NCBI GenBank assembly: GCA_040224245.1
Contig: JBEGIR010000017.1
Span: 3,611 to 67,610, forward strand
Origin: Puniceicoccaceae bacterium
Lineage (GTDB): Bacteria > Verrucomicrobiota > Verrucomicrobiia > Opitutales > JAFGAQ01
DNA length: 64,000 bases
Direction: 5' to 3'
This document shows, in pieces, positions 1-64,000 of the stretch; positions within the stretch are counted from its first letter, which is position 1, and every line of letters begins with the position of its first letter. The translations under genes were made by a program, and so were the position numbers. Under the pieces are notes generated by a model, which saw nothing but the letters and a program-made list of their open reading frames with translations, was not told the origin of the DNA and searched no databases.

Positions 1-197
1 TCTTGATTGCTCGGGAGCGCCATTTCCCTGCTACCATCGCCGATCTCTACGATCCTGAGAATATGCCTGACGATCTTCGAGAAGCACATGATCGGAATGA
101 TGAATTTTTGGAGCGCATCTACATCGGTCGCAGGTTTAAAAATGACACCGAACGCCTCGAAAAGCTATTCGAGCTTTATACCCAGATGACTAAGTAG
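1..197 (+). CDS. C-terminal fragment (gene begins left of window) of an MmeI-family type IIL/IIG or BREX PglX-like N6-adenine DNA methyltransferase
   Basis: The ORF runs off the left edge. The tail DLYDPENMPDDLREAHDRNDEFLERIYIGRRFKNDTERLEKLFELYTQMTK resembles the conserved C-terminal end I recall for MmeI/PglX-type enzymes (LYDP..MP..L..AH..D......Y...F..D.ER...LF..Y). Recognised from memory only. Confidence 0.55.
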   Translation, partial: LIARERHFPATIADLYDPENMPDDLREAHDRNDEFLERIYIGRRFKNDTERLEKLFELYTQMTK

Positions 198-208
198 GGA
201 ATCCTCCA

Positions 209-1822
209 ATGAAAATTAAGAACATTTCACTTCGGAAATTTAAACGTTTTGAGAACTTTACAATTAAAGATATTCCTCAGAGTGCCAGACTTATCATTCT
301 CACGGGTCCGAATGGTTCAGGTAAGAGCTCGCTCTTTGAAGGGTTTAATTTTTGGTCTCGTTTTAACTCCGGATATGGCGGTTATGATCCAGAATATCAC
401 TCAAGAGATAAATCAATCCAGGAACACGAACAAAGACAAACAACAAGAATTGAATTTCATGATTTTTCTCAATCTCACAACCATTTAGAGAACAAAGGTG
501 TGTTCTATATTCGTTCAGCATATAGGCATGAAGCAGATTTCACCACGTCTAACATTGGAAGTGTTCAAGATGCACTAGAAAGCGCTAGTTTACTTCAATC
601 GCTAATTCGCCAAGAAAGTAGAGTATCTGAAAACTACAATCGAATTGTTGGAGAAGCTGTTAAAGAGCTTTTCAACGGTGTGGAGCCAGACAAAACTAAG
701 CTGGAAATACGAGATCGTCTGATTGGCCAAATACGAGAATCAATGGAGGCCATCTTCGGTGATTTGATTTTGAGTGGGACAGGCAATCCGACAAATGGGG
801 GAACATTTCGCTTCAATAAAGGAGCGGTGTCTCATTTTCATTATAAAAATCTTTCAGGAGGTGAAAAAGCTGCCTTTGACTTGCTGCTCGATTTTATCGT
901 GAAAAAAGAAGCTTTCAATAACACTGTCTTTTGTATTGATGAACCTGAGTTGCATATGCATACAAAACTCCAAGGAAAACTGCTGGAACAGCTATTTCAT
1001 TTGCTTCCCGAGAATTGTCAACTGTGGATTTCAACTCATTCGATCGGAATGGCCAGAAAGGCTGCTGAACTTTATAGAGAAAATCCCCAAGAGGTTATAT
1101 TCCTCGATTTTCACGGTCTGAATTTTGATGAAGAAATTGCACTTACTCCACTAGAACCAAGCAGGGATTATTGGAAAAATATGTTCGATACAGCGCTCGA
1201 CGATTTATCCAAGCTCGTGGTTCCATCAAAAGTAGTTTTTTGCGAAGGAAAGCGTCTTGGTTCTGGAGGCAGAAAACCTTCCTTTGATGTTTCGATATAT
1301 TCCAAAATTTTTGGATCAATATATCCTGATTGTGATTTTGTACCCCTTGGAGGAACCACAGAAGTTGAGTCAGATGGAAAATTGGCTAGTGCATTGCTTA
1401 AGAAGCTTGCCCCAGGTATTACGACATGGATGGTTTTTGACAGAGATGACCGTTCCTCGGAAGAGATTGTAGAACTTGAATCAAAAGATATTCGGGTTCT
1501 TGGAAAACGTGATTTAGAAAGTTATCTTTGGAGTGATGAAATTCTTCAGAAATTAGCGACTTCATTCGGACAAGATGAAGCAGGAGCATCAATTATTGAG
1601 GAGAAAAATAGGCTTCTAGCGAACCTACCAAGTAACAAACCAAGAGATGATATTAAGGCAATATCTGGTGAACTTTATAACTTTTGTAAAGAAACTCTTT
1701 TAATCACTCAAAGAGGTAATAATGCGGAAGCTTTTTCGAGGGACGCACTAGCACCCTTGATCACTCCTGATACATCAACTTTTCAAGAACTAGATTCCGT
1801 GATTTTTGGACAACAAAATTAG
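209..1822 (+). CDS. ABC/AAA-type ATPase with C-terminal Toprim/DUF4435-like domain (OLD / GajA / fused AriA-AriB-like architecture)
   Basis: Walker A GPNGSGKSS, signature-like LSGGEK, Walker B FCIDEPELHMH, STHS. The C-terminal part has VVFCEGK...FDVSIY...VFDRDDRS...RDLESYL, which looks like a Toprim/DUF4435 acidic-residue pattern. The start lies 11 nt after the upstream stop. Confidence 0.7.
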   Translation: MKIKNISLRKFKRFENFTIKDIPQSARLIILTGPNGSGKSSLFEGFNFWSRFNSGYGGYDPEYHSRDKSIQEHEQRQTTRIEFHDFSQSHNHLENKGVFYIRSAYRHEADFTTSNIGSVQDALESASLLQSLIRQESRVSENYNRIVGEAVKELFNGVEPDKTKLEIRDRLIGQIRESMEAIFGDLILSGTGNPTNGGTFRFNKGAVSHFHYKNLSGGEKAAFDLLLDFIVKKEAFNNTVFCIDEPELHMHTKLQGKLLEQLFHLLPENCQLWISTHSIGMARKAAELYRENPQEVIFLDFHGLNFDEEIALTPLEPSRDYWKNMFDTALDDLSKLVVPSKVVFCEGKRLGSGGRKPSFDVSIYSKIFGSIYPDCDFVPLGGTTEVESDGKLASALLKKLAPGITTWMVFDRDDRSSEEIVELESKDIRVLGKRDLESYLWSDEILQKLATSFGQDEAGASIIEEKNRLLANLPSNKPRDDIKAISGELYNFCKETLLITQRGNNAEAFSRDALAPLITPDTSTFQELDSVIFGQQN

Positions 1823-1834
1823 AGAGAAGATCCA

Positions 1835-3886
1835 ATGACCAACCCAAAATCAATTCCCTCAGTAACGGTTAATTACAAGACGACCGGCAGTTCGATGAAG
1901 TCGAACGAGCTGGGTATGCGGGCAATGCAGGAACGTGCCTATGAAAAACGCGGTGAGCAATATCTTTTGATCAAATCTCCTCCCGCCTCCGGCAAAAGCC
2001 GTGCCTTGATGTTCATCGCTCTTGATAAGCTGCACAATCAGGGTGTCAAACAGGCCATCATTGCCGTGCCTGAAAAATCCATCGGTGCCAGTTTTGCCAA
2101 TGAACCGCTCAGCCAATTCGGGTTCTGGGCTGATTGGAAGATGGAGCAGCGCTGGAATCTCTGCAACGCCCCAGGGGAGGATGGAAGCAAGGTCAATGCC
2201 GTTAAGTCCTTCCTTGAAAGCGAAGACAAGGTTCTGGTTTGCACCCATTCTACCTTCCGCTTTGCCGTAGAGCGTTTTGGCATCGAAGTCTTTGATGATC
2301 GCCTCATTGCCATTGATGAATTCCACCATGTCAGCGCCGATGATGACAATGTGCTGGGATCACAGCTCAAACGCTTCGTTGAGCAGGATAAGACCCACAT
2401 TGTTGCCATGACAGGCTCTTACTTTCGCGGGGATGCCAATCCCGTCCTCATGCCCGAGGATGAAGCCAAGTTCGATACCGTTACCTATACTTATTACGAG
2501 CAGCTCAACGGCTATGAGTTCTTAAAGACCCTCAATATCGGCTATTATTTCTACAGCGGAGCCTACGCCGATGAAATCCTGAGTGTTCTCGATCCCAATG
2601 AGAAAACCATCATCCATATCCCCAATGTGAACTCACGCGAGAGCATGGGGGATAAAATCAAAGAGGTTGAACATATCATTGAGGAACTTGGAGACTGGCA
2701 AGGCATCGATCCCGAAACCGGCTTTCATCTGGTCAAGACTTCTTCCGGCAAAATGCTGCGCATTGCCGATCTTGTTGATGATGATCCAAGCAAACGTAAC
2801 CGCGTATCAGCAGCCCTGCGGATGCCAGAAGCCAAGAAAAACCGCGATCATGTTGATATCATCATCGCCCTTGGCATGGCCAAGGAAGGATTTGATTGGG
2901 TGTGGTGTGAACATGCCCTCACGGTTGGTTATCGCTCCAGCCTGACAGAAATCGTGCAGATCATTGGACGCGCAACCCGCGATGCCCCAGGCAAAACCAC
3001 TGCGCGTTTTACCAACCTGATTGCAGAGCCGGACGCTTCCGAAGAAGCCGTTACCGATGCCGTCAATGATACCTTAAAGGCTATTGCCGCCAGCTTGCTC
3101 ATGGAGCAAGTGCTTGCGCCCAAGTTCAACTTCGTTCCCAAGAACCAGCAAAGCGCCCCCGTTGAAGGTTATGATTACGGAGAAGGCGGTTATAATCCCG
3201 AAAAATGCAATGTCGGATTTAATGACCAGACCGGACAATTCCAGATCGAAATCAAAGGTCTCTATGAGCCAAAAAGCGAAGAAGCCCAGCGTATTTGCAA
3301 GGAAGACCTCAATGAAGTGATTGCCGCTTTCGTGCAGGATAAGCCTTCCCTCGAACGCGGACTCTTTGATGAGGAAATGGTTGCCGAAGAAATCACTCAG
3401 GTTCGCATGGGTAAGATCATCAAGGAAAAATATCCAGAGCTTGAAGCCGAAGATCAGGAAGCCGTGCGTCAGCACGCGATTGCCGCCCTCAATCTGACCC
3501 AGAAGGCCAAAGACGCTCTCAATAATGATCCTGATTTGCGCCAGAGCGGCAATACCGCTCTCATTGATGGGGTGCGCAAATTTACTATGGATGTCAGGGA
3601 TTTGGATGTGGACTGGATTGATACAATCAACCCATTCAGTGAAGCCTACGCCATTCTCGCAAAAGCCATGACAGAGAGCAGCCTCAAAGCCATGGCTGAA
3701 GTGATTTCCGCCAGAAAACCCAAACTCACCCTTGAAGAGGCCAGAGAGCTTGCAAAACGCGCCTTGCAATTCAAGCAAGAGCGTGGCCGCCTCCCTAACA
3801 TCAAAGCCGCCGATCCATGGGAACAAAGAATGGCTGAAGGCATCGCATTCCTGCAACGCGCAACAGCGGAGGCCTCCAATGGCTGA
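1835..3886 (+). CDS. Superfamily-2 DEAD/DEAH (DExH) helicase family protein
   Basis: Motif I SPPASGKSR, motif II IAIDEFHHV, motif III MTGSYFRGD, motif VI QIIGRATRD. 683 aa, with a long alpha-helical C-terminal extension. Confidence 0.85.
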   Translation: MTNPKSIPSVTVNYKTTGSSMKSNELGMRAMQERAYEKRGEQYLLIKSPPASGKSRALMFIALDKLHNQGVKQAIIAVPEKSIGASFANEPLSQFGFWADWKMEQRWNLCNAPGEDGSKVNAVKSFLESEDKVLVCTHSTFRFAVERFGIEVFDDRLIAIDEFHHVSADDDNVLGSQLKRFVEQDKTHIVAMTGSYFRGDANPVLMPEDEAKFDTVTYTYYEQLNGYEFLKTLNIGYYFYSGAYADEILSVLDPNEKTIIHIPNVNSRESMGDKIKEVEHIIEELGDWQGIDPETGFHLVKTSSGKMLRIADLVDDDPSKRNRVSAALRMPEAKKNRDHVDIIIALGMAKEGFDWVWCEHALTVGYRSSLTEIVQIIGRATRDAPGKTTARFTNLIAEPDASEEAVTDAVNDTLKAIAASLLMEQVLAPKFNFVPKNQQSAPVEGYDYGEGGYNPEKCNVGFNDQTGQFQIEIKGLYEPKSEEAQRICKEDLNEVIAAFVQDKPSLERGLFDEEMVAEEITQVRMGKIIKEKYPELEAEDQEAVRQHAIAALNLTQKAKDALNNDPDLRQSGNTALIDGVRKFTMDVRDLDVDWIDTINPFSEAYAILAKAMTESSLKAMAEVISARKPKLTLEEARELAKRALQFKQERGRLPNIKAADPWEQRMAEGIAFLQRATAEASNG

Positions 3887-5069
3887 GTTAAGCGACAAGG
3901 AGCTATTGGACGCTCTTGGCGTAGAAGCAGAGCAAGAGAAGAAAGTCACGCATACCCCGCGTGAAGAGCGCATCATTGCAGGCTTTGAAGAAATCCAGAA
4001 ATTCGTTGAAGAAAACGGACGCTTGCCCCAGCACGGTGAGGAGAATGATATCTTCGAGCGACTTTATGCCGTGCGCCTCGACCAAATCCGCAAACTCAAA
4101 GAATGCAAAGACCTGGTATCGGAAATGGATTATCAGGGGCTTTTATGCGGGAGCTTTGAGCCTGTAGACAGTGTGCCCGATGATATTCCAGATGAGGAGC
4201 TTTTAGAGCAGCTAGGCGTAAGTCCTGCCAATGAGGATGGTTCAATCACGACCCTTCGGCATGTAAAACCAAGGGCAGAAATCAGAGCCGCCGAAGAAAT
4301 CGCCCAGCGCACACCATGCAGGGATTTTGATACATTCAAGCCGGTGTTCCAAGCGGTGCAGGAAGACCTCAATGAAGGCGTTCGCAGAACCATTCCCTAC
4401 AAAGACAATGCCAAAGTGAACAAGGGGGATTTTTTCATCCTTGGAGGGCAGAAGCTAATTGTAGCGGAACTTGGAGAAGAATTCGTCAACAATTACGACA
4501 AGATCGACCGCAGATTGCGGGTGATCTACGACAACGGAACCGAGAGCGACATCCTTTTGCGTTCTCTCCAGCGCGGTCTTAACAAAGACGAAACCAGCAG
4601 AAGGATCACAGACCCTTCGTTAGGACCGCTTTTTTCGAGCACGCAAAGTGATGATGATGTTGCCAGCGGGACGATCTACGTCCTTCGCAGCAAGTCAGAC
4701 CTGCCAATCGTTGAGGAAAACCGCGATGTTCTGCACAAAATTGGCGTAACTGGGGGTGGGGTGAAGCAACGCTTTGCCAATGCCAGGCATGATGCCACTT
4801 TTCTTCTGGCCGATGTGGAGGTGGTTGCTACCTTTGAACTCTTCAATATCAATCGTGCCAAACTCGAAAACCTCATTCACAGGTTCTTTGCCCCTGCTCG
4901 CCTTGATATCACCATCAATGACCGCTTTGGTGATCCTGTTCGCCCCAGAGAGTGGTTCCTTGTGCCTCTGTTTATAATCAACGAAGTGGTAGACAAGATC
5001 GTGGACGGAACGATTGCCGATTATTCCTACGATCCAAAATCCGTGAAACTGATTCCCTTGGAGAAGTAG
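3879..5069 (+). CDS. GIY-YIG / T5orf172 (MUG113)-type nuclease family protein
   Basis: The track ORF starts at 3732, but the in-frame ATG at 3879 overlaps the helicase stop (ATGGCTGA) and gives MAELSDKELL. The C-terminal domain GTIYVLRSKSDLP..LHKIGVTGGGVKQRF...REWFLVP matches the T5orf172/GIY-YIG pattern. Confidence 0.75.
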   Translation: MAELSDKELLDALGVEAEQEKKVTHTPREERIIAGFEEIQKFVEENGRLPQHGEENDIFERLYAVRLDQIRKLKECKDLVSEMDYQGLLCGSFEPVDSVPDDIPDEELLEQLGVSPANEDGSITTLRHVKPRAEIRAAEEIAQRTPCRDFDTFKPVFQAVQEDLNEGVRRTIPYKDNAKVNKGDFFILGGQKLIVAELGEEFVNNYDKIDRRLRVIYDNGTESDILLRSLQRGLNKDETSRRITDPSLGPLFSSTQSDDDVASGTIYVLRSKSDLPIVEENRDVLHKIGVTGGGVKQRFANARHDATFLLADVEVVATFELFNINRAKLENLIHRFFAPARLDITINDRFGDPVRPREWFLVPLFIINEVVDKIVDGTIADYSYDPKSVKLIPLEK

Positions 5070-5483
5070 ACGTTCCTCAGGTGGGGAAAAGCCTTTCCCC
5101 TGATCCGAGCTTGTAATCTCGGATGCACCCCTTTCAAGCGGGGGTATGCCCCCGCAACGCCTGTCTGTATGAGTTTTGTCAAGTAATACCGGAAACTCTG
5201 GGCTTTCAGAAGGTTTGGCTCAGCATTCAAGCACACAAAAGAGCCGCCATCCGAACTTGATAGACGGTTCTCTGTAATTCGCGTATCCGGTGGTTCATGC
5301 CTGTCTTCGTGCTCACCCGTTACACGGGCGGCACATGATATGGTTCGAAAAGGTGGAGTAGAGCAATCCCCCTAAAACGGGCTTTGCTTTGACAAGCCCA
5401 GCGTTGCGGTCGCTCTTACTCCAACCTCGTCCTACCGGACATTTTGGCTGAATCAATTCACGAAAGATTCAGCCAAATCCAAA

Positions 5484-6518
5484 CTATGCCGCTTCAAGTG
5501 GCTCGTTCTTTTCAAACTGAGTTTCATCAAGCCACATGCGAAACATTATGACCGCAAGCTTTCTTGCAACTGCAACTCGTGCATTTTTCATTGAACTTCG
5601 CTTGGCAATATTCCTGCCCCAAGATTTTAAGGAACAGGGTTTTGTTGACGGACGAAGAATATAGGCAGCTGCTTCATACAGATGTCCACGCAACAATCGA
5701 TCACCGCATTTTGTAATCCCGGCATCATAATCAGTCTCACCAGAAGCATACTTCTTGGGCGTAATACCCAAATGCGCACCCACATCGCGTGATCGCCGAA
5801 ATCTCGCAGGATCATCGATAACCGACTTATAGAGAAGCGCTGTCATAGCACCCACTCCTGGGATGCTCATCAATGTTGTACAAACTGCATCCTTTTTGGC
5901 GGCTGTTATCAGCATTCTTTCCAGCTGATCTGATTTTGCTGCCATCGTCTTTCGTATCTCCAGCAGAGGTTCGAAAGCAGCCTCCAATTCTCCATCACCG
6001 GCAATCAGATCACGAACACATTTATCAAATGACCCGCGCCCCCGAGTGACGCTGATCTTTATTCCAAAGACTTTCAAGGCTCCACGGATATGATTGTCCA
6101 ATGCTATCCGTTGATTAACTATCATTTTTCTGGCCGTGATGATTGTTTTGATACGCTGACTTTCATCACTTTTCACATGAACCGGTTTATACCACCCCGT
6201 TCGCATCATTTGAGCAATTGCCCGCGCATCGTTACGATCCGTTTTCATGTTCTGAGCGGCCATTGCTGCTTTGGCATGCCGTGTCTCGATAACAGTAACA
6301 GGGTGCCCCAAAGATCGGAGTTCCTTGTAGAGCCAGATCGTCAGGTTGCTTGCTTCGATACCAATGCGAGATGCTGAAAATCCATTCTGGCTAAGCCATT
6401 GGTTTATATCATTTGCATCAGTTATCAGAGACGACTCTTTCAGAATATTGCCATGGTCATCGACCACGCAAACAGCCGTCGTTTTTAGGGCTACATCCAG
6501 CCCGACAAAATATGTCAT
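5484..6518 (-). CDS. IS110-family (DEDD) transposase; the ends of the IS element are not resolved
   Basis: The N-terminus MTYFVGLDVALKTTAVCVVDDHGN is typical of DEDD_Tnp_IS110. The C-terminal MSIPGVGAMTALLYKSVIDDPARFRRSRDVGAHLGITPKKYASGE is the Transposase_20 HhH region. It is flanked by about 410 bp and about 620 bp of non-coding DNA. Confidence 0.9.
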   Translation of the reverse strand: MTYFVGLDVALKTTAVCVVDDHGNILKESSLITDANDINQWLSQNGFSASRIGIEASNLTIWLYKELRSLGHPVTVIETRHAKAAMAAQNMKTDRNDARAIAQMMRTGWYKPVHVKSDESQRIKTIITARKMIVNQRIALDNHIRGALKVFGIKISVTRGRGSFDKCVRDLIAGDGELEAAFEPLLEIRKTMAAKSDQLERMLITAAKKDAVCTTLMSIPGVGAMTALLYKSVIDDPARFRRSRDVGAHLGITPKKYASGETDYDAGITKCGDRLLRGHLYEAAAYILRPSTKPCSLKSWGRNIAKRSSMKNARVAVARKLAVIMFRMWLDETQFEKNEPLEAA

Positions 6519-7142
6519 GAGTTCCTCATCGTGTTGGTTGATTTTAGCCTGATGGCCTAATCAAAATTACCACAAAACTCATACACGTTATCCCCCGCGC
6601 CAGCATCCTTGATGCTTGCAAATTTAGCTTATGCCCCATGTCATGGGGCTTGGAGGACTGTTCCAGCTCTGAGGAAGCTGGAACTCTATCAAGGGCGTCC
6701 CTTGAAAGCTTGGAGGAGCTTGGGACGCCCGTTTTATGCTCGGCGCACCGAGTAGCCGTCTCGCGCGGGACAAGTGTGGGGCAAAGAAACTTCGATTTCC
6801 CTCCGCTAGCGCGCACTTCATCTCGTTACATTGCCGATGGGTCTTTATTGGTAGGCCTTGAGATTTGACGGCAGCAAGCAACCATCAAAACACCCCTGTT
6901 GCGCCCACCAAGCCCAGGCGCTTTTGCGGCAGTGTTGCTCACTGCCTTCAAGAAACTGTGCGGGGCGCTGCCCCCCACTCATTCAAGGGTGTCCCCAATT
7001 TTCGGGTGCGCTGTGCTTCCCTGCAAACAGGGTGATCCCCCTCCCTTGAATTCGCTACCCCCGTTCTCGGCGAAGGCCAGGGTTTCAGCAGCAGCAAGCA
7101 GTTCGCTGCGCTTCACTGAAACCCATAACCAAAGGAAAGAAA

Positions 7143-7664
7143 ATGAACACCGTAACCGACACTCCGAGAATCTACGTTGCCTGTCTGGCCGCCTACAATG
7201 CTGGAATCCTCCACGGTGAATGGATTGATCTTGATCAGGACATTGACGACATCTGGAAGGAAATTAGAAACATGCTGGCCAGCTCACCCGAGGAATGCGC
7301 CGAAGAATGGGCAATCCACGATTATGAAGGCTTTGGAACTCTCAGGATCTCCGAATACGAAGGAATTGAGACAGTCCACCAATACGCGGAATTCATCCTT
7401 GAGCACGAGGAAACCGGAACGCTTTTACTTTCCGAATTCTGCGGAGACCTCGAACATTCCAGAAACATCCTTGAAAACTATATCGGCTGTTATTCCAGCC
7501 TTGCCGATTACGCCCAGGAGCTGACCGAAGAAACAACCCAAATCCCTGAAAACCTGAGTTTCTACATCGATTACGAAGCCATGGCGCGGGATATGAAGCT
7601 CAACGGTGAAATCATCGAACTTGAGGAATCCTTTGAAAAGGTTCACCTGTTCTACAACTCATAA
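7143..7664 (+). CDS. ardA: Antirestriction protein ArdA
   Basis: RIYVACLAAYNAGILHGEWIDL, WAIHDYEGFG and SFYIDYEAMARDMKLNG align with the Tn916-type ArdA pattern (YIANLGKYNEG.L.G.W, AIHDYE, YIDY.AYGRDL). The protein is acidic and 173 aa. Confidence 0.9.
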   Translation: MNTVTDTPRIYVACLAAYNAGILHGEWIDLDQDIDDIWKEIRNMLASSPEECAEEWAIHDYEGFGTLRISEYEGIETVHQYAEFILEHEETGTLLLSEFCGDLEHSRNILENYIGCYSSLADYAQELTEETTQIPENLSFYIDYEAMARDMKLNGEIIELEESFEKVHLFYNS

Positions 7665-7671
7665 AAAACTG

Positions 7672-7700
7672 GAGCTCCCCGCTGGGGAGCTCTATTGTTT
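7672..7700 (+). terminator. Rho-independent terminator after ardA
   Basis: 9-bp stem GAGCTCCCC / GGGGAGCTC with a 3-nt loop, followed by TATTGTTT, 8 nt after the ardA stop. Confidence 0.6.
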
Positions 7701-7704
7701 CAAA

Positions 7705-8412
7705 ATGTCAAAGAATATTACAACGCCGATCTATCACATTTGGACAGACGCTTTGCATTTTAGGGCTCTGGCTTCACAGACGTATAACAAGGATTGGAAT
7801 AGAGGAACCTATATTCGATGGGGAATAATCTCCGCTTGGACGGCATTTGAAATGGCATGCCAAGACGCTGTTGGATTTGATCGTCTAGGAAACCGGTTTA
7901 AGGATAAACTCAATTATGCATTAAAAGAAAATAATTGCGACCAACCAAATTGGGGGGAAGGCATTTGGCAGAAAGTTGGAAAAGTTTATGAACTAAGGAA
8001 AAGTTTAGTTCATAGCCCTAGCAGGGAAGATTTGCGCCCAACTTCTGTTGAGAGGCTTGATGAAGCAATTGAAATTCTTCGAGACGCAATAACTGAAATC
8101 TACTTACTTGCTAAAAGCGACCCGCCAAGATGGCAGCTTGACGATAAAGATGAAGGATGGGTAAACCAGCATGACTATGTGAACGTCACAGTCCTGCGAG
8201 GAGTAGATCACAAAGATACACGTAGGATTGAGGTTGTTTACATTTCAAAGGGTAAAGAATGCCTTTCTGAGGTATTGCCCCCAGATTCTGACTACAAAGC
8301 AGCAATAGAGAGCATCAAAATGAATGCCCTTTGTTCGATATCTGCATTTCGAGTCTATCAAGGTGACGGTGAACTGATTTACGAAGAAGAAGCGAGTATC
8401 AGAGGTGTCTAA
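7705..8412 (+). CDS. Hypothetical protein, possible HEPN-like (Rx4H) domain
   Basis: I use the ATG at 7705 (MSKNITTP) just after the terminator; the track ORF from 7606 overlaps ardA. It contains YELRKSLVHS, which fits the HEPN R-x4-H motif in a helical context. No other motif was recognised. Confidence 0.5.
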   Translation: MSKNITTPIYHIWTDALHFRALASQTYNKDWNRGTYIRWGIISAWTAFEMACQDAVGFDRLGNRFKDKLNYALKENNCDQPNWGEGIWQKVGKVYELRKSLVHSPSREDLRPTSVERLDEAIEILRDAITEIYLLAKSDPPRWQLDDKDEGWVNQHDYVNVTVLRGVDHKDTRRIEVVYISKGKECLSEVLPPDSDYKAAIESIKMNALCSISAFRVYQGDGELIYEEEASIRGV

Positions 8413-8415
8413 CCA

Positions 8416-9120
8416 TTGGCGCAATCTGGGTTTCCCTCATCTTTTTTCCAGCCCCGTTTCATGCTAGGAATAGAAAGTCTATTCGTTCAATTGCCGAGAT
8501 ACAAGGAACGCCCACCAATGCTTGATGATGAGGCCGTCAAAAAACTCGAAAAGCTCGCATATGAGCGCGGAAAAAGGGAAACCAAAGCAATCCTTTCCGC
8601 CGAATATGAAGCCAAGCTGGAGAGCGCCCGCGAGCGAGCCTATCGCAAGGGATACCGCGAGGCTGAAAAAGCCGTAAGAGACAAAGCCTTCAAGGAAGGC
8701 CGGAAATTCGCGGAAAAGCAGCTCAAGGCTCACTACGAAAGAGAAAAGACCATCGCCTTTTCCAAAGGCGCAGATGCCGGAGAATCCGAAACCAAAAAAG
8801 TTCTCAAATCCCGCTACCTGCCCGCCTACGAGGCTGACGAGAAAATCGCCTATCACGCCAAAATTGACTTTGTTGAAGACAACTTTACCCAGAGAATCCA
8901 GACCCTGAAGCCAGGGCAGCAGCTCTGCTACGCATTGCGCAACGGCCTTGGCTTTCGAGGCACAAGCGCAGCTCACAAGAGGCATTCAATTGCTCTCAGA
9001 TTCCATGAGCGCAATGAAGTGGTTTTGTTCGTCCGGCCAATACAGAGCGTCGAAATCAATGACGAGGCCAGAGAAGGCCGCTTTGAAACCCAATATGAGT
9101 ATTGCTTGAGGAAGCTATGA
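8416..9120 (+). CDS. Hypothetical charged coiled-coil protein (start uncertain: TTG 8416, ATG 8461 or ATG 8518)
   Basis: Long ORF 4 nt after the upstream stop. It has a K/E/A-rich helical region (AYRKGYREAEKAVRDKAFKEGRKFAEKQL). No catalytic motif was recognised. Confidence 0.45.
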   Translation: MAQSGFPSSFFQPRFMLGIESLFVQLPRYKERPPMLDDEAVKKLEKLAYERGKRETKAILSAEYEAKLESARERAYRKGYREAEKAVRDKAFKEGRKFAEKQLKAHYEREKTIAFSKGADAGESETKKVLKSRYLPAYEADEKIAYHAKIDFVEDNFTQRIQTLKPGQQLCYALRNGLGFRGTSAAHKRHSIALRFHERNEVVLFVRPIQSVEINDEAREGRFETQYEYCLRKL

Positions 9121-10221
9121 TTTAATCCGGTGCTTATCTAAAAGTTTCTTATAGCGATTTCTGAAATTGTTTAGAAAATAAATTTCTTTCTCATATTCTT
9201 GACCATTGATCAGATAGGTGCCTTCAAAATGAGCATCCACATTCATTGTAAGGTTTAGTCCAAATATTCCAAAAATGACATTAATATCATCGTTGATGCT
9301 ACTCATGTAACTGTTCCGTTCTTCCTTGGTTTTTATGATGAAATGAAGGTTGTAATCGACGGCATCTAATATGTTTATCAATCTTGTGAGTGCAAATGGA
9401 TGCTCTCTTTTATCGTCTTCAAGTTTGAATTTATCATCAATCAGCGAAAGTATAGCTACAATAACCATTGCTGAGTAAATAACGCATTTGATCCAGGTTT
9501 TGACTTGATAAGCATCACGAAAAGATACGCCTTTTTCTACAGGCTTAAATCTACCTCTTCCCGGCATTGATGCAAAGAAGGTCGAAATGGCTTGTGCGTC
9601 AGCTTCTAGCTCAAGGCACCTTATTAATACCGGATCACCTTCAATACCGCATCCTTCATGTTCATCTGGAGCCTCATGTAAGCGAGCCACCCCAAATTCC
9701 TCCTTGGCAAGATTTACATGCCCTAGGTTAAAATGAGCTTGTTCGTGAAAAGAAATAAATTTAAAGCAAAGCTCAGAAAGGAAATTTCCAAGTCTTCCTC
9801 GGGACGAAGAATCAATTTCCTCAGGATTGTCTGAGCTGAAAGAGATTCCGGCAACACTCCCCTTGAAGCTCCTCCCTTCGAATAGAAAGCGGTAATCGGT
9901 GCACCTATCTCGAAGCCTACCAATTGATGTATTTACCCATACGGGTAAATCAAAGGGAACTTCTTTGTAAAAGTCTGATATTCCCACAAGAGTTGAAACT
10001 GCATCAAAAACTGCGAGATGAATACCCAGATTAAAATAATATCTAGGAGAATTGTTTTTACTTGCGGAAACAGAAGCGTTAAATCGAGGAGAATCTACAA
10101 GAAAGTAGTTTTTATCTAATATCGAAGAATCTGTTTCAGGCACTTTGATTGAGGGAAAAGATCGAGCAATATGCTCACGAAATACTTCAAATGCACCATT
10201 ATACAGATTGGAGTTGTTCAT
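9115..10221 (-). CDS. Putative zinc metallopeptidase-like protein (HExxH), otherwise unknown
   Basis: Contains FISFHEQAHFNLGH (HExxH) followed by LELEADAQA. The gene is AT-rich (22/60 G+C in a hand-counted sample). I prefer the ATG at 10221 over the TTG at 10314. Confidence 0.5.
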   Translation of the reverse strand: MNNSNLYNGAFEVFREHIARSFPSIKVPETDSSILDKNYFLVDSPRFNASVSASKNNSPRYYFNLGIHLAVFDAVSTLVGISDFYKEVPFDLPVWVNTSIGRLRDRCTDYRFLFEGRSFKGSVAGISFSSDNPEEIDSSSRGRLGNFLSELCFKFISFHEQAHFNLGHVNLAKEEFGVARLHEAPDEHEGCGIEGDPVLIRCLELEADAQAISTFFASMPGRGRFKPVEKGVSFRDAYQVKTWIKCVIYSAMVIVAILSLIDDKFKLEDDKREHPFALTRLINILDAVDYNLHFIIKTKEERNSYMSSINDDINVIFGIFGLNLTMNVDAHFEGTYLINGQEYEKEIYFLNNFRNRYKKLLDKHRIKS

Positions 10222-10358
10222 AGGATATTTGCAGATAACGCTTCCAAAGCATGTCCAAGAACAGGAGGGACACAAAATAACACTCCATAAAAGAAATTTG
10301 AGCCGACTAGGCAATCCAATCGGCTCAAAATTGTCATTTTCCTGAGATGATTGCAGTT

Positions 10359-10640
10359 TTACTGCACGGTCTCCAATTCAATCTTCAAATGGGCTCCTGT
10401 GGCTTTGGCGTAGCGCTTTAAGGTCTCAATCGAAGGATTGGCATTGCCCCCTTCGAGGCGGGCAATCGAACCCTGCGATGTAGACATGAGCTTTGCAACC
10501 TCGGCCTGGGTAAGGTTTGCCCGCATCCTCGCCTGAACGAGAGCCCGAGTGAAATCAAACTCCTCTTCGAGTGCTTCGTATTCCTTCTTGTATTCGGGGT
10601 CTTTCACCCACTTGTTGTGCAAATCTTTGACCTGTTTCAT
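10359..10640 (-). CDS. XRE-family helix-turn-helix antitoxin (HigA-like)
   Basis: LTQAEVAKLMSTSQGSIARLEGGNANPSIETLKRYAKATGAHLKIEL is a classic HTH_3 sequence. It overlaps the upstream toxin gene by 4 nt. Confidence 0.85.
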   Translation of the reverse strand: MKQVKDLHNKWVKDPEYKKEYEALEEEFDFTRALVQARMRANLTQAEVAKLMSTSQGSIARLEGGNANPSIETLKRYAKATGAHLKIELETVQ

Positions 10641-10963
10641 TTCTCAATCTCCTTTGCTCGCTCCAGAGCAAGCTTTATTTCTCTGGTCGGTGTTTTCTGC
10701 ATTTTCTTCAAAAATGCCCTGACAACGACAACCCGCCTGCCTGAGGCACTGACATATAAAGCTCTTGAAATCCCGTCCTTGCCCTTCAGGCGCATTTCCC
10801 AGAGCTTGTCCTGTAAGTGCCGGACATGAGGCATTCCAAGTTGCTGCAATCCAAATTCCTCGATCATCTCCGAAATCCGAACAAACCTTGCCCGCATATC
10901 GGCAGGAAGAGCTTCAAGCTCCTTTTCCACGGTTTCGTTCAGTACGGTTACAATCCAGGACAT
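10637..10963 (-). CDS. Type II toxin, RelE/HigB superfamily (phage Gp49-like, DUF891)
   Basis: From the ATG at 10963: MSWIVTVLNETVEKELEALPADMRARF...LWEMRLKGKDGISRALYV...VVVVRAFLKKMQKTPTREIKLALERAKE. This matches the Gp49-like toxin pattern. Confidence 0.8.
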   Translation of the reverse strand: MSWIVTVLNETVEKELEALPADMRARFVRISEMIEEFGLQQLGMPHVRHLQDKLWEMRLKGKDGISRALYVSASGRRVVVVRAFLKKMQKTPTREIKLALERAKEIEK

Positions 10964-11091
10964 CTCATTTCCAATATACCATATGTGGTATAATTTTGTC
11001 AATCGAGTTTTCTGATTTCTGCGCTCCGACAACCTTGAGAATTCGGCATTTGTGCTGCTTGTTTATATAAACAGCCGCCTTCACAGCATCT

Positions 11092-11166
11092 TCGGACAAT
11101 CATGATTGTCCGACTTTATGTAAATGGGCGCTGTCTCAAAGTCACCGAACTATCATGATAGTTCGG
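11092..11166. promoter_or_regulatory. Two perfect 22-bp palindromes (candidate operators)
   Basis: TCGGACAATCATGATTGTCCGA (11092-11113) and CCGAACTATCATGATAGTTCGG (11145-11166). Both are perfect palindromes centred on ATCATGAT, with centres 53 bp apart. They lie upstream of the toxin-antitoxin operon. Confidence 0.4.
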
Positions 11167-11248
11167 ATTTCTTAGGTTGGCGTGAAACACTTCGGATATT
11201 TTGTTTCAGTCAATCAAATTTGCCCTGTTTTTGGTAGTGGTTTTCCCC

Positions 11249-11812
11249 TCAATCCCGCATGTCAGGCCAGATTTTCTGCGCTTCGTTGTATTCTTCCTCA
11301 TTGACGATATCCAGATAAATGGCCGTGTTTTTGAGGTTTTCATGGCCGAGCCATTTTTTGACGGTTGTGATCGGCGTTTTCTCCAGCAGGTAGGAAATGG
11401 CGTAAGTGTGGCGCAGGGCTTTGGGGCATGCCTTTGAACCGCTGAGATTGGCGATTGTCATGTATTTCTTGACGATCCGCCATCCTGTGGAGCGGGAGAA
11501 CGGGAATACGCGCTCATGCGCTTTCTTGCCCTGGGTCTGGCGTTTTAGCATTTCCAGCAGCGCGGGCGGGATGAAAATGGCTCTGTGCTTGGGGTGTCTG
11601 CGTTGCTTGAGGGTGCGGAAAACCAGATATCGTTCCTCGAAGTCTACGGAGGAAACCGAGAGGCGGAGGGCTTCTGAAATCCTGCATCCGGTGAAAAACA
11701 GCGTCAGGCAGAAGGCTTTTTCTGCGGGAAGGGGCGATTTGAGGACAGCATCAAGGAAAGCCGTTCGCTCGTTGCGGCTCAGGTATTTTCGCTCTCCAAG
11801 TTGGTCGAACAT
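11249..11812 (-). CDS. Short tyrosine recombinase (catalytic domain only)
   Basis: TGCRISEALRL (Arg), ALRHTYA (His-x-x-Arg region), LGHENLKNTAIYLDI (catalytic Tyr). At 187 aa it lacks an N-terminal SAM-like arm domain. Confidence 0.8.
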   Translation of the reverse strand: MFDQLGERKYLSRNERTAFLDAVLKSPLPAEKAFCLTLFFTGCRISEALRLSVSSVDFEERYLVFRTLKQRRHPKHRAIFIPPALLEMLKRQTQGKKAHERVFPFSRSTGWRIVKKYMTIANLSGSKACPKALRHTYAISYLLEKTPITTVKKWLGHENLKNTAIYLDIVNEEEYNEAQKIWPDMRD

Positions 11813-12005
11813 GATCCTCGTGCCTCATCTCAATGCCTAAAGGGAATGAAACCCTTTATCCGTTTTGTTTCATTCTATGAGCCGACCTGAAGAACATACC
11901 ATAGCCTCCACCCCTCCAAAACCCTTGTACTTTATGTCATACAATGGTATAAAGGATTCCATAAGTGGCAGGATAGCCATAGATGAACAGAGGAGGAACC
12001 GGGTC

Positions 12006-12545
12006 ATGAGTAAAGGCTTGGTCAAACATTTCAGGCAGACCGCCACAGGTCTTCTCACGGCGCTGACCGCAATCGCGCCGATTTCCGCGTTTTCTCAGGC
12101 GAACGCCAAGGCGGAGGCTGATGCCGTGCCAGCAAAAGATTCCGTGACCTTTGAAGACATCTGGTTTGATGACACCCGCGATGCCAAAAAAATGGACGCG
12201 ATGGATGTCTACAATGCTTCAATTGGTGATAAGCAGGGGCAAATTATTTTGTACTATTCTGATGGTTTCTCTGAGTCAGCAGTTGAATTTGTACATGACA
12301 ACCTTGAGAGCACAGGCTTCAGGGTTTTCCTAGCTAAGGGGCTTCCCCTTAATCCTGGCGATAAACCGCAAATGATGGGTATGATTAATGGCCACTATGC
12401 AGGTTCTTGGGATTTGGAACAAACCCTCCGCGCCATTCCCAGTTTAGATATTGAAGAAAAAGCAGAAGAGCTTAACATAAAACCACGTCCGAAAATAGCA
12501 AATGTCGACGGTGCTGACATTCTCGCGCTCAACAATCCATCTTAA
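12006..12545 (+). CDS. Hypothetical secreted protein
   Basis: The ATG at 12006 is preceded by GGAGGA. The N-terminus MSKGLVKHFRQTATGLLTALTAIAPISAFSQANA looks like a signal peptide. Confidence 0.5.
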   Translation: MSKGLVKHFRQTATGLLTALTAIAPISAFSQANAKAEADAVPAKDSVTFEDIWFDDTRDAKKMDAMDVYNASIGDKQGQIILYYSDGFSESAVEFVHDNLESTGFRVFLAKGLPLNPGDKPQMMGMINGHYAGSWDLEQTLRAIPSLDIEEKAEELNIKPRPKIANVDGADILALNNPS

Positions 12546-12550
12546 AAAAC

Positions 12551-13477
12551 TTAGACTACAGGCGTCGGCGCACTGGCTACGCCTGGCATTTGCACATCCT
12601 CTTCTGGAGTTTGGCGTGAAGCCATAATCGCATTGCTTTTTTGTTCTTCACTTTCAAAGAGATGTTCATATTCGCCATCACGCGGCAAGTTTGACTTAGC
12701 TTCATCGGAAAGCCCCGCAAAGAGCTTCTTTTCCATGCCAGTTTTCATCGCTTCCGGCAGAGGCTTTTTCATCAATTCGCCGCGCTCTCTCTCAAAATCG
12801 TCAAGCTCTTGTACGACAGCACTCAACCCATCATCCTCTATGTCACGAGCAACGCGACCTAATTGTTTATTGTCATCATAATCCTGATCAGCAACCTGCT
12901 TTTCTTCTATCTCTGCTCCTTGCGCTTGTATGGAATTCCGCTGCTCGGGGTCTAGCGCATCACGCGCTGCAGCCTTATCCCTCAAGTTATTTGTGTTTTC
13001 CTCAATCCGCCCATCAAGCACTTGAAGTTGCTCTTCCTTGCTCATGGCAAAGAATTCATCTGGATCAATCCCGAGACGTTCGATCAACTCCATATGCTCA
13101 GGGTTTTGCTGGTCGAATTCACCATTTTCAATCAGATCGCGCAATTCCATCAAGTCATCGCGCTCCATCTGAAGATATTCGATCTCTCGATTGATCTGTT
13201 GAAGCTGTAGCAACAGATAGGTAGTGTGATCGTCCTTCTTGTCCTTTTTGTCTTTCCCACCACCATTGAGAAGCCCTTCTGATACTTTGGAAATCACAGC
13301 GTATGCGGTTTGATCAGGTGAAATTTTACCACCCAATGCCATCTGCAATGCCTGTAGCTCAGCCTTTTCATCCGCTGCATGAAATGCATCCATTACAGAC
13401 CCGTCATCGTCCAGATACGGATTATCCGCTCCCACACGATCTAGAATCTCTGCTTTTTGTTGTGATAGATTCCCCAT
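12551..13477 (-). CDS. Hypothetical, strongly acidic coiled-coil protein
   Basis: 308-aa ORF, D/E-rich throughout (for example DIEDDGLSAVVQELDDFERERGE). No known motif was recognised. Confidence 0.5.
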   Translation of the reverse strand: MGNLSQQKAEILDRVGADNPYLDDDGSVMDAFHAADEKAELQALQMALGGKISPDQTAYAVISKVSEGLLNGGGKDKKDKKDDHTTYLLLQLQQINREIEYLQMERDDLMELRDLIENGEFDQQNPEHMELIERLGIDPDEFFAMSKEEQLQVLDGRIEENTNNLRDKAAARDALDPEQRNSIQAQGAEIEEKQVADQDYDDNKQLGRVARDIEDDGLSAVVQELDDFERERGELMKKPLPEAMKTGMEKKLFAGLSDEAKSNLPRDGEYEHLFESEEQKSNAIMASRQTPEEDVQMPGVASAPTPVV

Positions 13478-13784
13478 TTGTGAACCTGCCCCCTGTTTTT
13501 GTAGTCCTGTTCTTGGGTGCTTTTAAATGCACCTTCTCGACCCTTCTATTGTATTGCACAAACCCTTAATAAAGAGTGAAGAAAATCGTATTTATCTATT
13601 TGTTTACAATGGGTTAATGATCATATTTAAAGTAAATTTTAGAGAAATTTGTCTCAAATTTTATCTATATTTAGAAGATGTTGTTTTGGAGGGGTTTTCA
13701 GAAATATTTGACGTGTAGCGTATGTCATTTCCTTCAAGAATGTTACAAGATAAAAATAGGTAATAATGAACCATGGAGCTGTAA

Positions 13785-14738
13785 ATGAGCGATGAGCCAA
13801 ATCAAGATTTTGACCTGAAAAAGTTTCAAAAATCGATGGATCGCACTCACCAACACTACGAAAAGAGAATAAAAATTCTCAATGAGCACATTCGTGAAAT
13901 CGAAAGAAAAGCCAAAGAGGAAAACTATGCGGGTAGCGAGGTCGAACAACTGAAAGACGATTTGGACAGAGCCAGAAAGGCAGAAAATAAGGTATACGCA
14001 GAACTGAAGAAAAGCCGTGAATCCCTGATCAAAGCCCAAGACGCTCTCTTTGAGAAGCTCAGGGAAATTGAGAACCTCAAGGAGATCATTGAAAGGCTGA
14101 AAAATGAGAAACCCACAAAGGCTAGAATTCAGCGCCATGCCATAGAACAGGCCAGAGAACAAATTGCGGCAGAAGCGCAGGAGACCTTGTTATCCGAGAG
14201 GATCAAGCATGAGGATGAGATTCACGCACTCAAAAAGGAACACAGCCAAAAAATTGACAAACTGAACCGCCGGATTTCAGCCCACAAGGTCAGAGAGCGC
14301 AAGGAAGTCGCAGAAACCACCCCTGAGACTTTGGCCGACTTGAAAAGAGTCCATAGGGCAGAGAAAAAGAAACTCCTTGAGGGCAATAATAGAGCTGTCA
14401 AACAAGCTCGAAATCAGGGCTATAAACAAGGATATGAGGAAGCGCGGGAAAAAATCGAGGAATCCATCCTCCAAAAAGCTAATCGTGATGATCGCCCGAA
14501 CAATCCAAACGGTAAAAAGAATGAATGGGAGGAAATCCAGAGCAAGAAATCAGAGGTTAGGATTATTGAGCAGACAGGCCTTGAAAATGAGCTGCAATAC
14601 CATGAATTCTGGTTCAATGCCTACATCGATGGATCGATGAAACCCTTCCCTGATAGACAATCCGCCGACAAGGAAGCAGGAATTGCCCGAAAAGCGAGGG
14701 TCAAGGTGATCTGGAAAGACGGCCAGCTCGATGAATAA
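13785..14738 (+). CDS. Hypothetical K/E-rich coiled-coil protein
   Basis: 317-aa ORF, divergent from 12551-13477 across an AT-rich 307-bp spacer. Long heptad-like K/E/R stretches. Shares a QGYKQGYEEAREK-type motif with the 8416-9120 protein. Confidence 0.5.
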   Translation: MSDEPNQDFDLKKFQKSMDRTHQHYEKRIKILNEHIREIERKAKEENYAGSEVEQLKDDLDRARKAENKVYAELKKSRESLIKAQDALFEKLREIENLKEIIERLKNEKPTKARIQRHAIEQAREQIAAEAQETLLSERIKHEDEIHALKKEHSQKIDKLNRRISAHKVRERKEVAETTPETLADLKRVHRAEKKKLLEGNNRAVKQARNQGYKQGYEEAREKIEESILQKANRDDRPNNPNGKKNEWEEIQSKKSEVRIIEQTGLENELQYHEFWFNAYIDGSMKPFPDRQSADKEAGIARKARVKVIWKDGQLDE

Positions 14739-14871
14739 AAAAAAGGCCGAGCGGGGATGCTCGGCCAGAAGTCTTCTAAAAGATAAAACATAAGAGGCAT
14801 CAAGATGATGGCTCTTGAAGGTATCCTGCCATCAATTCCTTAACGAATGGTTAAAGGCAGAAATTTTTTTA

Positions 14872-15267
14872 TCATCGCTCGCGGGTGCGTTCTTCGCTAC
14901 GTGATTGTTCGCTCTGCCGTCCGGCCTGCGCCCGCCGGTTTGCGCGGTTCTGTTCGAAGCTGCGCTCAAGATATTGCTTGGGTGATAGTCCGAATTGCCG
15001 CTCGAATTTCTCCGAAAGCTCGCGTTTGGCGGCGCGGCTGGACATCCCTGCTCCGGCAGCATAGCCCAGAGAGAAATCCTCCAGCCGGTAATTGTACCGG
15101 CCACTGCGGTCGATAGTGGATTTCAAGCTGTAGAGCAGCTCATTTTCCGGCTCTGCGTAGCGCTCTGCATTGGCCTTGTCAATTTCCTTGTCTGTTGCCT
15201 GATTGTCAGTCGGTAGTGATTTTACGTTTTCCATTTTTTTCCTCTGGTTGATATTAAGGTTACCCAT
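14872..15267 (-). CDS. Hypothetical protein (alternative start ATG 15234, preceded by AGAGGA)
   Basis: ORF of 131 aa (120 aa from 15234). The tail is basic. No motif was recognised. Confidence 0.4.
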   Translation of the reverse strand: MGNLNINQRKKMENVKSLPTDNQATDKEIDKANAERYAEPENELLYSLKSTIDRSGRYNYRLEDFSLGYAAGAGMSSRAAKRELSEKFERQFGLSPKQYLERSFEQNRANRRAQAGRQSEQSRSEERTRER

Positions 15268-15706
15268 GGATACGCCGCAGACCTCCGGCTTGTCCGAGAA
15301 AAACGGAGGATCGTTGCCGGATCCTCCGTATCCTTGGTTATCTCACGACCAGTAGCGTGATTTCTAAAAAGAAGTGGAATTTGATCTTTTTGAAGAATTT
15401 CATGATTTACTCCTCTCTTTCGCTAGAGCCAACCCATTTGGCTCTTTCTTGAGGAGGCATGGCCATAATCCAAGAGACGCTTTTGCACTTTCAACACGGT
15501 GGAACCGACAGGTTCCAAGGTGCGGGCAGACAATTGCAAAACCGGCGGTATTACTGGCAAAACGAAATCAATAAAGACCAAGGGGAGGAATCTTTTTCGA
15601 AACGGGGCAGATCGTATCTGTGTCAATAAGGCAGATTTTAACCGGATTTTAGTCAAATTGTGCTCAACTGGTAGTAGTGAGCTAACTTTATGAAAAATGG
15701 GAGGAT

Positions 15707-16027
15707 GTGGTGGTCTATCCCAACAATCATTTTACCGTTAAGGAACTGGCGAAGCATTGGAACTGCTCCGAAGGCTTTGTGAGAGCCAGAATCAATGACG
15801 GTTCCCTGGAATATTTGAAAATGGGAAGCATGTACCGTATAACAAGAGAAGCTGTACATAATTACGAGGGAGGCTGTAGATGCCAAGAACAGCTCGACCT
15901 GTTCCCGAATTCAAACTTAGCAAAATCGGGGATAAGAAAAACTTTTACCTCTGCTGGTCAGAGAACAGGCGTTCAAGACGGATTTCAACGGGCACAGATG
16001 ATCCTGGCAGAGCGCAACAATTCCTAG
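15707..16027 (+). CDS. Excisionase-type HTH (HTH_17/MerR-like) DNA-binding protein
   Basis: GTG start preceded by GGGAGGA. FTVKELAKHWNCSEGFVRARINDGSLEYLKMGSMYRITREAV matches the excisionase-family HTH pattern. The 3' end overlaps the integrase start by 148 nt. Confidence 0.6.
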   Translation: MVVYPNNHFTVKELAKHWNCSEGFVRARINDGSLEYLKMGSMYRITREAVHNYEGGCRCQEQLDLFPNSNLAKSGIRKTFTSAGQRTGVQDGFQRAQMILAERNNS

Positions 16028-16926
16028 CTGATTTCATCAATGGCTGGAATGCACCTCCTCCAAAAGAGGAAATCACATGTGATGACGTGATAAAGAGGTA
16101 TCTGGATCACAAAGACGATACCTATGAATCGGATTACAGATCACGACAAGCATTCCAAAGCCTTGTAGTGAGCCTTGACCCCATATCTGACTATTTTGGG
16201 AGCTATTCGCCCGAAAGCATCAGCAGGCAACAATCCCGAGAATACATCGAATTTCAGAGAAAGAACGAAAAGGCCAATGCTACCATTCGCAGGCAACTAG
16301 CGATTTTCACGGCAGCACTCAATTTCGCTCATGCAGAGGGCTGGATAGGCAAAGTTCCGATTTTAGAAAAACCCAAAGAACCACCTCCAAAAGACAAATG
16401 GATGACACCTGAGCAGGTTCGAACCTTCCTAGACCAGTGTCGAACACCTCACATTCGCCTTTTTACCCAACTGGCTCTGCACACACTTTCGCGAAAAGCA
16501 GCCATTCTGGACTTGAAATGGTCACAGGTTGATCTTGACCGCAGGTTGATCAATTTCAATCCTCCAGGACGCACACAGACGAAAAAAAGACGTGTTCCAG
16601 TCGGAATCAATGACAACCTGTATTCAGCTCTGAAAGAAGCCGCTGAATTTGGCCAGACAGAATATGTAATCGAGTTCAACGGAAAGCGTGTTATCGATAA
16701 CAAAAAGGCATTCGCAAGGGTAGCCAAACGCGCAGGGATGCCATGGGTCACTCCACACGTTTTAAGACATACCGGAGCAACTCTACTTGCGCAACGGGGA
16801 GTTCCTCTCTGGGAAATTGCAGGAATAATGGGTGATAGACTGACCACCGTTGAGAAGCACTACGCCAAGCATCACCCGGATTATCTGAAAAAAGCGATAG
16901 ATACGCTCGATGATCTCTACGGATAA
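15880..16926 (+). CDS. Tyrosine-type site-specific integrase
   Basis: N-terminal arm/SAM-like region, TLSRKAAILDLKW (Arg region), HVLRHTGATLLAQRGVPLWEIAGIMGD..TTVEKHYAKH (HxxR ... Y). Confidence 0.9.
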   Translation: MPRTARPVPEFKLSKIGDKKNFYLCWSENRRSRRISTGTDDPGRAQQFLADFINGWNAPPPKEEITCDDVIKRYLDHKDDTYESDYRSRQAFQSLVVSLDPISDYFGSYSPESISRQQSREYIEFQRKNEKANATIRRQLAIFTAALNFAHAEGWIGKVPILEKPKEPPPKDKWMTPEQVRTFLDQCRTPHIRLFTQLALHTLSRKAAILDLKWSQVDLDRRLINFNPPGRTQTKKRRVPVGINDNLYSALKEAAEFGQTEYVIEFNGKRVIDNKKAFARVAKRAGMPWVTPHVLRHTGATLLAQRGVPLWEIAGIMGDRLTTVEKHYAKHHPDYLKKAIDTLDDLYG

Positions 16927-16948
16927 GTGCGCACCAGTGCGCACTTAT
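16923..16948. repeat. Palindrome ATAAGTGCGCAC-CA-GTGCGCACTTAT (copy 1)
   Basis: 12-bp perfect arms with a 2-nt spacer. It overlaps the integrase stop codon. It is related to the copy at 17118-17149. Confidence 0.8.
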
Positions 16949-16984
16949 TACAATTTCGAATTCCGGCTAAGTTATTGAATTTAT

Positions 16985-17029
16985 TGGAGCGAGTGAAGGG
17001 ATTCGAACCCTCGACCCCAACCTTGGCAA
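16985..17029 (-). other. Isolated 3' half of a tRNA-Gly(GCC) gene (45 nt, anticodon loop to CCA): att-type sequence
   Basis: The reverse complement is TTGCCAA-GGTTG-GGGTC-GAGGG-TTCGAAT-CCCTT-CACTCGC-T-CCA. That reads as anticodon loop (GCC), the 3' anticodon stem strand, variable loop, T arm, acceptor 3' strand, discriminator U and CCA. Upstream sequence (CTGAA) cannot pair with GGTTG, and no GCGAGTG 5' acceptor strand is present. Confidence 0.75.
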
Positions 17030-17117
17030 TTCAGAGGATTTCGCTGTATATGGCGGTTTTCTGCGATTCATCATATTGATAAAATGCCATTTTTCGCATG
17101 AAAGCGTATGTAGTAAG

Positions 17118-17149
17118 GTAATAAGTGCGCACGCGTGCGCACTTATTAC
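17118..17149. repeat. Palindrome GTAATAAGTGCGCAC-GC-GTGCGCACTTATTAC (copy 2)
   Basis: 15-bp perfect arms with a 2-nt spacer. It has the same core as copy 1 and lies on the other side of the tRNA-Gly half. Confidence 0.8.
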
Positions 17150-17315
17150 GGAAAATTTTTCAGTGTCCCAATCACATAAACATTCCAATTTCTTCAATTG
17201 ATTCAGCATCCTATGTGTTCATTTGCGATATTTCAAGAGCATCAACTGTCGGTCATAATATCTTAACTATTTAGCCCTATAGTTGTAATTATACGGTAGA
17301 TTTTGGACTGGGTAG

Positions 17316-17407
17316 CAAGATGTGTTTTTGTATTACAAAAACCATCTTGGCAAGGGGGAGAGCATCTCCCCCGTTACAATCCCCCTCTTTCGGTGCGAAT
17401 TCGCACC
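17316..17407. promoter_or_regulatory. Candidate oriT (three consecutive inverted repeats upstream of mobC-relaxase)
   Basis: IR1 17316-17349: CAAGATG(T)GTTTTTGTA / TACAAAAACCATCTTG. IR2 17354-17372: GGGGGAGA-GCA-TCTCCCCC. IR3 17392-17407: perfect palindrome GGTGCGAATTCGCACC. The nic site is not identified. Confidence 0.45.
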
Positions 17408-17463
17408 TAAATAGCCCGCATGTCGGTTTTTCCGGCTGTGGGTAGCGTAGTCTAGGGTGAGCA

Positions 17464-17805
17464 ATGGGACGACCACGCATACAGGAAACACAGCGAAAAA
17501 CGCAGCAGATCATATTCAGGGTTACACCGTCTGAATTCGATGATCTTGCTGCTACCGCCAAGCGAGCTGGGCTAAGTGTTCACACACTTGCCCGTCACTC
17601 AACCCTGTCCAAAGGAAAGCGTCTCGTTATCCAGCGCTCCCAAGCTTGTGATCCGGCATTGCTCAAACGCCTTGAGCGTATAGGCAATAACCTCAATCAG
17701 CTTGTTCGCCGTTTTCATCAAAACGGCAGGCTAGGGAAAATGCTCCAGCCGCTCTGTGATGAAATCGCTCATATCGTCTACAGCGACATTCGAAAGGACG
17801 AGTGA
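17464..17805 (+). CDS. mobC: Relaxosome accessory protein MobC
   Basis: IFRVTPSEFDDLAATAKRAGLSV (RHH-like) and LERIGNNLNQLVRRFHQNG (MobC family signature). Confidence 0.8.
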   Translation: MGRPRIQETQRKTQQIIFRVTPSEFDDLAATAKRAGLSVHTLARHSTLSKGKRLVIQRSQACDPALLKRLERIGNNLNQLVRRFHQNGRLGKMLQPLCDEIAHIVYSDIRKDE

Positions 17806-17808
17806 GCC

Positions 17809-18999
17809 ATGAATCCATGCGTCACAACGGGGGGAAGGTCTTTTCACGGCAGCTATCTTTATTACATGCACGATAAAGACAGTGAAAGCCGTGACCGTGT
17901 TGCATGGACTCATACAGTAAACATGCTCACTCGTGATCCTGATCTTGCATGGAAGGTCATGGCCTATACCGCAAAATCGCAGGATCGTTTGAAAGAGGCT
18001 TCCGGTCAGGTTTCCACCGGACGCAAATGCGAAAAGCCGGTTATGGCTTATTCGCTGTCATGGCATCCAGAGCAAGACCCCGATAAGGATCACATGCTGG
18101 AAACGGCATTGGATTCTCTGAAAGTGTTGGGACTGTCAGAGCACGAATGTATGATCGTGGCGCACAGGGATACCCCTCACCGGCACGTGCATGTGATCGT
18201 GAACCGAATTCACCCGATTACAGGATTGGTTGCCAGCAACTCTCACAGTTACCGCAAGCTTTCTAGTTTTGCTTTGGAATATGCACGAGAGCACGGCCTT
18301 GAATACAGTCCACAGCGTGAGGAGAACGCGAAAAAGCGGGAGAAAGGGCAGGAATCCAACTACAGGGACAACCGCATTCAGGAAGCTTGGGATAAATCCG
18401 ATAACGGACGCAGTCTCATTGCCGCTCTTGAAGCATCCGGCCTTACCCTTGCACATGGGAACAAGCGGCTTGTAGTGGTTGACCCAAAGGGCAAAACCAT
18501 CAATCCCGTCCGGCACATCGAGGGCATCCGATCAAAGAATTTCAGGGAACGGCTTTCTGATATTGATCTATCAGCCCTACCAACGGTCGATGAGGCTATC
18601 GATAGAAAACGCATTAAGCCGAAGAAGAAAGTCGCTTCAAGGTCGCAGCGGGAGGATCAGATCAAAAAGATCCGGCAAAAATACCGATTGCATGAGCAGG
18701 AAACTGCTATCTCGGAACTTAGGGCAGAAATCCAGAACGCCCCATGGTGGAAGAAGCTCATAGGTTTGACGCGAAATAAACGGGAGAGCCTGCGAGAATT
18801 GCAGGATGACTTCCTGAAGAGCAAATCCGATGCTGAAAGAGAAATGGCTGATCTGAAAAAGTTAAATGGGCAGGATCGCTCACATCGTGAAAATTTTCCA
18901 ACTACGCCAATTACACGAAGAAATCATAAATCGAAAAGAAGCCATAGTTATGACAGCGATAAGATGAAAGATTCCTCACCCCCGATTCTGGAACGATAA
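17809..18999 (+). CDS. Relaxase / mobilisation nuclease (MobA/VirD2 family)
   Basis: TGGRSFHGSYLYYMHDK, PVMAYSLSWHPEQ and the histidine triad AHRDTPHRHVHVIVNRI. Starts 4 nt after mobC. Confidence 0.85.
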   Translation: MNPCVTTGGRSFHGSYLYYMHDKDSESRDRVAWTHTVNMLTRDPDLAWKVMAYTAKSQDRLKEASGQVSTGRKCEKPVMAYSLSWHPEQDPDKDHMLETALDSLKVLGLSEHECMIVAHRDTPHRHVHVIVNRIHPITGLVASNSHSYRKLSSFALEYAREHGLEYSPQREENAKKREKGQESNYRDNRIQEAWDKSDNGRSLIAALEASGLTLAHGNKRLVVVDPKGKTINPVRHIEGIRSKNFRERLSDIDLSALPTVDEAIDRKRIKPKKKVASRSQREDQIKKIRQKYRLHEQETAISELRAEIQNAPWWKKLIGLTRNKRESLRELQDDFLKSKSDAEREMADLKKLNGQDRSHRENFPTTPITRRNHKSKRSHSYDSDKMKDSSPPILER

Positions 19000-19037
19000 C
19001 TCATGGAATGTCGCTCAAAATCCTGACTATTATTATA

Positions 19038-19286
19038 TCATAGAATGTCATCGTAAACGTACCTCAAAGCACTTGGGACATCGTCAATTGATATTCTTTC
19101 CCATCCATTTAAGGGCTCACCTTCAATCTCAACCATGCATTCTTTCGCAGCTTTTAAAGATGGTTGAACATAGTCATAATCGGTTCCATTTGAACGACAA
19201 AAAAACGCATAATATTCCCCATTCACGACAGGTTCTTGGATGATCAGATAGTATCTTTCAGAATCAACAATACCTTTTAATATCAC
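19038..19286 (-). CDS. Small hypothetical cytosolic protein, translationally coupled to the upstream gene (immunity-like position)
   Basis: 82 aa. The GTG start shares 1 nt with the upstream TAG stop (TAGTG). No signal peptide. Acidic. Confidence 0.45.
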   Translation of the reverse strand: MILKGIVDSERYYLIIQEPVVNGEYYAFFCRSNGTDYDYVQPSLKAAKECMVEIEGEPLNGWERISIDDVPSALRYVYDDIL

Positions 19287-20293
19287 TACTCATTTTCCTT
19301 AAAATATCTCCTATGTTCTCCAATATCTTTCAGATTACCAGTTGTCCTCCCCTCTTGAAAGTGAAAATGTGGTTTATCATTGTGAGAACGTTCAGGAGTC
19401 GCATCTAATCTAATCTGCTTGTCACCTTTTGATACTATTATACTTTTGGTCGTTCCGTTGACTTGCACTTTAGCTCCTGACTGGTCAATTTGTTGCATAA
19501 TTCCATCGACCTTATCTCTTCGAATTTTCTCCGCTTCACGTTGTTTTTGTTCGAGCGCATCAGCATCCTGCTTTCTTTTTTCAGTGAGTCTCTTTTGCTT
19601 CTCCTTCTGCACGATAAAATGCTTTTCCTCAGCCTCTTTTTTCTTTGTAAAGGCTGCCTCGTCAGCACGTTTTTGTTCTCGAAATCTCTTTTGCTCTGCC
19701 TGCTTCTTCTGGAATAATTCATTATCCTTGACCTTATTATCTAAGGCCTCTTCATTTAATTTTCTTTGATCATCAAATCTTTTTTGATTTTCCAAATCCA
19801 ATTGACGTTGTTGTTGAGTAGCAGCGTCTTGCTTCGCCTTACGTTCAGTAGCACCAATTTCAGATTTAGTTTTTTGGTCGAGATTGGGAGTTTTGGATTT
19901 TTTGATTTCGTCGACTCTGTTCGTTGCTTGAGCTACATCCGCCTGGGTAGAAACAGGAGGAGGTGGTGTTAGATTTTTGTTTTTTTTCAGTACATCCTGA
20001 GCAACCTGTTTCTGTCTTCCTATAGTTGGACTTCCATGTATTCGTGCTGTTTCTTCAGCATTTCGGGCAAGGTTTAATTCTATGCGTTGTCCGATACTCG
20101 ATCCCGACTTTGCTAAGTTGCTAGCGTTTTGACTAAAAACCTGTTTTACGGGTTTACTTGGAATGTCATCAGACTTTCTAACCGCGCTCTTGACAGCATC
20201 ATCTACAGCCCCAGCCGGAGTTGCATGGATTGACACCGGAAATGTTACCAGAAGGACAAAAACGACTCCTATGATTCCGATTTTCTCTTTCAT
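19286..20293 (-). CDS. Hypothetical secreted protein with long K/E/Q coiled coil and His-rich C-terminal module
   Basis: Signal-like N-terminus MKEKIGIIGVVFVLLVTFPVSIHA, a central charged repeat-like helix, and C-terminus ...ATPERSHNDKPHFHFQEGRTTGNLKDIGEHRRYF. Confidence 0.55.
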   Translation of the reverse strand: MKEKIGIIGVVFVLLVTFPVSIHATPAGAVDDAVKSAVRKSDDIPSKPVKQVFSQNASNLAKSGSSIGQRIELNLARNAEETARIHGSPTIGRQKQVAQDVLKKNKNLTPPPPVSTQADVAQATNRVDEIKKSKTPNLDQKTKSEIGATERKAKQDAATQQQRQLDLENQKRFDDQRKLNEEALDNKVKDNELFQKKQAEQKRFREQKRADEAAFTKKKEAEEKHFIVQKEKQKRLTEKRKQDADALEQKQREAEKIRRDKVDGIMQQIDQSGAKVQVNGTTKSIIVSKGDKQIRLDATPERSHNDKPHFHFQEGRTTGNLKDIGEHRRYFKENE

Positions 20294-20301
20294 ATTCTCC
20301 T

Positions 20302-22719
20302 TTACTTAAATTTAGTGGTTCGCCCAAGTTCTCCTGCAATTACTGCACCTCCTACCGCATACGGCAAAGTATCAATAACTTCATCAATCATTTGCTTGTT
20401 CGTCCTCACGGAAGACCCATCAGAAATAGTCCAGATGACATTCTCACTTACCTCCAGAAATATTCCTCCAAAACGCGACTTTGCAAACCTCGTCATTGAT
20501 TTCCCCCCAGCAACTTTTAACGCCCCACGAGGTAAATTTATGAAAAGCCCCCCAAATTCACCTGCTAAATAGGTGTTCGGATACCATTGCTGTCTCATTG
20601 CCTTCCATTGTTCCTCAATCCATAACTGTTCTTCATAATCAGGGATAGGAATTTCGTGTGGTTCGTAGTTACCAATTTTCGATGCTGCGAATTCAAAGAG
20701 ATTATAAGCAAATGGTAAGGCGACTTTTCCGATTGCTGTGATCTCAGGAGATCTACCCAAGAACGAAGCATCTCCAAGACTCCATAGAGGTGTCCAAAAT
20801 TGCGAAGGTCGGTCTCTTTTATATCTGTCATAGAACTCCTTAACAAACCAGTAGTTCGTATGACCCGACACCAATCGAGAACCTCTGGACACAGTAAATG
20901 GGATTGCCACTTTGATCCCGCCATATTCCATGTCTTGTGCATGCTCAATTAATAGGTATGACACATCATATTCATTAAAGATTGGATGACCATCAAAACT
21001 GAGCAAAACATCGCCCTCACTAAATGGAGATGGTTCTCCAGAAGATAGGTGTGTGGATGCATCTGTAATTTCTATTCCCAAATCCCAATAGCGATCATCT
21101 TTAGCAAATCTTAATCCAAGATCGTAGGGAAAAATTTGTAAATTGCCATAACGATCTTTCATGCTGATAACATGACTCAGGCTTGAAGAGAGCGAGATTG
21201 CGTCAAAACATGCCTTTTCCAAATCATCTTTTGATTTGTAGACTTCTTGAGGGTTTTCATTGTTACCAAAAGGCGATATGACAAATAGAAACTCATTCTG
21301 ATGATTCCGCGCGAAATCTACGTTTGACTTATGGAAGCCATAAATATCTTCATCATTTCCCCAATAGCCCAACTTCTCATTGAAACATCTTACACTTATT
21401 GGGCTGAAAACAGCACCGCCTTCCCAATATTGACGTTCGGTGTCATAATCGCTCAATCCATGAAATGTATTTACTTTTCTTTGTTCATAAACCGACGATC
21501 TTGCGGTCAAATAAAAGTCAGGATTTGAATTTTTAAACAGCCTTGTAACTTTCGCTGTTTTTCCTGCTTCAACTGACATGAAATTTGTAGTTACCCATTC
21601 ATCATCAGTCACAGGATATGAAACTGCATAATCAACTCTAAAGGGTGTTACATTAAAAACGGTCAGGGTTGCTTCTTGAACAAGTTCGGAGGATTTTTTC
21701 CTAACTAGGTTTTGCACTATATTTATGCCGCCGCTATCTATATCCGAATAACTCAGAGCCAATTCCGGAAATTTCTCATCATGAATGATATAGGTAAAAA
21801 CCCTACCTTCTTCAGTCCACCTAACGTGATTGAATCGATAAAACGGACTTTCATAGTTTTCTGGACTAGACAATGAAAGACCTGAATTAAAATCAGAACC
21901 CAAATTCAAATCCATCACCTTATTCGACACGATTGTGTCAACCTCACCCTCTCCCCATACATATTCAGCAAGGTTTCGGACGCTTGCACTGTCATATATG
22001 TCATGGATAGCCCTAAAGAGTTCATCGTCGTTCGGGTTAAAAGTAATCAGGGCATGAAAATCAGAGTAACTTTCAATTCTTCTTGAGATTGTTCGTTCTT
22101 GATTATCAGGATCGACTGACCACCAACCTTCCAATTTCCAATTAGTCGATGACTCTGATTCATTCGAATAGATTAACGAATATGAGCTTGCATAAGGAGC
22201 TGCGGAAACAACCCGCATGTGTACATTCTGCGCAATTCTTTCGCCACGTAATTTACAAATACTCAAGACACTCTCGATCTCTGACTCATCTGCGGTATCC
22301 CACTGAATTGCTTCTGTTTCTTTCACAAGGGAATCCAAAAAAACATACTGAAAATTCCCACTGTAGTTCGGGCTTTGTGAAATACTTCGTGAACTGGGAA
22401 AACTATTCAATGATTCATCTTTTCCCTTGGAGAATTCTGCCATCCATTTGGTAGAACCGATATCAAGATTAAGTTCAGGAATCCTAGGGCGCGCTTGAAT
22501 AGTGAATTTAGGTGAAGTCAGAAGGAACTTATTAGATTTGTAAATAAATTTCTCACCCGGAAGCAACAAGCCCTCTCCAACTAAAGATTCACGGAAATCG
22601 TATTCATCAACACTGAAACACTTGTATTCGATTGGAGCCAACGTGGCGTTTACTAAAGATATCTTAGGCTTCAGTAAAATTTGTCGGAAAATGAAAAACA
22701 AACCGACAGCCACATACAT
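20302..22719 (-). CDS. Large hypothetical membrane-anchored protein with a possible PDZ-like segment
   Basis: I use the ATG at 22719 (MYVAVGLFFIFRQILL, an N-terminal TM helix); the track start at 22833 is a TTG. The segment SEGDVLLSFDGHPIFNEYDVSYLLIEH resembles a PDZ core. The remaining ~800 aa are unrecognised. Confidence 0.55.
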   Translation of the reverse strand: MYVAVGLFFIFRQILLKPKISLVNATLAPIEYKCFSVDEYDFRESLVGEGLLLPGEKFIYKSNKFLLTSPKFTIQARPRIPELNLDIGSTKWMAEFSKGKDESLNSFPSSRSISQSPNYSGNFQYVFLDSLVKETEAIQWDTADESEIESVLSICKLRGERIAQNVHMRVVSAAPYASSYSLIYSNESESSTNWKLEGWWSVDPDNQERTISRRIESYSDFHALITFNPNDDELFRAIHDIYDSASVRNLAEYVWGEGEVDTIVSNKVMDLNLGSDFNSGLSLSSPENYESPFYRFNHVRWTEEGRVFTYIIHDEKFPELALSYSDIDSGGINIVQNLVRKKSSELVQEATLTVFNVTPFRVDYAVSYPVTDDEWVTTNFMSVEAGKTAKVTRLFKNSNPDFYLTARSSVYEQRKVNTFHGLSDYDTERQYWEGGAVFSPISVRCFNEKLGYWGNDEDIYGFHKSNVDFARNHQNEFLFVISPFGNNENPQEVYKSKDDLEKACFDAISLSSSLSHVISMKDRYGNLQIFPYDLGLRFAKDDRYWDLGIEITDASTHLSSGEPSPFSEGDVLLSFDGHPIFNEYDVSYLLIEHAQDMEYGGIKVAIPFTVSRGSRLVSGHTNYWFVKEFYDRYKRDRPSQFWTPLWSLGDASFLGRSPEITAIGKVALPFAYNLFEFAASKIGNYEPHEIPIPDYEEQLWIEEQWKAMRQQWYPNTYLAGEFGGLFINLPRGALKVAGGKSMTRFAKSRFGGIFLEVSENVIWTISDGSSVRTNKQMIDEVIDTLPYAVGGAVIAGELGRTTKFK

Positions 22720-22909
22720 AGCAAAAAAACAGCAATTATCCGTCTTGTTTTGGAGGAATAGACTTTCATTAGGCAAGAAACAGTTCAGATTTAGGAAGAC
22801 CCTTATTCTATCCGTACCATCACCAAAAATCAAGGATTATGAAAAACTTAACCTAATGCCGCATTCTGATTTGGTTAAGTTGTTTAGAATCAGGATTTAA
22901 TGTCTGAAT

Positions 22910-23101
22910 TCAGCGTTTTTTGCCTCTATTATCTTGCTTTACTCTTTGCTCTGCCTCTCGGGACAGAGTTTTTTCTCTTTGATGAATGAGCACAGTATTC
23001 AACCGATCCCTCACTTCTTTGTTCGGTTTCTTGTGGTATTGCTCGATGAGCTGATCGATCTCAGGATCGATGAAGTATTCCTTTGGCCGTTCTTCTTTCA
23101 T
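22910..23101 (-). CDS. Small highly charged hypothetical protein
   Basis: 63-aa ORF starting 6 nt downstream of the sigma-factor stop, on the same strand. Confidence 0.35.
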   Translation of the reverse strand: MKEERPKEYFIDPEIDQLIEQYHKKPNKEVRDRLNTVLIHQREKTLSREAEQRVKQDNRGKKR

Positions 23102-23106
23102 AAAAG

Positions 23107-23670
23107 TTACATTTGAGAGTTAAGGTATGCGGCAACCTTGCTCCTCGCAAGTTTGATCCAGTCTCCGACGGTTGAGGTGGCAATGCCGGTTTTCGCTTCG
23201 ATTTCCTTGTAGGAAAACCCGTATCTGGCATGGAGCCACAGGACTTGCTTTTGTCCGTCAGTGAGTTCAATCCCTGGGAACTCGCTCCAGAAACTGCGCT
23301 CGAACTCCTTTTCTTCCTCCTCACTGTGAGGTTCGGAGTTGTGCGCGGGTGAGACAGGAACTTCTGGCAATTCTTCATGAGTTGTCTCTTTGCGCCGTTT
23401 TTGAGAGCGGTAATAATCGATGGATTTCTGCCATGCTTTTCTCCGCAGGATCGGCAGACAGGTAATCTTGGATTCCTCGAACCTGTTGAGCACAAAGACC
23501 CAGACTTCCTGCATGATATCCTCAGCGCTCTGGTAATTCTTGCAGATATTGGCAACATAGCTCACGAGATAGACGTGATATTTATCAATCGCCTCATTGA
23601 CGAGCGAGAGCCGTCGCTCGAATTCCTGATCTGTTTCGCTTTGACCCATTATTATCTGAAGTTCACTCAA
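23107..23670 (-). CDS. Sigma-70 family (ECF-like) RNA polymerase sigma factor
   Basis: Region 2-like AEDIMQEVWVFVLNRF / LRRKAWQKSIDYYRSQ. Region 4 HTH LTDGQKQVLWLHARYGFSYKEIEAKTGIATSTVGDWIKLARSKV. Confidence 0.8.
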   Translation of the reverse strand: MSELQIIMGQSETDQEFERRLSLVNEAIDKYHVYLVSYVANICKNYQSAEDIMQEVWVFVLNRFEESKITCLPILRRKAWQKSIDYYRSQKRRKETTHEELPEVPVSPAHNSEPHSEEEEKEFERSFWSEFPGIELTDGQKQVLWLHARYGFSYKEIEAKTGIATSTVGDWIKLARSKVAAYLNSQM

Positions 23671-24299
23671 TTCGGGGTTCTTGCCAGTGTTCTCGGATCA
23701 AGATCAAATTCCTGATCCTGCCTGCTAAGGGCATTGGCGTAATTGCAGTTCTCAACGAGATGTTCGATGAGCCTTACATCAAAGACTTCTGCCAGAGTGA
23801 TGGAATGCTGGTCGTTTACTACAATCTGGAACTTTCTGGATTTGCGGTAAACCGGATAATACGCGCTTTCAAAGCCCTTCCATGCAAAGCTGAGGGCATA
23901 TTCCCTTGAAAAGCTCTGCTTGTTAAACCCCTTCCAGACCTCAACTTCATCTTCCCTGAACTTGATCTTGATGGACTGACCGAACAACCAGCGGGACATG
24001 CCAAAGCGCGTTGACACCTCAATGCCTGCAAGCGTGAGTGCAAAGATGATGTATCCGTAAACCCAATACGGATTGAGGTTTGGGAGGTAGAGATACAGCG
24101 ATCTTGAGTAGAAAATCTTGGTCAGGATATCAAAAACAATCAATGCGCCGCCGGCCTTGGCAAAAAACATGATCGGATCATAGATCAAGCGCTGGATTAC
24201 AATCATGCGGCGCGGGCTGAGCACACAGGCAGAAATCCTGTTGTTTTTGATCCGAGGCCAGGGATGAACGTATTGCGGCATTTTCTTGTTTTTCTTCAT
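23667..24299 (-). CDS. Hypothetical membrane protein
   Basis: 210 aa with two hydrophobic helices (PIMFFAKAGGALIVFDIL, YWVYGYIIFALTLAGI). 4-nt overlaps with both neighbours. Confidence 0.5.
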   Translation of the reverse strand: MKKNKKMPQYVHPWPRIKNNRISACVLSPRRMIVIQRLIYDPIMFFAKAGGALIVFDILTKIFYSRSLYLYLPNLNPYWVYGYIIFALTLAGIEVSTRFGMSRWLFGQSIKIKFREDEVEVWKGFNKQSFSREYALSFAWKGFESAYYPVYRKSRKFQIVVNDQHSITLAEVFDVRLIEHLVENCNYANALSRQDQEFDLDPRTLARTPN

Positions 24300-24763
24300 C
24301 CGAGAGATCGTCCCTGCCCGCCGCTTTTACGGCTTTGCTCGTGAAACCGCCCTTTGAGTGATAACTGCTCCTTGCGCTCCGCATTTTTGATGAAATACTG
24401 ACGCTCCTTTGCCTGAATGTCTTTCATGCGCTCAAGGCGCTGCCTCTCATCGTTAAGGACTATTTGCGTAGCGCTGCTTTTTGCCTCATGCTGCAAATCC
24501 GATTTTGTGCGCCTGCGATTGTCACGGCGCAATTGAGGCGCTGATTTTTTGATGAGCTCTTCCGCAGTAACCGTCCTGATCAAATCATCGCGGTTATCCG
24601 CCAGCTCCTGCCTGAATTCAGTAAATCTCTGCTTCTGCCCGCTCTTTAATTCGTGGTATTTCTGCTGGGTGTTTTCCGGCAAGCGGGCTATGCGGGCATC
24701 AAGGGCTTCTTCAGGCATGGCCTGAGCCTTTTCTTGAAACTTCTCTGAAATTGGCTCTTTCAT
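24296..24763 (-). CDS. Hypothetical charged protein
   Basis: 155-aa ORF in the operon. No motif was recognised. Confidence 0.45.
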   Translation of the reverse strand: MKEPISEKFQEKAQAMPEEALDARIARLPENTQQKYHELKSGQKQRFTEFRQELADNRDDLIRTVTAEELIKKSAPQLRRDNRRRTKSDLQHEAKSSATQIVLNDERQRLERMKDIQAKERQYFIKNAERKEQLSLKGRFHEQSRKSGGQGRSLG

Positions 24764-24765
24764 GA

Positions 24766-24999
24766 TTAAGGGTTGGAAGAAGGGAGGAACTGCTCAACAA
24801 TTTCCTTGGAATGATGCTTGGCCGCGTTCCATGCCAGACCGATATCAGGACTGGAGCCGGTCAGGATCATAATCAGGATCGATGCGATAATGATAAATCG
24901 CAGGATGTTTAAAATCGGCATCAACCAGAACAGATTTCTCTCTGAACTGTTGCCGCCAAGCCGATTGCTCAGCCTGTTTTCTGGATCGTAATAGTCCAT
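24766..24999 (-). CDS. Small hypothetical membrane protein
   Basis: ATG at 24999 (MDYYDPENRL), 2 nt after the T4CP stop. One TM helix, LFWLMPILNILRFIIIASILIMIL. Confidence 0.4.
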   Translation of the reverse strand: MDYYDPENRLSNRLGGNSSERNLFWLMPILNILRFIIIASILIMILTGSSPDIGLAWNAAKHHSKEIVEQFLPSSNP

Positions 25000-25001
25000 T
25001 T

Positions 25002-26549
25002 CTACATGGGTTGAATGTAATCCTTGAACGCCGAGTGCTGATCGTAATTTGCCCGCTGCAGAACCCATGGCCTTTTGCCAGGCTGGATAATGAGTTGCCT
25101 GCAAAGATGATCATCCCGCGCAAAATACTGGCTGATTTCCTCAGGGGTAAGCAGGCTCTGGATTTGCAGATTGTGATTAAAGCCGGTTGCCCCTTGCTGA
25201 TTGCGCTGATCTCTGCTGACCGATCCCTGATTGGTGACAGTCAATGTCGTCTGTCCAAGACGCTTGCTCAAGAATTCTGTGGTTGAAAGCTCTGAATTCC
25301 CGAAGGCCTGAATGACTCCGGCATTGCCGATAAAGGTTTCCCAGCGCTTGTTATAAAGCGCCTTGAGCTGGCTTAAGTCCTGCAAGAAAATCCAGAGCTT
25401 CACGCCAAGACCGGCCATATAACCAATCGCAGTTTCAAGCTCCTTCATGTAACCCAGAACAGGAAACTCATCCAAGATCATCAAAACTGGATAATCCGGT
25501 TTCTTTTTGGATTTTTCCATCGCCGCCAATGCGAGATTTACACTGACGCGCAAGAGGGCTGAGCACGTGCTCATGCGCATGACCGGCAGGCATTCATAAA
25601 TGCTGACATTGCCGTTCTTCAAATCTTCGAACCCAAAATCATTACCGCTCAGAGTCTCGCGGATTGGCTCATAATCCAGAAACTTCAAATTACGCCGCGC
25701 CGTGGAAACCACGCTGGTTTGCTCAGCACTCGCCTTTTCCTTTAAGGTCACTGCCGCCCCAGAAATCCTGCCTTCCAGACAAGGATTGTCCTCCATCTCT
25801 GCAATCAGATCATCAAGCTCCATCATCTTACCGGAAAGCAGATCATAGACCATCGGCAAATTGCGCTCTTCCTTCACGAACTTGTAATCAGTTGCCACAT
25901 GAAGAATGACCCCCTCAACAAAGGCTCTGGCCGTTTCAGACCAGTGAGGCTCTCTGGCTTCTTCGATCACCAGAGCGCTTGCAATTAGCCCCGCATCCTC
26001 AATGATGGTCGGGCTGTCATATTCCAGTATGCTGAGCGGATTAAAGCGCACCACATAGGAGCGTAGTTCTCCAGGCATCAATCCAAACGGATCGATGATC
26101 CCGACTTTCTGACCCAGCACTTCTGCGCGGTGTTTGGCGGTCAAAAGTGCATGATCACCTTTAGGATCGATAGAAAAAACCGACCCGCCATAGGTGAGGA
26201 GGTTTGGGATAATCCCCGAGCGGCCTTTGCCGCTTCTCGAACCCGCTATGGTCAAAACATGGCGGTCATCAAGCGAACCAATCAAATTACCGCCATCAGC
26301 CAGGTATTCGCTCCGTCCGTCACTCCGCTTGAGCTTAGTGCAATTTGCATGGGTAATGCCAAGAAATATCTCTCCGGTTCTTGGGGTAAATCCATGATTG
26401 GCTGCGATAATTTCAGGGCTTTCAAAAAACTGATAGGGCAGCCAGCTTTTTGCCTTGGCTCTGCCCTCAACCCCGCGCGGTAAATCCTGCAATACATTAG
26501 CGCTCTTTGCTGATGGATTATTGGAGGATGAGGCTTTCTTGAATATCAT
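25002..26549 (-). CDS. Type IV coupling protein (TraG/VirD4/TraD family), no obvious N-terminal TM segment
   Basis: Walker A LTIAGSRSGKGRSGIIPNLL and Walker B region PVLMILDEFPVLGYM...LWIFLQDLSQLKALY. Confidence 0.85.
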   Translation of the reverse strand: MIFKKASSSNNPSAKSANVLQDLPRGVEGRAKAKSWLPYQFFESPEIIAANHGFTPRTGEIFLGITHANCTKLKRSDGRSEYLADGGNLIGSLDDRHVLTIAGSRSGKGRSGIIPNLLTYGGSVFSIDPKGDHALLTAKHRAEVLGQKVGIIDPFGLMPGELRSYVVRFNPLSILEYDSPTIIEDAGLIASALVIEEAREPHWSETARAFVEGVILHVATDYKFVKEERNLPMVYDLLSGKMMELDDLIAEMEDNPCLEGRISGAAVTLKEKASAEQTSVVSTARRNLKFLDYEPIRETLSGNDFGFEDLKNGNVSIYECLPVMRMSTCSALLRVSVNLALAAMEKSKKKPDYPVLMILDEFPVLGYMKELETAIGYMAGLGVKLWIFLQDLSQLKALYNKRWETFIGNAGVIQAFGNSELSTTEFLSKRLGQTTLTVTNQGSVSRDQRNQQGATGFNHNLQIQSLLTPEEISQYFARDDHLCRQLIIQPGKRPWVLQRANYDQHSAFKDYIQPM

Positions 26550-26692
26550 AAGGAGGAGAAAATCAGGAATGCATCATATAGTTAAAATTTTGAGAATTTA
26601 TCAAGCCCATTAGAATTTGTATTTCGGAGCCAACCAATATTTTAGCCAGTTAGAGCCGGATGAAGACAGCCCTTGCCTCGTATCAAGGGCAG

Positions 26693-26929
26693 ATGAAAAC
26701 ACAAGACACGCAAAGACTACCGATTCCGGTTTCCTTGCCCAAAGTGGCGAGGATGCTGGATATTTCAAAACGCGGAGTTTACAGGCTGATTGCCTCTGGT
26801 GAACTCCCACATCCCGTCAAGATTGGCGGATGCTCGAAACTCTTCGTGCACCAGATCGAGGATTATCTGAGGAGGCTGGAGGACAAACAAACTGGGCGTG
26901 AACATCCGTTCATGTTTGACTCTCGGTAA
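26693..26929 (+). CDS. AlpA/excisionase-type HTH DNA-binding protein
   Basis: LPKVARMLDISKRGVYRLIASGELPHPVKIGGCSKLFVHQIEDYL matches the HTH_17/AlpA pattern. The alternative start is 26660. Confidence 0.7.
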   Translation: MKTQDTQRLPIPVSLPKVARMLDISKRGVYRLIASGELPHPVKIGGCSKLFVHQIEDYLRRLEDKQTGREHPFMFDSR

Positions 26930-26950
26930 TCCGTAACCAGAATAATTCTC

Positions 26951-28486
<1,536 letters not shown>

Positions 28487-28525
28487 ATCTGGCACTGGGT
28501 GGGATGACAAGCCTTATTTGAAGGA

Positions 28526-30289
28526 TTATTTGAGATAGACTTTCTGAGGCTTGTAGTGGGTGTGCAGGAGTTGGTGGGCGCGCTCACTGCAGGGTGCTTC
28601 GAGGAAGTCGGCGTAGATGCGTTGGATTTCGGGATTGTCGTGGGAGCAGCGGGTCGTGCTTTGGGCATCGTCGTCGTAGAGTCCGGCCATGCGCTGTTTG
28701 CGCAGCCCGACATCAACGTTGTAGGGTTGACCTCCGCCACCGATGCAGCCGCCGGTGCAGGCCATGACTTCGATGAAATGGTAGGGGGTGGGATCGCCAT
28801 TGTGGCGGGCCTGGCGCACGCGCTTGAGCACTTCGCCGACATTGGCCATACCGTGGGCCACGGCTACCTTGATGGGCGTTCCCTGAATGTTGATTGTGGC
28901 TTCCTTGACTCCCGTGAGACCGCGCACGGGCGTGATGTTGAGGGCGTCTCCCTCAAGGTTATCTCCGGTTACCAGATGATAGGCAGTGCGAATGGCAGCC
29001 TCCATGACCCCACCGGTCGCGCCAAAGAGGGTTCCGGCACCGGAGTAAGTGCCGAGCAGGGAATCTGCCTGCTCTCCTGCGAGTTCCGTGAAGGCGATGC
29101 CGGATTGTTTGATCATGCGCGCGAGTTCACGGGTGGTGAGCACCACATCGACATCCGGATAGCCTGAGGCGAACATGTCTTGGGTTCGCTCAAGTTCGAA
29201 TTTTTTCGCCGTGCAGGGCATGATGGAGACCTGATAATGTGTCGCCGGATCGATCCCCATTTTTTCGGAATAGTAGGTCTTGGCCATGACGCCGAGCATC
29301 TGCTGGGGACTCTTGGCGGTGGAGAAGTTGTCGATGAAGTCGTGGTGGAATTTTTCCATGTAGTCGGTCCAGGCCGGGCAGCAGGAGGTGATCAGCGGCA
29401 GTGGACCTGTACCCTGCGTGAGGCGATGCACAAATTCCGTTGCCTCTTCCATGATCGTGAGGTCTGCGCTGAAGTTGGTGTCGAAGACTGCCTTGAAACC
29501 GAGGCGGCGCAGAGCGGCGTAAATCTTGTGGGTGAGATTGGTGCCCGGTGCATAGCCAAACTCCTCGCCGAGAGCGATGCGCACGCTTGGGGCGATCTGC
29601 ACGGAGCAGAATTTTTCAGGATCGCGCAGCGCGGCCCAGACGGTGGCGGTTTCGTCGTTTTCGACGATGGCGCCAGTGGGACAGTGGGCTGCACACTGAC
29701 CGCACTTGATACAGGGAGATTCGGAGAGCAGGATGTCGCCTGCCGGGGCCATGCGGGTGTGGATGCCGCGCTCGAGAAAGGAGAGTGCCCAGACATTCTG
29801 CACCTCCTGGCAGACTTGCACGCAGCGACCGCACTTGATGCATTTGTTAAAATCGATGATGATGGAACCATTGGAAGCGTCGCAGGGTAGGTCGCGCATG
29901 TAGCGATCGATGGAGTCCTGCCGGATGCCGAACTCGGCAGCGAGTGTCTGCAGCTCGCAGTTGCCGTTTCTCCCGCAGGAGAGGCAGGCATTGGGGTGGT
30001 TGGAGAGAATAAGCTCGATCACGGAGCGCCGGATTTCAGTGAGTTCGCCGTCGTGCGTAGTGATCTCCATTCCATCTTCGAGCGGAGTGGCGCAGGCGCG
30101 GGGAAACTTGCGCGAACCCGCCACCTTCACGATGCAGAGTCCGCAGGCGGCTGTGGGCAGCAGATCCTTGTGCTTGCACAGTGTGGGAACCTTCACCTGG
30201 ACCGAACGGGCGGCCTCAAGAATGGTGGTGCCGTAGGGAACTGAAACGGGCAGACCGTTAATGCGGGCTTGAACGATGTGTTGGATCAT
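28526..30289 (-). CDS. hydA: [FeFe]-hydrogenase catalytic subunit (HydA, multimeric NAD(P)-dependent type)
   Basis: N-terminal 2Fe-2S ferredoxin-like fold, CIKCGRCVQVC and CIKCGQCAAHCPTGA 4Fe-4S motifs, H-cluster motifs FTSCCPAW, MPCTAKKFE and EVMACTGGCIGGGGQP. Confidence 0.9.
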   Translation of the reverse strand: MIQHIVQARINGLPVSVPYGTTILEAARSVQVKVPTLCKHKDLLPTAACGLCIVKVAGSRKFPRACATPLEDGMEITTHDGELTEIRRSVIELILSNHPNACLSCGRNGNCELQTLAAEFGIRQDSIDRYMRDLPCDASNGSIIIDFNKCIKCGRCVQVCQEVQNVWALSFLERGIHTRMAPAGDILLSESPCIKCGQCAAHCPTGAIVENDETATVWAALRDPEKFCSVQIAPSVRIALGEEFGYAPGTNLTHKIYAALRRLGFKAVFDTNFSADLTIMEEATEFVHRLTQGTGPLPLITSCCPAWTDYMEKFHHDFIDNFSTAKSPQQMLGVMAKTYYSEKMGIDPATHYQVSIMPCTAKKFELERTQDMFASGYPDVDVVLTTRELARMIKQSGIAFTELAGEQADSLLGTYSGAGTLFGATGGVMEAAIRTAYHLVTGDNLEGDALNITPVRGLTGVKEATINIQGTPIKVAVAHGMANVGEVLKRVRQARHNGDPTPYHFIEVMACTGGCIGGGGQPYNVDVGLRKQRMAGLYDDDAQSTTRCSHDNPEIQRIYADFLEAPCSERAHQLLHTHYKPQKVYLK

Positions 30290-30319
30290 GGCGAACGGGG
30301 TAGGGGTGGGATGGGAAAA

Positions 30320-32275
30320 TCACGCCGTTTGTTTGGCCAACTCGCTGAGCTGTTTCTTGACCTTGCGTGCGTAGGAGGCTCCACCCTCAATGAAGGCGGT
30401 GTATTCCTCTTCAAAGTAGCGCAAGGTGGAGAGAACGGGGTTGGGGGCGGTCTGGCCGAGGCCGCAGAGCGAAGCGGTTTGCATGGCCTTGCAGATGCGG
30501 CGGATCTGCTGAAGGTCCGATTCACATCCTCGCCCGCGAAAGATTTTTTCGAGCAACTGCAGGATCTGATAGCCGCCGACGCGGCAGGGAGCGCATTTTC
30601 CGCAGGACTCATCAACGCAGAACTTGAGGTAAAACTTTGCCACATCGACCATGCTGTCATTTTGATCCATCACCAGCATGCCACCGGAACCCATGATCGA
30701 GCCGAGCTGGCTCAGGCTCTCAAAGCTGATCGCAGTATCGACGAGGCGTTCGGGAATGACTCCACCTGAAGGACCTCCGGTTTGCACCGCCTTCAACTGA
30801 TTGCCACTGAGCACGCCACCGCAGATGTCAAAGATGATCTTGCGCAGAGGGATGCCCATGGGAACTTCGACGAGTTGGGCGTTGCGCACCTTGCCAGTGA
30901 CCGCAAAAACCTTGGTTCCCCGGGAGGTTTCGGTGCCATACTGTGCGTACCATGCTGCGTCCCGCTGGAAAATGGAGGCGACCGCAGCGAGGGTTTCCAC
31001 GTTGTTGATGGCCGTGGGTTTGCCAAACAGCCCGCTGACGGACGGGAAGGGTGGACGTGGGGCAGGGCTCCCTCGCTTCCCCTCGATGGAGGCGATCAGT
31101 GCGGTTTCCTCTCCACAGACAAAGGCACCGGCACCCAGTCGGATGTCGGCCTCAAAATCAAATCCGCTGCCGAGAATGTTGCGGCCGAGCAGGCCAGCCT
31201 CCCTCGCTTCGGTGATCGCGCGCTGCACGCGCTTCACGGCGAGCGGATACTCTGCCCGGATGTAGAAGTAGCCCTTGCAGGCGCCAATGCAGTAGCCAGC
31301 GAGCATCAGACCCTCGAGCACGCGGTGTGGATCGCCTTCGAGCACGCTGCGATCCATGAAGGCTCCCGGATCCCCCTCGTCTGCGTTGCAGATGACGTAT
31401 TTCTGGTCGGAGACAGGCTCGCGCGTCAGTTTCCACTTGAGCCAGGTGGGAAAGCCTGCACCGCCGCGTCCCCGAAGACCGCTGGTTTTGAGTTCCGCAA
31501 TGGCCTGCTCCGGAGTCAAAGTGCTCAGCGTTTGCGCCAGGCCCTGATAAGCACCGTGTTGCAGAGCGTCCTGCAGATCTTCGGGATCGATGATGCCACA
31601 GTGTTGCAACACGATGCGTAGTTGGGGGTCGCGCTCCTTCACCAGCAAATCCTCCACGATCCGACCGTGCACGAGAGACTCGGTCAGGATGCGGCGAAGG
31701 TCGGGAGTCAAAACATTGGAATACGTCACCCCTGAAGGAAGCAGTTGCACGCACATGCCCTGATCGTAGAGGCCCATGTCGAGTGCGCGCACGACCTGGA
31801 TGTCGCGGATGCCATGCACGGCGAGTTCCTGTTCAAGCGAGGATTGATAAAACCGGGTACGGTCTCCCTTGTCGTCACTGGTGTCCATGACCAGCAGGGC
31901 GATTTGACGTTCGCCGTTGAGGGACGTTGCGCGCTGTCGGGTGGCGATGATGTGATCGTCGAGCAGGCGCTGTTCAGCAAGGTGTTGCATCACAATGGCT
32001 TGCGCGAGCGGTGGATTGACCTGGCCATAGGTGATGAGGGGCAGGTGTTCGGTTTTCACCATGACGACGGGGTCGGCGTAGGCCATGCCATTGCTGCCTG
32101 TCTGAAGAATCTCGGCGGGCAGACCCTGGGCTGCTTTGGTGGTTCGCAGGCATTCGAGCACCTCGGCAGCACCGGCCGCGATGCCACCTGTGTCCATGGC
32201 AACGCTGGCCCAGTTGGGCGGGCGCGGAGTTGTGTTGCGCAGGGATTGCAGTGCTTCGAGTGACAGGCGGTTCAT
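30320..32275 (-). CDS. hydB: NuoF-like flavoprotein subunit (HydB)
   Basis: GLRGRGGAGFPTWLKWK (FMN/NADH site), ICNADEGDPGAF, and the C-terminal ESCGKCAPCR 4Fe-4S motif. 651 aa with an N-terminal extension. Confidence 0.9.
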   Translation of the reverse strand: MNRLSLEALQSLRNTTPRPPNWASVAMDTGGIAAGAAEVLECLRTTKAAQGLPAEILQTGSNGMAYADPVVMVKTEHLPLITYGQVNPPLAQAIVMQHLAEQRLLDDHIIATRQRATSLNGERQIALLVMDTSDDKGDRTRFYQSSLEQELAVHGIRDIQVVRALDMGLYDQGMCVQLLPSGVTYSNVLTPDLRRILTESLVHGRIVEDLLVKERDPQLRIVLQHCGIIDPEDLQDALQHGAYQGLAQTLSTLTPEQAIAELKTSGLRGRGGAGFPTWLKWKLTREPVSDQKYVICNADEGDPGAFMDRSVLEGDPHRVLEGLMLAGYCIGACKGYFYIRAEYPLAVKRVQRAITEAREAGLLGRNILGSGFDFEADIRLGAGAFVCGEETALIASIEGKRGSPAPRPPFPSVSGLFGKPTAINNVETLAAVASIFQRDAAWYAQYGTETSRGTKVFAVTGKVRNAQLVEVPMGIPLRKIIFDICGGVLSGNQLKAVQTGGPSGGVIPERLVDTAISFESLSQLGSIMGSGGMLVMDQNDSMVDVAKFYLKFCVDESCGKCAPCRVGGYQILQLLEKIFRGRGCESDLQQIRRICKAMQTASLCGLGQTAPNPVLSTLRYFEEEYTAFIEGGASYARKVKKQLSELAKQTA

Positions 32276-32781
32276 GCGGCTCCTCCTTTTTTCGCATGTT
32301 CCAGAATATCCTGAAGTTGGCTGGAGATGACGCGACCGTAGGTTTTTTCGTCCACCACCATGGCGGGTGCCATGCCGCAGCAGCCGATGCAGCGCACGGT
32401 TTCCAGGTGAAATTCCCGATCCTCGGTGGTTTCTCCTTCCTTGATGTGCAGCTTGCGTTCGAGTTCCTCAATCAACTGGGGTGCCCCCTTGAGGTAGCAG
32501 GCAGTGCCATTGCAGAGCGCGACGCTGTGTTTGCCGGGGGGAACGAGTTTGAAGTAGTTGTAGAACGTGAGCACTTCATAGATGCGAGCGAGCGGGATGC
32601 CCAGTTCGCACGCCAGTTCCATCGAAATTTCACGGGGCACGTAGCCGTGCTCGTTTTCAATGGAATGCAGAATCATGATGAGGTTTCCCTCCTCATGTTT
32701 CCACGGTTTTACGTGTTTGGAGACTTCGACCTCGACGCGCTCACAGTCGTCGATCGGATAGGTCAGAGAGGCGGTATTCAT
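32272..32781 (-). CDS. hydC: NuoE-like 2Fe-2S subunit (HydC)
   Basis: From the ATG at 32781: ...EISMELACELGIPLARIYEVLTFYNYF...ALCNGTACYLKG...RCIGCCGMAPAMVV. 4-nt overlap with hydB. Confidence 0.85.
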   Translation of the reverse strand: MNTASLTYPIDDCERVEVEVSKHVKPWKHEEGNLIMILHSIENEHGYVPREISMELACELGIPLARIYEVLTFYNYFKLVPPGKHSVALCNGTACYLKGAPQLIEELERKLHIKEGETTEDREFHLETVRCIGCCGMAPAMVVDEKTYGRVISSQLQDILEHAKKGGAA

Positions 32782-33071
32782 GGGGTAGATCCTTTCGACA
32801 AAAGCGATTGTGCGGCAGCTCCTTGTCGTCGCAAGGGGGAAAGGCTGTGGGCTTCGGGTAGTGCGACAGCTAATTTCATGCATAAGGGATGCCGCATGCA
32901 TGCTTCGAAAATGGAAACTCCGCTCAGCGCGCAAATCCGGATCTGACGGTTGGAATGCGATTCGGGTCAAATGCGCTTGTATTTCACGGTTTGGCTTTTT
33001 ACATTTGCCCTTTCCTGCATCATGCGCGTAGCGGTGATGCGAATGTTTACCCCCTGAAACAATCTTGTTCT

Positions 33072-34202
33072 ATGAAGAAATCCCCCCTTGTGTTCGCTGG
33101 CGTCATCATCGCCCTTGCAGGCAGCATCTGCGCACCACTTCACGGTGCCGAAATACCGTCCCAGGACGCCGTAACCTCCGTCATGCAGCGTGTGGCTGAT
33201 TGGCAGATTGAGCACATTGACGATACCTCTTACACGATTCGTGTGGGCAAGGACCCGCACCACATCCGCGACTGGACACACGGGGCGCTTTGGGTGGGCA
33301 TGGTCAAGTGGGCTGAGATGGCGGAAGATTCCAAATACTACGACTTTTTGCTCGATATTGCAGAACGCGGCAATTGGGAGCTTCATGATCGTCCCTACCA
33401 CGCGGATGATCACACCGTTGGACAGCTCTACGTGGAATTGTACCGGAAGTTTGGAGGTCAGGAAAAAATTGAACCTACGCGCGAGCAGTTCGAATTCATC
33501 ATGGCCAATCCGAGTGATGAACCCATTTGGCTGGGCCAGTATGAGCACCTTGAACGCTGGACCTGGTGTGATGCGTTGTTCATGTCTCCGCCGATCTGGG
33601 CCAAATTGAGCAAGATCACTGGCGATGACCGCTACGTGGACTGGATGGTGGAGGAATTCAAGGCGACCACAGACCATCTCTGGGATCCTGAGGAACAGCT
33701 TTATTTCAGAGACAATACCTACATCGAACGTCGCGACCACGGGCGCAAGGTCTTCTGGTCCCGTGGGAACGGGTGGGTATTTGCCGGACTGCCCCTGATT
33801 CTGGATGAACTCGACCCGGACTCACCGCACTATGGGTATTTCCTCGATCTCTATCACCAGATGGCGGAAAAGCTTGTGGAGCTGCAGACCGACGAGGGGC
33901 ACTGGGCGATGAGTCTGTTAGCTGCGGATGTTTACCCGACACTGGAAACCAGTGGAACCTCATTTTTCACCTATGGCCTGGCGTGGGGCATCAACAACGG
34001 ATTGCTCGACCGCGATACCTATCTCCCGGCTGTGCTCAAAGGATGGAAGTCCGTCACTGCTGCTGTCAACGACGATGGTATGCTGGGATACGTGCAGCCG
34101 ATCGGTGCCGAACCTGGAAGCTCCTGGCCCGAGGTTACGGAAGTGTATGGCGTCGGTGCATTTCTCGCTGCAGGCAGCGAAGTTTACAAGCTGGCCAAGT
34201 GA
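33072..34202 (+). CDS. Glycoside hydrolase family 88/105 (unsaturated rhamnogalacturonyl/glucuronyl hydrolase, YteR-like)
   Basis: Signal peptide from the ATG at 33072. DWTHGALWVGM, WCDALFMSPPIW, FWSRGNGWVFAGL, TSGTSFFTYGLAWGINNG, GVGAFLAAGSEV. Confidence 0.8.
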   Translation: MKKSPLVFAGVIIALAGSICAPLHGAEIPSQDAVTSVMQRVADWQIEHIDDTSYTIRVGKDPHHIRDWTHGALWVGMVKWAEMAEDSKYYDFLLDIAERGNWELHDRPYHADDHTVGQLYVELYRKFGGQEKIEPTREQFEFIMANPSDEPIWLGQYEHLERWTWCDALFMSPPIWAKLSKITGDDRYVDWMVEEFKATTDHLWDPEEQLYFRDNTYIERRDHGRKVFWSRGNGWVFAGLPLILDELDPDSPHYGYFLDLYHQMAEKLVELQTDEGHWAMSLLAADVYPTLETSGTSFFTYGLAWGINNGLLDRDTYLPAVLKGWKSVTAAVNDDGMLGYVQPIGAEPGSSWPEVTEVYGVGAFLAAGSEVYKLAK

Positions 34203-34520
34203 GCGATACGAGGCATTGCAGCTTCACCCTTAGCGGGGTTTGGGGAAATTCTGATTCGGTCGCAGTGGCGTGCCTTGGCTACGCTTGCCGATGGTGAAGG
34301 TGCACCCCGTCTGATAGGGGGAAACAGGGATAGGGATTGGCGTGCCCACGGATCCGGTTCGCCAAGGCAAACCCCTGCACAAAAGCAATGAATCTGTGCC
34401 CACGATGAGGGGTGCAGGTTCGGGACTTCTCCACACTTTTCGATTTGAACATTGACCTTTTCTGTGAGGAATTCATTACTACGGTAACGATTCTTGCAGA
34501 AACAATGATCAAACCGAACG

Positions 34521-35054
34521 ATGGATGACGTTTTTCCCATGGCCCGCGAGGCCGATGATGCGATGCAAGCCCTCAGCTATGAGTTGCGGGTGTTGAGCGC
34601 GATTCGGCGCATTGCGCGCTCGGTGGATGTCTATTCAAAACGGGTATCTCAGCGCTATGGCGTGACGGTGCCACAATTGATCTGTCTATTGCGAATCGAC
34701 GAAATGGGGTCGCTTTCCATCAAGGAATTGGCGACCGCGGTGAATTTGAGTCCAAGTGTGGTGGTCGGGATTGTCGACCGCCTTGAGAAGCAGGAGTATG
34801 TCGTGCGGGAGCGGTCCATTCGTGACCGTCGCATCGTGCGTGTGCTGCTGACGGAACGGGCCAAAGCATTGATTGCAAATTCACCCTCCCCATTGCAGGA
34901 AAACCTCAAAGCGGCAGTCGGAAAGTTGCCGGAACTGGAACGCGCCACCATTGCGCTCTCTTTGGAAAAAGTCTGCGCCTTGATGGAGTCAGAGCGGGTC
35001 AACCCGGAGATGCAGGGCAGCGATGCCGCTCTTCTGGATATCGCTACGGTCTGA
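34521..35054 (+). CDS. MarR-family transcriptional regulator
   Basis: Winged-HTH pattern: VTVPQLICLLRIDEMGSLSIKELATAVNLSPSVVVGIVDRLEKQEYVVRERSIRDRR. Confidence 0.8.
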   Translation: MDDVFPMAREADDAMQALSYELRVLSAIRRIARSVDVYSKRVSQRYGVTVPQLICLLRIDEMGSLSIKELATAVNLSPSVVVGIVDRLEKQEYVVRERSIRDRRIVRVLLTERAKALIANSPSPLQENLKAAVGKLPELERATIALSLEKVCALMESERVNPEMQGSDAALLDIATV

Positions 35055-35163
35055 ATTCGCGGGCAGATTCATGAGGTTTCCCACAGGCATGGACGTTGCT
35101 GAGTCGACGTGGCTTCGCGTTTCCGCGAAGTGGCCTGAAACCCTACAACTACAAAACAAAACT

Positions 35164-36444
35164 ATGACTTGCACATTGATTCAATTGACAAAACGCAGCG
35201 TGGGCCTTGCCTCGCTCATCGCGGGTTTGCCCATGATGCTCATGGCGCAAAGCAGTGAAGAACTGCGCCAGCGCGTCGAACGCCTCGAGAGCGAACTGGC
35301 AGAAGCAAAAGCAGCACTCGCGAGTGCTGCGGATACAGGGCCATCCAAAATACAGCTCGGCAATCTGAGCATTGGAGGAGCGATGCGCGTCAACTATGTG
35401 ATTGGGGACTACGAGAGTGGTCCGGGAGCGACGCGCGGTTCCAGTGGCGGCAACATGATGCTCGATACCTTTCGCATCAATCTGGACTACGTGAAGGGGC
35501 CGTGGAGTGCGAAGGCCGAATACCGTTGGTACAATGGCTACAACATGCTGCACACCGGTTGGCTGGGTTACACCGGTGAAACCGATTGGAGTGTGCAGCT
35601 GGGAGTCAACCGTGTGCCCTTTGGTCCGGGTGCCTACGGAGTCTCCAACAGTTGGTTTTTTGATCAGCATTTTTACGTTGGACTTGCGGATGACATGGAT
35701 CTCGGGGTCAAATACACCACATCCCGGGGTGACCTGACCTGGGACTTTGCTTACTACGTATCGGATGAGGGCAATTATGTGGGTGCCTCCCGAGACTCTG
35801 CCCGCTATTCCTACGATCCGGTCATGTGGACCTACGAGGGGGAAAAACGCGGCTATGCGGAGCGGCATCAGGTCAACGCCCGTGTCATTGCGGATCTTTC
35901 GGACAGCACCGACTTGGGGGCCTCCCTGCAGGCGGGACTACTGGAGGGTGAGAAAAGCGACGATGGCAGCATGGTGGCAGGTTCGGTGCACATGGTGAAC
36001 ACCCTGGGCAAGTGGCGCGTCAACTCCCAGCTGACCTACTACAACTATGATATTGGTGCAGGTGCGACCGGGGATGATGAGTTGATTCCATTCGGAGCCT
36101 ACGATTATGCGTGGCCAATTGCGACCGAAGCGGTGATTCCTGCGATTGCGGTGAGCTACAGCGTGGATACGGGTCACCTGGACTGGCTGGATTCGCTGAC
36201 GCTCTACGCGGAGTACAGCTCGATCCTGAAGACGGGAAGCACGGCGGATGGAACCGACTTTAAGGACAGCTCGCTTGCAGTTCTCGGAGCCGCTTGGGCG
36301 CGCGGGGGATGGTACATTTACACCGATCTGGCATTTTCTGACGGAAATTATTTTGTCGGTCTGGACGATTTTACCACGCAGGGAGCGAACTTGAACGCCT
36401 CCTGGCAGAGCCGGTTGAACATCAATTTTGGCTACTATTTCTAG
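35164..36444 (+). CDS. Putative outer-membrane porin
   Basis: ATG at 35164. Signal-like N-terminus, a short coiled coil (ELRQRVERLESELAEAKAAL), an alternating beta-strand pattern, and C-terminal ...LNINFGYYF ending in an aromatic residue. Confidence 0.6.
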   Translation: MTCTLIQLTKRSVGLASLIAGLPMMLMAQSSEELRQRVERLESELAEAKAALASAADTGPSKIQLGNLSIGGAMRVNYVIGDYESGPGATRGSSGGNMMLDTFRINLDYVKGPWSAKAEYRWYNGYNMLHTGWLGYTGETDWSVQLGVNRVPFGPGAYGVSNSWFFDQHFYVGLADDMDLGVKYTTSRGDLTWDFAYYVSDEGNYVGASRDSARYSYDPVMWTYEGEKRGYAERHQVNARVIADLSDSTDLGASLQAGLLEGEKSDDGSMVAGSVHMVNTLGKWRVNSQLTYYNYDIGAGATGDDELIPFGAYDYAWPIATEAVIPAIAVSYSVDTGHLDWLDSLTLYAEYSSILKTGSTADGTDFKDSSLAVLGAAWARGGWYIYTDLAFSDGNYFVGLDDFTTQGANLNASWQSRLNINFGYYF

Positions 36445-36496
36445 GATTGGATTTCCACAGAAAACTCTTGCAACCCCTACAAACCATCAAGACGAC

Positions 36497-37702
36497 ATGA
36501 ATGTTCTCGAGGTTCGCAACCTGTACAAGATCTTCGGGCACAAGCCCGGGGATCGCGCCCTGCCCATGGTGAAAAATGGTGAAAGCAAGGCTACCATTCT
36601 CAAAAAAACGGGCTGTACGGTCGGCATCAACAATGCGACGTTCGATGTGAAAAAGGGAGAAATCTTTGTGATCATGGGACTTTCCGGCAGTGGAAAATCC
36701 ACCGTGATCCGCTGCCTCAATCGCTTGATCGAACCGACCGATGGCGAAGTGCTCATCGACGGGCAAAACATTGTGGATCTCGACGCCGAGCAGCTGCGCA
36801 GTGTGCGCCGGAAAAAACTGAGCATGGTCTTCCAGCGCTTCGGATTGTTGCCGCACCGCAGCGTGATCGACAACGTTGCCTTCGGGCTGGAGGTGCAGGG
36901 CATCGGCAAGGCGGAGCGTCATGAAAAGGCGATGCAGGCTATTCAAACTGTTGGATTGTCCGGCTACCAGGATCAGATGACGCAGGCACTCAGCGGCGGC
37001 ATGCAACAGCGGGTGGGGTTGGCGCGGGCATTGGCAAATGATCCCGAAATTTTGCTCATGGACGAGGCCTTTTCGGCACTTGATCCGTTGATTCGGGTGC
37101 AGTTGCAGGATGAGTTGCTCGAATTGCAATCGCGCATGCACAAGACGATCGTGTTCATCACGCATGATCTCGATGAGGCACTCAAACTGGGGTGTCGCAT
37201 CGCCATCATGAAAGACGGTGCCATTGTACAAATCGGCACACCGGAAGAGATCCTGACAGATCCCGCCAACCAGTATGTGCAGGATTTTGTGGAAAATGTG
37301 GACCGTTCCCGTGTGATCACAGCTGGCAGCATCCTGCGCAAGACGAAGGTCGCCTACGAGTCGTATGGGCCACACCAGTGCCTGCGCATGATGAAGGAGT
37401 TTGGATCGTCAACGCTCTTTGTTGTGGATGAAAACCGCCACTTCAAAGGATACATCACGGTCGATGCCGCTGCCGAACTGGCCAAGACCGTTCTACCGGC
37501 AGAGGATGAACAAAAGAACAAGCACATCCGTTCCATCATACAGACGGATGCACCCACGGCACCGGAGAGCGCGGCCATTGCCGATATTGTGGGGGATGCA
37601 TCGCGAACCGCACTGCCCATTGTGGTGCTTGGGGATGCCGAACCCGAGTTTCGCGGCATTGTCAGCCGCCCTGCCATCCTTGCCGCCCTGTCTGGAGACT
37701 GA
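36497..37702 (+). CDS. proV: Glycine betaine/proline-type ABC transporter ATP-binding protein with C-terminal CBS pair
   Basis: GLSGSGKST, LSGGMQQRVGLARAL, LLMDEAFSALD, and a CBS-like C-terminal ~120 aa. The ATG at 36497 is used. Confidence 0.85.
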   Translation: MNVLEVRNLYKIFGHKPGDRALPMVKNGESKATILKKTGCTVGINNATFDVKKGEIFVIMGLSGSGKSTVIRCLNRLIEPTDGEVLIDGQNIVDLDAEQLRSVRRKKLSMVFQRFGLLPHRSVIDNVAFGLEVQGIGKAERHEKAMQAIQTVGLSGYQDQMTQALSGGMQQRVGLARALANDPEILLMDEAFSALDPLIRVQLQDELLELQSRMHKTIVFITHDLDEALKLGCRIAIMKDGAIVQIGTPEEILTDPANQYVQDFVENVDRSRVITAGSILRKTKVAYESYGPHQCLRMMKEFGSSTLFVVDENRHFKGYITVDAAAELAKTVLPAEDEQKNKHIRSIIQTDAPTAPESAAIADIVGDASRTALPIVVLGDAEPEFRGIVSRPAILAALSGD

Positions 37703-37706
37703 TACC

Positions 37707-39014
37707 ATGGAATTACCTGTTGGAGAAGTATTTGAATCCCTCATCCGCTGGCTGAAGGCGAATCTGGGTGAACTGTTTGACGCGATCAGCGCGACCATCA
37801 ATTTTGCGATCCTGTTGCTGGAACGCATCCTCTCGGTAGAGGCGGGTGTGCTGTTTCCCATGTTGTTCATGACGCTGCTCATCGCGGGTCTCTGTTTCGG
37901 ACTGTTGTCCCGCAAGTTGCCGTGGAAGCAAGCCCTTGCAGCCGGGGTTGCTGTGATGATCGCCGGCATCCTATTGCACAACTGGCGCAGCCATCGCCTG
38001 ACGCAAACAGTGACCGCTGATCAGCTGACAACCCTGCACGCGGGTATTGCCCAGGTCGAAGACCAGCTGGCACAGGCTCCAGACGCCCTGCGTGAGACGG
38101 TTGATGCACCCTCCGGGCAGCGTGAACTGTCACGGGTTCGCACGCAGATCGAACGCGCGAATGCGGGTGAAGCGTTGACCAGTGTGCTCAGCCTGAGCAA
38201 TTACCAGCGTTCACGCGCCTTTCTGGATCGACTTGCAATGGGGCAGGGTCCGCTCGCCGAGTCTGCTGCGACACTGTCTGCATCACTGGCGGATCTGAAT
38301 CCAGCACCCCTGCCGTGGTTTTCCTGGGCGGTGACGTCCCTGTTGCTGATCCTGCTTGCATGGTATGGAGCAGGTAGGGGACTGGCAATTTTCACCTTAA
38401 TCGGTTGCGGACTCATCCAGTCGATGGGGTTCTGGGAACCGACTGTGGAAACGCTGGCACTTGTGATTTCGGCCACTGCATTTGCGCTGCTGATCGGAGT
38501 GCCGCTGGGTATCGCTGCGGCGGCAAGCCAGATTGTGGACCGCGTGTCCAAACCCGTGCTCGACTTCATGCAAACGATGCCGGCATTCGTGTATTTGATC
38601 CCGGCGGTCTTGTTTTTTGGACTGGGCAAGGTACCCGGTGCGATTGCGACATTGATTTTTGCCATGCCACCCGCCGTGCGCCTCACCAGTCTGGGAATTC
38701 GTGGAGTGCCAACCGAAGTCGTGGAGGCCGCGCAGTCCTTCGGGTCGACACCGATGCAACTGCTGTTTAAGGCGCAACTGCCGATCGCGTTGCCCACGAT
38801 CCTGGCCGGACTGAATCAGACCATCATGCTGGCCCTGTCGATGGTGGTGATTGGGGGCATGATCGGGGCCGGAGGACTCGGAGAGGTTGTGCTCAGTGGC
38901 ATCACCCAACTCAAAATCGGACTGGGATTCGAGAGCGGACTGTCGGTTGTGATCCTTGCGATCTACCTCGACCGCCTCACCCAGTCCATCGGAAGTATCA
39001 GTGAGAAACGCTGA
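37707..39014 (+). CDS. proW: Glycine betaine/proline-type ABC transporter permease, with a long N-terminal extension
   Basis: The C-terminal half has the BPD_transp_1 pattern (MQTMPAFVYLIPAVLFFGLGKVPGAIATLIFAMPPAVRLT...EAAQSFGSTPMQLL). ATG at 37707. Confidence 0.85.
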   Translation: MELPVGEVFESLIRWLKANLGELFDAISATINFAILLLERILSVEAGVLFPMLFMTLLIAGLCFGLLSRKLPWKQALAAGVAVMIAGILLHNWRSHRLTQTVTADQLTTLHAGIAQVEDQLAQAPDALRETVDAPSGQRELSRVRTQIERANAGEALTSVLSLSNYQRSRAFLDRLAMGQGPLAESAATLSASLADLNPAPLPWFSWAVTSLLLILLAWYGAGRGLAIFTLIGCGLIQSMGFWEPTVETLALVISATAFALLIGVPLGIAAAASQIVDRVSKPVLDFMQTMPAFVYLIPAVLFFGLGKVPGAIATLIFAMPPAVRLTSLGIRGVPTEVVEAAQSFGSTPMQLLFKAQLPIALPTILAGLNQTIMLALSMVVIGGMIGAGGLGEVVLSGITQLKIGLGFESGLSVVILAIYLDRLTQSIGSISEKR

Positions 39015-39050
39015 ATCGACCTAAATTAAACCCAAAAACTCAAACTGTTT

Positions 39051-39959
39051 ATGAAATCAAAGAAACTGAAAATGACACTACATACCCTGATCCTGAGTGC
39101 GATGACCTTGGGATTCACAGGATGTCAACCCACCGCAAACGACAACACCGGATCTGGCGCTGAAGCCGCTGGAGCGGAGGAACCCAAGGTGGCAAATCTG
39201 GCCTATGTCAACTGGGCTGAAGGGGTGGCCTACACCCACCTCGCCAAAGTGGTTCTCGAGGAAAAAATGGGCTATGAAGTCAACCTGACCATGGCCGATG
39301 TGGGACCTGCCTACATGGCGGTTGCTGACGGCAACCAGGATGCTTTCATGGAGTGCTGGCCGGGCATTCATCAGGACTATCTCAACGAAGTGGGGGATCG
39401 CCTGGTGGACCTGGGAGTGGTCTATGAGGGAACCTCGCTGGGACTGGTTGTTCCCAGCTATGTCACCATTGACAAGATTTCGGAACTCAATGCGCACAAG
39501 GACAAGTTCAAGGGCGTGATTACCGGAATTGACTCGGGTGCCGGCATGATGCGCCAGACGGCAGACTACATCATCCCGGAATACGAGCTTGAGCTGGAAC
39601 TCGTGCCCTCCAGCGGACCGGCCATGACGGCCGCATTGTCCGCCGCTGTGGAAGCAGGGGAGTGGATTGTGGTTACCGGATGGCGGCCGCACTGGATGTT
39701 CGGGCGCTGGGATCTCAAGATTCTTGAGCAGGATGCTGACAAGACGGTCTGGGAAGAAGGCAGCATTCACATCCAGGGACGGGCGGATATTGCTGAGGAT
39801 AAGCCAACCCTGGCGGCCTTCCTCAAGAACATGCATCTCACGGATCCCCAGCTCAGTGACCTGATGGTGAAGATTGAAGATTCGGACTACGAAGTGGTGG
39901 AAGTCGCACGGGAGTGGATGTATGCCAACGAGTCCGTCGTGGATGCCTGGATTCCCTAA
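39051..39959 (+). CDS. proX: Glycine betaine-type substrate-binding lipoprotein (OpuAC/ProX family)
   Basis: Lipobox LGFTGC. WAEGVAYTHLAKVVLEEKMGY, WPGIHQDY, GIDSGAGMM. Confidence 0.8.
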   Translation: MKSKKLKMTLHTLILSAMTLGFTGCQPTANDNTGSGAEAAGAEEPKVANLAYVNWAEGVAYTHLAKVVLEEKMGYEVNLTMADVGPAYMAVADGNQDAFMECWPGIHQDYLNEVGDRLVDLGVVYEGTSLGLVVPSYVTIDKISELNAHKDKFKGVITGIDSGAGMMRQTADYIIPEYELELELVPSSGPAMTAALSAAVEAGEWIVVTGWRPHWMFGRWDLKILEQDADKTVWEEGSIHIQGRADIAEDKPTLAAFLKNMHLTDPQLSDLMVKIEDSDYEVVEVAREWMYANESVVDAWIP

Positions 39960-40082
39960 CCCCGTAGCAGTTTGCCGGTCTCCTTGCCGGGCAAATGCCT
40001 GAATCCAGAGATCGGTGTTGCTGCGACAAACCCGAAAAAACCAGCAAGGGAGAGCGGCTTGCTCTGATACTTTATCCCGCCC

Positions 40083-40577
40083 ATGAAAACAACCTGTTGT
40101 TACGCCCTGTTGTGCCTGTGTCTCGGTCTCAGTACCCTGACGGCACAAGATCGCGAACCTGACGGTTCGCTCCAACTGCTTGTACCGGAGACATCTCCGG
40201 TCGTGAGCACGGATGGGACGCTCTCGCTCCGGTGGACGGATGCCGGAGCGCAGTCCAACTATCGACTCGAACGCAGCCGGGATGCCCAGTTCAGCGATTC
40301 GCTGACGATTTATGAAGGGGCCGATCTTGGCACCTTTGTTTCCGGTATGACGGCTGGAGTGTGGCACTACCGCCTGAGCGCGCTGGATGCAGAATCGGGT
40401 GAACCCGTGCCGGGAACCAAACCCGTTTTGACAGAAGTGCGTGTCGAGTTTGTTTCCGCACGACAAGTCGTATGGCTGATGAGTGCGGGAGCGGTCACGC
40501 TGGTGTGCATTGTCGGATCGGTACTGACGGGATATCGCCGGTATCGCGGTTGGAATCTCAACGCGGAGGCATCATGA
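40083..40577 (+). CDS. Hypothetical exported protein with C-terminal TM anchor (possible FN3-like fold)
   Basis: Signal peptide MKTTCCYALLCLCLGLSTLTA and TM helix VVWLMSAGAVTLVCIVGSVL. The stop overlaps the symporter start (ATGA). Confidence 0.5.
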   Translation: MKTTCCYALLCLCLGLSTLTAQDREPDGSLQLLVPETSPVVSTDGTLSLRWTDAGAQSNYRLERSRDAQFSDSLTIYEGADLGTFVSGMTAGVWHYRLSALDAESGEPVPGTKPVLTEVRVEFVSARQVVWLMSAGAVTLVCIVGSVLTGYRRYRGWNLNAEAS

Positions 40578-42007
40578 GGGTATTGCAGGAAGAAACGATA
40601 CTCGATCCCAATGTGGGCTGGATACTGCTTGCGCTGTTTGGAGTGCTCTGGGTCGGACTGGGATTTTATTGGGGGCGCAAAGCGCAAAACCTCGACGGCT
40701 TCATGCTCGCGGGTCGTAACGTGGGGCTGGCACTGGGAACAGCGACCGCGATGGCCACCTGGGTGACCTCGAATACGGTGATGCTCGCTCCGCAGTTTGC
40801 CCTGCAGATGGGAATCTGGGGCATGCTGGCCTACGCCACTGCGAGCTTTGGTCTCTTTCTCTTTGCGCCAATGGCGATCCGCATCCGTCAGCTGATTCCC
40901 AAAGGCTACACCAGTGGAGACTTTATCCGACTGCGCTATGGTCCAGTGGCATGGGCCTTGTTTCTGCTCATTTCCATGGTCTATTCCATGGCTTGGCTGG
41001 TGAGCATGGCCATGGCAGGTGGCATCGTGCTGCAGGCCCTGGCGGGCATCCCCTACATCTGGGGCATGAGTGTGATTTTGATCGTTTGCGTGCTTTATAC
41101 CCTTGTGGGTGGACTCTATGCGGTCATTGGCACGGATTTCATCCAGAGCGTGATCATCCTTATCGGTGTTCTCGTGATTGGAGTGGTGGCCATGACGCGG
41201 GTCGATTTTGGCGCTGCCTATGAACGCATCGCGACGGTGCAGCCCGGATTGTTAATGGTCTTCATGCCAGTGGCACTGCTCTCGCTGTTCAACAACATGT
41301 TTTTCGGCTTTGGAGAAGTTTTCCACAACAACGTGTGGTGGACGCGTGCGTTTGCGATCCGCCGGGACGAAGTGGGCAAGGCCTTTTTGCTCTCCGGATG
41401 TTTCTGGCTGCCCATTCCGATTGCGGCAGGCTTTATCGCTTTGTTTAGCGGTTCGCTGGGCATCAATGTGACCGATGTGGACATGGTCGGACCCCTTGTG
41501 GCGGGTCATGTGCTGGGTCCGGTCGGTGCGATGGTGGTGTTTGTGGTCGTGTTCTGTTCCCTGGGTTCGAGCATCGACAGCCTGCTCGCCTCCACATCGG
41601 ACCTCCTGGCGGAGGATGTGTATAAAAAACTGCTGCGCCCCGATATCGAGGATGACACACTGCGCCGTGCGACCTCCTGGATCATTGTGGGACTGGGTAT
41701 TGTGACATGGTTCCTGTGTGCGCCGCGCCTTGGGAATTTGGTCACGGTGCTTTTTCTCTCGGGTCCGCTTGTGGGAAGTGCGATCTGGCCTGTGCTGACG
41801 GGCCTCTACTGGAAACGGGCCAATGCCTGGGGAGCCTGCTCGGCAATGGTGCTGGGAAGTGCGATCGGACTCTATGCCTACTTTTCAATCGGGTGGTTTG
41901 CCGCTACCCTCATTTCAACCGTCGTTTCCATGATTGTCGTGGTGGTGTTCACCTGGCTGCGCCCCGCCGATTTTGATTGGAAACAACTCTCCCGTGAAAG
42001 TCATTAA
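40574..42007 (+). CDS. Sodium:solute symporter (SSS) family transporter
   Basis: About 13 hydrophobic segments. The N-terminus WILLALFGVLWVGLGFYWGRKAQNLDGFMLAGRNVG is typical of the SSS family. Confidence 0.85.
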   Translation: MRVLQEETILDPNVGWILLALFGVLWVGLGFYWGRKAQNLDGFMLAGRNVGLALGTATAMATWVTSNTVMLAPQFALQMGIWGMLAYATASFGLFLFAPMAIRIRQLIPKGYTSGDFIRLRYGPVAWALFLLISMVYSMAWLVSMAMAGGIVLQALAGIPYIWGMSVILIVCVLYTLVGGLYAVIGTDFIQSVIILIGVLVIGVVAMTRVDFGAAYERIATVQPGLLMVFMPVALLSLFNNMFFGFGEVFHNNVWWTRAFAIRRDEVGKAFLLSGCFWLPIPIAAGFIALFSGSLGINVTDVDMVGPLVAGHVLGPVGAMVVFVVVFCSLGSSIDSLLASTSDLLAEDVYKKLLRPDIEDDTLRRATSWIIVGLGIVTWFLCAPRLGNLVTVLFLSGPLVGSAIWPVLTGLYWKRANAWGACSAMVLGSAIGLYAYFSIGWFAATLISTVVSMIVVVVFTWLRPADFDWKQLSRESH

Positions 42008-42150
42008 TGCCTCAAGTGCTTGCCATCATGCAATTTTCAGAAAACTTGACTCAGTGGATCCTCTACGGCTCCCTCGCGCTCACCGCCCTTGCGCTGTGTT
42101 CCCTGTTGGTGCTGTTGTACCGCGATTTCATCCGTAAAAAAATCTGGTAA
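42007..42150 (+). CDS. Unannotated 47-aa single-TM protein (possible symporter small accessory subunit)
   Basis: Not in the ORF track because it is under 60 aa. The ATG shares its A with the symporter TAA stop (TAATG). Sequence: MPQVLAIMQFSENLTQWILYGSLALTALALCSLLVLLYRDFIRKKIW. Confidence 0.4.
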   Translation: MPQVLAIMQFSENLTQWILYGSLALTALALCSLLVLLYRDFIRKKIW

Positions 42151-42154
42151 GACC

Positions 42155-43246
42155 ATGACTATGTTTCAAAACCTGGAACCCAATAAAATCGCTCCCAACC
42201 TCAAGCCTCCCGAGGGGTCGGAGCACCTGCACCCGCAGGCCAGAGCGTTATTTGAGGAGAATCCCATCAACGTTCAGGTTCTCAGCAAGCTGGAGAATGA
42301 GTCCATTCTCAAAGTGAAGCAGTTTGACAAGGAAACGGTCATCGAGCTCGCAAAGTTGGCAGCGATTTTGGAAGACTTCCACATCGCACCCTATCACGTG
42401 CTGGACGGCAAGATCGCCACGACCGCATTTTTTGAGGCGAGCACTCGTACACGACTCTCCTTTGAGAGCGCAGTGCAGCGCCTGGGAGGACGCATCCTGA
42501 GCATTCCCGAAGGGGGAGTGACCGGAGTCAAAAAGGGCGAATCCCTCGAAGACATTGGTGAAATGTTCAATGCCTATTGTGACATGGTGATCATGCGTCA
42601 CACCGAGACGGACTGCCTGAAACGCATCCTCAAACACCTTCGGGTTCCGCTCATCAATGCTGGAAACGGCACCGGTGAACACCCGACCCAGGCACTCGCC
42701 GACTGGTATGCCCTACTGAAATGGAGACCGGGTCTGGCTGACGAAAAGGATGACAAGATGCTCAATCTGGGCATCCTTGGTACTCCCGGGCAGATGCGCG
42801 CAGTGAAGAGTTTTCTTCTGATGTCGCTATTGTTCCGGCGTAAGATTCGCAAGGTCACGGTGATCTCGGAAATGGCGGATCCCTTTGGACTCGACATCAC
42901 CGAAGCACTGGACGGCGCGGACATCGACTATGAGGTGACCAATGATATTCAGGAGGCCCTCCCGACGCTGGATGTGATCTACATGAACTCGATCGCACTG
43001 CTTGGGGAGAGCTATCAACAGCTTGGCAATCGCTACATGCTCAACAGCGAGAGCAAACTCAAACCGGAGTCTGTGATCCTGCATCCACTGGCGCGGCTCA
43101 AAGAGCTGGACACTTCCCTCGATAACACCCAGCACAACCTGTATTTCACGCAGGCCCATGGTGCGGTGTTCATTCGGCAGGCACTGTTGATATCGGTCTT
43201 TGGCCGACTCGACCGCCTGCCCGACGACATCCCCCTTCTCAAGTAA
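42155..43246 (+). CDS. Aspartate/ornithine carbamoyltransferase-family protein (divergent, ATCase-like)
   Basis: FEASTRTRLSFE (STRTR), GEHPTQALAD (HPTQ), and LHPLARLKE in place of the canonical HPLPR. ATG at 42155. About 45 extra N-terminal residues. No pyr neighbours. Confidence 0.75.
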   Translation: MTMFQNLEPNKIAPNLKPPEGSEHLHPQARALFEENPINVQVLSKLENESILKVKQFDKETVIELAKLAAILEDFHIAPYHVLDGKIATTAFFEASTRTRLSFESAVQRLGGRILSIPEGGVTGVKKGESLEDIGEMFNAYCDMVIMRHTETDCLKRILKHLRVPLINAGNGTGEHPTQALADWYALLKWRPGLADEKDDKMLNLGILGTPGQMRAVKSFLLMSLLFRRKIRKVTVISEMADPFGLDITEALDGADIDYEVTNDIQEALPTLDVIYMNSIALLGESYQQLGNRYMLNSESKLKPESVILHPLARLKELDTSLDNTQHNLYFTQAHGAVFIRQALLISVFGRLDRLPDDIPLLK

Positions 43247-43370
43247 GGAGGGCTGTTGCTGTTTTCTGAATCGGACCCGGCCTGATGGTCGAGTCCGTCT
43301 GTTGAATGGATTTCATTTTACCTTGCCAACGCCGGGGCAACATTAACCGGCGAACCCATACCTAAATATC

Positions 43371-45320
43371 ATGTGCGGAATCGCAGGAGTCTTCACCCGT
43401 CAACGCCTCGACAGCAGGCACGAACGCGCCATTGGCCCGATGCTGGAGCAAATCCGGCACCGTGGGCCGGACAGCCAAAAGCACTATGCCGATGCAGAGA
43501 ACGGTTTGCTGATGGGCCACACCCGTCTGATCATCAATGATTTTGCGACGGGCGAGCAGCCGTTATTTGAGGAACAGGGCGACCTGGTGCTCACCGTCAA
43601 CGGTGAGTTCTATGATTTCAAGAAACACCGCTCTCGTGCGATGGCAGAGGGACATCGGTTTGCCACAAAGTCGGACAGTGAAGTGGTGCTTCCGCTCTAC
43701 CGCAAACACGGGCTCGCTTTTACGGAGCACTTGCGCGGTGAGTTTGCCTTTACGCTCTTCGACCGCAAGAAGCAGGAGCTGATCCTGGTGCGGGACCGTT
43801 TTGGCATTCGTCCGCTCTTTTTTCATCTCAGCAACGACACGTTGGTCTATGGTTCTGAGGCCAAGGCGGTGTTGGCCCATCCGGACGTGCCGCGACAGAT
43901 CGACCCCAAGGCAGTGATGCACCAGATGATGCAGACCACGGTCCCGGGCATGTCGTCGTTTGTCGGTATTCGCGCGCTGGAACCTGGGCGCATGTTGCGT
44001 GTTCGCAGGACAGCAGATCGCCTTGAAGTCAGCGAACACAGCTACTGGGACTACGAATTTCCCGAGATGGAAGCACGCGAACCCATGAGCGAAGAAGCTG
44101 CCATTGAGCAGGTGAGGGAAAAGCTGATTGAGTCGATTGTGCTGCGGCTGGAGGCGGATGTGCCCGTCGGTTGTTATCTCTCAGGTGGCATCGACAGCTG
44201 TTGCATTCTGGGTCTTGCAAGCGGGGCGATGCAGAGTCCGGTGAAGGCGTTCACGATCAGCTTTGATCATGACTCCTATGACGAGTCTGCCATTGCGGTG
44301 GAAATGGCGCAATCGATGCAGGCCGATCATGAGATGATTCGATTGCAGGCCGATGATTTGTATGGCGACAACTACGTGAATACGGTTTTCCATGCGGAGC
44401 GCTCCTTCTACAATACGCTGGGTGTGGCCAAGAATCTCATGAGCCGCCGCGTTTGGCAGTGTGACTACCGCACTGTGATTACGGGTGAAGGGGCGGATGA
44501 GCTGTTTGCAGGTTATCCCGCACTCAAGCGCGATCATTTTCTGCACGGATTGAAGCACCTGCCTGAAAAGGAACGCCAGTTACTGCACGCCCAGCTCGAA
44601 AAATCGAATCAGCTGTTTAAAGGTGCCATCCTCGCTGAGGATCAGCTTTCGCATCCGGCATTTGATGATATTTGCGGGTTTACGCCTTCGTGGATTCAAC
44701 CCTGGATGGCGACACTGGAGTTGATCAAGCCCCTTCTGAGCGCCGATGTGAAGGCTGCTCTGGGCAGTTATGATCCGATTGAGGGCATCGTGGAGAAACT
44801 GGATGCGGGCATGATCCGTGGCCGCCATCCACTCGATATGGCCCAGTACACCTGGAGCAAAACCCAGCTGGAGGGTCAGATCTTGAACTGGGGTGGAGAC
44901 CGGGTGGACATGGCGAACTCCATGGAGTCGCGACCCGCCTTTCTCGACCATCACCTCGCACAGGTGGCAACGCGCATCCCGCCAGAGTATCGCATCAAGG
45001 GGAACACTGAAAAATGGGTGTTGCGCGAAGCGGTGAAGGGTGTACTGCCAGAGGTGCTTTACAAGCGCGAGAAGTTTGCATTCATGGCACCGCCGGCCCA
45101 TACGGACCCCTCGAAGAAGCGACGCCTGCAGGAACTGCTCGACACCTATGTCAACGAAAGCCGAATTCGCACCGCCGGACTTTTTGATCCGGTTGCAGTG
45201 AAACACTTTCTCGAAGCCTATCATGCGGACCAGGATCCGGTGTCCCTGACGCGCAAGGACACAGTGGTCAACCATCTGCTCTGCCTGCAGATCATGGATT
45301 CGCTCTTCATTCAGCGCTGA
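43371..45320 (+). CDS. Asparagine synthetase B-like glutamine amidotransferase
   Basis: N-terminal nucleophile MCGIAGVF, GHTRLIINDF, the PP-loop CYLSGGIDSC, and VITGEGADELFAGY. Confidence 0.85.
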   Translation: MCGIAGVFTRQRLDSRHERAIGPMLEQIRHRGPDSQKHYADAENGLLMGHTRLIINDFATGEQPLFEEQGDLVLTVNGEFYDFKKHRSRAMAEGHRFATKSDSEVVLPLYRKHGLAFTEHLRGEFAFTLFDRKKQELILVRDRFGIRPLFFHLSNDTLVYGSEAKAVLAHPDVPRQIDPKAVMHQMMQTTVPGMSSFVGIRALEPGRMLRVRRTADRLEVSEHSYWDYEFPEMEAREPMSEEAAIEQVREKLIESIVLRLEADVPVGCYLSGGIDSCCILGLASGAMQSPVKAFTISFDHDSYDESAIAVEMAQSMQADHEMIRLQADDLYGDNYVNTVFHAERSFYNTLGVAKNLMSRRVWQCDYRTVITGEGADELFAGYPALKRDHFLHGLKHLPEKERQLLHAQLEKSNQLFKGAILAEDQLSHPAFDDICGFTPSWIQPWMATLELIKPLLSADVKAALGSYDPIEGIVEKLDAGMIRGRHPLDMAQYTWSKTQLEGQILNWGGDRVDMANSMESRPAFLDHHLAQVATRIPPEYRIKGNTEKWVLREAVKGVLPEVLYKREKFAFMAPPAHTDPSKKRRLQELLDTYVNESRIRTAGLFDPVAVKHFLEAYHADQDPVSLTRKDTVVNHLLCLQIMDSLFIQR

Positions 45321-45335
45321 GTTGAGATTGTGATC

Positions 45336-46598
45336 ATGCCTGAGACCGATGCAAACCCGCCTCGCGTTCGCCTGGAACGCCTGAAATCCCACGTGGAGGA
45401 ACTTGCGCAGTTTGGTCGCAACGAGAGTGATGGTGCGCTTTATCGCACAGCTTTTTCGGATGCGGACCTCGAAGCGAGACGCTGGTTGATCGGAAAACTG
45501 GAAGCACTGGGACTGCCTGCGCAAATGGATGGGGCTGGCAACGTGAAGGCGTTGCTCAAGGGAAGCGGAGACCGGCCTCGATTGGTCGTGGGATCGCACA
45601 CCGATACTGTACCGCGCGGGGGAGCACTGGACGGTAGTCTGGGCGTGCTCAGTGCGCTGGAGTGCCTGCAGACCCTGATGGATGCGAACTGGATACCGGA
45701 GAGGGATATTGAATTGGTGGCGTTCAGCGATGAAGAGGGTCGCTTTGGCGGCATGTTTGGTTCGGAGGCCTATTGCGGAAAAGTAACGCCAGAACGCCTG
45801 GAGTATTACTGTGAGGCTGAGGAGCAGACCTTGCGACAGGCGATGCAACAGCAGGGAATGGATCCCGAAGCGGCCTTGTCTGTGGGGCAGGATCCCTCAC
45901 AAATCGCGGGCTATCTGGAGTTACACATCGAGCAGGGGCCGGTCTTGCACCACCTGGGTAAGCAAGTGGGCATCGTTCAGGCGATCACCGGACTCTTCAA
46001 GTGGCGGGTGTGTCTGGTGGGACAGAGCAATCACGCGGGTACGACACCGATGAACCTGCGGCAGGATGCGCTCATGGGACTCGCAGAGTTTGCGTTTTCG
46101 GTATCGCGGGTTCTGGAGGAATATGGCACTGAGGAGAGTCGTGCAACGATTGGGCGCGCCCAGATTTTGCCCGGTGCTGCAAACACGGTTCCGGGATTTG
46201 TGGAATTCACCCTGGATGTTCGTGACCCGAACCCCGAGATTCTCCGGGAACTGGAGCAGGCCTTTGCCCGATCTTTACGGGCAATTTGCCAGCGCCGCAG
46301 TTTGGGCTGTGAGCGCGAGCAGCTGAGTTGGATTCCGCCGGTTTCCTGCGATCCGGAAATGGTCGCTCTGCTGGAAAGCTCAGCGCGGAAACGGGGACTT
46401 CAGGCGCATTGCATGAACAGTGGAGCAGCGCACGATGCCCAAATCATGGCGAATCTGACTCGCATCGGCATGATTTTTGTGCCCAGTAAAGCGGGCTTGA
46501 GCCATGACCCCGGTGAATATACGGAATGGAGTGATATTGAGGCAGGTGCAAATCTCCTGCTTGAAATGATATTGCAGATGGATGCGAGGGTTGCCTGA
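45336..46598 (+). CDS. M20-family amidase of the hydantoinase/carbamoylase type (allantoate amidohydrolase / N-carbamoyl-L-amino-acid hydrolase-like)
   Basis: VVGSHTDTVPRGGALDGSLGV, AFSDEEGRFG, ELHIEQGPVL, GQSNHAGTTPM, SGAAHDAQ. Confidence 0.8.
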   Translation: MPETDANPPRVRLERLKSHVEELAQFGRNESDGALYRTAFSDADLEARRWLIGKLEALGLPAQMDGAGNVKALLKGSGDRPRLVVGSHTDTVPRGGALDGSLGVLSALECLQTLMDANWIPERDIELVAFSDEEGRFGGMFGSEAYCGKVTPERLEYYCEAEEQTLRQAMQQQGMDPEAALSVGQDPSQIAGYLELHIEQGPVLHHLGKQVGIVQAITGLFKWRVCLVGQSNHAGTTPMNLRQDALMGLAEFAFSVSRVLEEYGTEESRATIGRAQILPGAANTVPGFVEFTLDVRDPNPEILRELEQAFARSLRAICQRRSLGCEREQLSWIPPVSCDPEMVALLESSARKRGLQAHCMNSGAAHDAQIMANLTRIGMIFVPSKAGLSHDPGEYTEWSDIEAGANLLLEMILQMDARVA

Positions 46599-46644
46599 GG
46601 CAGCCGTTCCTGCATCTGAGAAATCGAATTTTGAAAACAATATA

Positions 46645-47376
46645 ATGAGTGCCGCACCCAGTGATCCCCTGAAACAAATCTACCACGAATCGATCGTGGA
46701 CCACCCGATGCATTTTAAGCAGTTGTCCAACGCGGGCACTGCACTGCTCTGCATCGACTTGCAGTACCTGGATGCCGCCGAGGGCTACGGAGTGTTTCAA
46801 AATCCCGAGGTGTCGGGAGTCAGTGAACAGGATCGGCGCTACTATTTTGACACACTCAATGGTTATGTGCTGCCAAACGTGCGTCGATTGCAGGATGCAT
46901 TTCGCACCCATGGGCTTGAGGTGATTCATGTGCGCATTCAGGCACTGACTCAGGATGGACGGGACCGTTCAACAGGACACAAGCGGCTGCAGCTGCTTGC
47001 ACGACCCGGCTCCCGCGAGGCGGATTTTCTCGAGCAAATCGAACCGCAGGGAGACGAAATCGTGATCAACAAGACCGCCAGTGGGGTGTTTTCCTGTACG
47101 AACCTTCACTACGTGCTCAAGAACATGGGAGTAGGGGCATTGTTTGTGGTCGGCGTCTACACCAATGAATGCGTAGAGACGACGATCCGGGACGCCTGCG
47201 ATCTCGGATATTCCGTGACGATGGTGGAAGATGGCTGCACAACAGTGACTGAGATGCTGCACCGCGCCTCCATCGCGACACTCAAGGACCGCTACGCACG
47301 TGTGATTTCGACGCAACAGGCGATCGAGGATATCCAGACCTATGTGGATACACCTGGCAGTGCAGCGCAGTCATGA
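46645..47376 (+). CDS. Isochorismatase-family cysteine hydrolase
   Basis: ALLCIDLQ (Asp), INKTASGVF (Lys) and VVGVYTNECVETT (Cys) form the catalytic triad pattern. ATG at 46645. Confidence 0.8.
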   Translation: MSAAPSDPLKQIYHESIVDHPMHFKQLSNAGTALLCIDLQYLDAAEGYGVFQNPEVSGVSEQDRRYYFDTLNGYVLPNVRRLQDAFRTHGLEVIHVRIQALTQDGRDRSTGHKRLQLLARPGSREADFLEQIEPQGDEIVINKTASGVFSCTNLHYVLKNMGVGALFVVGVYTNECVETTIRDACDLGYSVTMVEDGCTTVTEMLHRASIATLKDRYARVISTQQAIEDIQTYVDTPGSAAQS

Positions 47377-47545
47377 GAAATTCCCTCAAGGGCAATGGAT
47401 CGATGTGCCGAATATAGTACACATTTTGTGATATTTTGAAGGGGGAACATTGTTTCCATTCATGGGCACGGTAGTGTCACATCGTGGACGTTGCGAGCGG
47501 CAGGTGCCGCTCGGATGACACGATCCCAACTCAACCCCGAATATC

Positions 47546-48781
47546 ATGAAACAATTGCTGCGTAATCGGATTTGCGGTGCCCTGGTGGCGTCGCTTACCT
47601 GCTTGCTTCCCTCTTCCCTTCTGCAGGCGCAGAAGTTTGAGGGGCTGGCCCTGACTCCACCCATGGGGTGGAACTCGTGGAATACCTTTGAGAGCCACAT
47701 CAACGAACAACTCGTCAAGGATACTGCGGAAGCGATGATTCGCACCGGTATGCGTGATGCTGGCTATGTTTACATCGTGCTCGATGACTGCTGGTCGCTC
47801 AGGGAGAGGGATCCTGAGGGAAATCTGGTTGCTGATCCTGAGAAATTTCCAAGCGGCATGAAAGCCCTTGCAGACTACTTGCATGAGCGTGGATTCAAGT
47901 TTGGCATCTACGGTTGTGCGGGCAAGACAACCTGTGCCGGGTATCCCGGAAGCATGGGCCATGAGTATCAGGATGCCCGGACATTTGCGTCGTGGGGTGT
48001 GGATTATTTGAAATACGACTGGTGTGCCACCGGAACACGCGATGCAATCGAGGCCTATACGACGATGCGGGATGCGCTCTATCAAGCTGGGCGTCCGATT
48101 GTGTTCAGTCTCTGCGAGTGGGGAACCGCCGATCCCTGGCTTTGGGGCAAGCAGGTCGGGCACCTCTGGCGTGTGTCGGGCGATATTTATGACTGCTGGG
48201 ACTGCGAACAGGAGTGGTCGCGCGGATGGAAGTCAATTCTGGACCTGTACCACAACAAAAAGCCTTCGAGTGGCGGAAGGGATGGTCTGGGACAGTACTC
48301 AGGGCCGGATGGCTGGAACGACCTCGACATGATGGAAGTGGGCAATGCCGGACTCAGCACCATTGAATCGCGCTCGCATTTTGCGCTGTGGTGCATGGTG
48401 GCCTCACCCTTGATGGCTGGCAATGACCTGCGCATCATGTCCGACGAGATCGCAGCGATACTGACAGACAAAGAGGCACTTGCGATCAATCAGGATCCAC
48501 TCGGAGTACCTGGGTGGCGCTATGGCATCGTGCCGGATAAGTATGAAATCTGGATTCGTCCGCTGGAGGGGGGAGACTGGGCGGTGTGTGTGCTCAACGA
48601 CAGTGACCAGGATCTCGACATCACCCTGGAGTGGGAACGCCTCGAGCGACACCTTTCCGGTCACTTCGAAATCTTTGACATCTGGGATAAACAGTCACTA
48701 GGCACGAACGAAGGAGCACTCTCCAAGCGTGTCAAATCTCACGACACCTGGTTCATGCGACTGAGTAATCGTGCGGGCTGA
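47546..48781 (+). CDS. Alpha-galactosidase (GH27)
   Basis: Signal peptide. LTPPMGWNSWNTF, YIVLDDCW, FGIYGCAG, LKYDWC, EWG. Confidence 0.85.
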   Translation: MKQLLRNRICGALVASLTCLLPSSLLQAQKFEGLALTPPMGWNSWNTFESHINEQLVKDTAEAMIRTGMRDAGYVYIVLDDCWSLRERDPEGNLVADPEKFPSGMKALADYLHERGFKFGIYGCAGKTTCAGYPGSMGHEYQDARTFASWGVDYLKYDWCATGTRDAIEAYTTMRDALYQAGRPIVFSLCEWGTADPWLWGKQVGHLWRVSGDIYDCWDCEQEWSRGWKSILDLYHNKKPSSGGRDGLGQYSGPDGWNDLDMMEVGNAGLSTIESRSHFALWCMVASPLMAGNDLRIMSDEIAAILTDKEALAINQDPLGVPGWRYGIVPDKYEIWIRPLEGGDWAVCVLNDSDQDLDITLEWERLERHLSGHFEIFDIWDKQSLGTNEGALSKRVKSHDTWFMRLSNRAG

Positions 48782-48905
48782 TACCCTTTATGCTGTAAAC
48801 AACTGAGTTTTGAAACATCGGCTGGGGAATGCCAGCCGATGAGGCCTATGGGCCGGGACTCCGCGCGCATTGCGCTTGCGCAATGGGTGCCATTGCACGA
48901 GGCTG

Positions 48906-49937
48906 ATGCGAATGCAGACGAAGCGGTTTTCTATCGGGTTGGCACTGGCCTGTCTTGTGGCGGCTGTGTTTCCAATAAACGCAAGTGCAACAAATCCCGA
49001 CTGGCAGGGCCGATGGGCGCTGACTCGGGAGGGCGGCGGTGCCGGTTGGCTCGAGATCACGCAGCAGGACGGTTACCTGGATGGAAAGATACTGTGGCGA
49101 TGGGGCAGCGTGGCTGCGGTGTCGAGCGTGACGCTCGACGGGGATCTGCTTTGGGTGACGAGGGTGCGACAGATTGAACGTAAAGATGCCGCAGGCAAGG
49201 TGGTCCGCACCCAGCAATTGACCGAGACTTGGCGCCTCGAGGCGGACGCGGAGCAGGTGAGGGGCGAATACCTTTCGCCGCAGCCGGATGGAAGAGCGTT
49301 GGTGCGAGAAGCCTTCAGCGCAGTACGGATTCCGGAACTGCCGCCGCGTCCGGATTTGTCGAAGCTGCGCTTTGGGGAGGCGGTGGATTTACTCGCTGGC
49401 AGCAGCCTGGACGGATGGGAATTGACGGATCCGCAGAGCGTGAACGGCTGGAGCGTTACCGAGCACGGGGTGCTGGTCAACGATCCGGTTCAGACTGAAG
49501 GGGAGCCTCACATCCACTATGGGAACCTGCGCACTGTGGCGGAGTTTGAAGATTTTTCCCTGAGCTTTGAGGTCCGGGTGCCTGAAAAAGGCAACAGTGG
49601 GGTGTACTTGCGCGGGGTGTACGAAGTGCAGGTGCTCGACAGTGCGCACCGGGACGCAAGTGCACTGAACATGGGAGCGATCTACAGCCGTATCGCACCC
49701 GCAACGCGGGCGGAACGTCCTGCAGGCACCTGGCAACAGATGGACATCATGCTCGTGGATCGCCATGTGACTGTGCGGCTTAACGGCACTGTCGTGATCG
49801 ACAATCAGGCTCTGACCGGCATCACCGGCGGTGCGCTATGGGCGGATGAACTGCGACCCGGCCCGATCTACCTGCAAGGGGATCACACTGGTGTGGAATA
49901 CCGCAATCTGCAATTGCGTCCCGTGCTGGATCAGTAG
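48906..49937 (+). CDS. DUF1080 (3-keto-disaccharide hydrolase-like) domain protein, secreted
   Basis: Signal peptide. GNSGVYLRGVYEVQVLDS and PIYLQGDHTGVEYRNLQLRPV match the DUF1080 pattern. Confidence 0.7.
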   Translation: MRMQTKRFSIGLALACLVAAVFPINASATNPDWQGRWALTREGGGAGWLEITQQDGYLDGKILWRWGSVAAVSSVTLDGDLLWVTRVRQIERKDAAGKVVRTQQLTETWRLEADAEQVRGEYLSPQPDGRALVREAFSAVRIPELPPRPDLSKLRFGEAVDLLAGSSLDGWELTDPQSVNGWSVTEHGVLVNDPVQTEGEPHIHYGNLRTVAEFEDFSLSFEVRVPEKGNSGVYLRGVYEVQVLDSAHRDASALNMGAIYSRIAPATRAERPAGTWQQMDIMLVDRHVTVRLNGTVVIDNQALTGITGGALWADELRPGPIYLQGDHTGVEYRNLQLRPVLDQ

Positions 49938-50026
49938 ACAAGGGCAATGCCTGAGGTGCCTGGTCGTATTGCAGGACAGTCGAAGCTTGCATTGCCGTGT
50001 GAGCTGCATTGCGTTTGAATCTGTTC

Positions 50027-50842
50027 ATGGATTTTGCAGTGTTTCCATTGGTGGATGGAGGAGCGGAGGAACTCATCCTCGGTCCCGAATATTACTGGGA
50101 CAATTCCAGGCGCACGGAAGTCAATCGCATCAATCTTCAGCGTACCCTCAGTGGAGCTGCGTTTTGGCAGGATGCAAGTGGACGTCGTCTCGTGCCTCTG
50201 GGCAAAATCATGATCTTCACCCAACGGGAACCGACGGTCTATGGATATCCTCCGGAAGCGATCCGTCCCTATCGGCATCGCTACCTGTCGATTGATCCGG
50301 GACCGACGGTTGTTCCATTGTTTCAACGCCTGCGGGCTGACTTTGGATCGGTGCTATCCATGGATCCCAAAGGAGAGGCATGTCAGGCATTTGACGAGCT
50401 GTTTCAACGCTTCACCCAGCGCACCTTTCGGGATCGCTACCACGAGCTTGAGCTGATCACCTTGCTGTTCACCGCGATGTACCGTGAGCAGGTGGAGGAA
50501 GCGCGGGATCTGCGTCCGCTTCAGTATGGCAGTCACCTGATTCAGAATCAGTTTCGCAACGCCATTAGCGTGGAAACCATTGCAGAGCGCTGTGGCATGA
50601 GTCGTGAGCATTTCATGCGGTGCTACAAGCAAGAATATGGATGTGCTCCGGGGGCGGTACTGCGTCACCTTCGGCTTGAGAATGCCGCATTTCTACTGCG
50701 CAGCACGGAAAAAAGCGTTGAAAGCATTGCGCACGCCAGCGGATTTTCGAGCAGTAACGTCTGTTGCAGGGCTTTTCGCAGGCATTTTGGGATGACGCCG
50801 GGCCAGTATCGCGAGCGCAGCCGCAGGGAGCACGAGACGTAA
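50027..50842 (+). CDS. AraC-family transcriptional regulator
   Basis: C-terminal dual HTH: VETIAERCGMSREHFMRCYKQEYGCAPGAVLRHLRLENAAFLL...IAHASGFSSSNVCCRAFRRHFGMTPGQYR. Confidence 0.8.
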   Translation: MDFAVFPLVDGGAEELILGPEYYWDNSRRTEVNRINLQRTLSGAAFWQDASGRRLVPLGKIMIFTQREPTVYGYPPEAIRPYRHRYLSIDPGPTVVPLFQRLRADFGSVLSMDPKGEACQAFDELFQRFTQRTFRDRYHELELITLLFTAMYREQVEEARDLRPLQYGSHLIQNQFRNAISVETIAERCGMSREHFMRCYKQEYGCAPGAVLRHLRLENAAFLLRSTEKSVESIAHASGFSSSNVCCRAFRRHFGMTPGQYRERSRREHET

Positions 50843-50935
50843 TGATGGGTTTTACGGAAGGAAGTTCTGCTAATACTGGGTCCTGGAATCCGAACACTCC
50901 GGTTGCGCTGTCAGCTCTGTCCGTATCTTGATAGT

Positions 50936-51724
50936 ATGAAGCAATCCATTACCCTTTTTGTTTGTCTGGCATTATCTGTGAGTTCCCTGTATGCGGGGTT
51001 TCAACAGCGCACCGTTTCCTATGAACTCGATGGCGTGACCTTCGAATCCACGATCGTATGGAACGGGGAACTCGATGAAGCCAAGCCTGGCATCCTCATG
51101 GTCCCGAACTGGATGGGGCCGACGGAAGCCTCACTGAAGAAAGCGAAGCAGATCGCTGATGATGATTTTGTCGTGATGATGGTCGACATGTATGGCACTG
51201 CTGTTCGACCCACCAACGGTGGTGAGGCTGGAGCGGCAGCGGGCAAACTGCGCGAGGACCGTGCACTGATGCGTGCGCGTGCTGCCAAGGCACTCGAAGT
51301 TTTTCGCGAACACGGGAAGTCAGGTGAGATTCCACTCAACGCAAAACAAGTGGCGGGCATTGGCTTCTGTTTTGGAGGTGGAACGGTTCTCGAACTCGCA
51401 CGCTCTGGCATCGATCTGGATGCGGTGGTATCCTTCCACGGGGATCTGCTTTCGCCGACACTTGCTTCCGATGCTGTCAATACGCAAGCCAAGGTACTGG
51501 TCCTGCACGGGGCAGCGGATCCTTATGTGCCGCAGGAGCATGTGCAGGAATGGGTGGCTGTCATGAATGCGACGCAAGTGGATTGGACGCTCGTTCAGTT
51601 CAGCGGTGCGGTGCATTCGTTCACGGACCCCTCTGCGAACAGTGATGGAGCACGCTATGACAAGCGCACAGCCAAACGAGCGTTTGAGATGATGGACGAT
51701 CTCTTCGATGAGATCTGGGACTAA
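50936..51724 (+). CDS. Dienelactone hydrolase family protein, secreted
   Basis: Signal peptide. GIGFCFGG (nucleophile-elbow variant), LVLHGAADPYVP, AVHSF. Confidence 0.8.
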   Translation: MKQSITLFVCLALSVSSLYAGFQQRTVSYELDGVTFESTIVWNGELDEAKPGILMVPNWMGPTEASLKKAKQIADDDFVVMMVDMYGTAVRPTNGGEAGAAAGKLREDRALMRARAAKALEVFREHGKSGEIPLNAKQVAGIGFCFGGGTVLELARSGIDLDAVVSFHGDLLSPTLASDAVNTQAKVLVLHGAADPYVPQEHVQEWVAVMNATQVDWTLVQFSGAVHSFTDPSANSDGARYDKRTAKRAFEMMDDLFDEIWD

Positions 51725-51825
51725 GCAGGGCCGCTATCCGCTGGCGAATTGACAATTGCTGCTATCGTGGAGTCAGCCGCACGGGATTGACCACCTGCGG
51801 CTGACTGATGTTGTAAACTCGTAGT

Positions 51826-53052
51826 TCAGAAACGTTCGGTTCCGCCAGCAAAGCTGCGCACTTGAAAATCGTGCTGCTGCAGGATGCGAGCGGCAAAATA
51901 ACTCATTTTCCCATAGCTGCAGACGGTCAGGACCGGGAGTTTCCGGTCGAGTTCGTTCAGGCGTTTTTCGTTCAGTCCGGTGATACCGGCGGCGACCGCA
52001 AAAACGCGGACAATGGCGGTTCCGATGGAGCCAGGATAGGGCAGTGCGGTGGAAGGATTGTGGATGTGATCGGCAATGATCCGTCCCTGGCGATTGGCGG
52101 GACCGCCCAGCGGCACGTTTGAGGGTTGCCCGGAAATGGCGCACCGCGCTTCGACTACATCCCCTGCAGCATAGATATCGGGATCGCTTGTCTGCATGAA
52201 CGGGTTGACGCGGATGTGTCCGCGTTCTCCGAGTTCGAGCGAGGCGGTGTTTGCCAGCTGGTTTTCAGGGCGCACGCCGATGGATAGAAGAACCATGTCG
52301 GTTTCCACACGGATTCCGCTTTGCAAGATAGCGCTGACCTGGTTACCGTTGGATTCGAAACGATTCACACCATCAGAGAGATAGACTTCAATTCCACGGG
52401 AGCGTAGGGCTTTGAGAACGGGAAGTGCCATATCAGAATCGAGTTGCGGTAAGACCTGATCCTGGAGTTCCACAACGGTCACTTTTTTGCCGATGTGGTG
52501 TAGCTGTTCGGCCATTTCGAGGCCGATGAATCCTGCTCCGACCACAAGAGCGTGCTGTGCATCGACGGCTTTGGAAACAATGCGATCCATGTCCTGCAGA
52601 TTGCGCAAGGTGAAGATGGAGGAATGATCGATGCCAGGTATGGGAGGAACCACGGGAGAGGCTCCCGGAGTGAGGATCAGCTTTTCGTAAGGGAGCAGGG
52701 ATTCCTCTCCGCTCTCCAGATCGCGAACACGCACGATTTTCCGACTGCGATCAATGGCAACGGCTTCGGTTCGCACCCGCACTTCCAGGTTGAGCAGGGC
52801 CTTGAGCGATGCGGGTGTTTGCACGGCGAGCTGATCACGCTGCTCAATCTCCCCACCGACATAGTAGGGAAGTCCGCAATTGGCAAAGGAAACGTCGGGA
52901 CCGCGCTCGATGATGAGGATGGGCACAAACTCGTCCAGGCGTCGCAGACGTGCTGCTGCGCTGGCACCACCAGCGACACCACCGATGATGAGGATGGGTC
53001 GTCGTGTTGCGGATTCGGGTGTGACAGAAGCTTCGAATGGGCTTGATTTCAT
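51826..53052 (-). CDS. CoA-disulfide reductase/NADH oxidase-family flavoprotein fused to a rhodanese C-terminal remnant (apparent internal deletion)
   Basis: ILIIGGVAGGASAAARL (FAD), SFANCGLPYY (redox Cys), LVVGAGFIGLEMAE (NAD), YAAGDV. After GLNEKRLNEL it jumps directly to LPVLTVCSYGKMSYFAARILQQHDFQVRSFAGG, a rhodanese active-site loop and tail. Confidence 0.7.
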   Translation of the reverse strand: MKSSPFEASVTPESATRRPILIIGGVAGGASAAARLRRLDEFVPILIIERGPDVSFANCGLPYYVGGEIEQRDQLAVQTPASLKALLNLEVRVRTEAVAIDRSRKIVRVRDLESGEESLLPYEKLILTPGASPVVPPIPGIDHSSIFTLRNLQDMDRIVSKAVDAQHALVVGAGFIGLEMAEQLHHIGKKVTVVELQDQVLPQLDSDMALPVLKALRSRGIEVYLSDGVNRFESNGNQVSAILQSGIRVETDMVLLSIGVRPENQLANTASLELGERGHIRVNPFMQTSDPDIYAAGDVVEARCAISGQPSNVPLGGPANRQGRIIADHIHNPSTALPYPGSIGTAIVRVFAVAAGITGLNEKRLNELDRKLPVLTVCSYGKMSYFAARILQQHDFQVRSFAGGTERF

Positions 53053-53163
53053 AGCTGAAAACCATCGTGGGATTCGTGCGAGAAAGGTCAAATATTAAAA
53101 TATAAGAATATTCTAAATTTATGAAGCACAAATGTTCTATTCTGAGCGATTTCTGAAGCGGGG

Positions 53164-53556
53164 TTACAGAATCTTGTTAAAGACTTCCTGTAACTTCTGT
53201 TTCATCTCCTTCACGGACAAGTCCTTCTGGATGAAGTAGTCCACACCGGCGCGGATGCAGCTCAGCACGGTTTTTTTATCGTTTTCGGAGGTGAGAATGA
53301 TGATACGGGAGTGCAGTTTGCTTGCTTTCATTTCGAGCAGGGTATCCAGCCCGGATTTTCGCGGCAGACTGTAGGACATGATCACCAGATCAAACTCATT
53401 GAGCACAAATTCCCGATATCCTGTGATCCCATCAGCGGCTTCGCGAATGGTCTTCACTCCCATGCTCTTGAGAATGGTTTGGTAGAGCAGGCGAAACTCT
53501 TCACTATCTTCAACGATCAGAACAGATTCTGGAACTTTTTGCTTAGGCTTATTCAC
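53164..53556 (-). CDS. Single-domain response-regulator receiver with Ser at the phospho-acceptor position
   Basis: The CheY-like fold pattern is present (LIVEDSEE, IIILTSEND, FIQKD). Aligning FDLVIMSYSLPRKSG to CheY FVISDWNMPNMDG puts Ser where Asp57 should be. Confidence 0.8.
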   Translation of the reverse strand: MNKPKQKVPESVLIVEDSEEFRLLYQTILKSMGVKTIREAADGITGYREFVLNEFDLVIMSYSLPRKSGLDTLLEMKASKLHSRIIILTSENDKKTVLSCIRAGVDYFIQKDLSVKEMKQKLQEVFNKIL

Positions 53557-53631
53557 ATTTTGTCCGATTCCTTAGGTGGCATTTGTCTCGCTGCTGCGGG
53601 ATGAAGGCAACCTCATTCAATTCTTCTCATC

Positions 53632-54759
53632 ATGATGGCCGACTACGGAGGCACTTCAAAGCGCAAAATCCTGATTGTGGACGATATCGCGTTCAATCGC
53701 ACTGTGCTGAACAAGATTCTTGGCAAGTCCGGCTATGAACTTGCGATTGCCACTTCGGGTGATCAGGCGCTGACGCAACTGGATGTCTTTAGTCCCGATA
53801 TCGTGCTGTTGGATTTCATGATGCCAGGCAAGAGTGGACTGGATGTATTGCGCATCATGAAAGCAGACACTCGCTACCGGGGCATCCCTGTGATTTTTCT
53901 CACTGCCAGCGATGAGATGGAGTACATGACCGAGGCCTTCAACGCTGGTGCAGTCGATTACATCACCAAACCCTTCAAGGCGGCTGAGCTGAATGCACGG
54001 GTGAACACCCAGGTGCGCCGCCTCGACGATGCGGACGCGATCAAGCTCAAGATCCAGGAGCAGCAGGAACTCATCCATGTGTTGGCCCATGATCTGCGCA
54101 ATCCACTGGTGGCTTGCCGAGGACTGGTTGAGCTGGTCGAAGCGGGCGATGCCGACATTCTCACCATGGGGCCGCGGCTGCGGCAATCCATGCAGAAATG
54201 CCTCGATACCATCGAACTGGTTCGCAAGAAAGGCTTGCTGGAGGAAGATGTATCTCAGCTGAGCCTGGAACCGATCCTGATACGCCGCGAGATGGACAGT
54301 GTGCTGGACGATTTTGCCGAGGTGATGCAGCGCAAGGGAATTCGGGTGATAAATTCAATCCCGGAGGATCTGTATGTGCAGTCGGAGCACACTTCGCTGA
54401 ACAATGTGGTGTTCAGCAATCTGGTGAGCAATGCGATCAAATTTTCCTACCCGAATTCCAAGGTGGAGATCAGTGCGACTGAATCGGATGGCATCGTGGA
54501 GGTGCGCATCAAGGACTACGGTATGGGCATTCCCGAGTTCCTCATGCCCCAAATCTTCAATCCGCGCAAAGTGACCCGACGGGCCGGCACTCTGAATGAA
54601 CAGGGCACAGGTTACGGGATGGGACTGGTTCGCAAATTGATGACGGTATACGGTGGAGGTATTGCGATTGATTCCACCGCCAAGAGCGCAGACAACCGCA
54701 ATCACGGAACCACCATGATGTTGAGGTTCCGAAGTGCGGAACCCCTTGCACAGGAGTGA
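53632..54759 (+). CDS. Hybrid receiver-histidine kinase (N-terminal REC, HisKA, HATPase_c)
   Basis: ILIVDD...DIVLLDFMMPGKSG (REC), LIHVLAHDLRNPL (H-box), NLVSNAIKF, DYGMGIP, GTGYGMGL. Confidence 0.8.
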   Translation: MMADYGGTSKRKILIVDDIAFNRTVLNKILGKSGYELAIATSGDQALTQLDVFSPDIVLLDFMMPGKSGLDVLRIMKADTRYRGIPVIFLTASDEMEYMTEAFNAGAVDYITKPFKAAELNARVNTQVRRLDDADAIKLKIQEQQELIHVLAHDLRNPLVACRGLVELVEAGDADILTMGPRLRQSMQKCLDTIELVRKKGLLEEDVSQLSLEPILIRREMDSVLDDFAEVMQRKGIRVINSIPEDLYVQSEHTSLNNVVFSNLVSNAIKFSYPNSKVEISATESDGIVEVRIKDYGMGIPEFLMPQIFNPRKVTRRAGTLNEQGTGYGMGLVRKLMTVYGGGIAIDSTAKSADNRNHGTTMMLRFRSAEPLAQE

Positions 54760-54818
54760 ATATGCCTGGCAGGTTAACTCAGCACATTGAGTCTGAAAGG
54801 CACTGACAGCACCCGCAC

Positions 54819-56327
54819 TTACGCATCGCCAAACATGCTCGCATCAATGTGGGCAAGGATTTCGGCCTCAGTCATGCGTGTTTGTTGGGTCGTATCGCGA
54901 TCCCGCACGGTGAAGGTTGCATTTTCGAGAGAGTCAAAGTCCACCGTGATGCAGAAGGGTGTGCCGATCTCATCCATGCGGCGGTAGCGACGACCGATGG
55001 CTCCGGACTGATCGTAGAACACATTCCAGCGGCGCTGCAGCTTGCGATAGAGTTGCTGCGCCATTTCCACAATCTCGGGCTTGTTCTTGACCAGCGGGAA
55101 TACGGCCGCTGTGACAGGAGCAATTTTGGGGTGGAAGCGCAGCAGAGTGCGGCGCTCGCCATCAATCTCGTCTTCGGCATAGGCAGAACAGAGCACAGCA
55201 AGCATGGTGCGGTCGACTCCGACAGACGGTTCGATCACATGCGGAAGGTAACGCTCCTTGCGAGCTTCGTCAAAATACTCCAAATTCTTGCCGGAATGCT
55301 CCTGATGTTGACTGAGGTCAAAATTTCCACGAGCGGCAATGCCCCACAGCTCCTGGCGTCCAAACGGGAAATCAAAAGTGATGTCCGTTGTTGCACGTGA
55401 GTAGTGGGACAGTTTTTCCTTGGGATGAATGTGCTCACCCAGGCGTTCCCGCGGGATGCCGATGCCAACGAGCCAGTCGATGCAGAGGTCAATCCACTCC
55501 CGGTGTTTGACTGGCCAGAGGTCGTCATCGCCGGGAATAAAATATTCGATCTCCATCTGCTCGAACTCGCGGGAGCGGAAAATGAAATTGCGCGGTGTGA
55601 TCTCGTTTCGAAATGCCTTGCCTACCTGCGCGATTCCAAAGGGGAGTTTCACGCGGGACGAGTCGACGACATTCTTGAAATTGGTGAAAATTCCCTGCGC
55701 GGTTTCGGGTCGCAGGTAGGTTTTGGAGTTTTCATCCGCCAGTGCACCCACAAAGGTTTGAAACATCATGTTGAAGGCACGGGGCGGAGTGAGGGAACCC
55801 GGCTTTCCGGTGGCGGGCGATGGAATCAACGGGATTTCCTCATCAGCAGCTTCGGTAAATTCCCTGATCTCCAGCGCGTCAAGCTGGCCTTGCACACCGG
55901 CCTTGCGCTTGAGTTCCTGAGCCTTTGCCTCAAGCTCCTTCTCTGTGTCGGCTCCCTCCTGAACGCAGACGTATCCGATCTGATTTCCATCGACCTTGAC
56001 CTGGGCGTAAAAGAGCTGATCGGCGCGGTAACGCATTTTCGAAGCCTTGCAGTCCACCAGGGGGTCCGTGAAATTGTCGAGGTGACCTGAGGCCTTCCAG
56101 ACCTTGGCACTCTGAATGATGGTGGAATCGACGCCGACCACATCATCGCGCTGGTGTACCATTTCTTTCCACCAGACATTTTTGAGGTTTTGGCGAAGCT
56201 CCACTCCCAGTGGGCCATAATCGTAAAATCCGTTGATCCCTCCATAAATCTCGGAAGCCGGGAAAATGAATCCGCGGCGCTTGAGCAGGGATACGAGAGT
56301 GTCCATTGTAAGAAGTTCAGTCGACAT
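54819..56327 (-). CDS. glyQS: Glycine--tRNA ligase (dimeric class II GlyQS type)
   Basis: [69 protein letters not shown]. The start is uncertain among three in-frame ATGs (56345, 56327, 56306). Confidence 0.9.
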
Positions 56328-56501
56328 GATCAAACGCCCAAGCATGGTTGTGTCGCTGATGGCGTCAAGCCTTCGTTGGGCATGCCATGCCCGGCAAACA
56401 TGGGCTTGCGACTAACGAGTATTCTCATGCTAAGGTATTGTGATTGAATTATTTCCCAAGGAAATCTACATTGCTGCAAACGTGCCGACTGCGAACGCTA
56501 C

Positions 56502-57662
56502 ATGACGGACTCAAGCCATAAGGATCCCTTGAAAAACCTCGAGGGTTGCATGGGTGAGGATATTGAAAAAATGATGACCACGGAGGTTATTCATGATTTC
56601 AAAAATATCCTCACTGGCATTTTGGGCAACTTGGCGATCGCGAAGGACTGGAGTAATCCCGAAGATCAGGCTTATCCCTTTATTGAGGCGGCGGAACGGG
56701 TGGCGCGCCATGCGAACCAGCTGGCGCTGCAGATGCTTGCCAACGCCAAGGGTGGGGAGCGCGAGTTGGTTGAAGTGAGCATGGCGCGACTGGTGCGGGA
56801 TGCTGTCGATATGATGATCGGTGGCAGTTCCTGTTCTTCCAAGGTGGTCATTGATTCGGACCTTTGCCTTGTCCATGGGGATGAGACCCGCCTGATGCAG
56901 GTGCTCAACAACTTGCTGGTCAACGCAAAGCAGGCCATGCCAAAAGGCGGTGTGGTCACGGTTCGGCTGGGAAATCTCACGGTGACCGAGCAATCCCAGT
57001 ATCGCCTGCGACCGGGACGCTACGTGCGAGTCAGTGTGGAAGACCATGGTGTGGGCATACCGGAGCAGAACCTCACGCAGATCTTCAAGATGCACTTCAC
57101 GACCAAAAAGGAGGGAACCGGGATTGGACTCGCCTCCTGTATTTATATCATCAAAAAACACGGTGGCACGATTCATGTGGAGTCGGAGGAAGGTCAGGGT
57201 TCGACCTTCACGCTTTTGCTGCCAGCGCTGGATAAGCTGGATTCCGAAGTGACGCCGCAGCCGAGCAAGCCCGTCGATGGCAGTGGATGCATCCTTGTCA
57301 TGGATGATGAAGCCATGGTGCAACAGGCATTGGGGGACATGCTCGGTGTGTTCGGATTTGACGTCGAATTTGCAGATGATGGAGAGCACGCGATCGAGAA
57401 TTATCAGCGTGCGATGGACCAAGGTAAGCCCTACCGTTTGGTGATCATGGATTTGACGATTCCCGGTGGAATGGGGGGCGTCGAAACCGTACGCAGGCTG
57501 CGAGAGATCGATCCGGAGGTGAAGGCGGTGGTATCGAGCGGACACGCCAATGATCCAGCAATGCTGCATTGCCGGGATTTTGGTTTTTCCGGCTCCATCC
57601 AGAAACCTTACTCGCTGAAGGACCTGCAAAAACTGGTTGCTACGATTCTGAATCCGGACTGA
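56502..57662 (+). CDS. Hybrid histidine kinase with C-terminal receiver
   Basis: VIHDFKNILTGILG (H-box), NLLVNAKQA, DHGVGIP, GTGIGLA, then a REC domain ILVMDDE...LVIMDLTIPGGMGG. Confidence 0.8.
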   Translation: MTDSSHKDPLKNLEGCMGEDIEKMMTTEVIHDFKNILTGILGNLAIAKDWSNPEDQAYPFIEAAERVARHANQLALQMLANAKGGERELVEVSMARLVRDAVDMMIGGSSCSSKVVIDSDLCLVHGDETRLMQVLNNLLVNAKQAMPKGGVVTVRLGNLTVTEQSQYRLRPGRYVRVSVEDHGVGIPEQNLTQIFKMHFTTKKEGTGIGLASCIYIIKKHGGTIHVESEEGQGSTFTLLLPALDKLDSEVTPQPSKPVDGSGCILVMDDEAMVQQALGDMLGVFGFDVEFADDGEHAIENYQRAMDQGKPYRLVIMDLTIPGGMGGVETVRRLREIDPEVKAVVSSGHANDPAMLHCRDFGFSGSIQKPYSLKDLQKLVATILNPD

Positions 57663-57759
57663 ACCATGCCCACCTTGAGGATGTGTTGGAGTTTGCAGTG
57701 GTGGATCAGCTGCCACCTGAGGGGAGTGCGGTTTTGCGCTATCGGGGAAGGAGCATGCA

Positions 57760-59475
57760 GTGAGTGAGGTCGGCGTGCAGTATGCGATGCGTGCATTGCC
57801 CGCGAGGCTGCAAGGTGATGCGAATGTCGCAAATCATCTGTTTCGGCTGCCTCGTGAGCTGCTGCATCGTCCCGGACTGATCACGGCGACCTGGCATCGA
57901 AACGGAGAGCTGAAGCGGGAGTGTATCTGGACGTTTTCCGATCTGCAGCAACGGGTGCTGCAGTGCATGGCTTGGCTGCGGCAGCAGGGATTGGAGCCTG
58001 GAGACCGAGTATTATTGATGGTGCGACCGGGCATGGAATTGATCACACTTTGTTTTGCGCTGTTTCGCCTGGGAGTGGTTCCGATCGTGATTGACCCTGG
58101 CATGGGGCTTGGGAAATTCAAACGAGCGGTCGCGCAAAGTGCTCCGGTTGGCCTGATCGGGATTCCGCTGGCACATTGCGTGAGTCGATTGTTTCCGAAG
58201 AGTTTTGCCAGTATTGAGAAGCGCATCGTCGTGCAGCCACGCTCCCTGCTTGCCCAACTTGATCGTGCAGGTTCACTGCAAACGCAGGATCTTGGAGTGA
58301 CACAATCCACAGATGCTGCTGCAGTGCTGTTCACCTCGGGATCAACGGGTGCACCCAAGGGAGTTTGTTACGAACACGGCATGTTTGATGCCCAGATCCG
58401 CCTGCTGCGCGAGCAGCTGAATATTGAGCCAGGTGAGGTGGACCTGCCCATGCTGCCAATCTTTGCACTTTTTAATCCGGCAATGGGCATGACCACTGTG
58501 TTGCCGGAGATCAATCCCAGTCGTCCGGCAAGTGTTGATCCGGTGAAGATCGTTGCCGCGATTCAGCGATATCAGGTCACCAATTCCTTTGGATCGCCTG
58601 TGCTGTGGCGTAAGATTGGTGATCATTGTGATCAGCAGCAGATTCAGTTTCCTCAGCTCCGCCGCATCCTTGTGGCGGGTGCGGCGGCACCTACGCAACT
58701 TTACCGTCAGTTCGAGCGCATCCTTCCACAGGGGCAGTTGATCTCACCCTACGGTGCGACGGAATGTTTGCCTGTATCATTGATTTCGGGTCAGGAAGTG
58801 CTCTCCGGCACGGCTGCGCTGACAGATCGTGGAGCGGGGATCTGTGTGGGCAAACCACTTGAAGCGGTCACCGTGAGGCTGGCTCCGCTCGATGGTCGCC
58901 CGGTAGACCTTGCGCTGAAACCCAAGCCGGGTGAAGTGGGAGAAATTGTGGTCAATGGCCCCTCGGTTACACGCGAATACTATCAGCTGCCCGAGGCAAC
59001 GGCAGGAGCCAAAATTCTGGACGCTGGGAAGGTTTGGCATCGCATGGGGGATGTCGGCTATTTCGATGAGCAGGGGCGCCTCTGGTTCTGTGGCCGCAGG
59101 ATCGAGGCGATCCACCTTCAGGATGGGAACGATCTGTTTACCGAACAGGTGGAAGGTCCCTTTCTGACACATCCGCAGGTAAAGCGCTGTGCCTTGGTGG
59201 ATGCAGCGAAACCGCATTCGGGGGATGCCCATCGCATCGCACTGGTCGTGCAACCTGTCGAAGGCAGCTGGCCTCGCAGCAGGGGTGCGCGGTTTGCATT
59301 TGCTGCAATGCTCGCAGAGCACTTGCGCAGCAACGGGTTGCATACACCGGTACAGATGGTATACTTTCTGAGGTCCCTTCCGGTGGATGTGCGACACAAC
59401 GCCAAAATCCATCGATTGACCCTTCGCCGGACGATTCAAAAACAGGAACCGATCCCTTTTCACGCATCCCACTAA
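57760..59475 (+). CDS. AMP-dependent synthetase/ligase (ANL) family protein, OleC (olefin beta-lactone synthetase)-like
   Basis: AVLFTSGSTGAPKGV, YGATE, GEIVVNGPSVTREY, WHRMGDVGYFDEQGRLWFCGR. The segment PMLPIFALFNPAMGMTTVLPEINPSRPA resembles what I recall of OleC. GTG start. Confidence 0.6.
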   Translation: MSEVGVQYAMRALPARLQGDANVANHLFRLPRELLHRPGLITATWHRNGELKRECIWTFSDLQQRVLQCMAWLRQQGLEPGDRVLLMVRPGMELITLCFALFRLGVVPIVIDPGMGLGKFKRAVAQSAPVGLIGIPLAHCVSRLFPKSFASIEKRIVVQPRSLLAQLDRAGSLQTQDLGVTQSTDAAAVLFTSGSTGAPKGVCYEHGMFDAQIRLLREQLNIEPGEVDLPMLPIFALFNPAMGMTTVLPEINPSRPASVDPVKIVAAIQRYQVTNSFGSPVLWRKIGDHCDQQQIQFPQLRRILVAGAAAPTQLYRQFERILPQGQLISPYGATECLPVSLISGQEVLSGTAALTDRGAGICVGKPLEAVTVRLAPLDGRPVDLALKPKPGEVGEIVVNGPSVTREYYQLPEATAGAKILDAGKVWHRMGDVGYFDEQGRLWFCGRRIEAIHLQDGNDLFTEQVEGPFLTHPQVKRCALVDAAKPHSGDAHRIALVVQPVEGSWPRSRGARFAFAAMLAEHLRSNGLHTPVQMVYFLRSLPVDVRHNAKIHRLTLRRTIQKQEPIPFHASH

Positions 59476-59486
59476 GCGCAGTCATC

Positions 59487-60482
59487 ATGAAAGTTCTGAT
59501 CACCGGAGGAAACGGATTTCTCGGCAGTCACATTGCCCGGCGCCTAATACAGGAGGGACATGAGGTTCGCTCGATCCAGCGCTCGGATCCTGCAGTGATT
59601 CAGCAAATTGAGGGTGTGAGCTACATCCAGGGGGATCTCAGCCATGAAATCGAGATTTTGTCTGCCTTTGAGGGAGTGGACGTGGTTTTTCACACAGCTG
59701 CGTTTGCTGGAGTCTGGGGCGCGTGGGAAGCGTTTTACCAGAGCAATGTGGAGGCGACGCTCAATGTAGTGCATGCCTGCCAGCTGCATGGTGTGCGCAA
59801 GCTGGTCTATACGAGCACGCCCAGTGTGGTGTTTTCGGGAAAAGCCATTGAGGGGGCGGATGAATCGCTTCCCTACGGCAGCAACTGGCTTTGTCACTAT
59901 GCCCATACAAAGCAGCTCGCGGAGGCCTGGGTATTGGGCGATGATGTGGCTGCTGATCTCGACGTGGTGGCACTGCGCCCCCACCTGATTTGGGGTGCGG
60001 GAGATCCCCATCTGTTACCGCGCCTGTTGCGAAGAGCCAGGGCTGGGGGACTCAAAATTGTTGGAAAGGGCACCAACCGTGTGGATCTCACACATGTGGA
60101 CAATGCTGCAGATGCTCACCTGCTTGCCATGAAGCAACTGATGGAAAATGCTCAGCAGGTTCGACAGAAGGCCTATTTCATTTCAGATGGAGAACCCGTC
60201 GTTCTCTGGCAGTGGATTCAGAATTTGCTGTTGGAACTGGGCATGAATCCGATTCGCAAGCGCGTACCGTTTGCGGTGGCGTATGCAGCTGCTGCGTGCA
60301 TGGAGGCGTGGTACCACACCTTTCACACCAAGGGGGAACCTGCCATGACGCGTTTTGTAGCAGTCGAGCTTTCCAAGCATCACTACTTTGATATTTCAGC
60401 GGCGTGCAGGGATCTCGGGTATCATCCGAGCGTTACGCCATCGCAGCGCACGGATTTGATCCGCTACTTGAGCGACTTGTAG
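59487..60482 (+). CDS. NAD(P)-dependent epimerase/3-beta-HSD family reductase, OleD-like
   Basis: MKVLITGGNGFLGSHIARRL (Rossmann), YTSTPSVVF, YAHTKQLAE (YxxxK). Starts 11 nt after the ANL gene. Confidence 0.6.
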   Translation: MKVLITGGNGFLGSHIARRLIQEGHEVRSIQRSDPAVIQQIEGVSYIQGDLSHEIEILSAFEGVDVVFHTAAFAGVWGAWEAFYQSNVEATLNVVHACQLHGVRKLVYTSTPSVVFSGKAIEGADESLPYGSNWLCHYAHTKQLAEAWVLGDDVAADLDVVALRPHLIWGAGDPHLLPRLLRRARAGGLKIVGKGTNRVDLTHVDNAADAHLLAMKQLMENAQQVRQKAYFISDGEPVVLWQWIQNLLLELGMNPIRKRVPFAVAYAAAACMEAWYHTFHTKGEPAMTRFVAVELSKHHYFDISAACRDLGYHPSVTPSQRTDLIRYLSDL

Positions 60483-60838
60483 GGCAGTGATCTCGAATGT
60501 GGAGGAGCCATCCCGATGAAAGGATGGCTCCTGTCTCAATGTTCTCACGAACAAGGTTCGTGAAACGCTAACACACTATCTCTTTCTATCTCTTGCTTGT
60601 CGTGATCAGATTGCACGACAAAATTCCCAAGTGTCAGCGAAGGTGAAAAAATGGAGCAAATGCTTGCATTGCAGGTGAAGAAGAGGAGGTGGACATTGCT
60701 GAAAAGGAAAGCCCTTTAAATAAATTCAATACTTGCGGAGTTTGCAATGCGAATGGAGGAGTTTTTCTGAAGAAATTGGACTGAACCGCACATGGCCCGG
60801 TTTTTCGCTCGTCATTGTGACTGGCTTGCACTATTACC

Positions 60839-61483
60839 ATGCGGAAATTTTCAACGATCATGAAAGCAACTCGTTTTTTCTCTTTTATCCTTCCCAGTCT
60901 ATTGCTGCCGCTCGTCCTGAGTGCGGTTGAAACCTTTCCGGTTTATGTCGGTGTGGGCTACGGTATTGCCCGGTACGTCGGCGATGAAGTGAAGGATCCG
61001 TTGCTGTTGACGGGTCAGAAAGCCGAGGATGATCAGGGATTTTACGAAGCCTACCTGGGGCTGGATCTTGGGGATGTCTTTGCGATTGAGATCGCGTATG
61101 CGCAGTTCAATGAGCTGGAAGCCGACTACAAACTTTCAGATGAAGTGGTGTCCATCGGTACTCCAAACTACCGGGAGCGAGTGGATTTTGCGCGCTATTC
61201 GGCAATGCTGGTGGCGGAGTATCCGCTCACCTTTGGATTCAGCATCTATGCAACAGGTGGGTATGCCTACTATGATTTTGACCGCTATTTTTCAGGTGGA
61301 TTTTCGGAGAGTATCGGAGCCACCGTGGAACACATCTCCAACGGGGACCATGGGCTGGAGTTCGGATTTGGAGCCAAATGGGAAGTGCTGGACCGGATCT
61401 CGGTGCGTGGGCAATGGGCGCAGTCCGTCATTGGTGACCGAAAGGTGCAGTCAAATCGCCTGTCAGTCGAGCTACACTTCTAA
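60839..61483 (+). CDS. Outer-membrane beta-barrel (OmpA-like 8-strand / OMP_b-brl) protein
   Basis: Signal peptide, alternating strand pattern, terminal ...RLSVELHF. The alternative start is 60860. Confidence 0.6.
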   Translation: MRKFSTIMKATRFFSFILPSLLLPLVLSAVETFPVYVGVGYGIARYVGDEVKDPLLLTGQKAEDDQGFYEAYLGLDLGDVFAIEIAYAQFNELEADYKLSDEVVSIGTPNYRERVDFARYSAMLVAEYPLTFGFSIYATGGYAYYDFDRYFSGGFSESIGATVEHISNGDHGLEFGFGAKWEVLDRISVRGQWAQSVIGDRKVQSNRLSVELHF

Positions 61484-61540
61484 GCACGATGCGTTGACGA
61501 TATTGGCAGATGCCTGGCCCGTGGAGTTGTCGGGAAAGTG

Positions 61541-62506
61541 TCAATTTTTCCCGGGATTACCCTGTTTTGAGGGGTGAATCTGGGCGTGATGTTTGGCAGG
61601 CTCAAGGTGGGTGCTGATGATGGCCTTGCCCTGGATGCTCGCCGCCATGGCCTGTTCGATATCGGTTGCGATTTCATGGGCCTGCTTGATGCTCATCTGA
61701 TCGGGAAAAAGCAGGTCAACATCAATATCGAGAGTGTCACCGACATCGCGAAACTTGAGCCGATGGTAACTGATGTTCCACTGGGCGCAGGAGGCCTCCA
61801 GCGTCTCGTGCAGCTTTTTGGCAACGGCGGGATCGGCCCGATCCATCAGGCCATCAAAACCCCTGAGCATGAGGCGGTAGCCCGTCACAAAAATATTGAT
61901 GGCAATCAGCATGCCGACGATGGGATCCCAGCGATTCCACCCGGTGAAGTGCACCAGCAAGAGCGCCACCCAGACGCCGACACTGGTCCACGCATCCGTG
62001 AGGATGTGAAGTCCATTGGCACGCACGATGATGGAACGGGTGCGCTTGGCGACCCGCAGCAGGAGAAACCCCAGAATCAGGTTTGAAACCAGAACCACCA
62101 TACTGAGCACTAAGCCGTCCGAGATGCGTAAAACCTCTGTATTGCGGATCCAGGCAGCAATGGCTTCCCAGGCGATGTAGAGGGCAGCCAGTGTGATCAT
62201 CAGGCCCTCAAAGCCCGAGCTGAAGAACGAAATTTTTGCGTGTCCGTATGGGTGGGTTCTGTCGGCAGGACGTTGGGAAATGCGAACACTGTAGAAGGCA
62301 AATACCACCGCGAGCAGGTGTACGATGGACTCAACCGCATCTCCGAGAATGGCGGTGGAACGGGTCAGGGCAAAGGCGGTCAGTTTGACCACCAGAAGCA
62401 CGACCGCAACGGCAAGGGAAATCGACATCCATCGCCGATCATCGCGGTTGTGCTGGGTCTGCTGGTCAGCAGTTGTGGGTGGCATTGCCTCATGAGTGTG
62501 TTTCAT
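61541..62506 (-). CDS. Cation diffusion facilitator (CDF) family metal efflux transporter
   Basis: Six TM segments. AILGDAVESIVHLLAV and HILTDAWTSVGV match the CDF signature HxxxD. A C-terminal cytoplasmic domain is present. Confidence 0.85.
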   Translation of the reverse strand: MKHTHEAMPPTTADQQTQHNRDDRRWMSISLAVAVVLLVVKLTAFALTRSTAILGDAVESIVHLLAVVFAFYSVRISQRPADRTHPYGHAKISFFSSGFEGLMITLAALYIAWEAIAAWIRNTEVLRISDGLVLSMVVLVSNLILGFLLLRVAKRTRSIIVRANGLHILTDAWTSVGVWVALLLVHFTGWNRWDPIVGMLIAINIFVTGYRLMLRGFDGLMDRADPAVAKKLHETLEASCAQWNISYHRLKFRDVGDTLDIDVDLLFPDQMSIKQAHEIATDIEQAMAASIQGKAIISTHLEPAKHHAQIHPSKQGNPGKN

Positions 62507-62556
62507 GCAAGACAGGATGACAGGCTGTTGGGGATGGAAGATCGACGCAGTCGGAG

Positions 62557-63726
62557 TCAGAATGAGTGGTGCAGGTGCGGGCGGGTATCCCCCATGCAGG
62601 TTTCCACATAGCGCGCGGTCTGAATCCAGTCGTGTTCCAGAGTTACCCGCCGGGTTTTGCCTGCCACTTCCTCAAGTGGCACGGGCACACACTGATCGCC
62701 GCGAAGTGCAATCATCACATTAAATTTTTGTTTTTCGAGCATGTGGCCGACACAGGTGCCAAGGCGTGTGGTCAGGAGGCGATCCGCGGCAGAGGGTGAA
62801 CCGCCGCGCTGCACATGGCCGAGCGATGTGGTGCGGCAGTCAATCCCGGTGCGTGCAGTGATCTTGCGGGCGATGCGGTTGGCCATGGGTTCGCGAATCA
62901 GCAAGTGCCCATCCTCCTGCTCGGATTCTGAGTTTGATGGGGATTGTTTTTTCTTGCCCTTCTTTTTTCCTTTTTCCGCAGTCTTCTTGTTTTCGGAATC
63001 AAGCTGTTTTTGGGAAATGGCACCCTCGGCCACAGCGATGATTGAAAAGCGACGTCCGGTGCTGCGACGGTAGAGCAGGTGTTCGGAGATGACCTCGATG
63101 TCATACGGGATTTCCGGGATCAGGATGACATCGGCTCCTCCGGCAAGTCCGGCCCCGAGGGCAAGCCATCCGGCCTTGTGTCCCATGACTTCACAGACGA
63201 TGACGCGGTGATGACTGGTGGCGGTGGTGTGTAGCCGGTCAATGGCTTCGGTGGCAATGTTCATTGCCGTGTCAAAGCCAAAGGAGATATCGGTTCCGTA
63301 AACATCGTTATCGATGGTTTTGGGCAGGGTGATCACATTCAGCTCACCCGTGCTGGCCAGGTGCATTGCGTTTTTTTGTGTTCCATTTCCCCCAAGGCAG
63401 ACGAGACAGTCGATCTGGTTGCGGTGCGCATTTTCGATCGCAACGTGCGTCATATCCATGATTTCTCCACCCATGTTCATCTTGCGGGGTTTGTCGCGGC
63501 TCGAGCCGAGAATGGTGCCACCAAGTGTCAGGATGCCGCTGACCTGGAGGGACTCCAGATTGACATGCCGGTTTTCCACGAGTCCCCGAAATCCGTCCTG
63601 AAACCCTACCACTCGAATGCCGTGGTGCATGGCGGCCTTGGCAACTCCCCGGATCGCTGCGTTGAGACCCGGGCAATCGCCACCGGAGGTCAGGATGCCG
63701 ATGCATTTCACTTTCTTCTGACTCAT
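62557..63726 (-). CDS. pfkA: ATP-dependent 6-phosphofructokinase with a low-complexity insertion
   Basis: From the ATG at 63726: IGILTSGGDCPGLNAAIRG, GGNGT, PKTIDNDV, MGHKAGWLAL, LGHVQRGG. The insertion is KKTAEKGKKKGKKKQSPSNSESEQEDG. Confidence 0.85.
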   Translation of the reverse strand: MSQKKVKCIGILTSGGDCPGLNAAIRGVAKAAMHHGIRVVGFQDGFRGLVENRHVNLESLQVSGILTLGGTILGSSRDKPRKMNMGGEIMDMTHVAIENAHRNQIDCLVCLGGNGTQKNAMHLASTGELNVITLPKTIDNDVYGTDISFGFDTAMNIATEAIDRLHTTATSHHRVIVCEVMGHKAGWLALGAGLAGGADVILIPEIPYDIEVISEHLLYRRSTGRRFSIIAVAEGAISQKQLDSENKKTAEKGKKKGKKKQSPSNSESEQEDGHLLIREPMANRIARKITARTGIDCRTTSLGHVQRGGSPSAADRLLTTRLGTCVGHMLEKQKFNVMIALRGDQCVPVPLEEVAGKTRRVTLEHDWIQTARYVETCMGDTRPHLHHSF

Positions 63727-63944
63727 GCCCTCCAGTCTAGCTATTGGCGAGCAGATGTCACCCCCATAGTTGTGGGAGCCGTGCATTCCCTCGTGTCGGG
63801 ATTCAGATCGTGCTTGCGTTGTGCACCGTTGATGGAGCAGGAGAACATCCCACGGGAACTCGAAGTTTCCGTCATTTTTTCCATTGCTGCACGCCCAAGG
63901 CAGAACCTGCGGCAGCGATGGGGTTATCCATGAATGCGCACAAG

Positions 63945-63978
63945 AAAAAACCCGGCATTTACAAATTGCCGGGTTTTT
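63945..63978. terminator. Bidirectional-looking intrinsic terminator hairpin
   Basis: AAAAAA-CCCGGCA-TTTACAAAT-TGCCGGG-TTTTT. It probably terminates a gene lying to the right of the window on the minus strand. Confidence 0.55.
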
Positions 63979-64000
63979 GAATTCGCAGTTTGAAGCAACG

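Follow-up and report, generated by a model that had tools for sequence, protein, structure and literature searches.

An apparently intact attP carrying a tRNA-Gly(GCC) 3' part between two palindromes, beside mobilisation genes in a tRNA-Ser island

Many tRNA-targeting phages and islands use the anticodon-loop sublocation in the classification of Williams (2002), and lambda Int is the paradigm. Characterised systems generally have several arm sites, in direct or mixed orientation. The locus analysed here, the attachment site of the integrase Int348 in a window of 64 kb (the whole stretch of DNA considered), is a clean example of known biology and not a new kind of system. As with other tRNA-targeting heterobivalent integrases, Int adjoins attP and is preceded by an Xis-type gene; the 3' part of the tRNA, from the crossover point through the CCA, is contained in attP, so that the gene would be restored on integration; and sites repeated in the two arms lie at a distance of about 100 bp from the core. 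The predicted three-domain structure of Int348 aligns with full-length lambda Int. Unlike in characterised systems, the arm candidates consist of one palindrome (two inverted half-sites) per arm, and attP is unrecombined although it lies in a chromosome.

Mobile elements with comparable components are known. IMEs and plasmids with int and attP, such as pPDL2 of Sphingobium (PMC3516476), resemble this locus in that integrase and attP are next to oriT and to the genes of an accessory protein and a relaxase, and in that no T4SS is visible. ICEs hosting IMEs (PMC7168690) are similar in that a module is embedded within a larger mobile region. However, IMEs nested in ICEs normally have integrated by their own att site, yielding attL and attR, whereas the module considered here has an intact attP and thus would not have entered the island by its own recombination at attP(Gly). 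The tripartite ICEs of Mesorhizobium (ICE3) are single units with several integrase/att pairs for different loci, including tRNA genes, and their assembly/disassembly intermediate is an integrated element with a still-unrecombined attP (PMC5882170). Multiple integrase/att pairs and an integrated unrecombined attP are found here as well. On the other hand, attP(Gly) is intact and uninterrupted from flank to flank, the window shows no split regions, the element is mobilisable rather than conjugative, and the phylum differs. [quoted passage not shown] This likeness is limited to the tRNA-Ser end of the island, as seen by sequence comparison with one related strain, the left junction lying outside the window; moreover, the element here carries Mob genes and is an island rather than a phage.

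The region 16923-17149 is very probably the intact, unrecombined attP of the Xis/Int348 module, set in a mobilisable element backbone Xis, Int, attP, oriT, NikA, relaxase. Its features are as follows.

15707-16027, plus strand: Xis-like ORF (HTH_17, excisionase-type) overlapping the int start; Pfam HTH_17 and PHROG excisionase families, with a homologue directly upstream of int across the clade, including phage contig L287.
15880-16926, plus strand: Int348, heterobivalent-type tyrosine integrase; Pfam Phage_integrase, phrog_1 integrase.
16923-16951: palindrome 1, P'-arm side, its TAA being the int stop; an equivalent site of lineage-specific sequence lies 6-63 bp before the CCA end in 9/9 related elements.
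16967-16979: conserved motif CTAAGTTATTGAA between palindrome 1 and the tRNA 3' end, kept in the window, L003, L001 and L004 (alignment A2) despite differing tRNA parts.
16985-17029, minus strand: tRNA-Gly(GCC) 3' part, the attP segment shared with attB.
17057-17070: conserved P-arm motif TTTTCTGCGATTCA, kept in all four close relatives.
17118-17149: palindrome 2, P-arm side, a 32-nt perfect palindrome; the equivalent site begins 88-100 bp past the anticodon loop in related elements.
17311-17395, plus strand: oriT-like block with conserved inverted repeats (I2, I3) upstream of nikA, the top conserved non-coding block among the window, L003, L001 and L004.
17464-17805, plus strand: NikA/MobC-like gene; Pfam NikA-like, MobC; syntenic in L001, L003 and L004.
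17809-18999, plus strand: MobA/VirD2-type relaxase; Pfam Relaxase; syntenic in the same three.

The sequence-only reading had noticed a 45-nt sequence equal to the part of tRNA-Gly(GCC) from the anticodon loop to the CCA, with no 5' half nearby, and both observations were borne out. The 45-mer TTGCCAAGGTTGGGGTCGAGGGTTCGAATCCCTTCACTCGCTCCA occurs once in the window, with a chance expectation of 0 matches, and is identical (45/45 nt) to the 3' 45 nt of 18 intact 75-nt tRNA-Gly(GCC) genes called by ARAGORN in public genomes. The identity ends precisely at the 5' edge of the 7-nt anticodon loop. No tRNA-Gly was called by ARAGORN in the window, the only tRNA called being tRNA-Ser(GGA), and the matching 5' half GCGAGTGTAGCTCAGGGGTAGAGCACAACC is missing on both strands of the window, even with 8/30 mismatches permitted. 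At the fragment Rfam reported no partial tRNA, just weak hairpin matches, and thus the identification rests on the identity to real tRNA genes. The fragments of L003 and the window differ by a compensatory T-stem pair, and the L003 version also equals real tRNA-Gly alleles; this difference speaks for a probable tRNA-like constraint on the fragment. The crossover region is presumably the anticodon loop, TTGGCAA at 17023-17029 (plus strand). On the attP side of the loop, the sequence CTGAA is no mirror of the tRNA anticodon stem, and therefore core-type sites are not evident.

Genome contigs were scanned with a 31-mer consisting of the T-arm plus acceptor, giving at least 120 stretches, with no Puniceicoccaceae genome among the matches listed. 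Exact 45-mers were carried, among these matches, by Alphaproteobacteria, Bdellovibrionales and one Campylobacterales genome. None of the 47 tRNA-Gly(GCC) genes of Verrucomicrobiota/PVC sampled among the matches listed has the exact 45-mer; the differences mostly fall at 4 positions, in the 3' strand of the anticodon stem and the variable loop. The Verrucomicrobial genes listed also have the shared anticodon loop. No conserved neighbour gene of tRNA-Gly(GCC), sought as a family proxy, was found in Verrucomicrobiota. When the region was compared with plasmids by megablast, the tRNA part was the sole match.

The fragment had also been described as bracketed by two copies of one palindrome, 36 bp to the left and 88 bp to the right. 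Indeed, TAAGTGCGCAC-NN-GTGCGCACTTA is present at 16924-16947 and 17122-17145, the spacings measuring about 33-36 and 88 bp, and no further copies were found in the 64 kb when as many as 3 mismatches were allowed (0 in shuffles). With their flanks (repeat D6) the copies span 29 nt and are 93% identical. Their distances from the loop, on its two sides, are about 90 and 107 bp. In 9/9 elements the paired sites match within an element and differ between lineages, and their position is kept. Because of this conserved position and the predicted arm-binding-type N domain of Int348, the earlier suggestion that the palindromes are candidate arm or accessory-factor sites is supported. The palindromes also occur in phage contig L287, where Mob genes are missing, and so they do not belong to the transfer module. 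For the same reason palindrome 2 was dropped as a candidate oriT inverted repeat, a separate and better conserved repeat block being located 170 bp further.

Int348 is full length and has the catalytic residues R205, K236, H293, R296 and Y328; the His/Trp-III position is Asp across the family (D319 in Int348). Its AF2 model (pLDDT 87.7) consists of an N-terminal domain followed by the core-binding and catalytic domains, the predicted N domain having three strands and a helix at residues 12-56. Foldseek aligned the model over full-length lambda Int (1z1g/1z1b) and to Tn1549 Int. The modelled Int348 is thus of the lambda-like, three-domain kind, its N domain being of the arm-binding type. The closest integrases from cultured phages are only about 31-33% identical, and therefore no member of the Int348 clade is characterised; among the proteins of phage and plasmid collections, no match exceeded 34% identity.

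The layout Xis, Int, palindrome, tRNA 3' part, palindrome is common to eight related elements with Int 45-81% identical, one of them a phage. At the clade cut-off of at least 45% Int identity, 9/9 elements share it (the window, L003, L001, L004, phage contig L287, L125, L127, L132 and L130). In each, int is followed by site 1, an orphan tRNA 3' part on the minus strand, and site 2. The tRNA parts are Gly, Ala(GGC), Val(TAC), Val(GAC), Glu(TTC) and Ile(GAT). Both attP flanks are syntenic and conserved in L001, L003, L004 and L287 despite the different tRNA parts. This recurrence, with differing tRNA parts and co-varying palindromes, upholds the proposal of an intact, unrecombined attP of the Xis/Int module.

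No integrated attL/attR state was found among close-clade members, and so recombination at attP(Gly) is inferred rather than observed. The intact tRNA-Val(GAC) gene beside int in L126, L128 and L133 was initially a candidate for such a state. It was withdrawn, as four contigs (these three and L289) have the same combination of tRNA, conserved spacer and inverted orphan Val 3' part. Since each of the four also has the conserved inverted fragment, they cannot be read simply as integrated forms, and the tRNA-Val arrangement is probably element-borne.

Position and conservation suggest that the block 17311-17395 is oriT. It and the adjacent relaxase are the only ones visible in 28 kb of the island, and both directly adjoin attP(Gly). 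The sequence-only reading saw the module as carried passively, but given this adjacency it may instead form a piece of the backbone of the island itself; that it is still primed for tRNA-Gly, as also proposed, is likewise no more than possible. A T4CP is encoded 6 kb further along, and the island has two integrases. No T4SS domains were found among the ORFs scanned in 1-28.5 kb.

The Int348 module is set more than 11 kb deep in an island of low GC content (40-50%, versus 56% in the core) that spans at least 28 kb. The right end of the island contains the following features.

26951-28486, plus strand: second integrase, Int-Ser, its ORF running antisense across the tRNA-Ser gene; Pfam Phage_integrase, translation.
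28203-28294, minus strand: complete tRNA-Ser(GGA), probably island-borne; ARAGORN; 128 bp inside the insertion point set by comparison with L290.
28424-28461, minus strand: orphan 5' half of the host tRNA-Ser, from the 5' end to TTGG of the anticodon loop, marking the island/chromosome junction; 38-nt exact repeat D1.

In L290, a 99%-identical strain, an intact tRNA-Ser occupies exactly the junction position, 64 bp after hydA. As far as sequence comparison goes, this shows that the island interrupted the host tRNA-Ser at the anticodon loop. The sequence-only reading had assigned the larger island to another integrase and tRNA-Ser. L290 supports that assignment, with the correction that the host gene was interrupted at the loop and that the island seems to carry a complete tRNA-Ser of its own. 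The orphan tRNA-Ser 3' half (AAATCGTG...CTCCGCCA) is absent from the window, as is the sequence found downstream in L290; the left end of the island is outside the window. In a search for this left end, the first ORF (209-1822) gave no record, and the next one gave only a 6.4-kb Logan contig.

The same nesting occurs in another genome, L001, where an attP(Ala) module is set about 5 kb in from the end of an island, and this end has another integrase and an orphan tRNA-Met 3' part (16082-16141). The order of its backbone is short integrase, Xis, Int, attP, oriT, NikA, relaxase, and the boundary integrase and tRNA are different. The boundary integrases of the window and L001 are only 24% identical and differ in orientation.

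The likely mode of integration can be outlined. The core-binding and catalytic domains of Int348 would act at the loop segment shared with a chromosomal tRNA-Gly(GCC) gene, with strand exchange inside the 7-nt anticodon loop. The 38 nt of the element from the anticodon stem to the CCA would take the place of the displaced 3' part, leaving the tRNA gene intact after integration. The palindromes would most likely serve as arm sites, in which an Int tetramer would find four half-sites for its N-terminal domains, and/or as sites for the Xis-like directionality factor; proteins bound there would fold the arms onto the core. The island itself entered the chromosome via the different integrase, at the anticodon loop of tRNA-Ser(GGA). 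The Int348 module may still be active at present.

Several other interpretations have to be weighed against an intact attP. An attL/attR junction, or a scar of an element formerly in tRNA-Gly with the chromosome on one side, is brought to mind by the orphan tRNA 3' parts that normally mark island ends, e.g. in L062 and L001. It is extremely improbable, as the CCA end faces int, so that the integrated state would be an intact tRNA beside int, and the 5' half is missing from the window. The DNA past the anticodon loop, which might have been chromosomal flank, is conserved element DNA containing the TTTCTGCGATTCA motif, palindrome 2, the oriT-like repeats, nikA and the relaxase, and thus the site is not such a junction; both flanks are element DNA, kept in four elements with three different tRNA parts and in a phage. 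It is also very unlikely that the palindromes are ordinary intrinsic terminators or genome-wide REP-like repeats. They have no T-run, a spacer of just 2 nt and no call in a terminator scan, and the only two copies in 64 kb are both at the attP locus, the right site being kept at a fixed distance from the loop in nine elements with co-varying paired sequences. These observations outweigh the location of palindrome 1 at the int stop codon, the 6-nt loop that makes the left site of L004 more hairpin-like, and a weak, hairpin-only Rfam match to an sRNA terminator.

The remaining alternatives accept the pairing of attP and Int348 and concern its role. The pair could be true by descent and now be non-working, decaying cargo, stranded e.g. 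in a host without a compatible tRNA-Gly attB. The unrecombined state of the site in a chromosome is consistent with this, and the 4 differing positions in the sampled Verrucomicrobiota tRNA-Gly genes, among the matches listed, would give a mismatched anticodon stem after integration. However, the module is intact throughout, from Xis and Int to both palindromes, which are perfect, and the tRNA part, which has the sequence of functional genes; moreover, the shared loop, present in the Verrucomicrobial genes listed, suffices for crossover. Such a relic is rather unlikely. Somewhat more plausible, though still tentative, is a composite mobilisable island with two integration modules, Xis/Int348/attP(Gly) with oriT, NikA and relaxase being its own backbone and Int-Ser a second integrase used in this host. 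The idle attP(Gly) would then be an alternative landing site after transfer, and a matching chromosomal tRNA-Gly could drive inversion or splitting, like in the Mesorhizobium tripartite ICEs (PMC5882170). The sole visible relaxase and oriT beside attP(Gly), the T4CP 6 kb on with no T4SS found, the same backbone in L001 beside a different boundary integrase and tRNA, and a tRNA part equal to alleles from other phyla among the matches listed all point this way. On the other hand, there are only two chromosomal examples, their dissimilar and differently oriented boundary integrases fit independent capture equally, the left end of the island is beyond the window, and recombination between attP(Gly) and the chromosome is not in evidence. 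The furthest extension is improbable: a multi-integrase mobilisable island whose attP(Gly)/Int348 pair is functional, widens the host range across phyla and, in hosts with a matching tRNA-Gly, could drive ICE3-like inversion or splitting, the clade being a naturally retargetable scaffold.

With the site read as the intact attP of the Xis/Int348 module, it provides, for an integrase clade that is uncharacterised and occurs in phages and mobilisable islands of uncultured bacteria, a well delimited attP of about 230 bp together with candidate arm sites and the neighbouring Xis, Int and oriT. Current understanding is not overturned. With different tRNA parts in one attP scaffold, the clade could reveal how integrases that use tRNA genes change from one target to another, and be a source of new tools for site-specific integration. 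The retargetable scaffold, if true, would comprise integrases 45-81% identical, a two-palindrome arm architecture and at least six tRNA targets. In two genomes an intact attP lies in an island that another integrase brought in, and this makes a concrete case of composite-island building.

Int348 is also encoded on a Logan contig, a unitig of 1.6 kb with its break within the 32-nt palindrome. This independent assembly (L286, run SRR22428450) is identical to window positions 15543-17147, and thus supports the order int, palindrome, fragment.

The gene order Xis, Int, non-coding region, NikA, relaxase is common to the three closest relatives found when homologues of the tyrosine integrase Int348 (15880-16926) were fetched with their surrounding DNA. 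These are the contigs L003, L001 (a 1.3-Mb NCBI contig) and L004, whose integrases are 81%, 67% and 62% identical to Int348. The non-coding regions of the window and of these contigs can be aligned and have the following order.

Order of elements in the aligned non-coding regions (window, L003, L001, L004)
1-3: int stop; palindrome 1; CTAAGT.ATTGAA motif
4-6: tRNA 3' part (minus strand), from CCA to the anticodon loop; TTTCTGCGATTCA motif; palindrome 2
7-9: TTACGGAAA; strongly conserved inverted-repeat block, probably oriT; nikA

The window and L003 both have a Gly(GCC) tRNA part; that of L001 is Ala(GGC) and that of L004 is Val(UAC). All five wider clade members have the arrangement seen in the window: L287 (Int 54% identical; Val(GAC)), L125 (50%; Glu(UUC)), L127 (48%; Ile(GAU)), L132 (47%; Gly(GCC)) and L130 (45%; Glu(UUC)). 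A related pair of sites surrounds the tRNA part in 9/9 elements, the right site starting 88-100 bp past the loop and the left one ending 6-63 bp before CCA. Paired sites are alike within an element and unlike between lineages (TAAGTGCGCAC, TTAGTGCCCAC, TATGCGCAC, ATGCCCAC, TTGTGCGCCAA, AGTTAGAGA); those of L127 are a non-palindromic 18-mer present as an inverted pair. In the phage contig L287, the same int/attP module is accompanied by holin and tail-fibre genes and Mob genes are absent, and thus the palindromes are part of the Int/attP module and not of the transfer module.

Since the CCA end of the tRNA part is directed towards int, the integrated state would set an intact tRNA beside int, with the chromosome beyond. 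The DNA past the loop is conserved element DNA, not chromosome, which rules out an attL/attR junction; no attL/attR state was seen among close-clade members. These flanks, and the layout shared by nine elements, bear out the sequence-only reading of the region 16923-17149 as an intact, unrecombined attP of the Xis/Int module.

All features described in that reading were found where it had placed them. The window has a single copy of the 45-mer (16985-17029, minus strand), where none is expected by chance. An allele search with its T-arm and acceptor portion as query, using one genome per species, yielded at least 120 loci. Among the matches listed, the 45-mer is the exact 3' end of at least 18 intact 75-nt tRNA-Gly(GCC) genes, each consisting of GCGAGTGTAGCTCAGGGGTAGAGCACAACC and the 45-mer, confirming it as the part of this tRNA from anticodon loop to CCA. 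The proposed lack of a 5' half nearby holds for the entire window, even with 8/30 mismatches allowed. ARAGORN found no tRNA-Gly gene in the window, its sole call being tRNA-Ser(GGA) at 28203-28294.

Exact sources of the 45-mer among the matches listed are Alphaproteobacteria, including Micavibrio, Bdellovibrionales and one Campylobacterales genome; no Puniceicoccaceae genome is among these matches. The sampled tRNA-Gly(GCC) genes of Verrucomicrobiota/PVC all differ from it (47/47), mostly at four positions (GGTGAATGTC versus GGTTGGGGTC). Because the anticodon loop is common to both, integration into a verrucomicrobial tRNA-Gly is possible; the resulting hybrid tRNA would have a mismatch in the anticodon stem. 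The Gly part of L003, which also equals real tRNA-Gly alleles, differs from that of the window by one compensating pair in the T stem, a change indicating that the tRNA part of these elements behaves as a tRNA.

Int348, recorded from a Puniceicoccaceae MAG (Verrucomicrobiota), is full length and retains R205, K236, H293, R296 and Y328. Its AlphaFold model (pLDDT 87.7) has an N-terminal domain of three strands and a helix (residues 12-56) ahead of the core-binding and catalytic domains, and is aligned by Foldseek to full-length lambda integrase and the Tn1549 integrase. The modelled domains and these alignments argue for a heterobivalent-type integrase, a type requiring arm sites. The clade is uncharacterised, the nearest cultured-phage integrases being only about 31-33% identical. 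At residue 319 (about 16834-16836), where the catalytic set of tyrosine recombinases has its third histidine (usually His or Trp), Int348 has Asp, as do at least 90% of 30 aligned family members.

The palindrome TAAGTGCGCAC-NN-GTGCGCACTTA has exactly two copies in the window (16924-16947 and 17122-17145), bracketing the fragment as had been noted, with centres 90.5 and 107.5 bp from that of the anticodon loop. No further copies were found in the window at up to 3 mismatches, and none in shuffles. The two palindromes provide four half-sites and are the only repeated candidates for arm sites; they may bind Int or the Xis-like HTH_17 protein, whose ORF lies upstream of int clade-wide, L287 included. 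The caveat that they might be terminators found genome-wide is unlikely to apply, as a terminator scan found no terminator-like character and there are two copies in 64 kb. The stretch 15543-17147 is matched exactly by a Logan assembly made independently from the same sequencing run. Its unitig (L286) stops inside a 32-nt perfect palindrome (17118-17149), a break that probably comes from the handling of a self-complementary k-mer in the de Bruijn graph and is an artefact, not biology.

The GC content is 40-51% from position 1 to about 28,400 and 56% in the core from 28.5 kb on. The low-GC region was annotated with Pfam.

Features of the low-GC region (Pfam unless indicated)
209-5069: ATPase, helicase and T5orf172 genes
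5484-6518: IS110 transposase
7143-7664: ArdA
10637-11032: Gp49-type toxin
11249-11812, minus strand: 187-aa integrase, catalytic domain only
15707-16027: HTH_17 Xis-like ORF
15880-16926: Int348
16923-17149: attP feature (not a Pfam call)
17464-17805: NikA-like protein
17809-18999: MobA-type relaxase
19038-22833, minus strand: three unknown ORFs of 82, 335 and 843 aa (no significant Pfam match)
23107-23670: sigma factor
25002-26549: T4 coupling protein
26951-28486: Int-Ser, second integrase
28203-28294: tRNA-Ser(GGA) (ARAGORN)

In the strain L290, whose hydrogenase gene is 99% identical, hydA is followed after 64 bp by an intact tRNA-Ser(GGA). At this position the window has no more of the tRNA than its 5' half, which reaches to TTGG in the anticodon loop (28424-28461). 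Inward there follow 128 bp of other sequence, a complete tRNA-Ser (28203-28294) identical to that of L290, then Int-Ser and the remaining island DNA. The simplest single-event reading of this comparison suggests that the island inserted in the anticodon loop of the host tRNA-Ser, bringing its own tRNA-Ser; it supports the earlier proposal that the attP module lies inside a larger island that used another integrase and tRNA-Ser. The predicted orphan tRNA-Ser 3' half was not found in the window, so the left end of the island lies beyond position 1. With the host tRNA apparently disrupted and the island supplying its own copy, the situation resembles tRNA-dependent lysogeny (PMC10865867). Such nesting is also seen in a second genome, that of L001. 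There an island end (14658-16141) is marked by another integrase (435 aa on the minus strand, 24% identical to Int-Ser), after which come an orphan tRNA-Met(CAU) 3' part (about 16082-16141) and a hairpin resembling a terminator; the intact attP(Ala) module is some 5 kb further in.

Overall, a standard attP/Int/Xis module of the tRNA-targeting kind is coupled here to a mobilisation module, the two forming an IME-type backbone. The sole relaxase and oriT visible in the island adjoin attP(Gly), and thus the module, rather than a passive passenger, may be the island's own backbone with two integration options. An intact attP within an element integrated elsewhere is a known intermediate of tripartite ICEs (PMC5882170), which the island resembles in this respect. 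Modestly unusual points of this nested attP module are the single palindromic site per arm at a fixed distance from the loop, the many different tRNAs used by closely related integrases, and the carriage of an intact attP in an island integrated at another locus.

The most conserved non-coding block of the four related elements (17311-17395; GTAGCAAGATGTGTTTTTGTA..ACAAAAAC.ATCTTGGCAAGGGGG...CCCCCGTTACAATCCCCC) contains nested inverted repeats, upstream of nikA by about 70-150 bp, and is probably oriT.

The Int-Ser ORF (511 aa, first stop at 28486) continues in antisense across the entire tRNA-Ser, the spacer of 128 bp and the orphan 5' half. No domain matches the ~160 residues at the C-terminus, which would change upon excision.

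The island cargo (AAA_15/AAA_21 ATPase, DEAD/ResIII helicase with PMBR repeat, T5orf172 protein, anti-restriction ArdA, Gp49-type toxin) looks defence-related; in the island of L001 its place is taken by SIR2/nSTAND, PIN and MazE genes. The region 19038-22833 has the lowest GC content in the island (39-41%). The 187-aa tyrosine recombinase has a 49%-identical homologue of 182 aa at the matching relative position in L001, and thus looks conserved, not truncated.

In the Val(GAC) subclade (L126, L128, L133, L289; Int 43-47% identical) int is followed by an intact tRNA-Val(GAC) on the minus strand, a conserved spacer of ~200 bp with ATCCCGTGGGAT, and a divergent orphan Val(GAC) 3' part. This inverted arrangement recurs across the four contigs; in L128 the final 16 nt of the acceptor end are present once more.

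Follow-up and report, generated by a model that had tools for sequence, protein, structure and literature searches.

The window, a 64,000-nucleotide stretch of DNA from a metagenome-assembled genome (MAG) of a Puniceicoccaceae bacterium, contains a cluster of twelve tightly packed plus-strand genes between positions 34521 and 47376 (Table 1). The initial annotation had described these genes as co-directional with short gaps or overlaps, and 12/12 ORFs were recovered at the coordinates it gave. Its domain calls were borne out by Pfam and NCBIfam, with the exception of the gene called a porin, which matches no family. The motifs that it named (STRTR, HPTQ and HPLAR in the transcarbamylase, MCGIAG and SGGIDS in the amidotransferase, and an Asp/Lys/Cys triad in the hydrolase) were each present.

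Table 1. Genes of the cluster and their junctions; spacing is based on the gene starts called for the identical contig (L001).
Gene product	Coordinates	Strand	Features	Junction with next gene
MarR-family regulator	34521..35054	+	PF01047, 56.7 bits; opens the co-directional cluster	gap 110 bp
Exported protein of no known family, unverified porin candidate	35164..36444	+	signal peptide, coiled coil, C-terminal ...NINFGYYF	gap 52 bp
ProV/OpuAA-type ABC ATPase with C-terminal CBS domain	36497..37702	+	TIGR01186, PF00005, PF00571	gap 4 bp
ProW/OpuAB-type permease	37707..39014	+	PF00528, 85 bits	gap 36 bp
ProX/OpuAC-type lipoprotein substrate-binding protein, betaine type	39051..39959	+	PF04069, 199 bits	gap 123 bp
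p164, exported ~160-aa protein with C-terminal membrane anchor	40083..40577	+	first gene of the conserved module	4-bp overlap
SSS-family sodium:solute symporter	40574..42007	+	PF00474, 97.6 bits	1-bp overlap
Small single-TM membrane peptide	42007..42150	+	39-41-aa homologues between SSS and ATC-like	gap 4 bp
ATCase-like transcarbamylase (ATC-like), distinct family	42155..43246	+	PF02729 + PF00185	gap 124 bp
AsnB-like glutamine-dependent amidotransferase	43371..45320	+	TIGR01536; GATase_6/7 + Asn_synthase	gap 15 bp
M20 hydantoinase/carbamoylase-family amidase	45336..46598	+	TIGR01879, NF006771	gap 46 bp
Isochorismatase-like cysteine hydrolase (Iso)	46645..47376	+	PF00857, 122 bits	

Conservation as a unit is confined to seven of the twelve genes, and the twelve-gene unit proposed initially was therefore abandoned. 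The conserved unit consists of p164, SSS, the small peptide, ATC-like, AsnB-like, M20 and Iso. Its synteny recurs in approximately 90 independent loci, whereas the module neighbours were found in none of 76 control loci with a canonical pyrB, and thus exceeds chance. When the ORFs were clustered, no other gene family exceeded 11 of 80 loci. In a co-occurrence test of the four enzymes that was set beforehand, ATC-like and AsnB-like adjoined each other in 68/68 loci, with AsnB-like directly downstream, and M20 and Iso behaved as a separable pair.

The genes upstream of the module had a more restricted distribution. MarR homologues with 39-61% identity lie beside the module in Pelagicoccus (L003), in Stieleria (L097, divergently oriented) and in about eight other loci; MarR accompanies about a tenth of the loci. 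The porin label goes back to a reading of the sequence (a signal peptide, a coiled coil near the N-terminus and the C-terminal residues ...GYYF); Pfam, NCBIfam and PDB searches gave no match, the single-sequence AF2 model had a pLDDT of 31, and no homologue was found in the approximately 90 other loci compared. This protein is a possible outer-membrane porin, as yet unverified, and lies outside the conserved module. ProV exceeded the TIGR01186 cut-off (438 bits vs 327), the best NCBIfam matches of ProW were choline- and ProW-type permease models, below their cut-offs, and the best PDB matches of ProX were the glycine-betaine binders 3tmg, 2b4l and 7ahc, with which the three Trp positions of its binding box align. 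By these criteria, ProVWX is an ordinary OpuA importer of the betaine type, its Trp box being intact. Among the loci compared, ProVWX and the porin candidate stand beside the module only in the present MAG. ProVWX had been taken for an uptake system of the pathway, but its Trp box is of the betaine type and it is absent from the other loci; it is a lineage-specific add-on and not the pathway's own transporter.

The first three genes of the module may encode a single transport system. The p164 sequence contains a signal peptide and a C-terminal TM segment and matched no family; a weakly conserved homologue (23-40% identity) occupies the same position in 52/80 loci according to ORF clustering, and equivalent genes of 148-182 aa are present in L088, L095, L096 and L097. 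The p164 gene is translationally coupled to that of the symporter. SSS matched the PutP and PanF equivalogs far below their cut-offs and lies directly upstream of ATC-like, on the same strand, in all 72 loci with enough flanking sequence. The 47-aa TM peptide of the initial annotation proved to be a real gene: a single-TM homologue of 39-41 aa, ending in ..(R/K)DW(K)xGxLW, was found between SSS and ATC-like in 74/75 loci, and the peptide was also gene-called in L088, L095, L096 and L097. Translation here probably begins at the internal Met at 42028, which gives 40 aa. The peptide probably serves the symporter as an accessory subunit.

ATC-like fell below every ATCase, OTCase, PTCase and YgeW cut-off in NCBIfam (173 bits vs 263) and has about 45 additional N-terminal residues. 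Its predicted structure (AF2, pLDDT 85.8) has the ATCase fold, with Foldseek TM values of 0.80-0.88 to ATCases. ATC-like retains the site for carbamoyl phosphate and the Arg for the alpha-carboxylate (STRTR, KKGES, MRH, HPTQ and the R167 equivalent). However, the residues that bind the beta-carboxylate of aspartate in PyrB (the R229/Q231 equivalents, in TRVQKER) are lost in 101/101 family members and replaced by a new invariant motif, NSIA(F/L)LG(D/E)SY, whereas 71 of 76 canonical enzymes have TR.Q; HPLPR is changed to HPLAR. In the control loci pyrB is accompanied by pyrI or pyrC, whereas the ATC-like locus has no pyr neighbours. The initial description of a divergent ATCase-like protein is thus upheld, and the active-site comparison that it called for points the same way. 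Judged by these sequence features, ATC-like is not a normal PyrB; it constitutes a distinct family.

AsnB-like was above the cut-off of TIGR01536 (401 bits vs 267) and below that of the AsnO model TIGR03104 (281 bits vs 570). Its motifs MCGI, HRGPD, NGEFY, SDSE and SGGIDS were at least 95% conserved (40-70 orthologues), and it diverges in step with its ATC-like partner (48-55% identity in distant relatives). M20 exceeded the cut-offs of TIGR01879 (370 bits vs 204) and NF006771 (478 bits vs 399) and fell below that of ErtE, the N-carbamyl-L-glutamate amidohydrolase model (361 bits vs 520); its metal ligands are conserved in the orthologue alignment and its best PDB match was the L-carbamoylase 3n5f (E 2e-75). 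Iso matched the BiuH, RutB and PncA equivalogs far below their cut-offs. Among its neighbours in the PDB are triuret and biuret hydrolases, RutB and N-carbamoylsarcosine amidase, relatives that hydrolyse the terminal amide of their ureido substrates (biuret, triuret, ureidoacrylate and carbamoylsarcosine), and its triad (CID.Q, NKTASGVF, GVYTNECV) was at least 95% conserved in 40 orthologues. With catalytic motifs conserved to this degree, the module enzymes look active.

Of the 65 loci that allowed a decision, 57 have M20 close to the module, in each case together with Iso or next to it. Relative to the core, 30 loci have the pair in the same direction, 23 have it divergent and 4 convergent, and 8 lack it. 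The break point lies without exception between AsnB-like and M20/Iso, and so between the enzyme pairs proposed below to make and to break the product. In the present MAG, as in the other loci of the co-directional type, the genes for making and breaking point the same way, here only 15 bp apart, which implies co-expression and possible futile cycling.

The ATC-like family occurs in Verrucomicrobiota, Planctomycetota, Bacteroidota, marine Nitrosomonas and others, and the ATC-like/AsnB-like pair persists in distant relatives (43-61% identity). In one relative (L091), the pair directly follows carA-carB, which fits the use of carbamoyl phosphate in the synthetic direction. The core without the hydrolases is found in the obligate chemolithoautotroph Nitrosomonas marina (L096). 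Two distant relatives (L088, L095) keep M20 without Iso, so that a biosynthetic role of M20 fits as well as a degradative one. Actinobacterial relatives (L090, L093) belong to biosynthetic clusters of nucleoside type, which include JmjC, TenA, kinases, ThyA-like and SAM_HAT genes, and the wider clade is therefore not bound to a single function.

Several loci have an osmotic context. In the present MAG, ProV(CBS)-ProW-ProX lies within the operon; in Stieleria maiorica, GSMT, SDMT-like and BCCT genes are directly upstream of the module and co-directional with it; an MscK-like channel gene adjoins the module in N. marina; and a GgpPS-like fusion lies near the pair in L091. The osmolyte context suggested initially thus recurs in several phyla, but is limited to about 6 of 93 loci, and the osmotic link is anecdotal. 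The great majority of the named hosts come from marine or saline habitats, although this may reflect sampling; only marine species of Nitrosomonas were among the matches listed, and the soil isolate Chitinophaga japonensis carries the family. N-carbamoyl-glutamine amide (CGA) is a known solute. No genes assigned to it were found in the literature searched, and the CGA producer Ectothiorhodospira yielded no homologue in the non-exhaustive samples of named homologues.

From the gene content, catalytic motifs, synteny, distribution and the non-PyrB character of the transcarbamylase, we infer a scheme of reactions, their order, a solute and an osmotic role, in which the module would make, import and break a ureido-amide solute, most likely an N-carbamoyl amino-acid amide serving as a compatible solute; the chances for and against this reading seem to us evenly balanced. 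ATC-like would transfer the carbamoyl group of carbamoyl phosphate onto the alpha-amino group of an amino acid other than aspartate. AsnB-like would then adenylate a free carboxylate of the carbamoylated product and amidate it with ammonia released from glutamine via the N-terminal Cys, yielding an uncharged molecule. The final step of the NAGGN pathway is likewise carried out by an AsnB-like amidotransferase, which completes that solute; here, AsnB-like is the proposed carboxylate-amidating enzyme. p164, SSS and the 40-aa peptide would form a three-part Na+ symporter, always co-transcribed with both biosynthetic enzymes, which would import either the precursor or, by scavenging or recapture, the finished solute. 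L-carbamoylases of the M20 family require a free carboxylate beside the ureido group, and the action of M20 therefore fits after de-amidation, not before. Iso would accordingly remove the terminal amide first and M20 then the carbamoyl group, giving the amino acid, CO2 and ammonia. In the present MAG, MarR, the OpuA-type glycine-betaine importer, the possible porin and the module may constitute one osmoprotection operon. The make/import/break locus had already been envisaged in the initial annotation; the non-PyrB transcarbamylase, the co-occurrence, carA-carB in L091 and the osmotic genes beside the module in several phyla speak for it, whereas its twelve-gene extent and its ProVWX transporter have been discarded. 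Points against the reading are the small number of loci with osmotic neighbours, the possible futile cycling, the relatives that keep M20 without Iso, the soil Chitinophaga, the actinobacterial clusters and the lack of an Ectothiorhodospira homologue in the non-exhaustive samples.

The same chemistry may yield a product that is not an osmolyte, such as a nitrogen store, a signal, an antimetabolite or a secondary metabolite, with the symporter and hydrolases serving reuse or self-protection. The scarcity of osmotic neighbours, the actinobacterial clusters and the presence of the family in soil Chitinophaga are consistent with this, as is the cost of a nitrogen-rich compound for polysaccharide-degrading Verrucomicrobiota. 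We nevertheless consider it unlikely: no additional gene for biosynthesis or export is co-conserved, the operons that contain the module here and in Stieleria also serve betaine uptake or synthesis, and the hosts, including the Nitrosomonas species listed, are mainly marine. We are somewhat more doubtful of a linear biosynthesis from ATC-like through AsnB-like to M20, in which the carbamoyl group would be a transient N-protection, the part played by acetyl in arginine synthesis, and a free amino-acid amide would result, with Iso in editing or salvage. ArgE/DapE-type M20 deacylases serve as deprotecting enzymes and provide a precedent, and the short AsnB-like to M20 junction, the co-directional loci and the retention of M20 without Iso would suit this route. 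Nevertheless, M20 was missing within 9-10 kb in 8 loci and also in N. marina and L091. In 27 loci M20 and Iso are both found on the other strand, and the carboxylate requirement of L-carbamoylases speaks against the proposed order.

A purely catabolic locus appears improbable. An imported ureido or amide compound would be cleaved by ATC-like in reverse, by phosphorolysis to carbamoyl phosphate, and the hydrolases would free ammonia. This option, also named initially, would account for the dedicated importer and two hydrolases, and well-known transcarbamylases of catabolic function (catabolic OTCase, putrescine transcarbamylase and oxamate transcarbamylase) provide a precedent; but no carbamate kinase is co-conserved, the partner most tightly linked is an amidotransferase that consumes ATP and depends on glutamine, its catalytic motifs being intact, and carAB in L091 and the hydrolase-free core of a chemolithoautotroph also speak against it. 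Ordinary housekeeping pyrB and asnB genes, by chance beside transport and hydrolase genes, are highly improbable: submitters and older pipelines label the gene "aspartate carbamoyltransferase", AsnB-like passes the asparagine synthase model TIGR01536 and the gene order of L091 resembles a pyr operon, but ATC-like fails all PyrB equivalog cut-offs, RefSeq now names only an "aspartate/ornithine carbamoyltransferase family protein" or "hypothetical protein", the R229/Q231 equivalents retained in canonical enzymes are gone, pyrI and pyrC are missing, and the SSS/AsnB-like synteny is invariant across phyla.

The seven genes make up a self-contained module that is widely distributed and hitherto uncharacterised. 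If it acts as a make/import/break system for a compatible solute, its product is possibly N-carbamoyl-glutamine amide, and its role is probably in salt adaptation.

The unit conserved within the twelve-gene cluster is a seven-gene module of two sub-units, one encoding an exported protein (p164), a sodium:solute symporter (SSS), a small single-TM peptide, the ATCase-like transcarbamylase (ATC-like) and the AsnB-like amidotransferase, and the other an M20 carbamoylase-family amidase and an isochorismatase-family Cys hydrolase (Iso); in the window the module has a betaine-type importer fused to it. Scanning a single genome for each species, we obtained 309 stretches encoding an ATC-like relative, and the window's twelve proteins were run by tblastn against the loci of the best 80 of these, nearly all from Verrucomicrobiota. 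The SSS gene lay directly upstream of the ATC-like gene, on the same strand, at all 72 loci with enough flank, and the AsnB-like gene directly downstream at 68 of 68. M20 and Iso were co-directional downstream at 30 loci, divergent upstream at 23 and convergent downstream at four, and both were absent within 9-10 kb at eight; they usually occurred together, although in a few loci, some ended by the contig end, M20 was found without a detected Iso. The genomic break point falls between AsnB-like and M20/Iso, which matches exactly the division between the enzymes that would make a solute and those that would break it. An all-vs-all clustering of every ORF from the 80 loci revealed no additional family in more than 11 loci, and it is from this result and the synteny counts that we define the module. 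Recurrent neighbours (sulfatase, transketolase, NuoN, an RRM protein and others) were rejected as partners, being lineage synteny or antisense artefacts. A MarR homologue was found with the module in about ten loci, and among the loci fetched ProVWX and the 'porin' accompanied it only in this MAG. Thus, the four enzymes do co-occur in the test proposed in the initial annotation, M20 and Iso travelling as a pair, but the pathway is narrower than the twelve genes then proposed, with ProVWX as an add-on.

All twelve plus-strand ORFs exist; the gaps between adjacent genes do not exceed 124 bp, and where genes overlap they do so by 1-4 bp (starts as called on the identical contig). The same genes were present on two contigs, and the ATC-like product was 100% identical to a database protein; an exact-sequence database look-up for the AsnB-like protein returned no record. 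Pfam and NCBIfam agreed with the domains assigned earlier to MarR, ProV (ABC and CBS), ProW, ProX (OpuAC), SSS, the two-domain transcarbamylase, the class-II amidotransferase with Asn_synthase, the M20 amidase and the isochorismatase-family protein, and the motifs quoted for them were present and conserved among orthologues. The label 'porin' found no such backing, as this protein had no Pfam, NCBIfam or PDB match and its single-sequence AF2 model (pLDDT 31) was unusable. A promoter and terminator scan of positions 34000-47800 gave counts not above those of shuffled controls, and an Rfam search across the whole window returned one tRNA only, with no riboswitch in the cluster. Two long minus-strand ORFs overlap cluster genes; such antisense ORFs are composition artefacts, not genes, and in related loci they gave false 'families' (clusters 6-8, 11 and 12). 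The flanks of the cluster carry carbohydrate-use genes typical of Puniceicoccaceae, none of them co-conserved with the module.

Elsewhere in the window, positions 1-28300 have a GC content of 0.41-0.50, versus 0.55-0.59 in the remainder, and contain integrase, relaxase and coupling-protein genes. The make-up of this region suggests an integrative mobilisable or conjugative element that has inserted at a tRNA and carries a probable defence cassette. Next to it, three minus-strand genes resemble those of an electron-bifurcating [FeFe]-hydrogenase, judged from translations alone: a 587-aa product with TSCCPAW, MPCTAKKFE and MACTGGCIGGGGQP motifs is followed by 651-aa NuoF-like and 232-aa NuoE-like proteins.

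Location of features in the window and, where a locus is named, in related loci
Feature	Location	Strand	Remark
AAA_15/AAA_21 ATPase, DEAD helicase, T5orf172 protein	209-5069
Integrase	15880-16926
MobA/VirD2 relaxase	17809-18999
VirD4/TraG coupling protein	25002-26549
Integrase	26951-28486
tRNA gene	28206-28294	-
[FeFe]-hydrogenase-like genes	28526-32970	-
437-aa protein, GH88-like	within 32889-34202		upstream of cluster; by translation alone
Twelve-gene cluster	34521-47376	+
'Porin'	35164-36444	+
Antisense ORF, 462 aa	39078-40466	-	over ProX/p164
p164, exported protein	40083-40577	+
Small peptide	42007-42150	+
ATC-like	42155-43246	+
AsnB-like	43371-45320	+
Antisense ORF, 422 aa	44580-45848	-	over AsnB/M20
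M20	45336-46598	+
Iso	46645-47376	+
GH27 alpha-galactosidase	47546-48781		downstream of cluster; precomputed Pfam match on identical contig (L001)
DUF1080/3-keto-disaccharide hydrolase-like protein	48870-49937		downstream of cluster; precomputed Pfam match on L001
AraC regulator and dienelactone hydrolase	within 47546-51724		downstream of cluster; precomputed Pfam matches on L001
Small peptide, L003	9874-9999		example from a related locus
p164-type protein, L096 (N. marina)	8007-8471
p164-type protein, L097 (S. maiorica)	7737-8279
carA-carB-ATC-AsnB block, L091	5568-12929		marine contig
Biosynthetic cluster, L090	10001-21008		Actinophytocola sp.
Biosynthetic cluster, L093	1499-20719

The ATC-like protein scored 172-173 bits against the PyrB equivalogs, below the cut-offs of 237 and 263 (TIGR00670 and NF002032), and also missed the models for OTCase (96 bits, cut-off 306), PTCase (63, cut-off 500), YgeW (27, cut-off 453) and AOTCase. 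No SMG or HCLP of the ornithine-site motifs D-x-x-x-S-M-G and H-C-L-P was present in our alignments A1 to A3. Its AF2 model (pLDDT 85.8) had the ATCase fold by Foldseek, with TM scores of 0.80-0.88 against solved ATCases, to which sequence identity was 25-31%, and alignments with solved and canonical ATCases showed that the protein shares with the PyrB catalytic chain the carbamoyl-phosphate site (STRTR, the Lys84 loop, Arg105 and HPTQ) and the Arg167 equivalent. It differs from PyrB in an N-terminal extension of about 45 residues and in two active-site segments. The ATCase segment T-R-V-Q-K-E-R, which carries Arg229 and Gln231 as ligands of the aspartate beta-carboxylate, is replaced with an invariant N-S-I-A-(F/L)-L-G-(D/E)-S-Y, and H-P-L-P-R with H-P-L-A-R. 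Across all fetched loci, the 240s-loop motif was N[SAV][IL] in 101 of 101 family members, whereas 71 of 76 canonical enzymes had TR.Q; likewise, HPLAR was found in 96 of the 101, as opposed to HP.P in all 76. The canonical set consisted of 76 ATCase loci recovered by a metagenome family-profile scan with generic patterns, and pyrI was present in 29 of them and dihydroorotase (pyrC) in 12, but none had an AsnB-like, SSS, M20 or Iso homologue nearby. Neither pyrI nor dihydroorotase was found near the family loci, except for one amidohydrolase match in the biosynthetic cluster of L093. The earlier description of a divergent ATCase-like protein lacking pyr neighbours was thus upheld, and the comparison of active sites then proposed sets the protein apart from PyrB.

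On this sequence evidence, the ATC-like gene is unlikely to be the only pyrB of the genome. No canonical pyrB was found in a chance search within the 1.6 Mb of fetched loci, and a tblastn search of plasmids recovered canonical pyrB genes only, at less than 40% identity. RefSeq now lists family members only as 'aspartate/ornithine carbamoyltransferase family protein' or 'hypothetical protein'. Alignment A2 also contained a sister clade (P0135, P0141, P0143 and P0144) of ATCase-like proteins of about 357-374 aa with degenerate carbamoyl-phosphate motifs, S-TRTR being changed to SRTR, PQIR or SETR and HPTQ to NPSH, NPTH or HPTN, with KGES gone. These could be pseudo-enzymes or users of another donor substrate.

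Judged by their conserved motifs, the four module enzymes have intact catalytic machinery. In the AsnB-like protein MCGI, HRGPD, NGEFY, SDSE and SGGIDS were at least 95% conserved among 70 orthologues; it exceeded the cut-off of TIGR01536 (401 bits, cut-off 267) and fell below that of the AsnO model TIGR03104 (281 bits, cut-off 570). M20 passed both TIGR01879 (370 bits, cut-off 204) and NF006771 (478 bits, cut-off 399), retains the metal-ligand motifs GSH.D, DEEG, ELHIEQGP and SGAAHDAQ, and belongs to the same M20 subfamily as ErtE and the L-N-carbamoylases (Geobacillus BsLcar), of which 3n5f is its best solved relative (E 2e-75). It differs from the L-carbamoylases of hydantoin utilisation in having no hydantoinase or racemase partner. 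Its third-best NCBIfam match, to ErtE (N-carbamyl-L-glutamate amidohydrolase; 361 bits, below the cut-off of 520), is weakly suggestive of a Glu/Gln-based solute. Iso matched PF00857 (122 bits, cut-off 27), and its Asp-Lys-Cys triad was conserved in 40 orthologues and aligned with 3hb7. The solved relatives with which it shares the Cys hydrolase fold family and triad include biuret and triuret hydrolases (BiuH and TrtA), RutB and N-carbamoylsarcosine amidase, all of which act on the terminal amide of ureido compounds, a reaction chemically near to that on an N-carbamoyl amino-acid amide. However, Iso has an insertion of about 40 residues near its N-terminus, and its scores lay far under the cut-offs for BiuH (63 bits, cut-off 370), RutB (57, cut-off 378) and nicotinamidase (39, cut-off 174).

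The SSS is a divergent member of its family (95 bits against the PutP model, cut-off 515). SSS transporters such as OpuE import osmoprotectants, but the module SSS differs from those of the OpuE/PutP type in having two conserved accessory proteins that match no family. One is a single-TM peptide of 39-41 aa with the conserved C-terminus ..RDWKxGxLW, encoded between SSS and ATC-like in 74 of 75 loci; it is kept across phyla, was overlooked by several gene callers and is probably a transporter subunit. The other, an exported protein of about 150-180 aa with a C-terminal membrane anchor, is encoded upstream of SSS in most loci and translationally coupled to it. These p164-type proteins share only 23-40% identity and belong to no Pfam or NCBIfam family, and given their fixed position they may constitute a second accessory subunit. 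The importer upstream is of the OpuA/ProU type, with ProV (TIGR01186, 438 bits, cut-off 327) carrying a CBS domain, ProW (PF00528) and ProX (PF04069, 199 bits), the Trp positions of which align with those of the betaine binders 2b4l and 3tmg. As this Trp box is intact and ProVWX did not recur beside the module at any other fetched locus, we rejected ProVWX as the pathway's own transporter and regard it as an addition specific to the lineage of the window.

We suggest that ATC-like would carbamoylate the alpha-amino group of an amino acid with a non-carboxylate side chain, and that AsnB-like would amidate the remaining carboxylate to give an uncharged N-carbamoyl amino-acid amide. Iso would then take off the amide and M20 the carbamoyl group, so that the second pair would break the two bonds made by the first, and the SSS complex would import the solute or its precursor. 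On this make/import/break model our judgement is evenly divided. The proposed scheme resembles the synthesis of N-acetylglutaminylglutamine amide (NAGGN) by Ngg and AsnO, in which an uncharged osmolyte likewise results from a masked amino group and an amidated terminal carboxylate, the amidation comes last and is the work of an AsnB-like enzyme, and a hydrolase gene is often adjacent. It differs in that the N-cap would be a carbamoyl group added by a transcarbamylase rather than an acetyl group added by the GNAT/ATP-grasp protein Ngg, no gene for which was co-conserved with the module in the ORF clustering of the 80 loci, and in the dedicated SSS transporter attached to the AsnB-like pair. N-alpha-carbamoyl-L-glutamine 1-amide (CGA), known since the early 1990s as a compatible solute of Ectothiorhodospira marismortui, bears the two modifications that ATC-like and AsnB-like would install, and to our knowledge it is the only natural solute with exactly an N-carbamoyl group and a 1-carboxamide. 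This link is one of chemical logic. The literature searched assigned no genes to CGA, and no Ectothiorhodospira homologue was among the matches listed (named hits; the samples were not exhaustive). CGA specifically is an unlikely product.

ATC-like homologues at 61-87% identity were abundant, and relatives at 40-56% identity retained the ATC-like signature. Among 1.84 billion cluster representatives, the ATC-like clade comprised only a few 50%-identity clusters, and the next matches, at about 35% identity, were ordinary ATCases. The family was found in Planctomycetota (Stieleria maiorica and Roseiconus spp.), marine Nitrosomonas (N. marina and N. aestuarii) and Bacteroidota (Reichenbachiella, Rapidithrix, Flexithrix, Flavilitoribacter, Lewinellaceae, Saprospiraceae and Chitinophaga japonensis), and also in Spirochaetota, a cyanobacterium, Zixibacteria, Calditrichaeota and Holophagales. 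The named isolates are nearly all marine, and some of the MAGs come from soda lakes and salt lakes. At the distant loci L095 and L088 (ATC-like 56% and 47% identical to that of the window) the order from the exported-protein gene through SSS, peptide, ATC and AsnB to M20 was maintained. In N. marina (51%), the p154-SSS-peptide-ATC-AsnB genes are flanked by a divergent beta-aspartyl-peptidase-like gene and a convergent MscK-like channel gene; in S. maiorica (56%), a divergent MarR gene precedes a co-directional series of GSMT (491 bits, cut-off 350), SDMT-like, BCCT and p180-SSS-peptide-ATC-AsnB-M20-Iso genes. The marine contig L091 (47%) has carA, carB, ATC-like and AsnB-like genes in one co-directional block, with a 316-aa ATC-like protein devoid of the N-terminal extension and a gene for a GgpPS-like synthase/phosphatase fusion 2.4 kb upstream. 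The loci L090 and L093 contained ATC-like relatives (42-46% identity), accompanied in L090 by an AsnB-like partner, within clusters also encoding JmjC/Cupin_8, TenA, SAM_HAT and dCMP-deaminase-like proteins, APH kinases, a thymidylate-synthase-like protein, a PfkB/ThiD-like kinase and a nucleoside 2-deoxyribosyltransferase. Such clusters have the look of a nucleoside or pyrimidine natural-product pathway, as yet uncharacterised. Since such actinobacterial-type relatives lie in nucleoside-style biosynthetic clusters, the wider ATC-like clade is not tied to a single function.

A role for the module in the synthesis, uptake and degradation of a compatible solute is suggested by gene context and mainly marine hosts. 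In the window, the OpuA-type importer lies between MarR and the module; in Stieleria, betaine-synthesis and BCCT genes lead directly into it; in N. marina, the MscK-like channel gene abuts it; GgpPS-like genes occur nearby in L091 and in another fetched locus, L029, and an MscS-like gene in Pelagicoccus. A systematic search placed osmotic marker genes beside the module at only about 6 of 93 loci, and we therefore consider the osmotic link to be anecdotal. Against an osmotic role, sampling may confound the habitat signal, the family is also present in one soil isolate, and the genes for making and for breaking the solute are co-directional at 30 loci, including the window, where they are 15 bp apart. 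The osmolyte role is the weakest step of the make/import/break model, and the same chemistry in a non-osmotic role is unlikely but by no means negligible. A linear pathway with transient carbamoyl protection, to be weighed between the co-directional gene order and the loci where M20 lies on the other strand or is absent, appears rather improbable. A purely catabolic locus, in which the transcarbamylase would run backwards, would agree with the two hydrolases, but has to be set against the constant pairing of ATC-like with an AsnB-like amidotransferase, and we find it quite improbable. A housekeeping pyrB/asnB pair is hardly credible, despite the TIGR01536 score, in view of the active-site replacements and gene context of ATC-like.

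Neither the enzyme superfamilies nor the notion of a locus for making, importing and breaking an osmolyte is new. The literature searched contains no description of the enzyme pairing, the putative specificity class of the transcarbamylase, the predicted three-part SSS transporter or the wide distribution, and searches on the enzyme combination, on the salt response of Nitrosomonas marina or Rhodopirellula and on unknown transcarbamylase families found nothing relevant. We tentatively propose, with rather less than even confidence, a previously unrecognised compatible-solute pathway in at least eight phyla, mostly marine, with a new transcarbamylase substrate class, CGA or a related ureido-amide osmolyte as product and a three-component SSS transporter. 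The hypothesis is directly testable, as cultured hosts exist (Stieleria maiorica, Haloferula luteola, Pelagicoccus spp. and Nitrosomonas marina). Should the module indeed produce a ureido-amide solute, the database label of the family, 'aspartate carbamoyltransferase' or none, would be a systematic mis-annotation, the correction of which would improve models of the pyrimidine pathway; the combination of a transcarbamylase with an AsnB-like amidotransferase would be a new pairing in osmolyte biochemistry, and could give genes to the orphan solute CGA. The module would then point to an organic solute rich in nitrogen, served by a dedicated transporter and hydrolases, that may matter for marine dissolved organic nitrogen.
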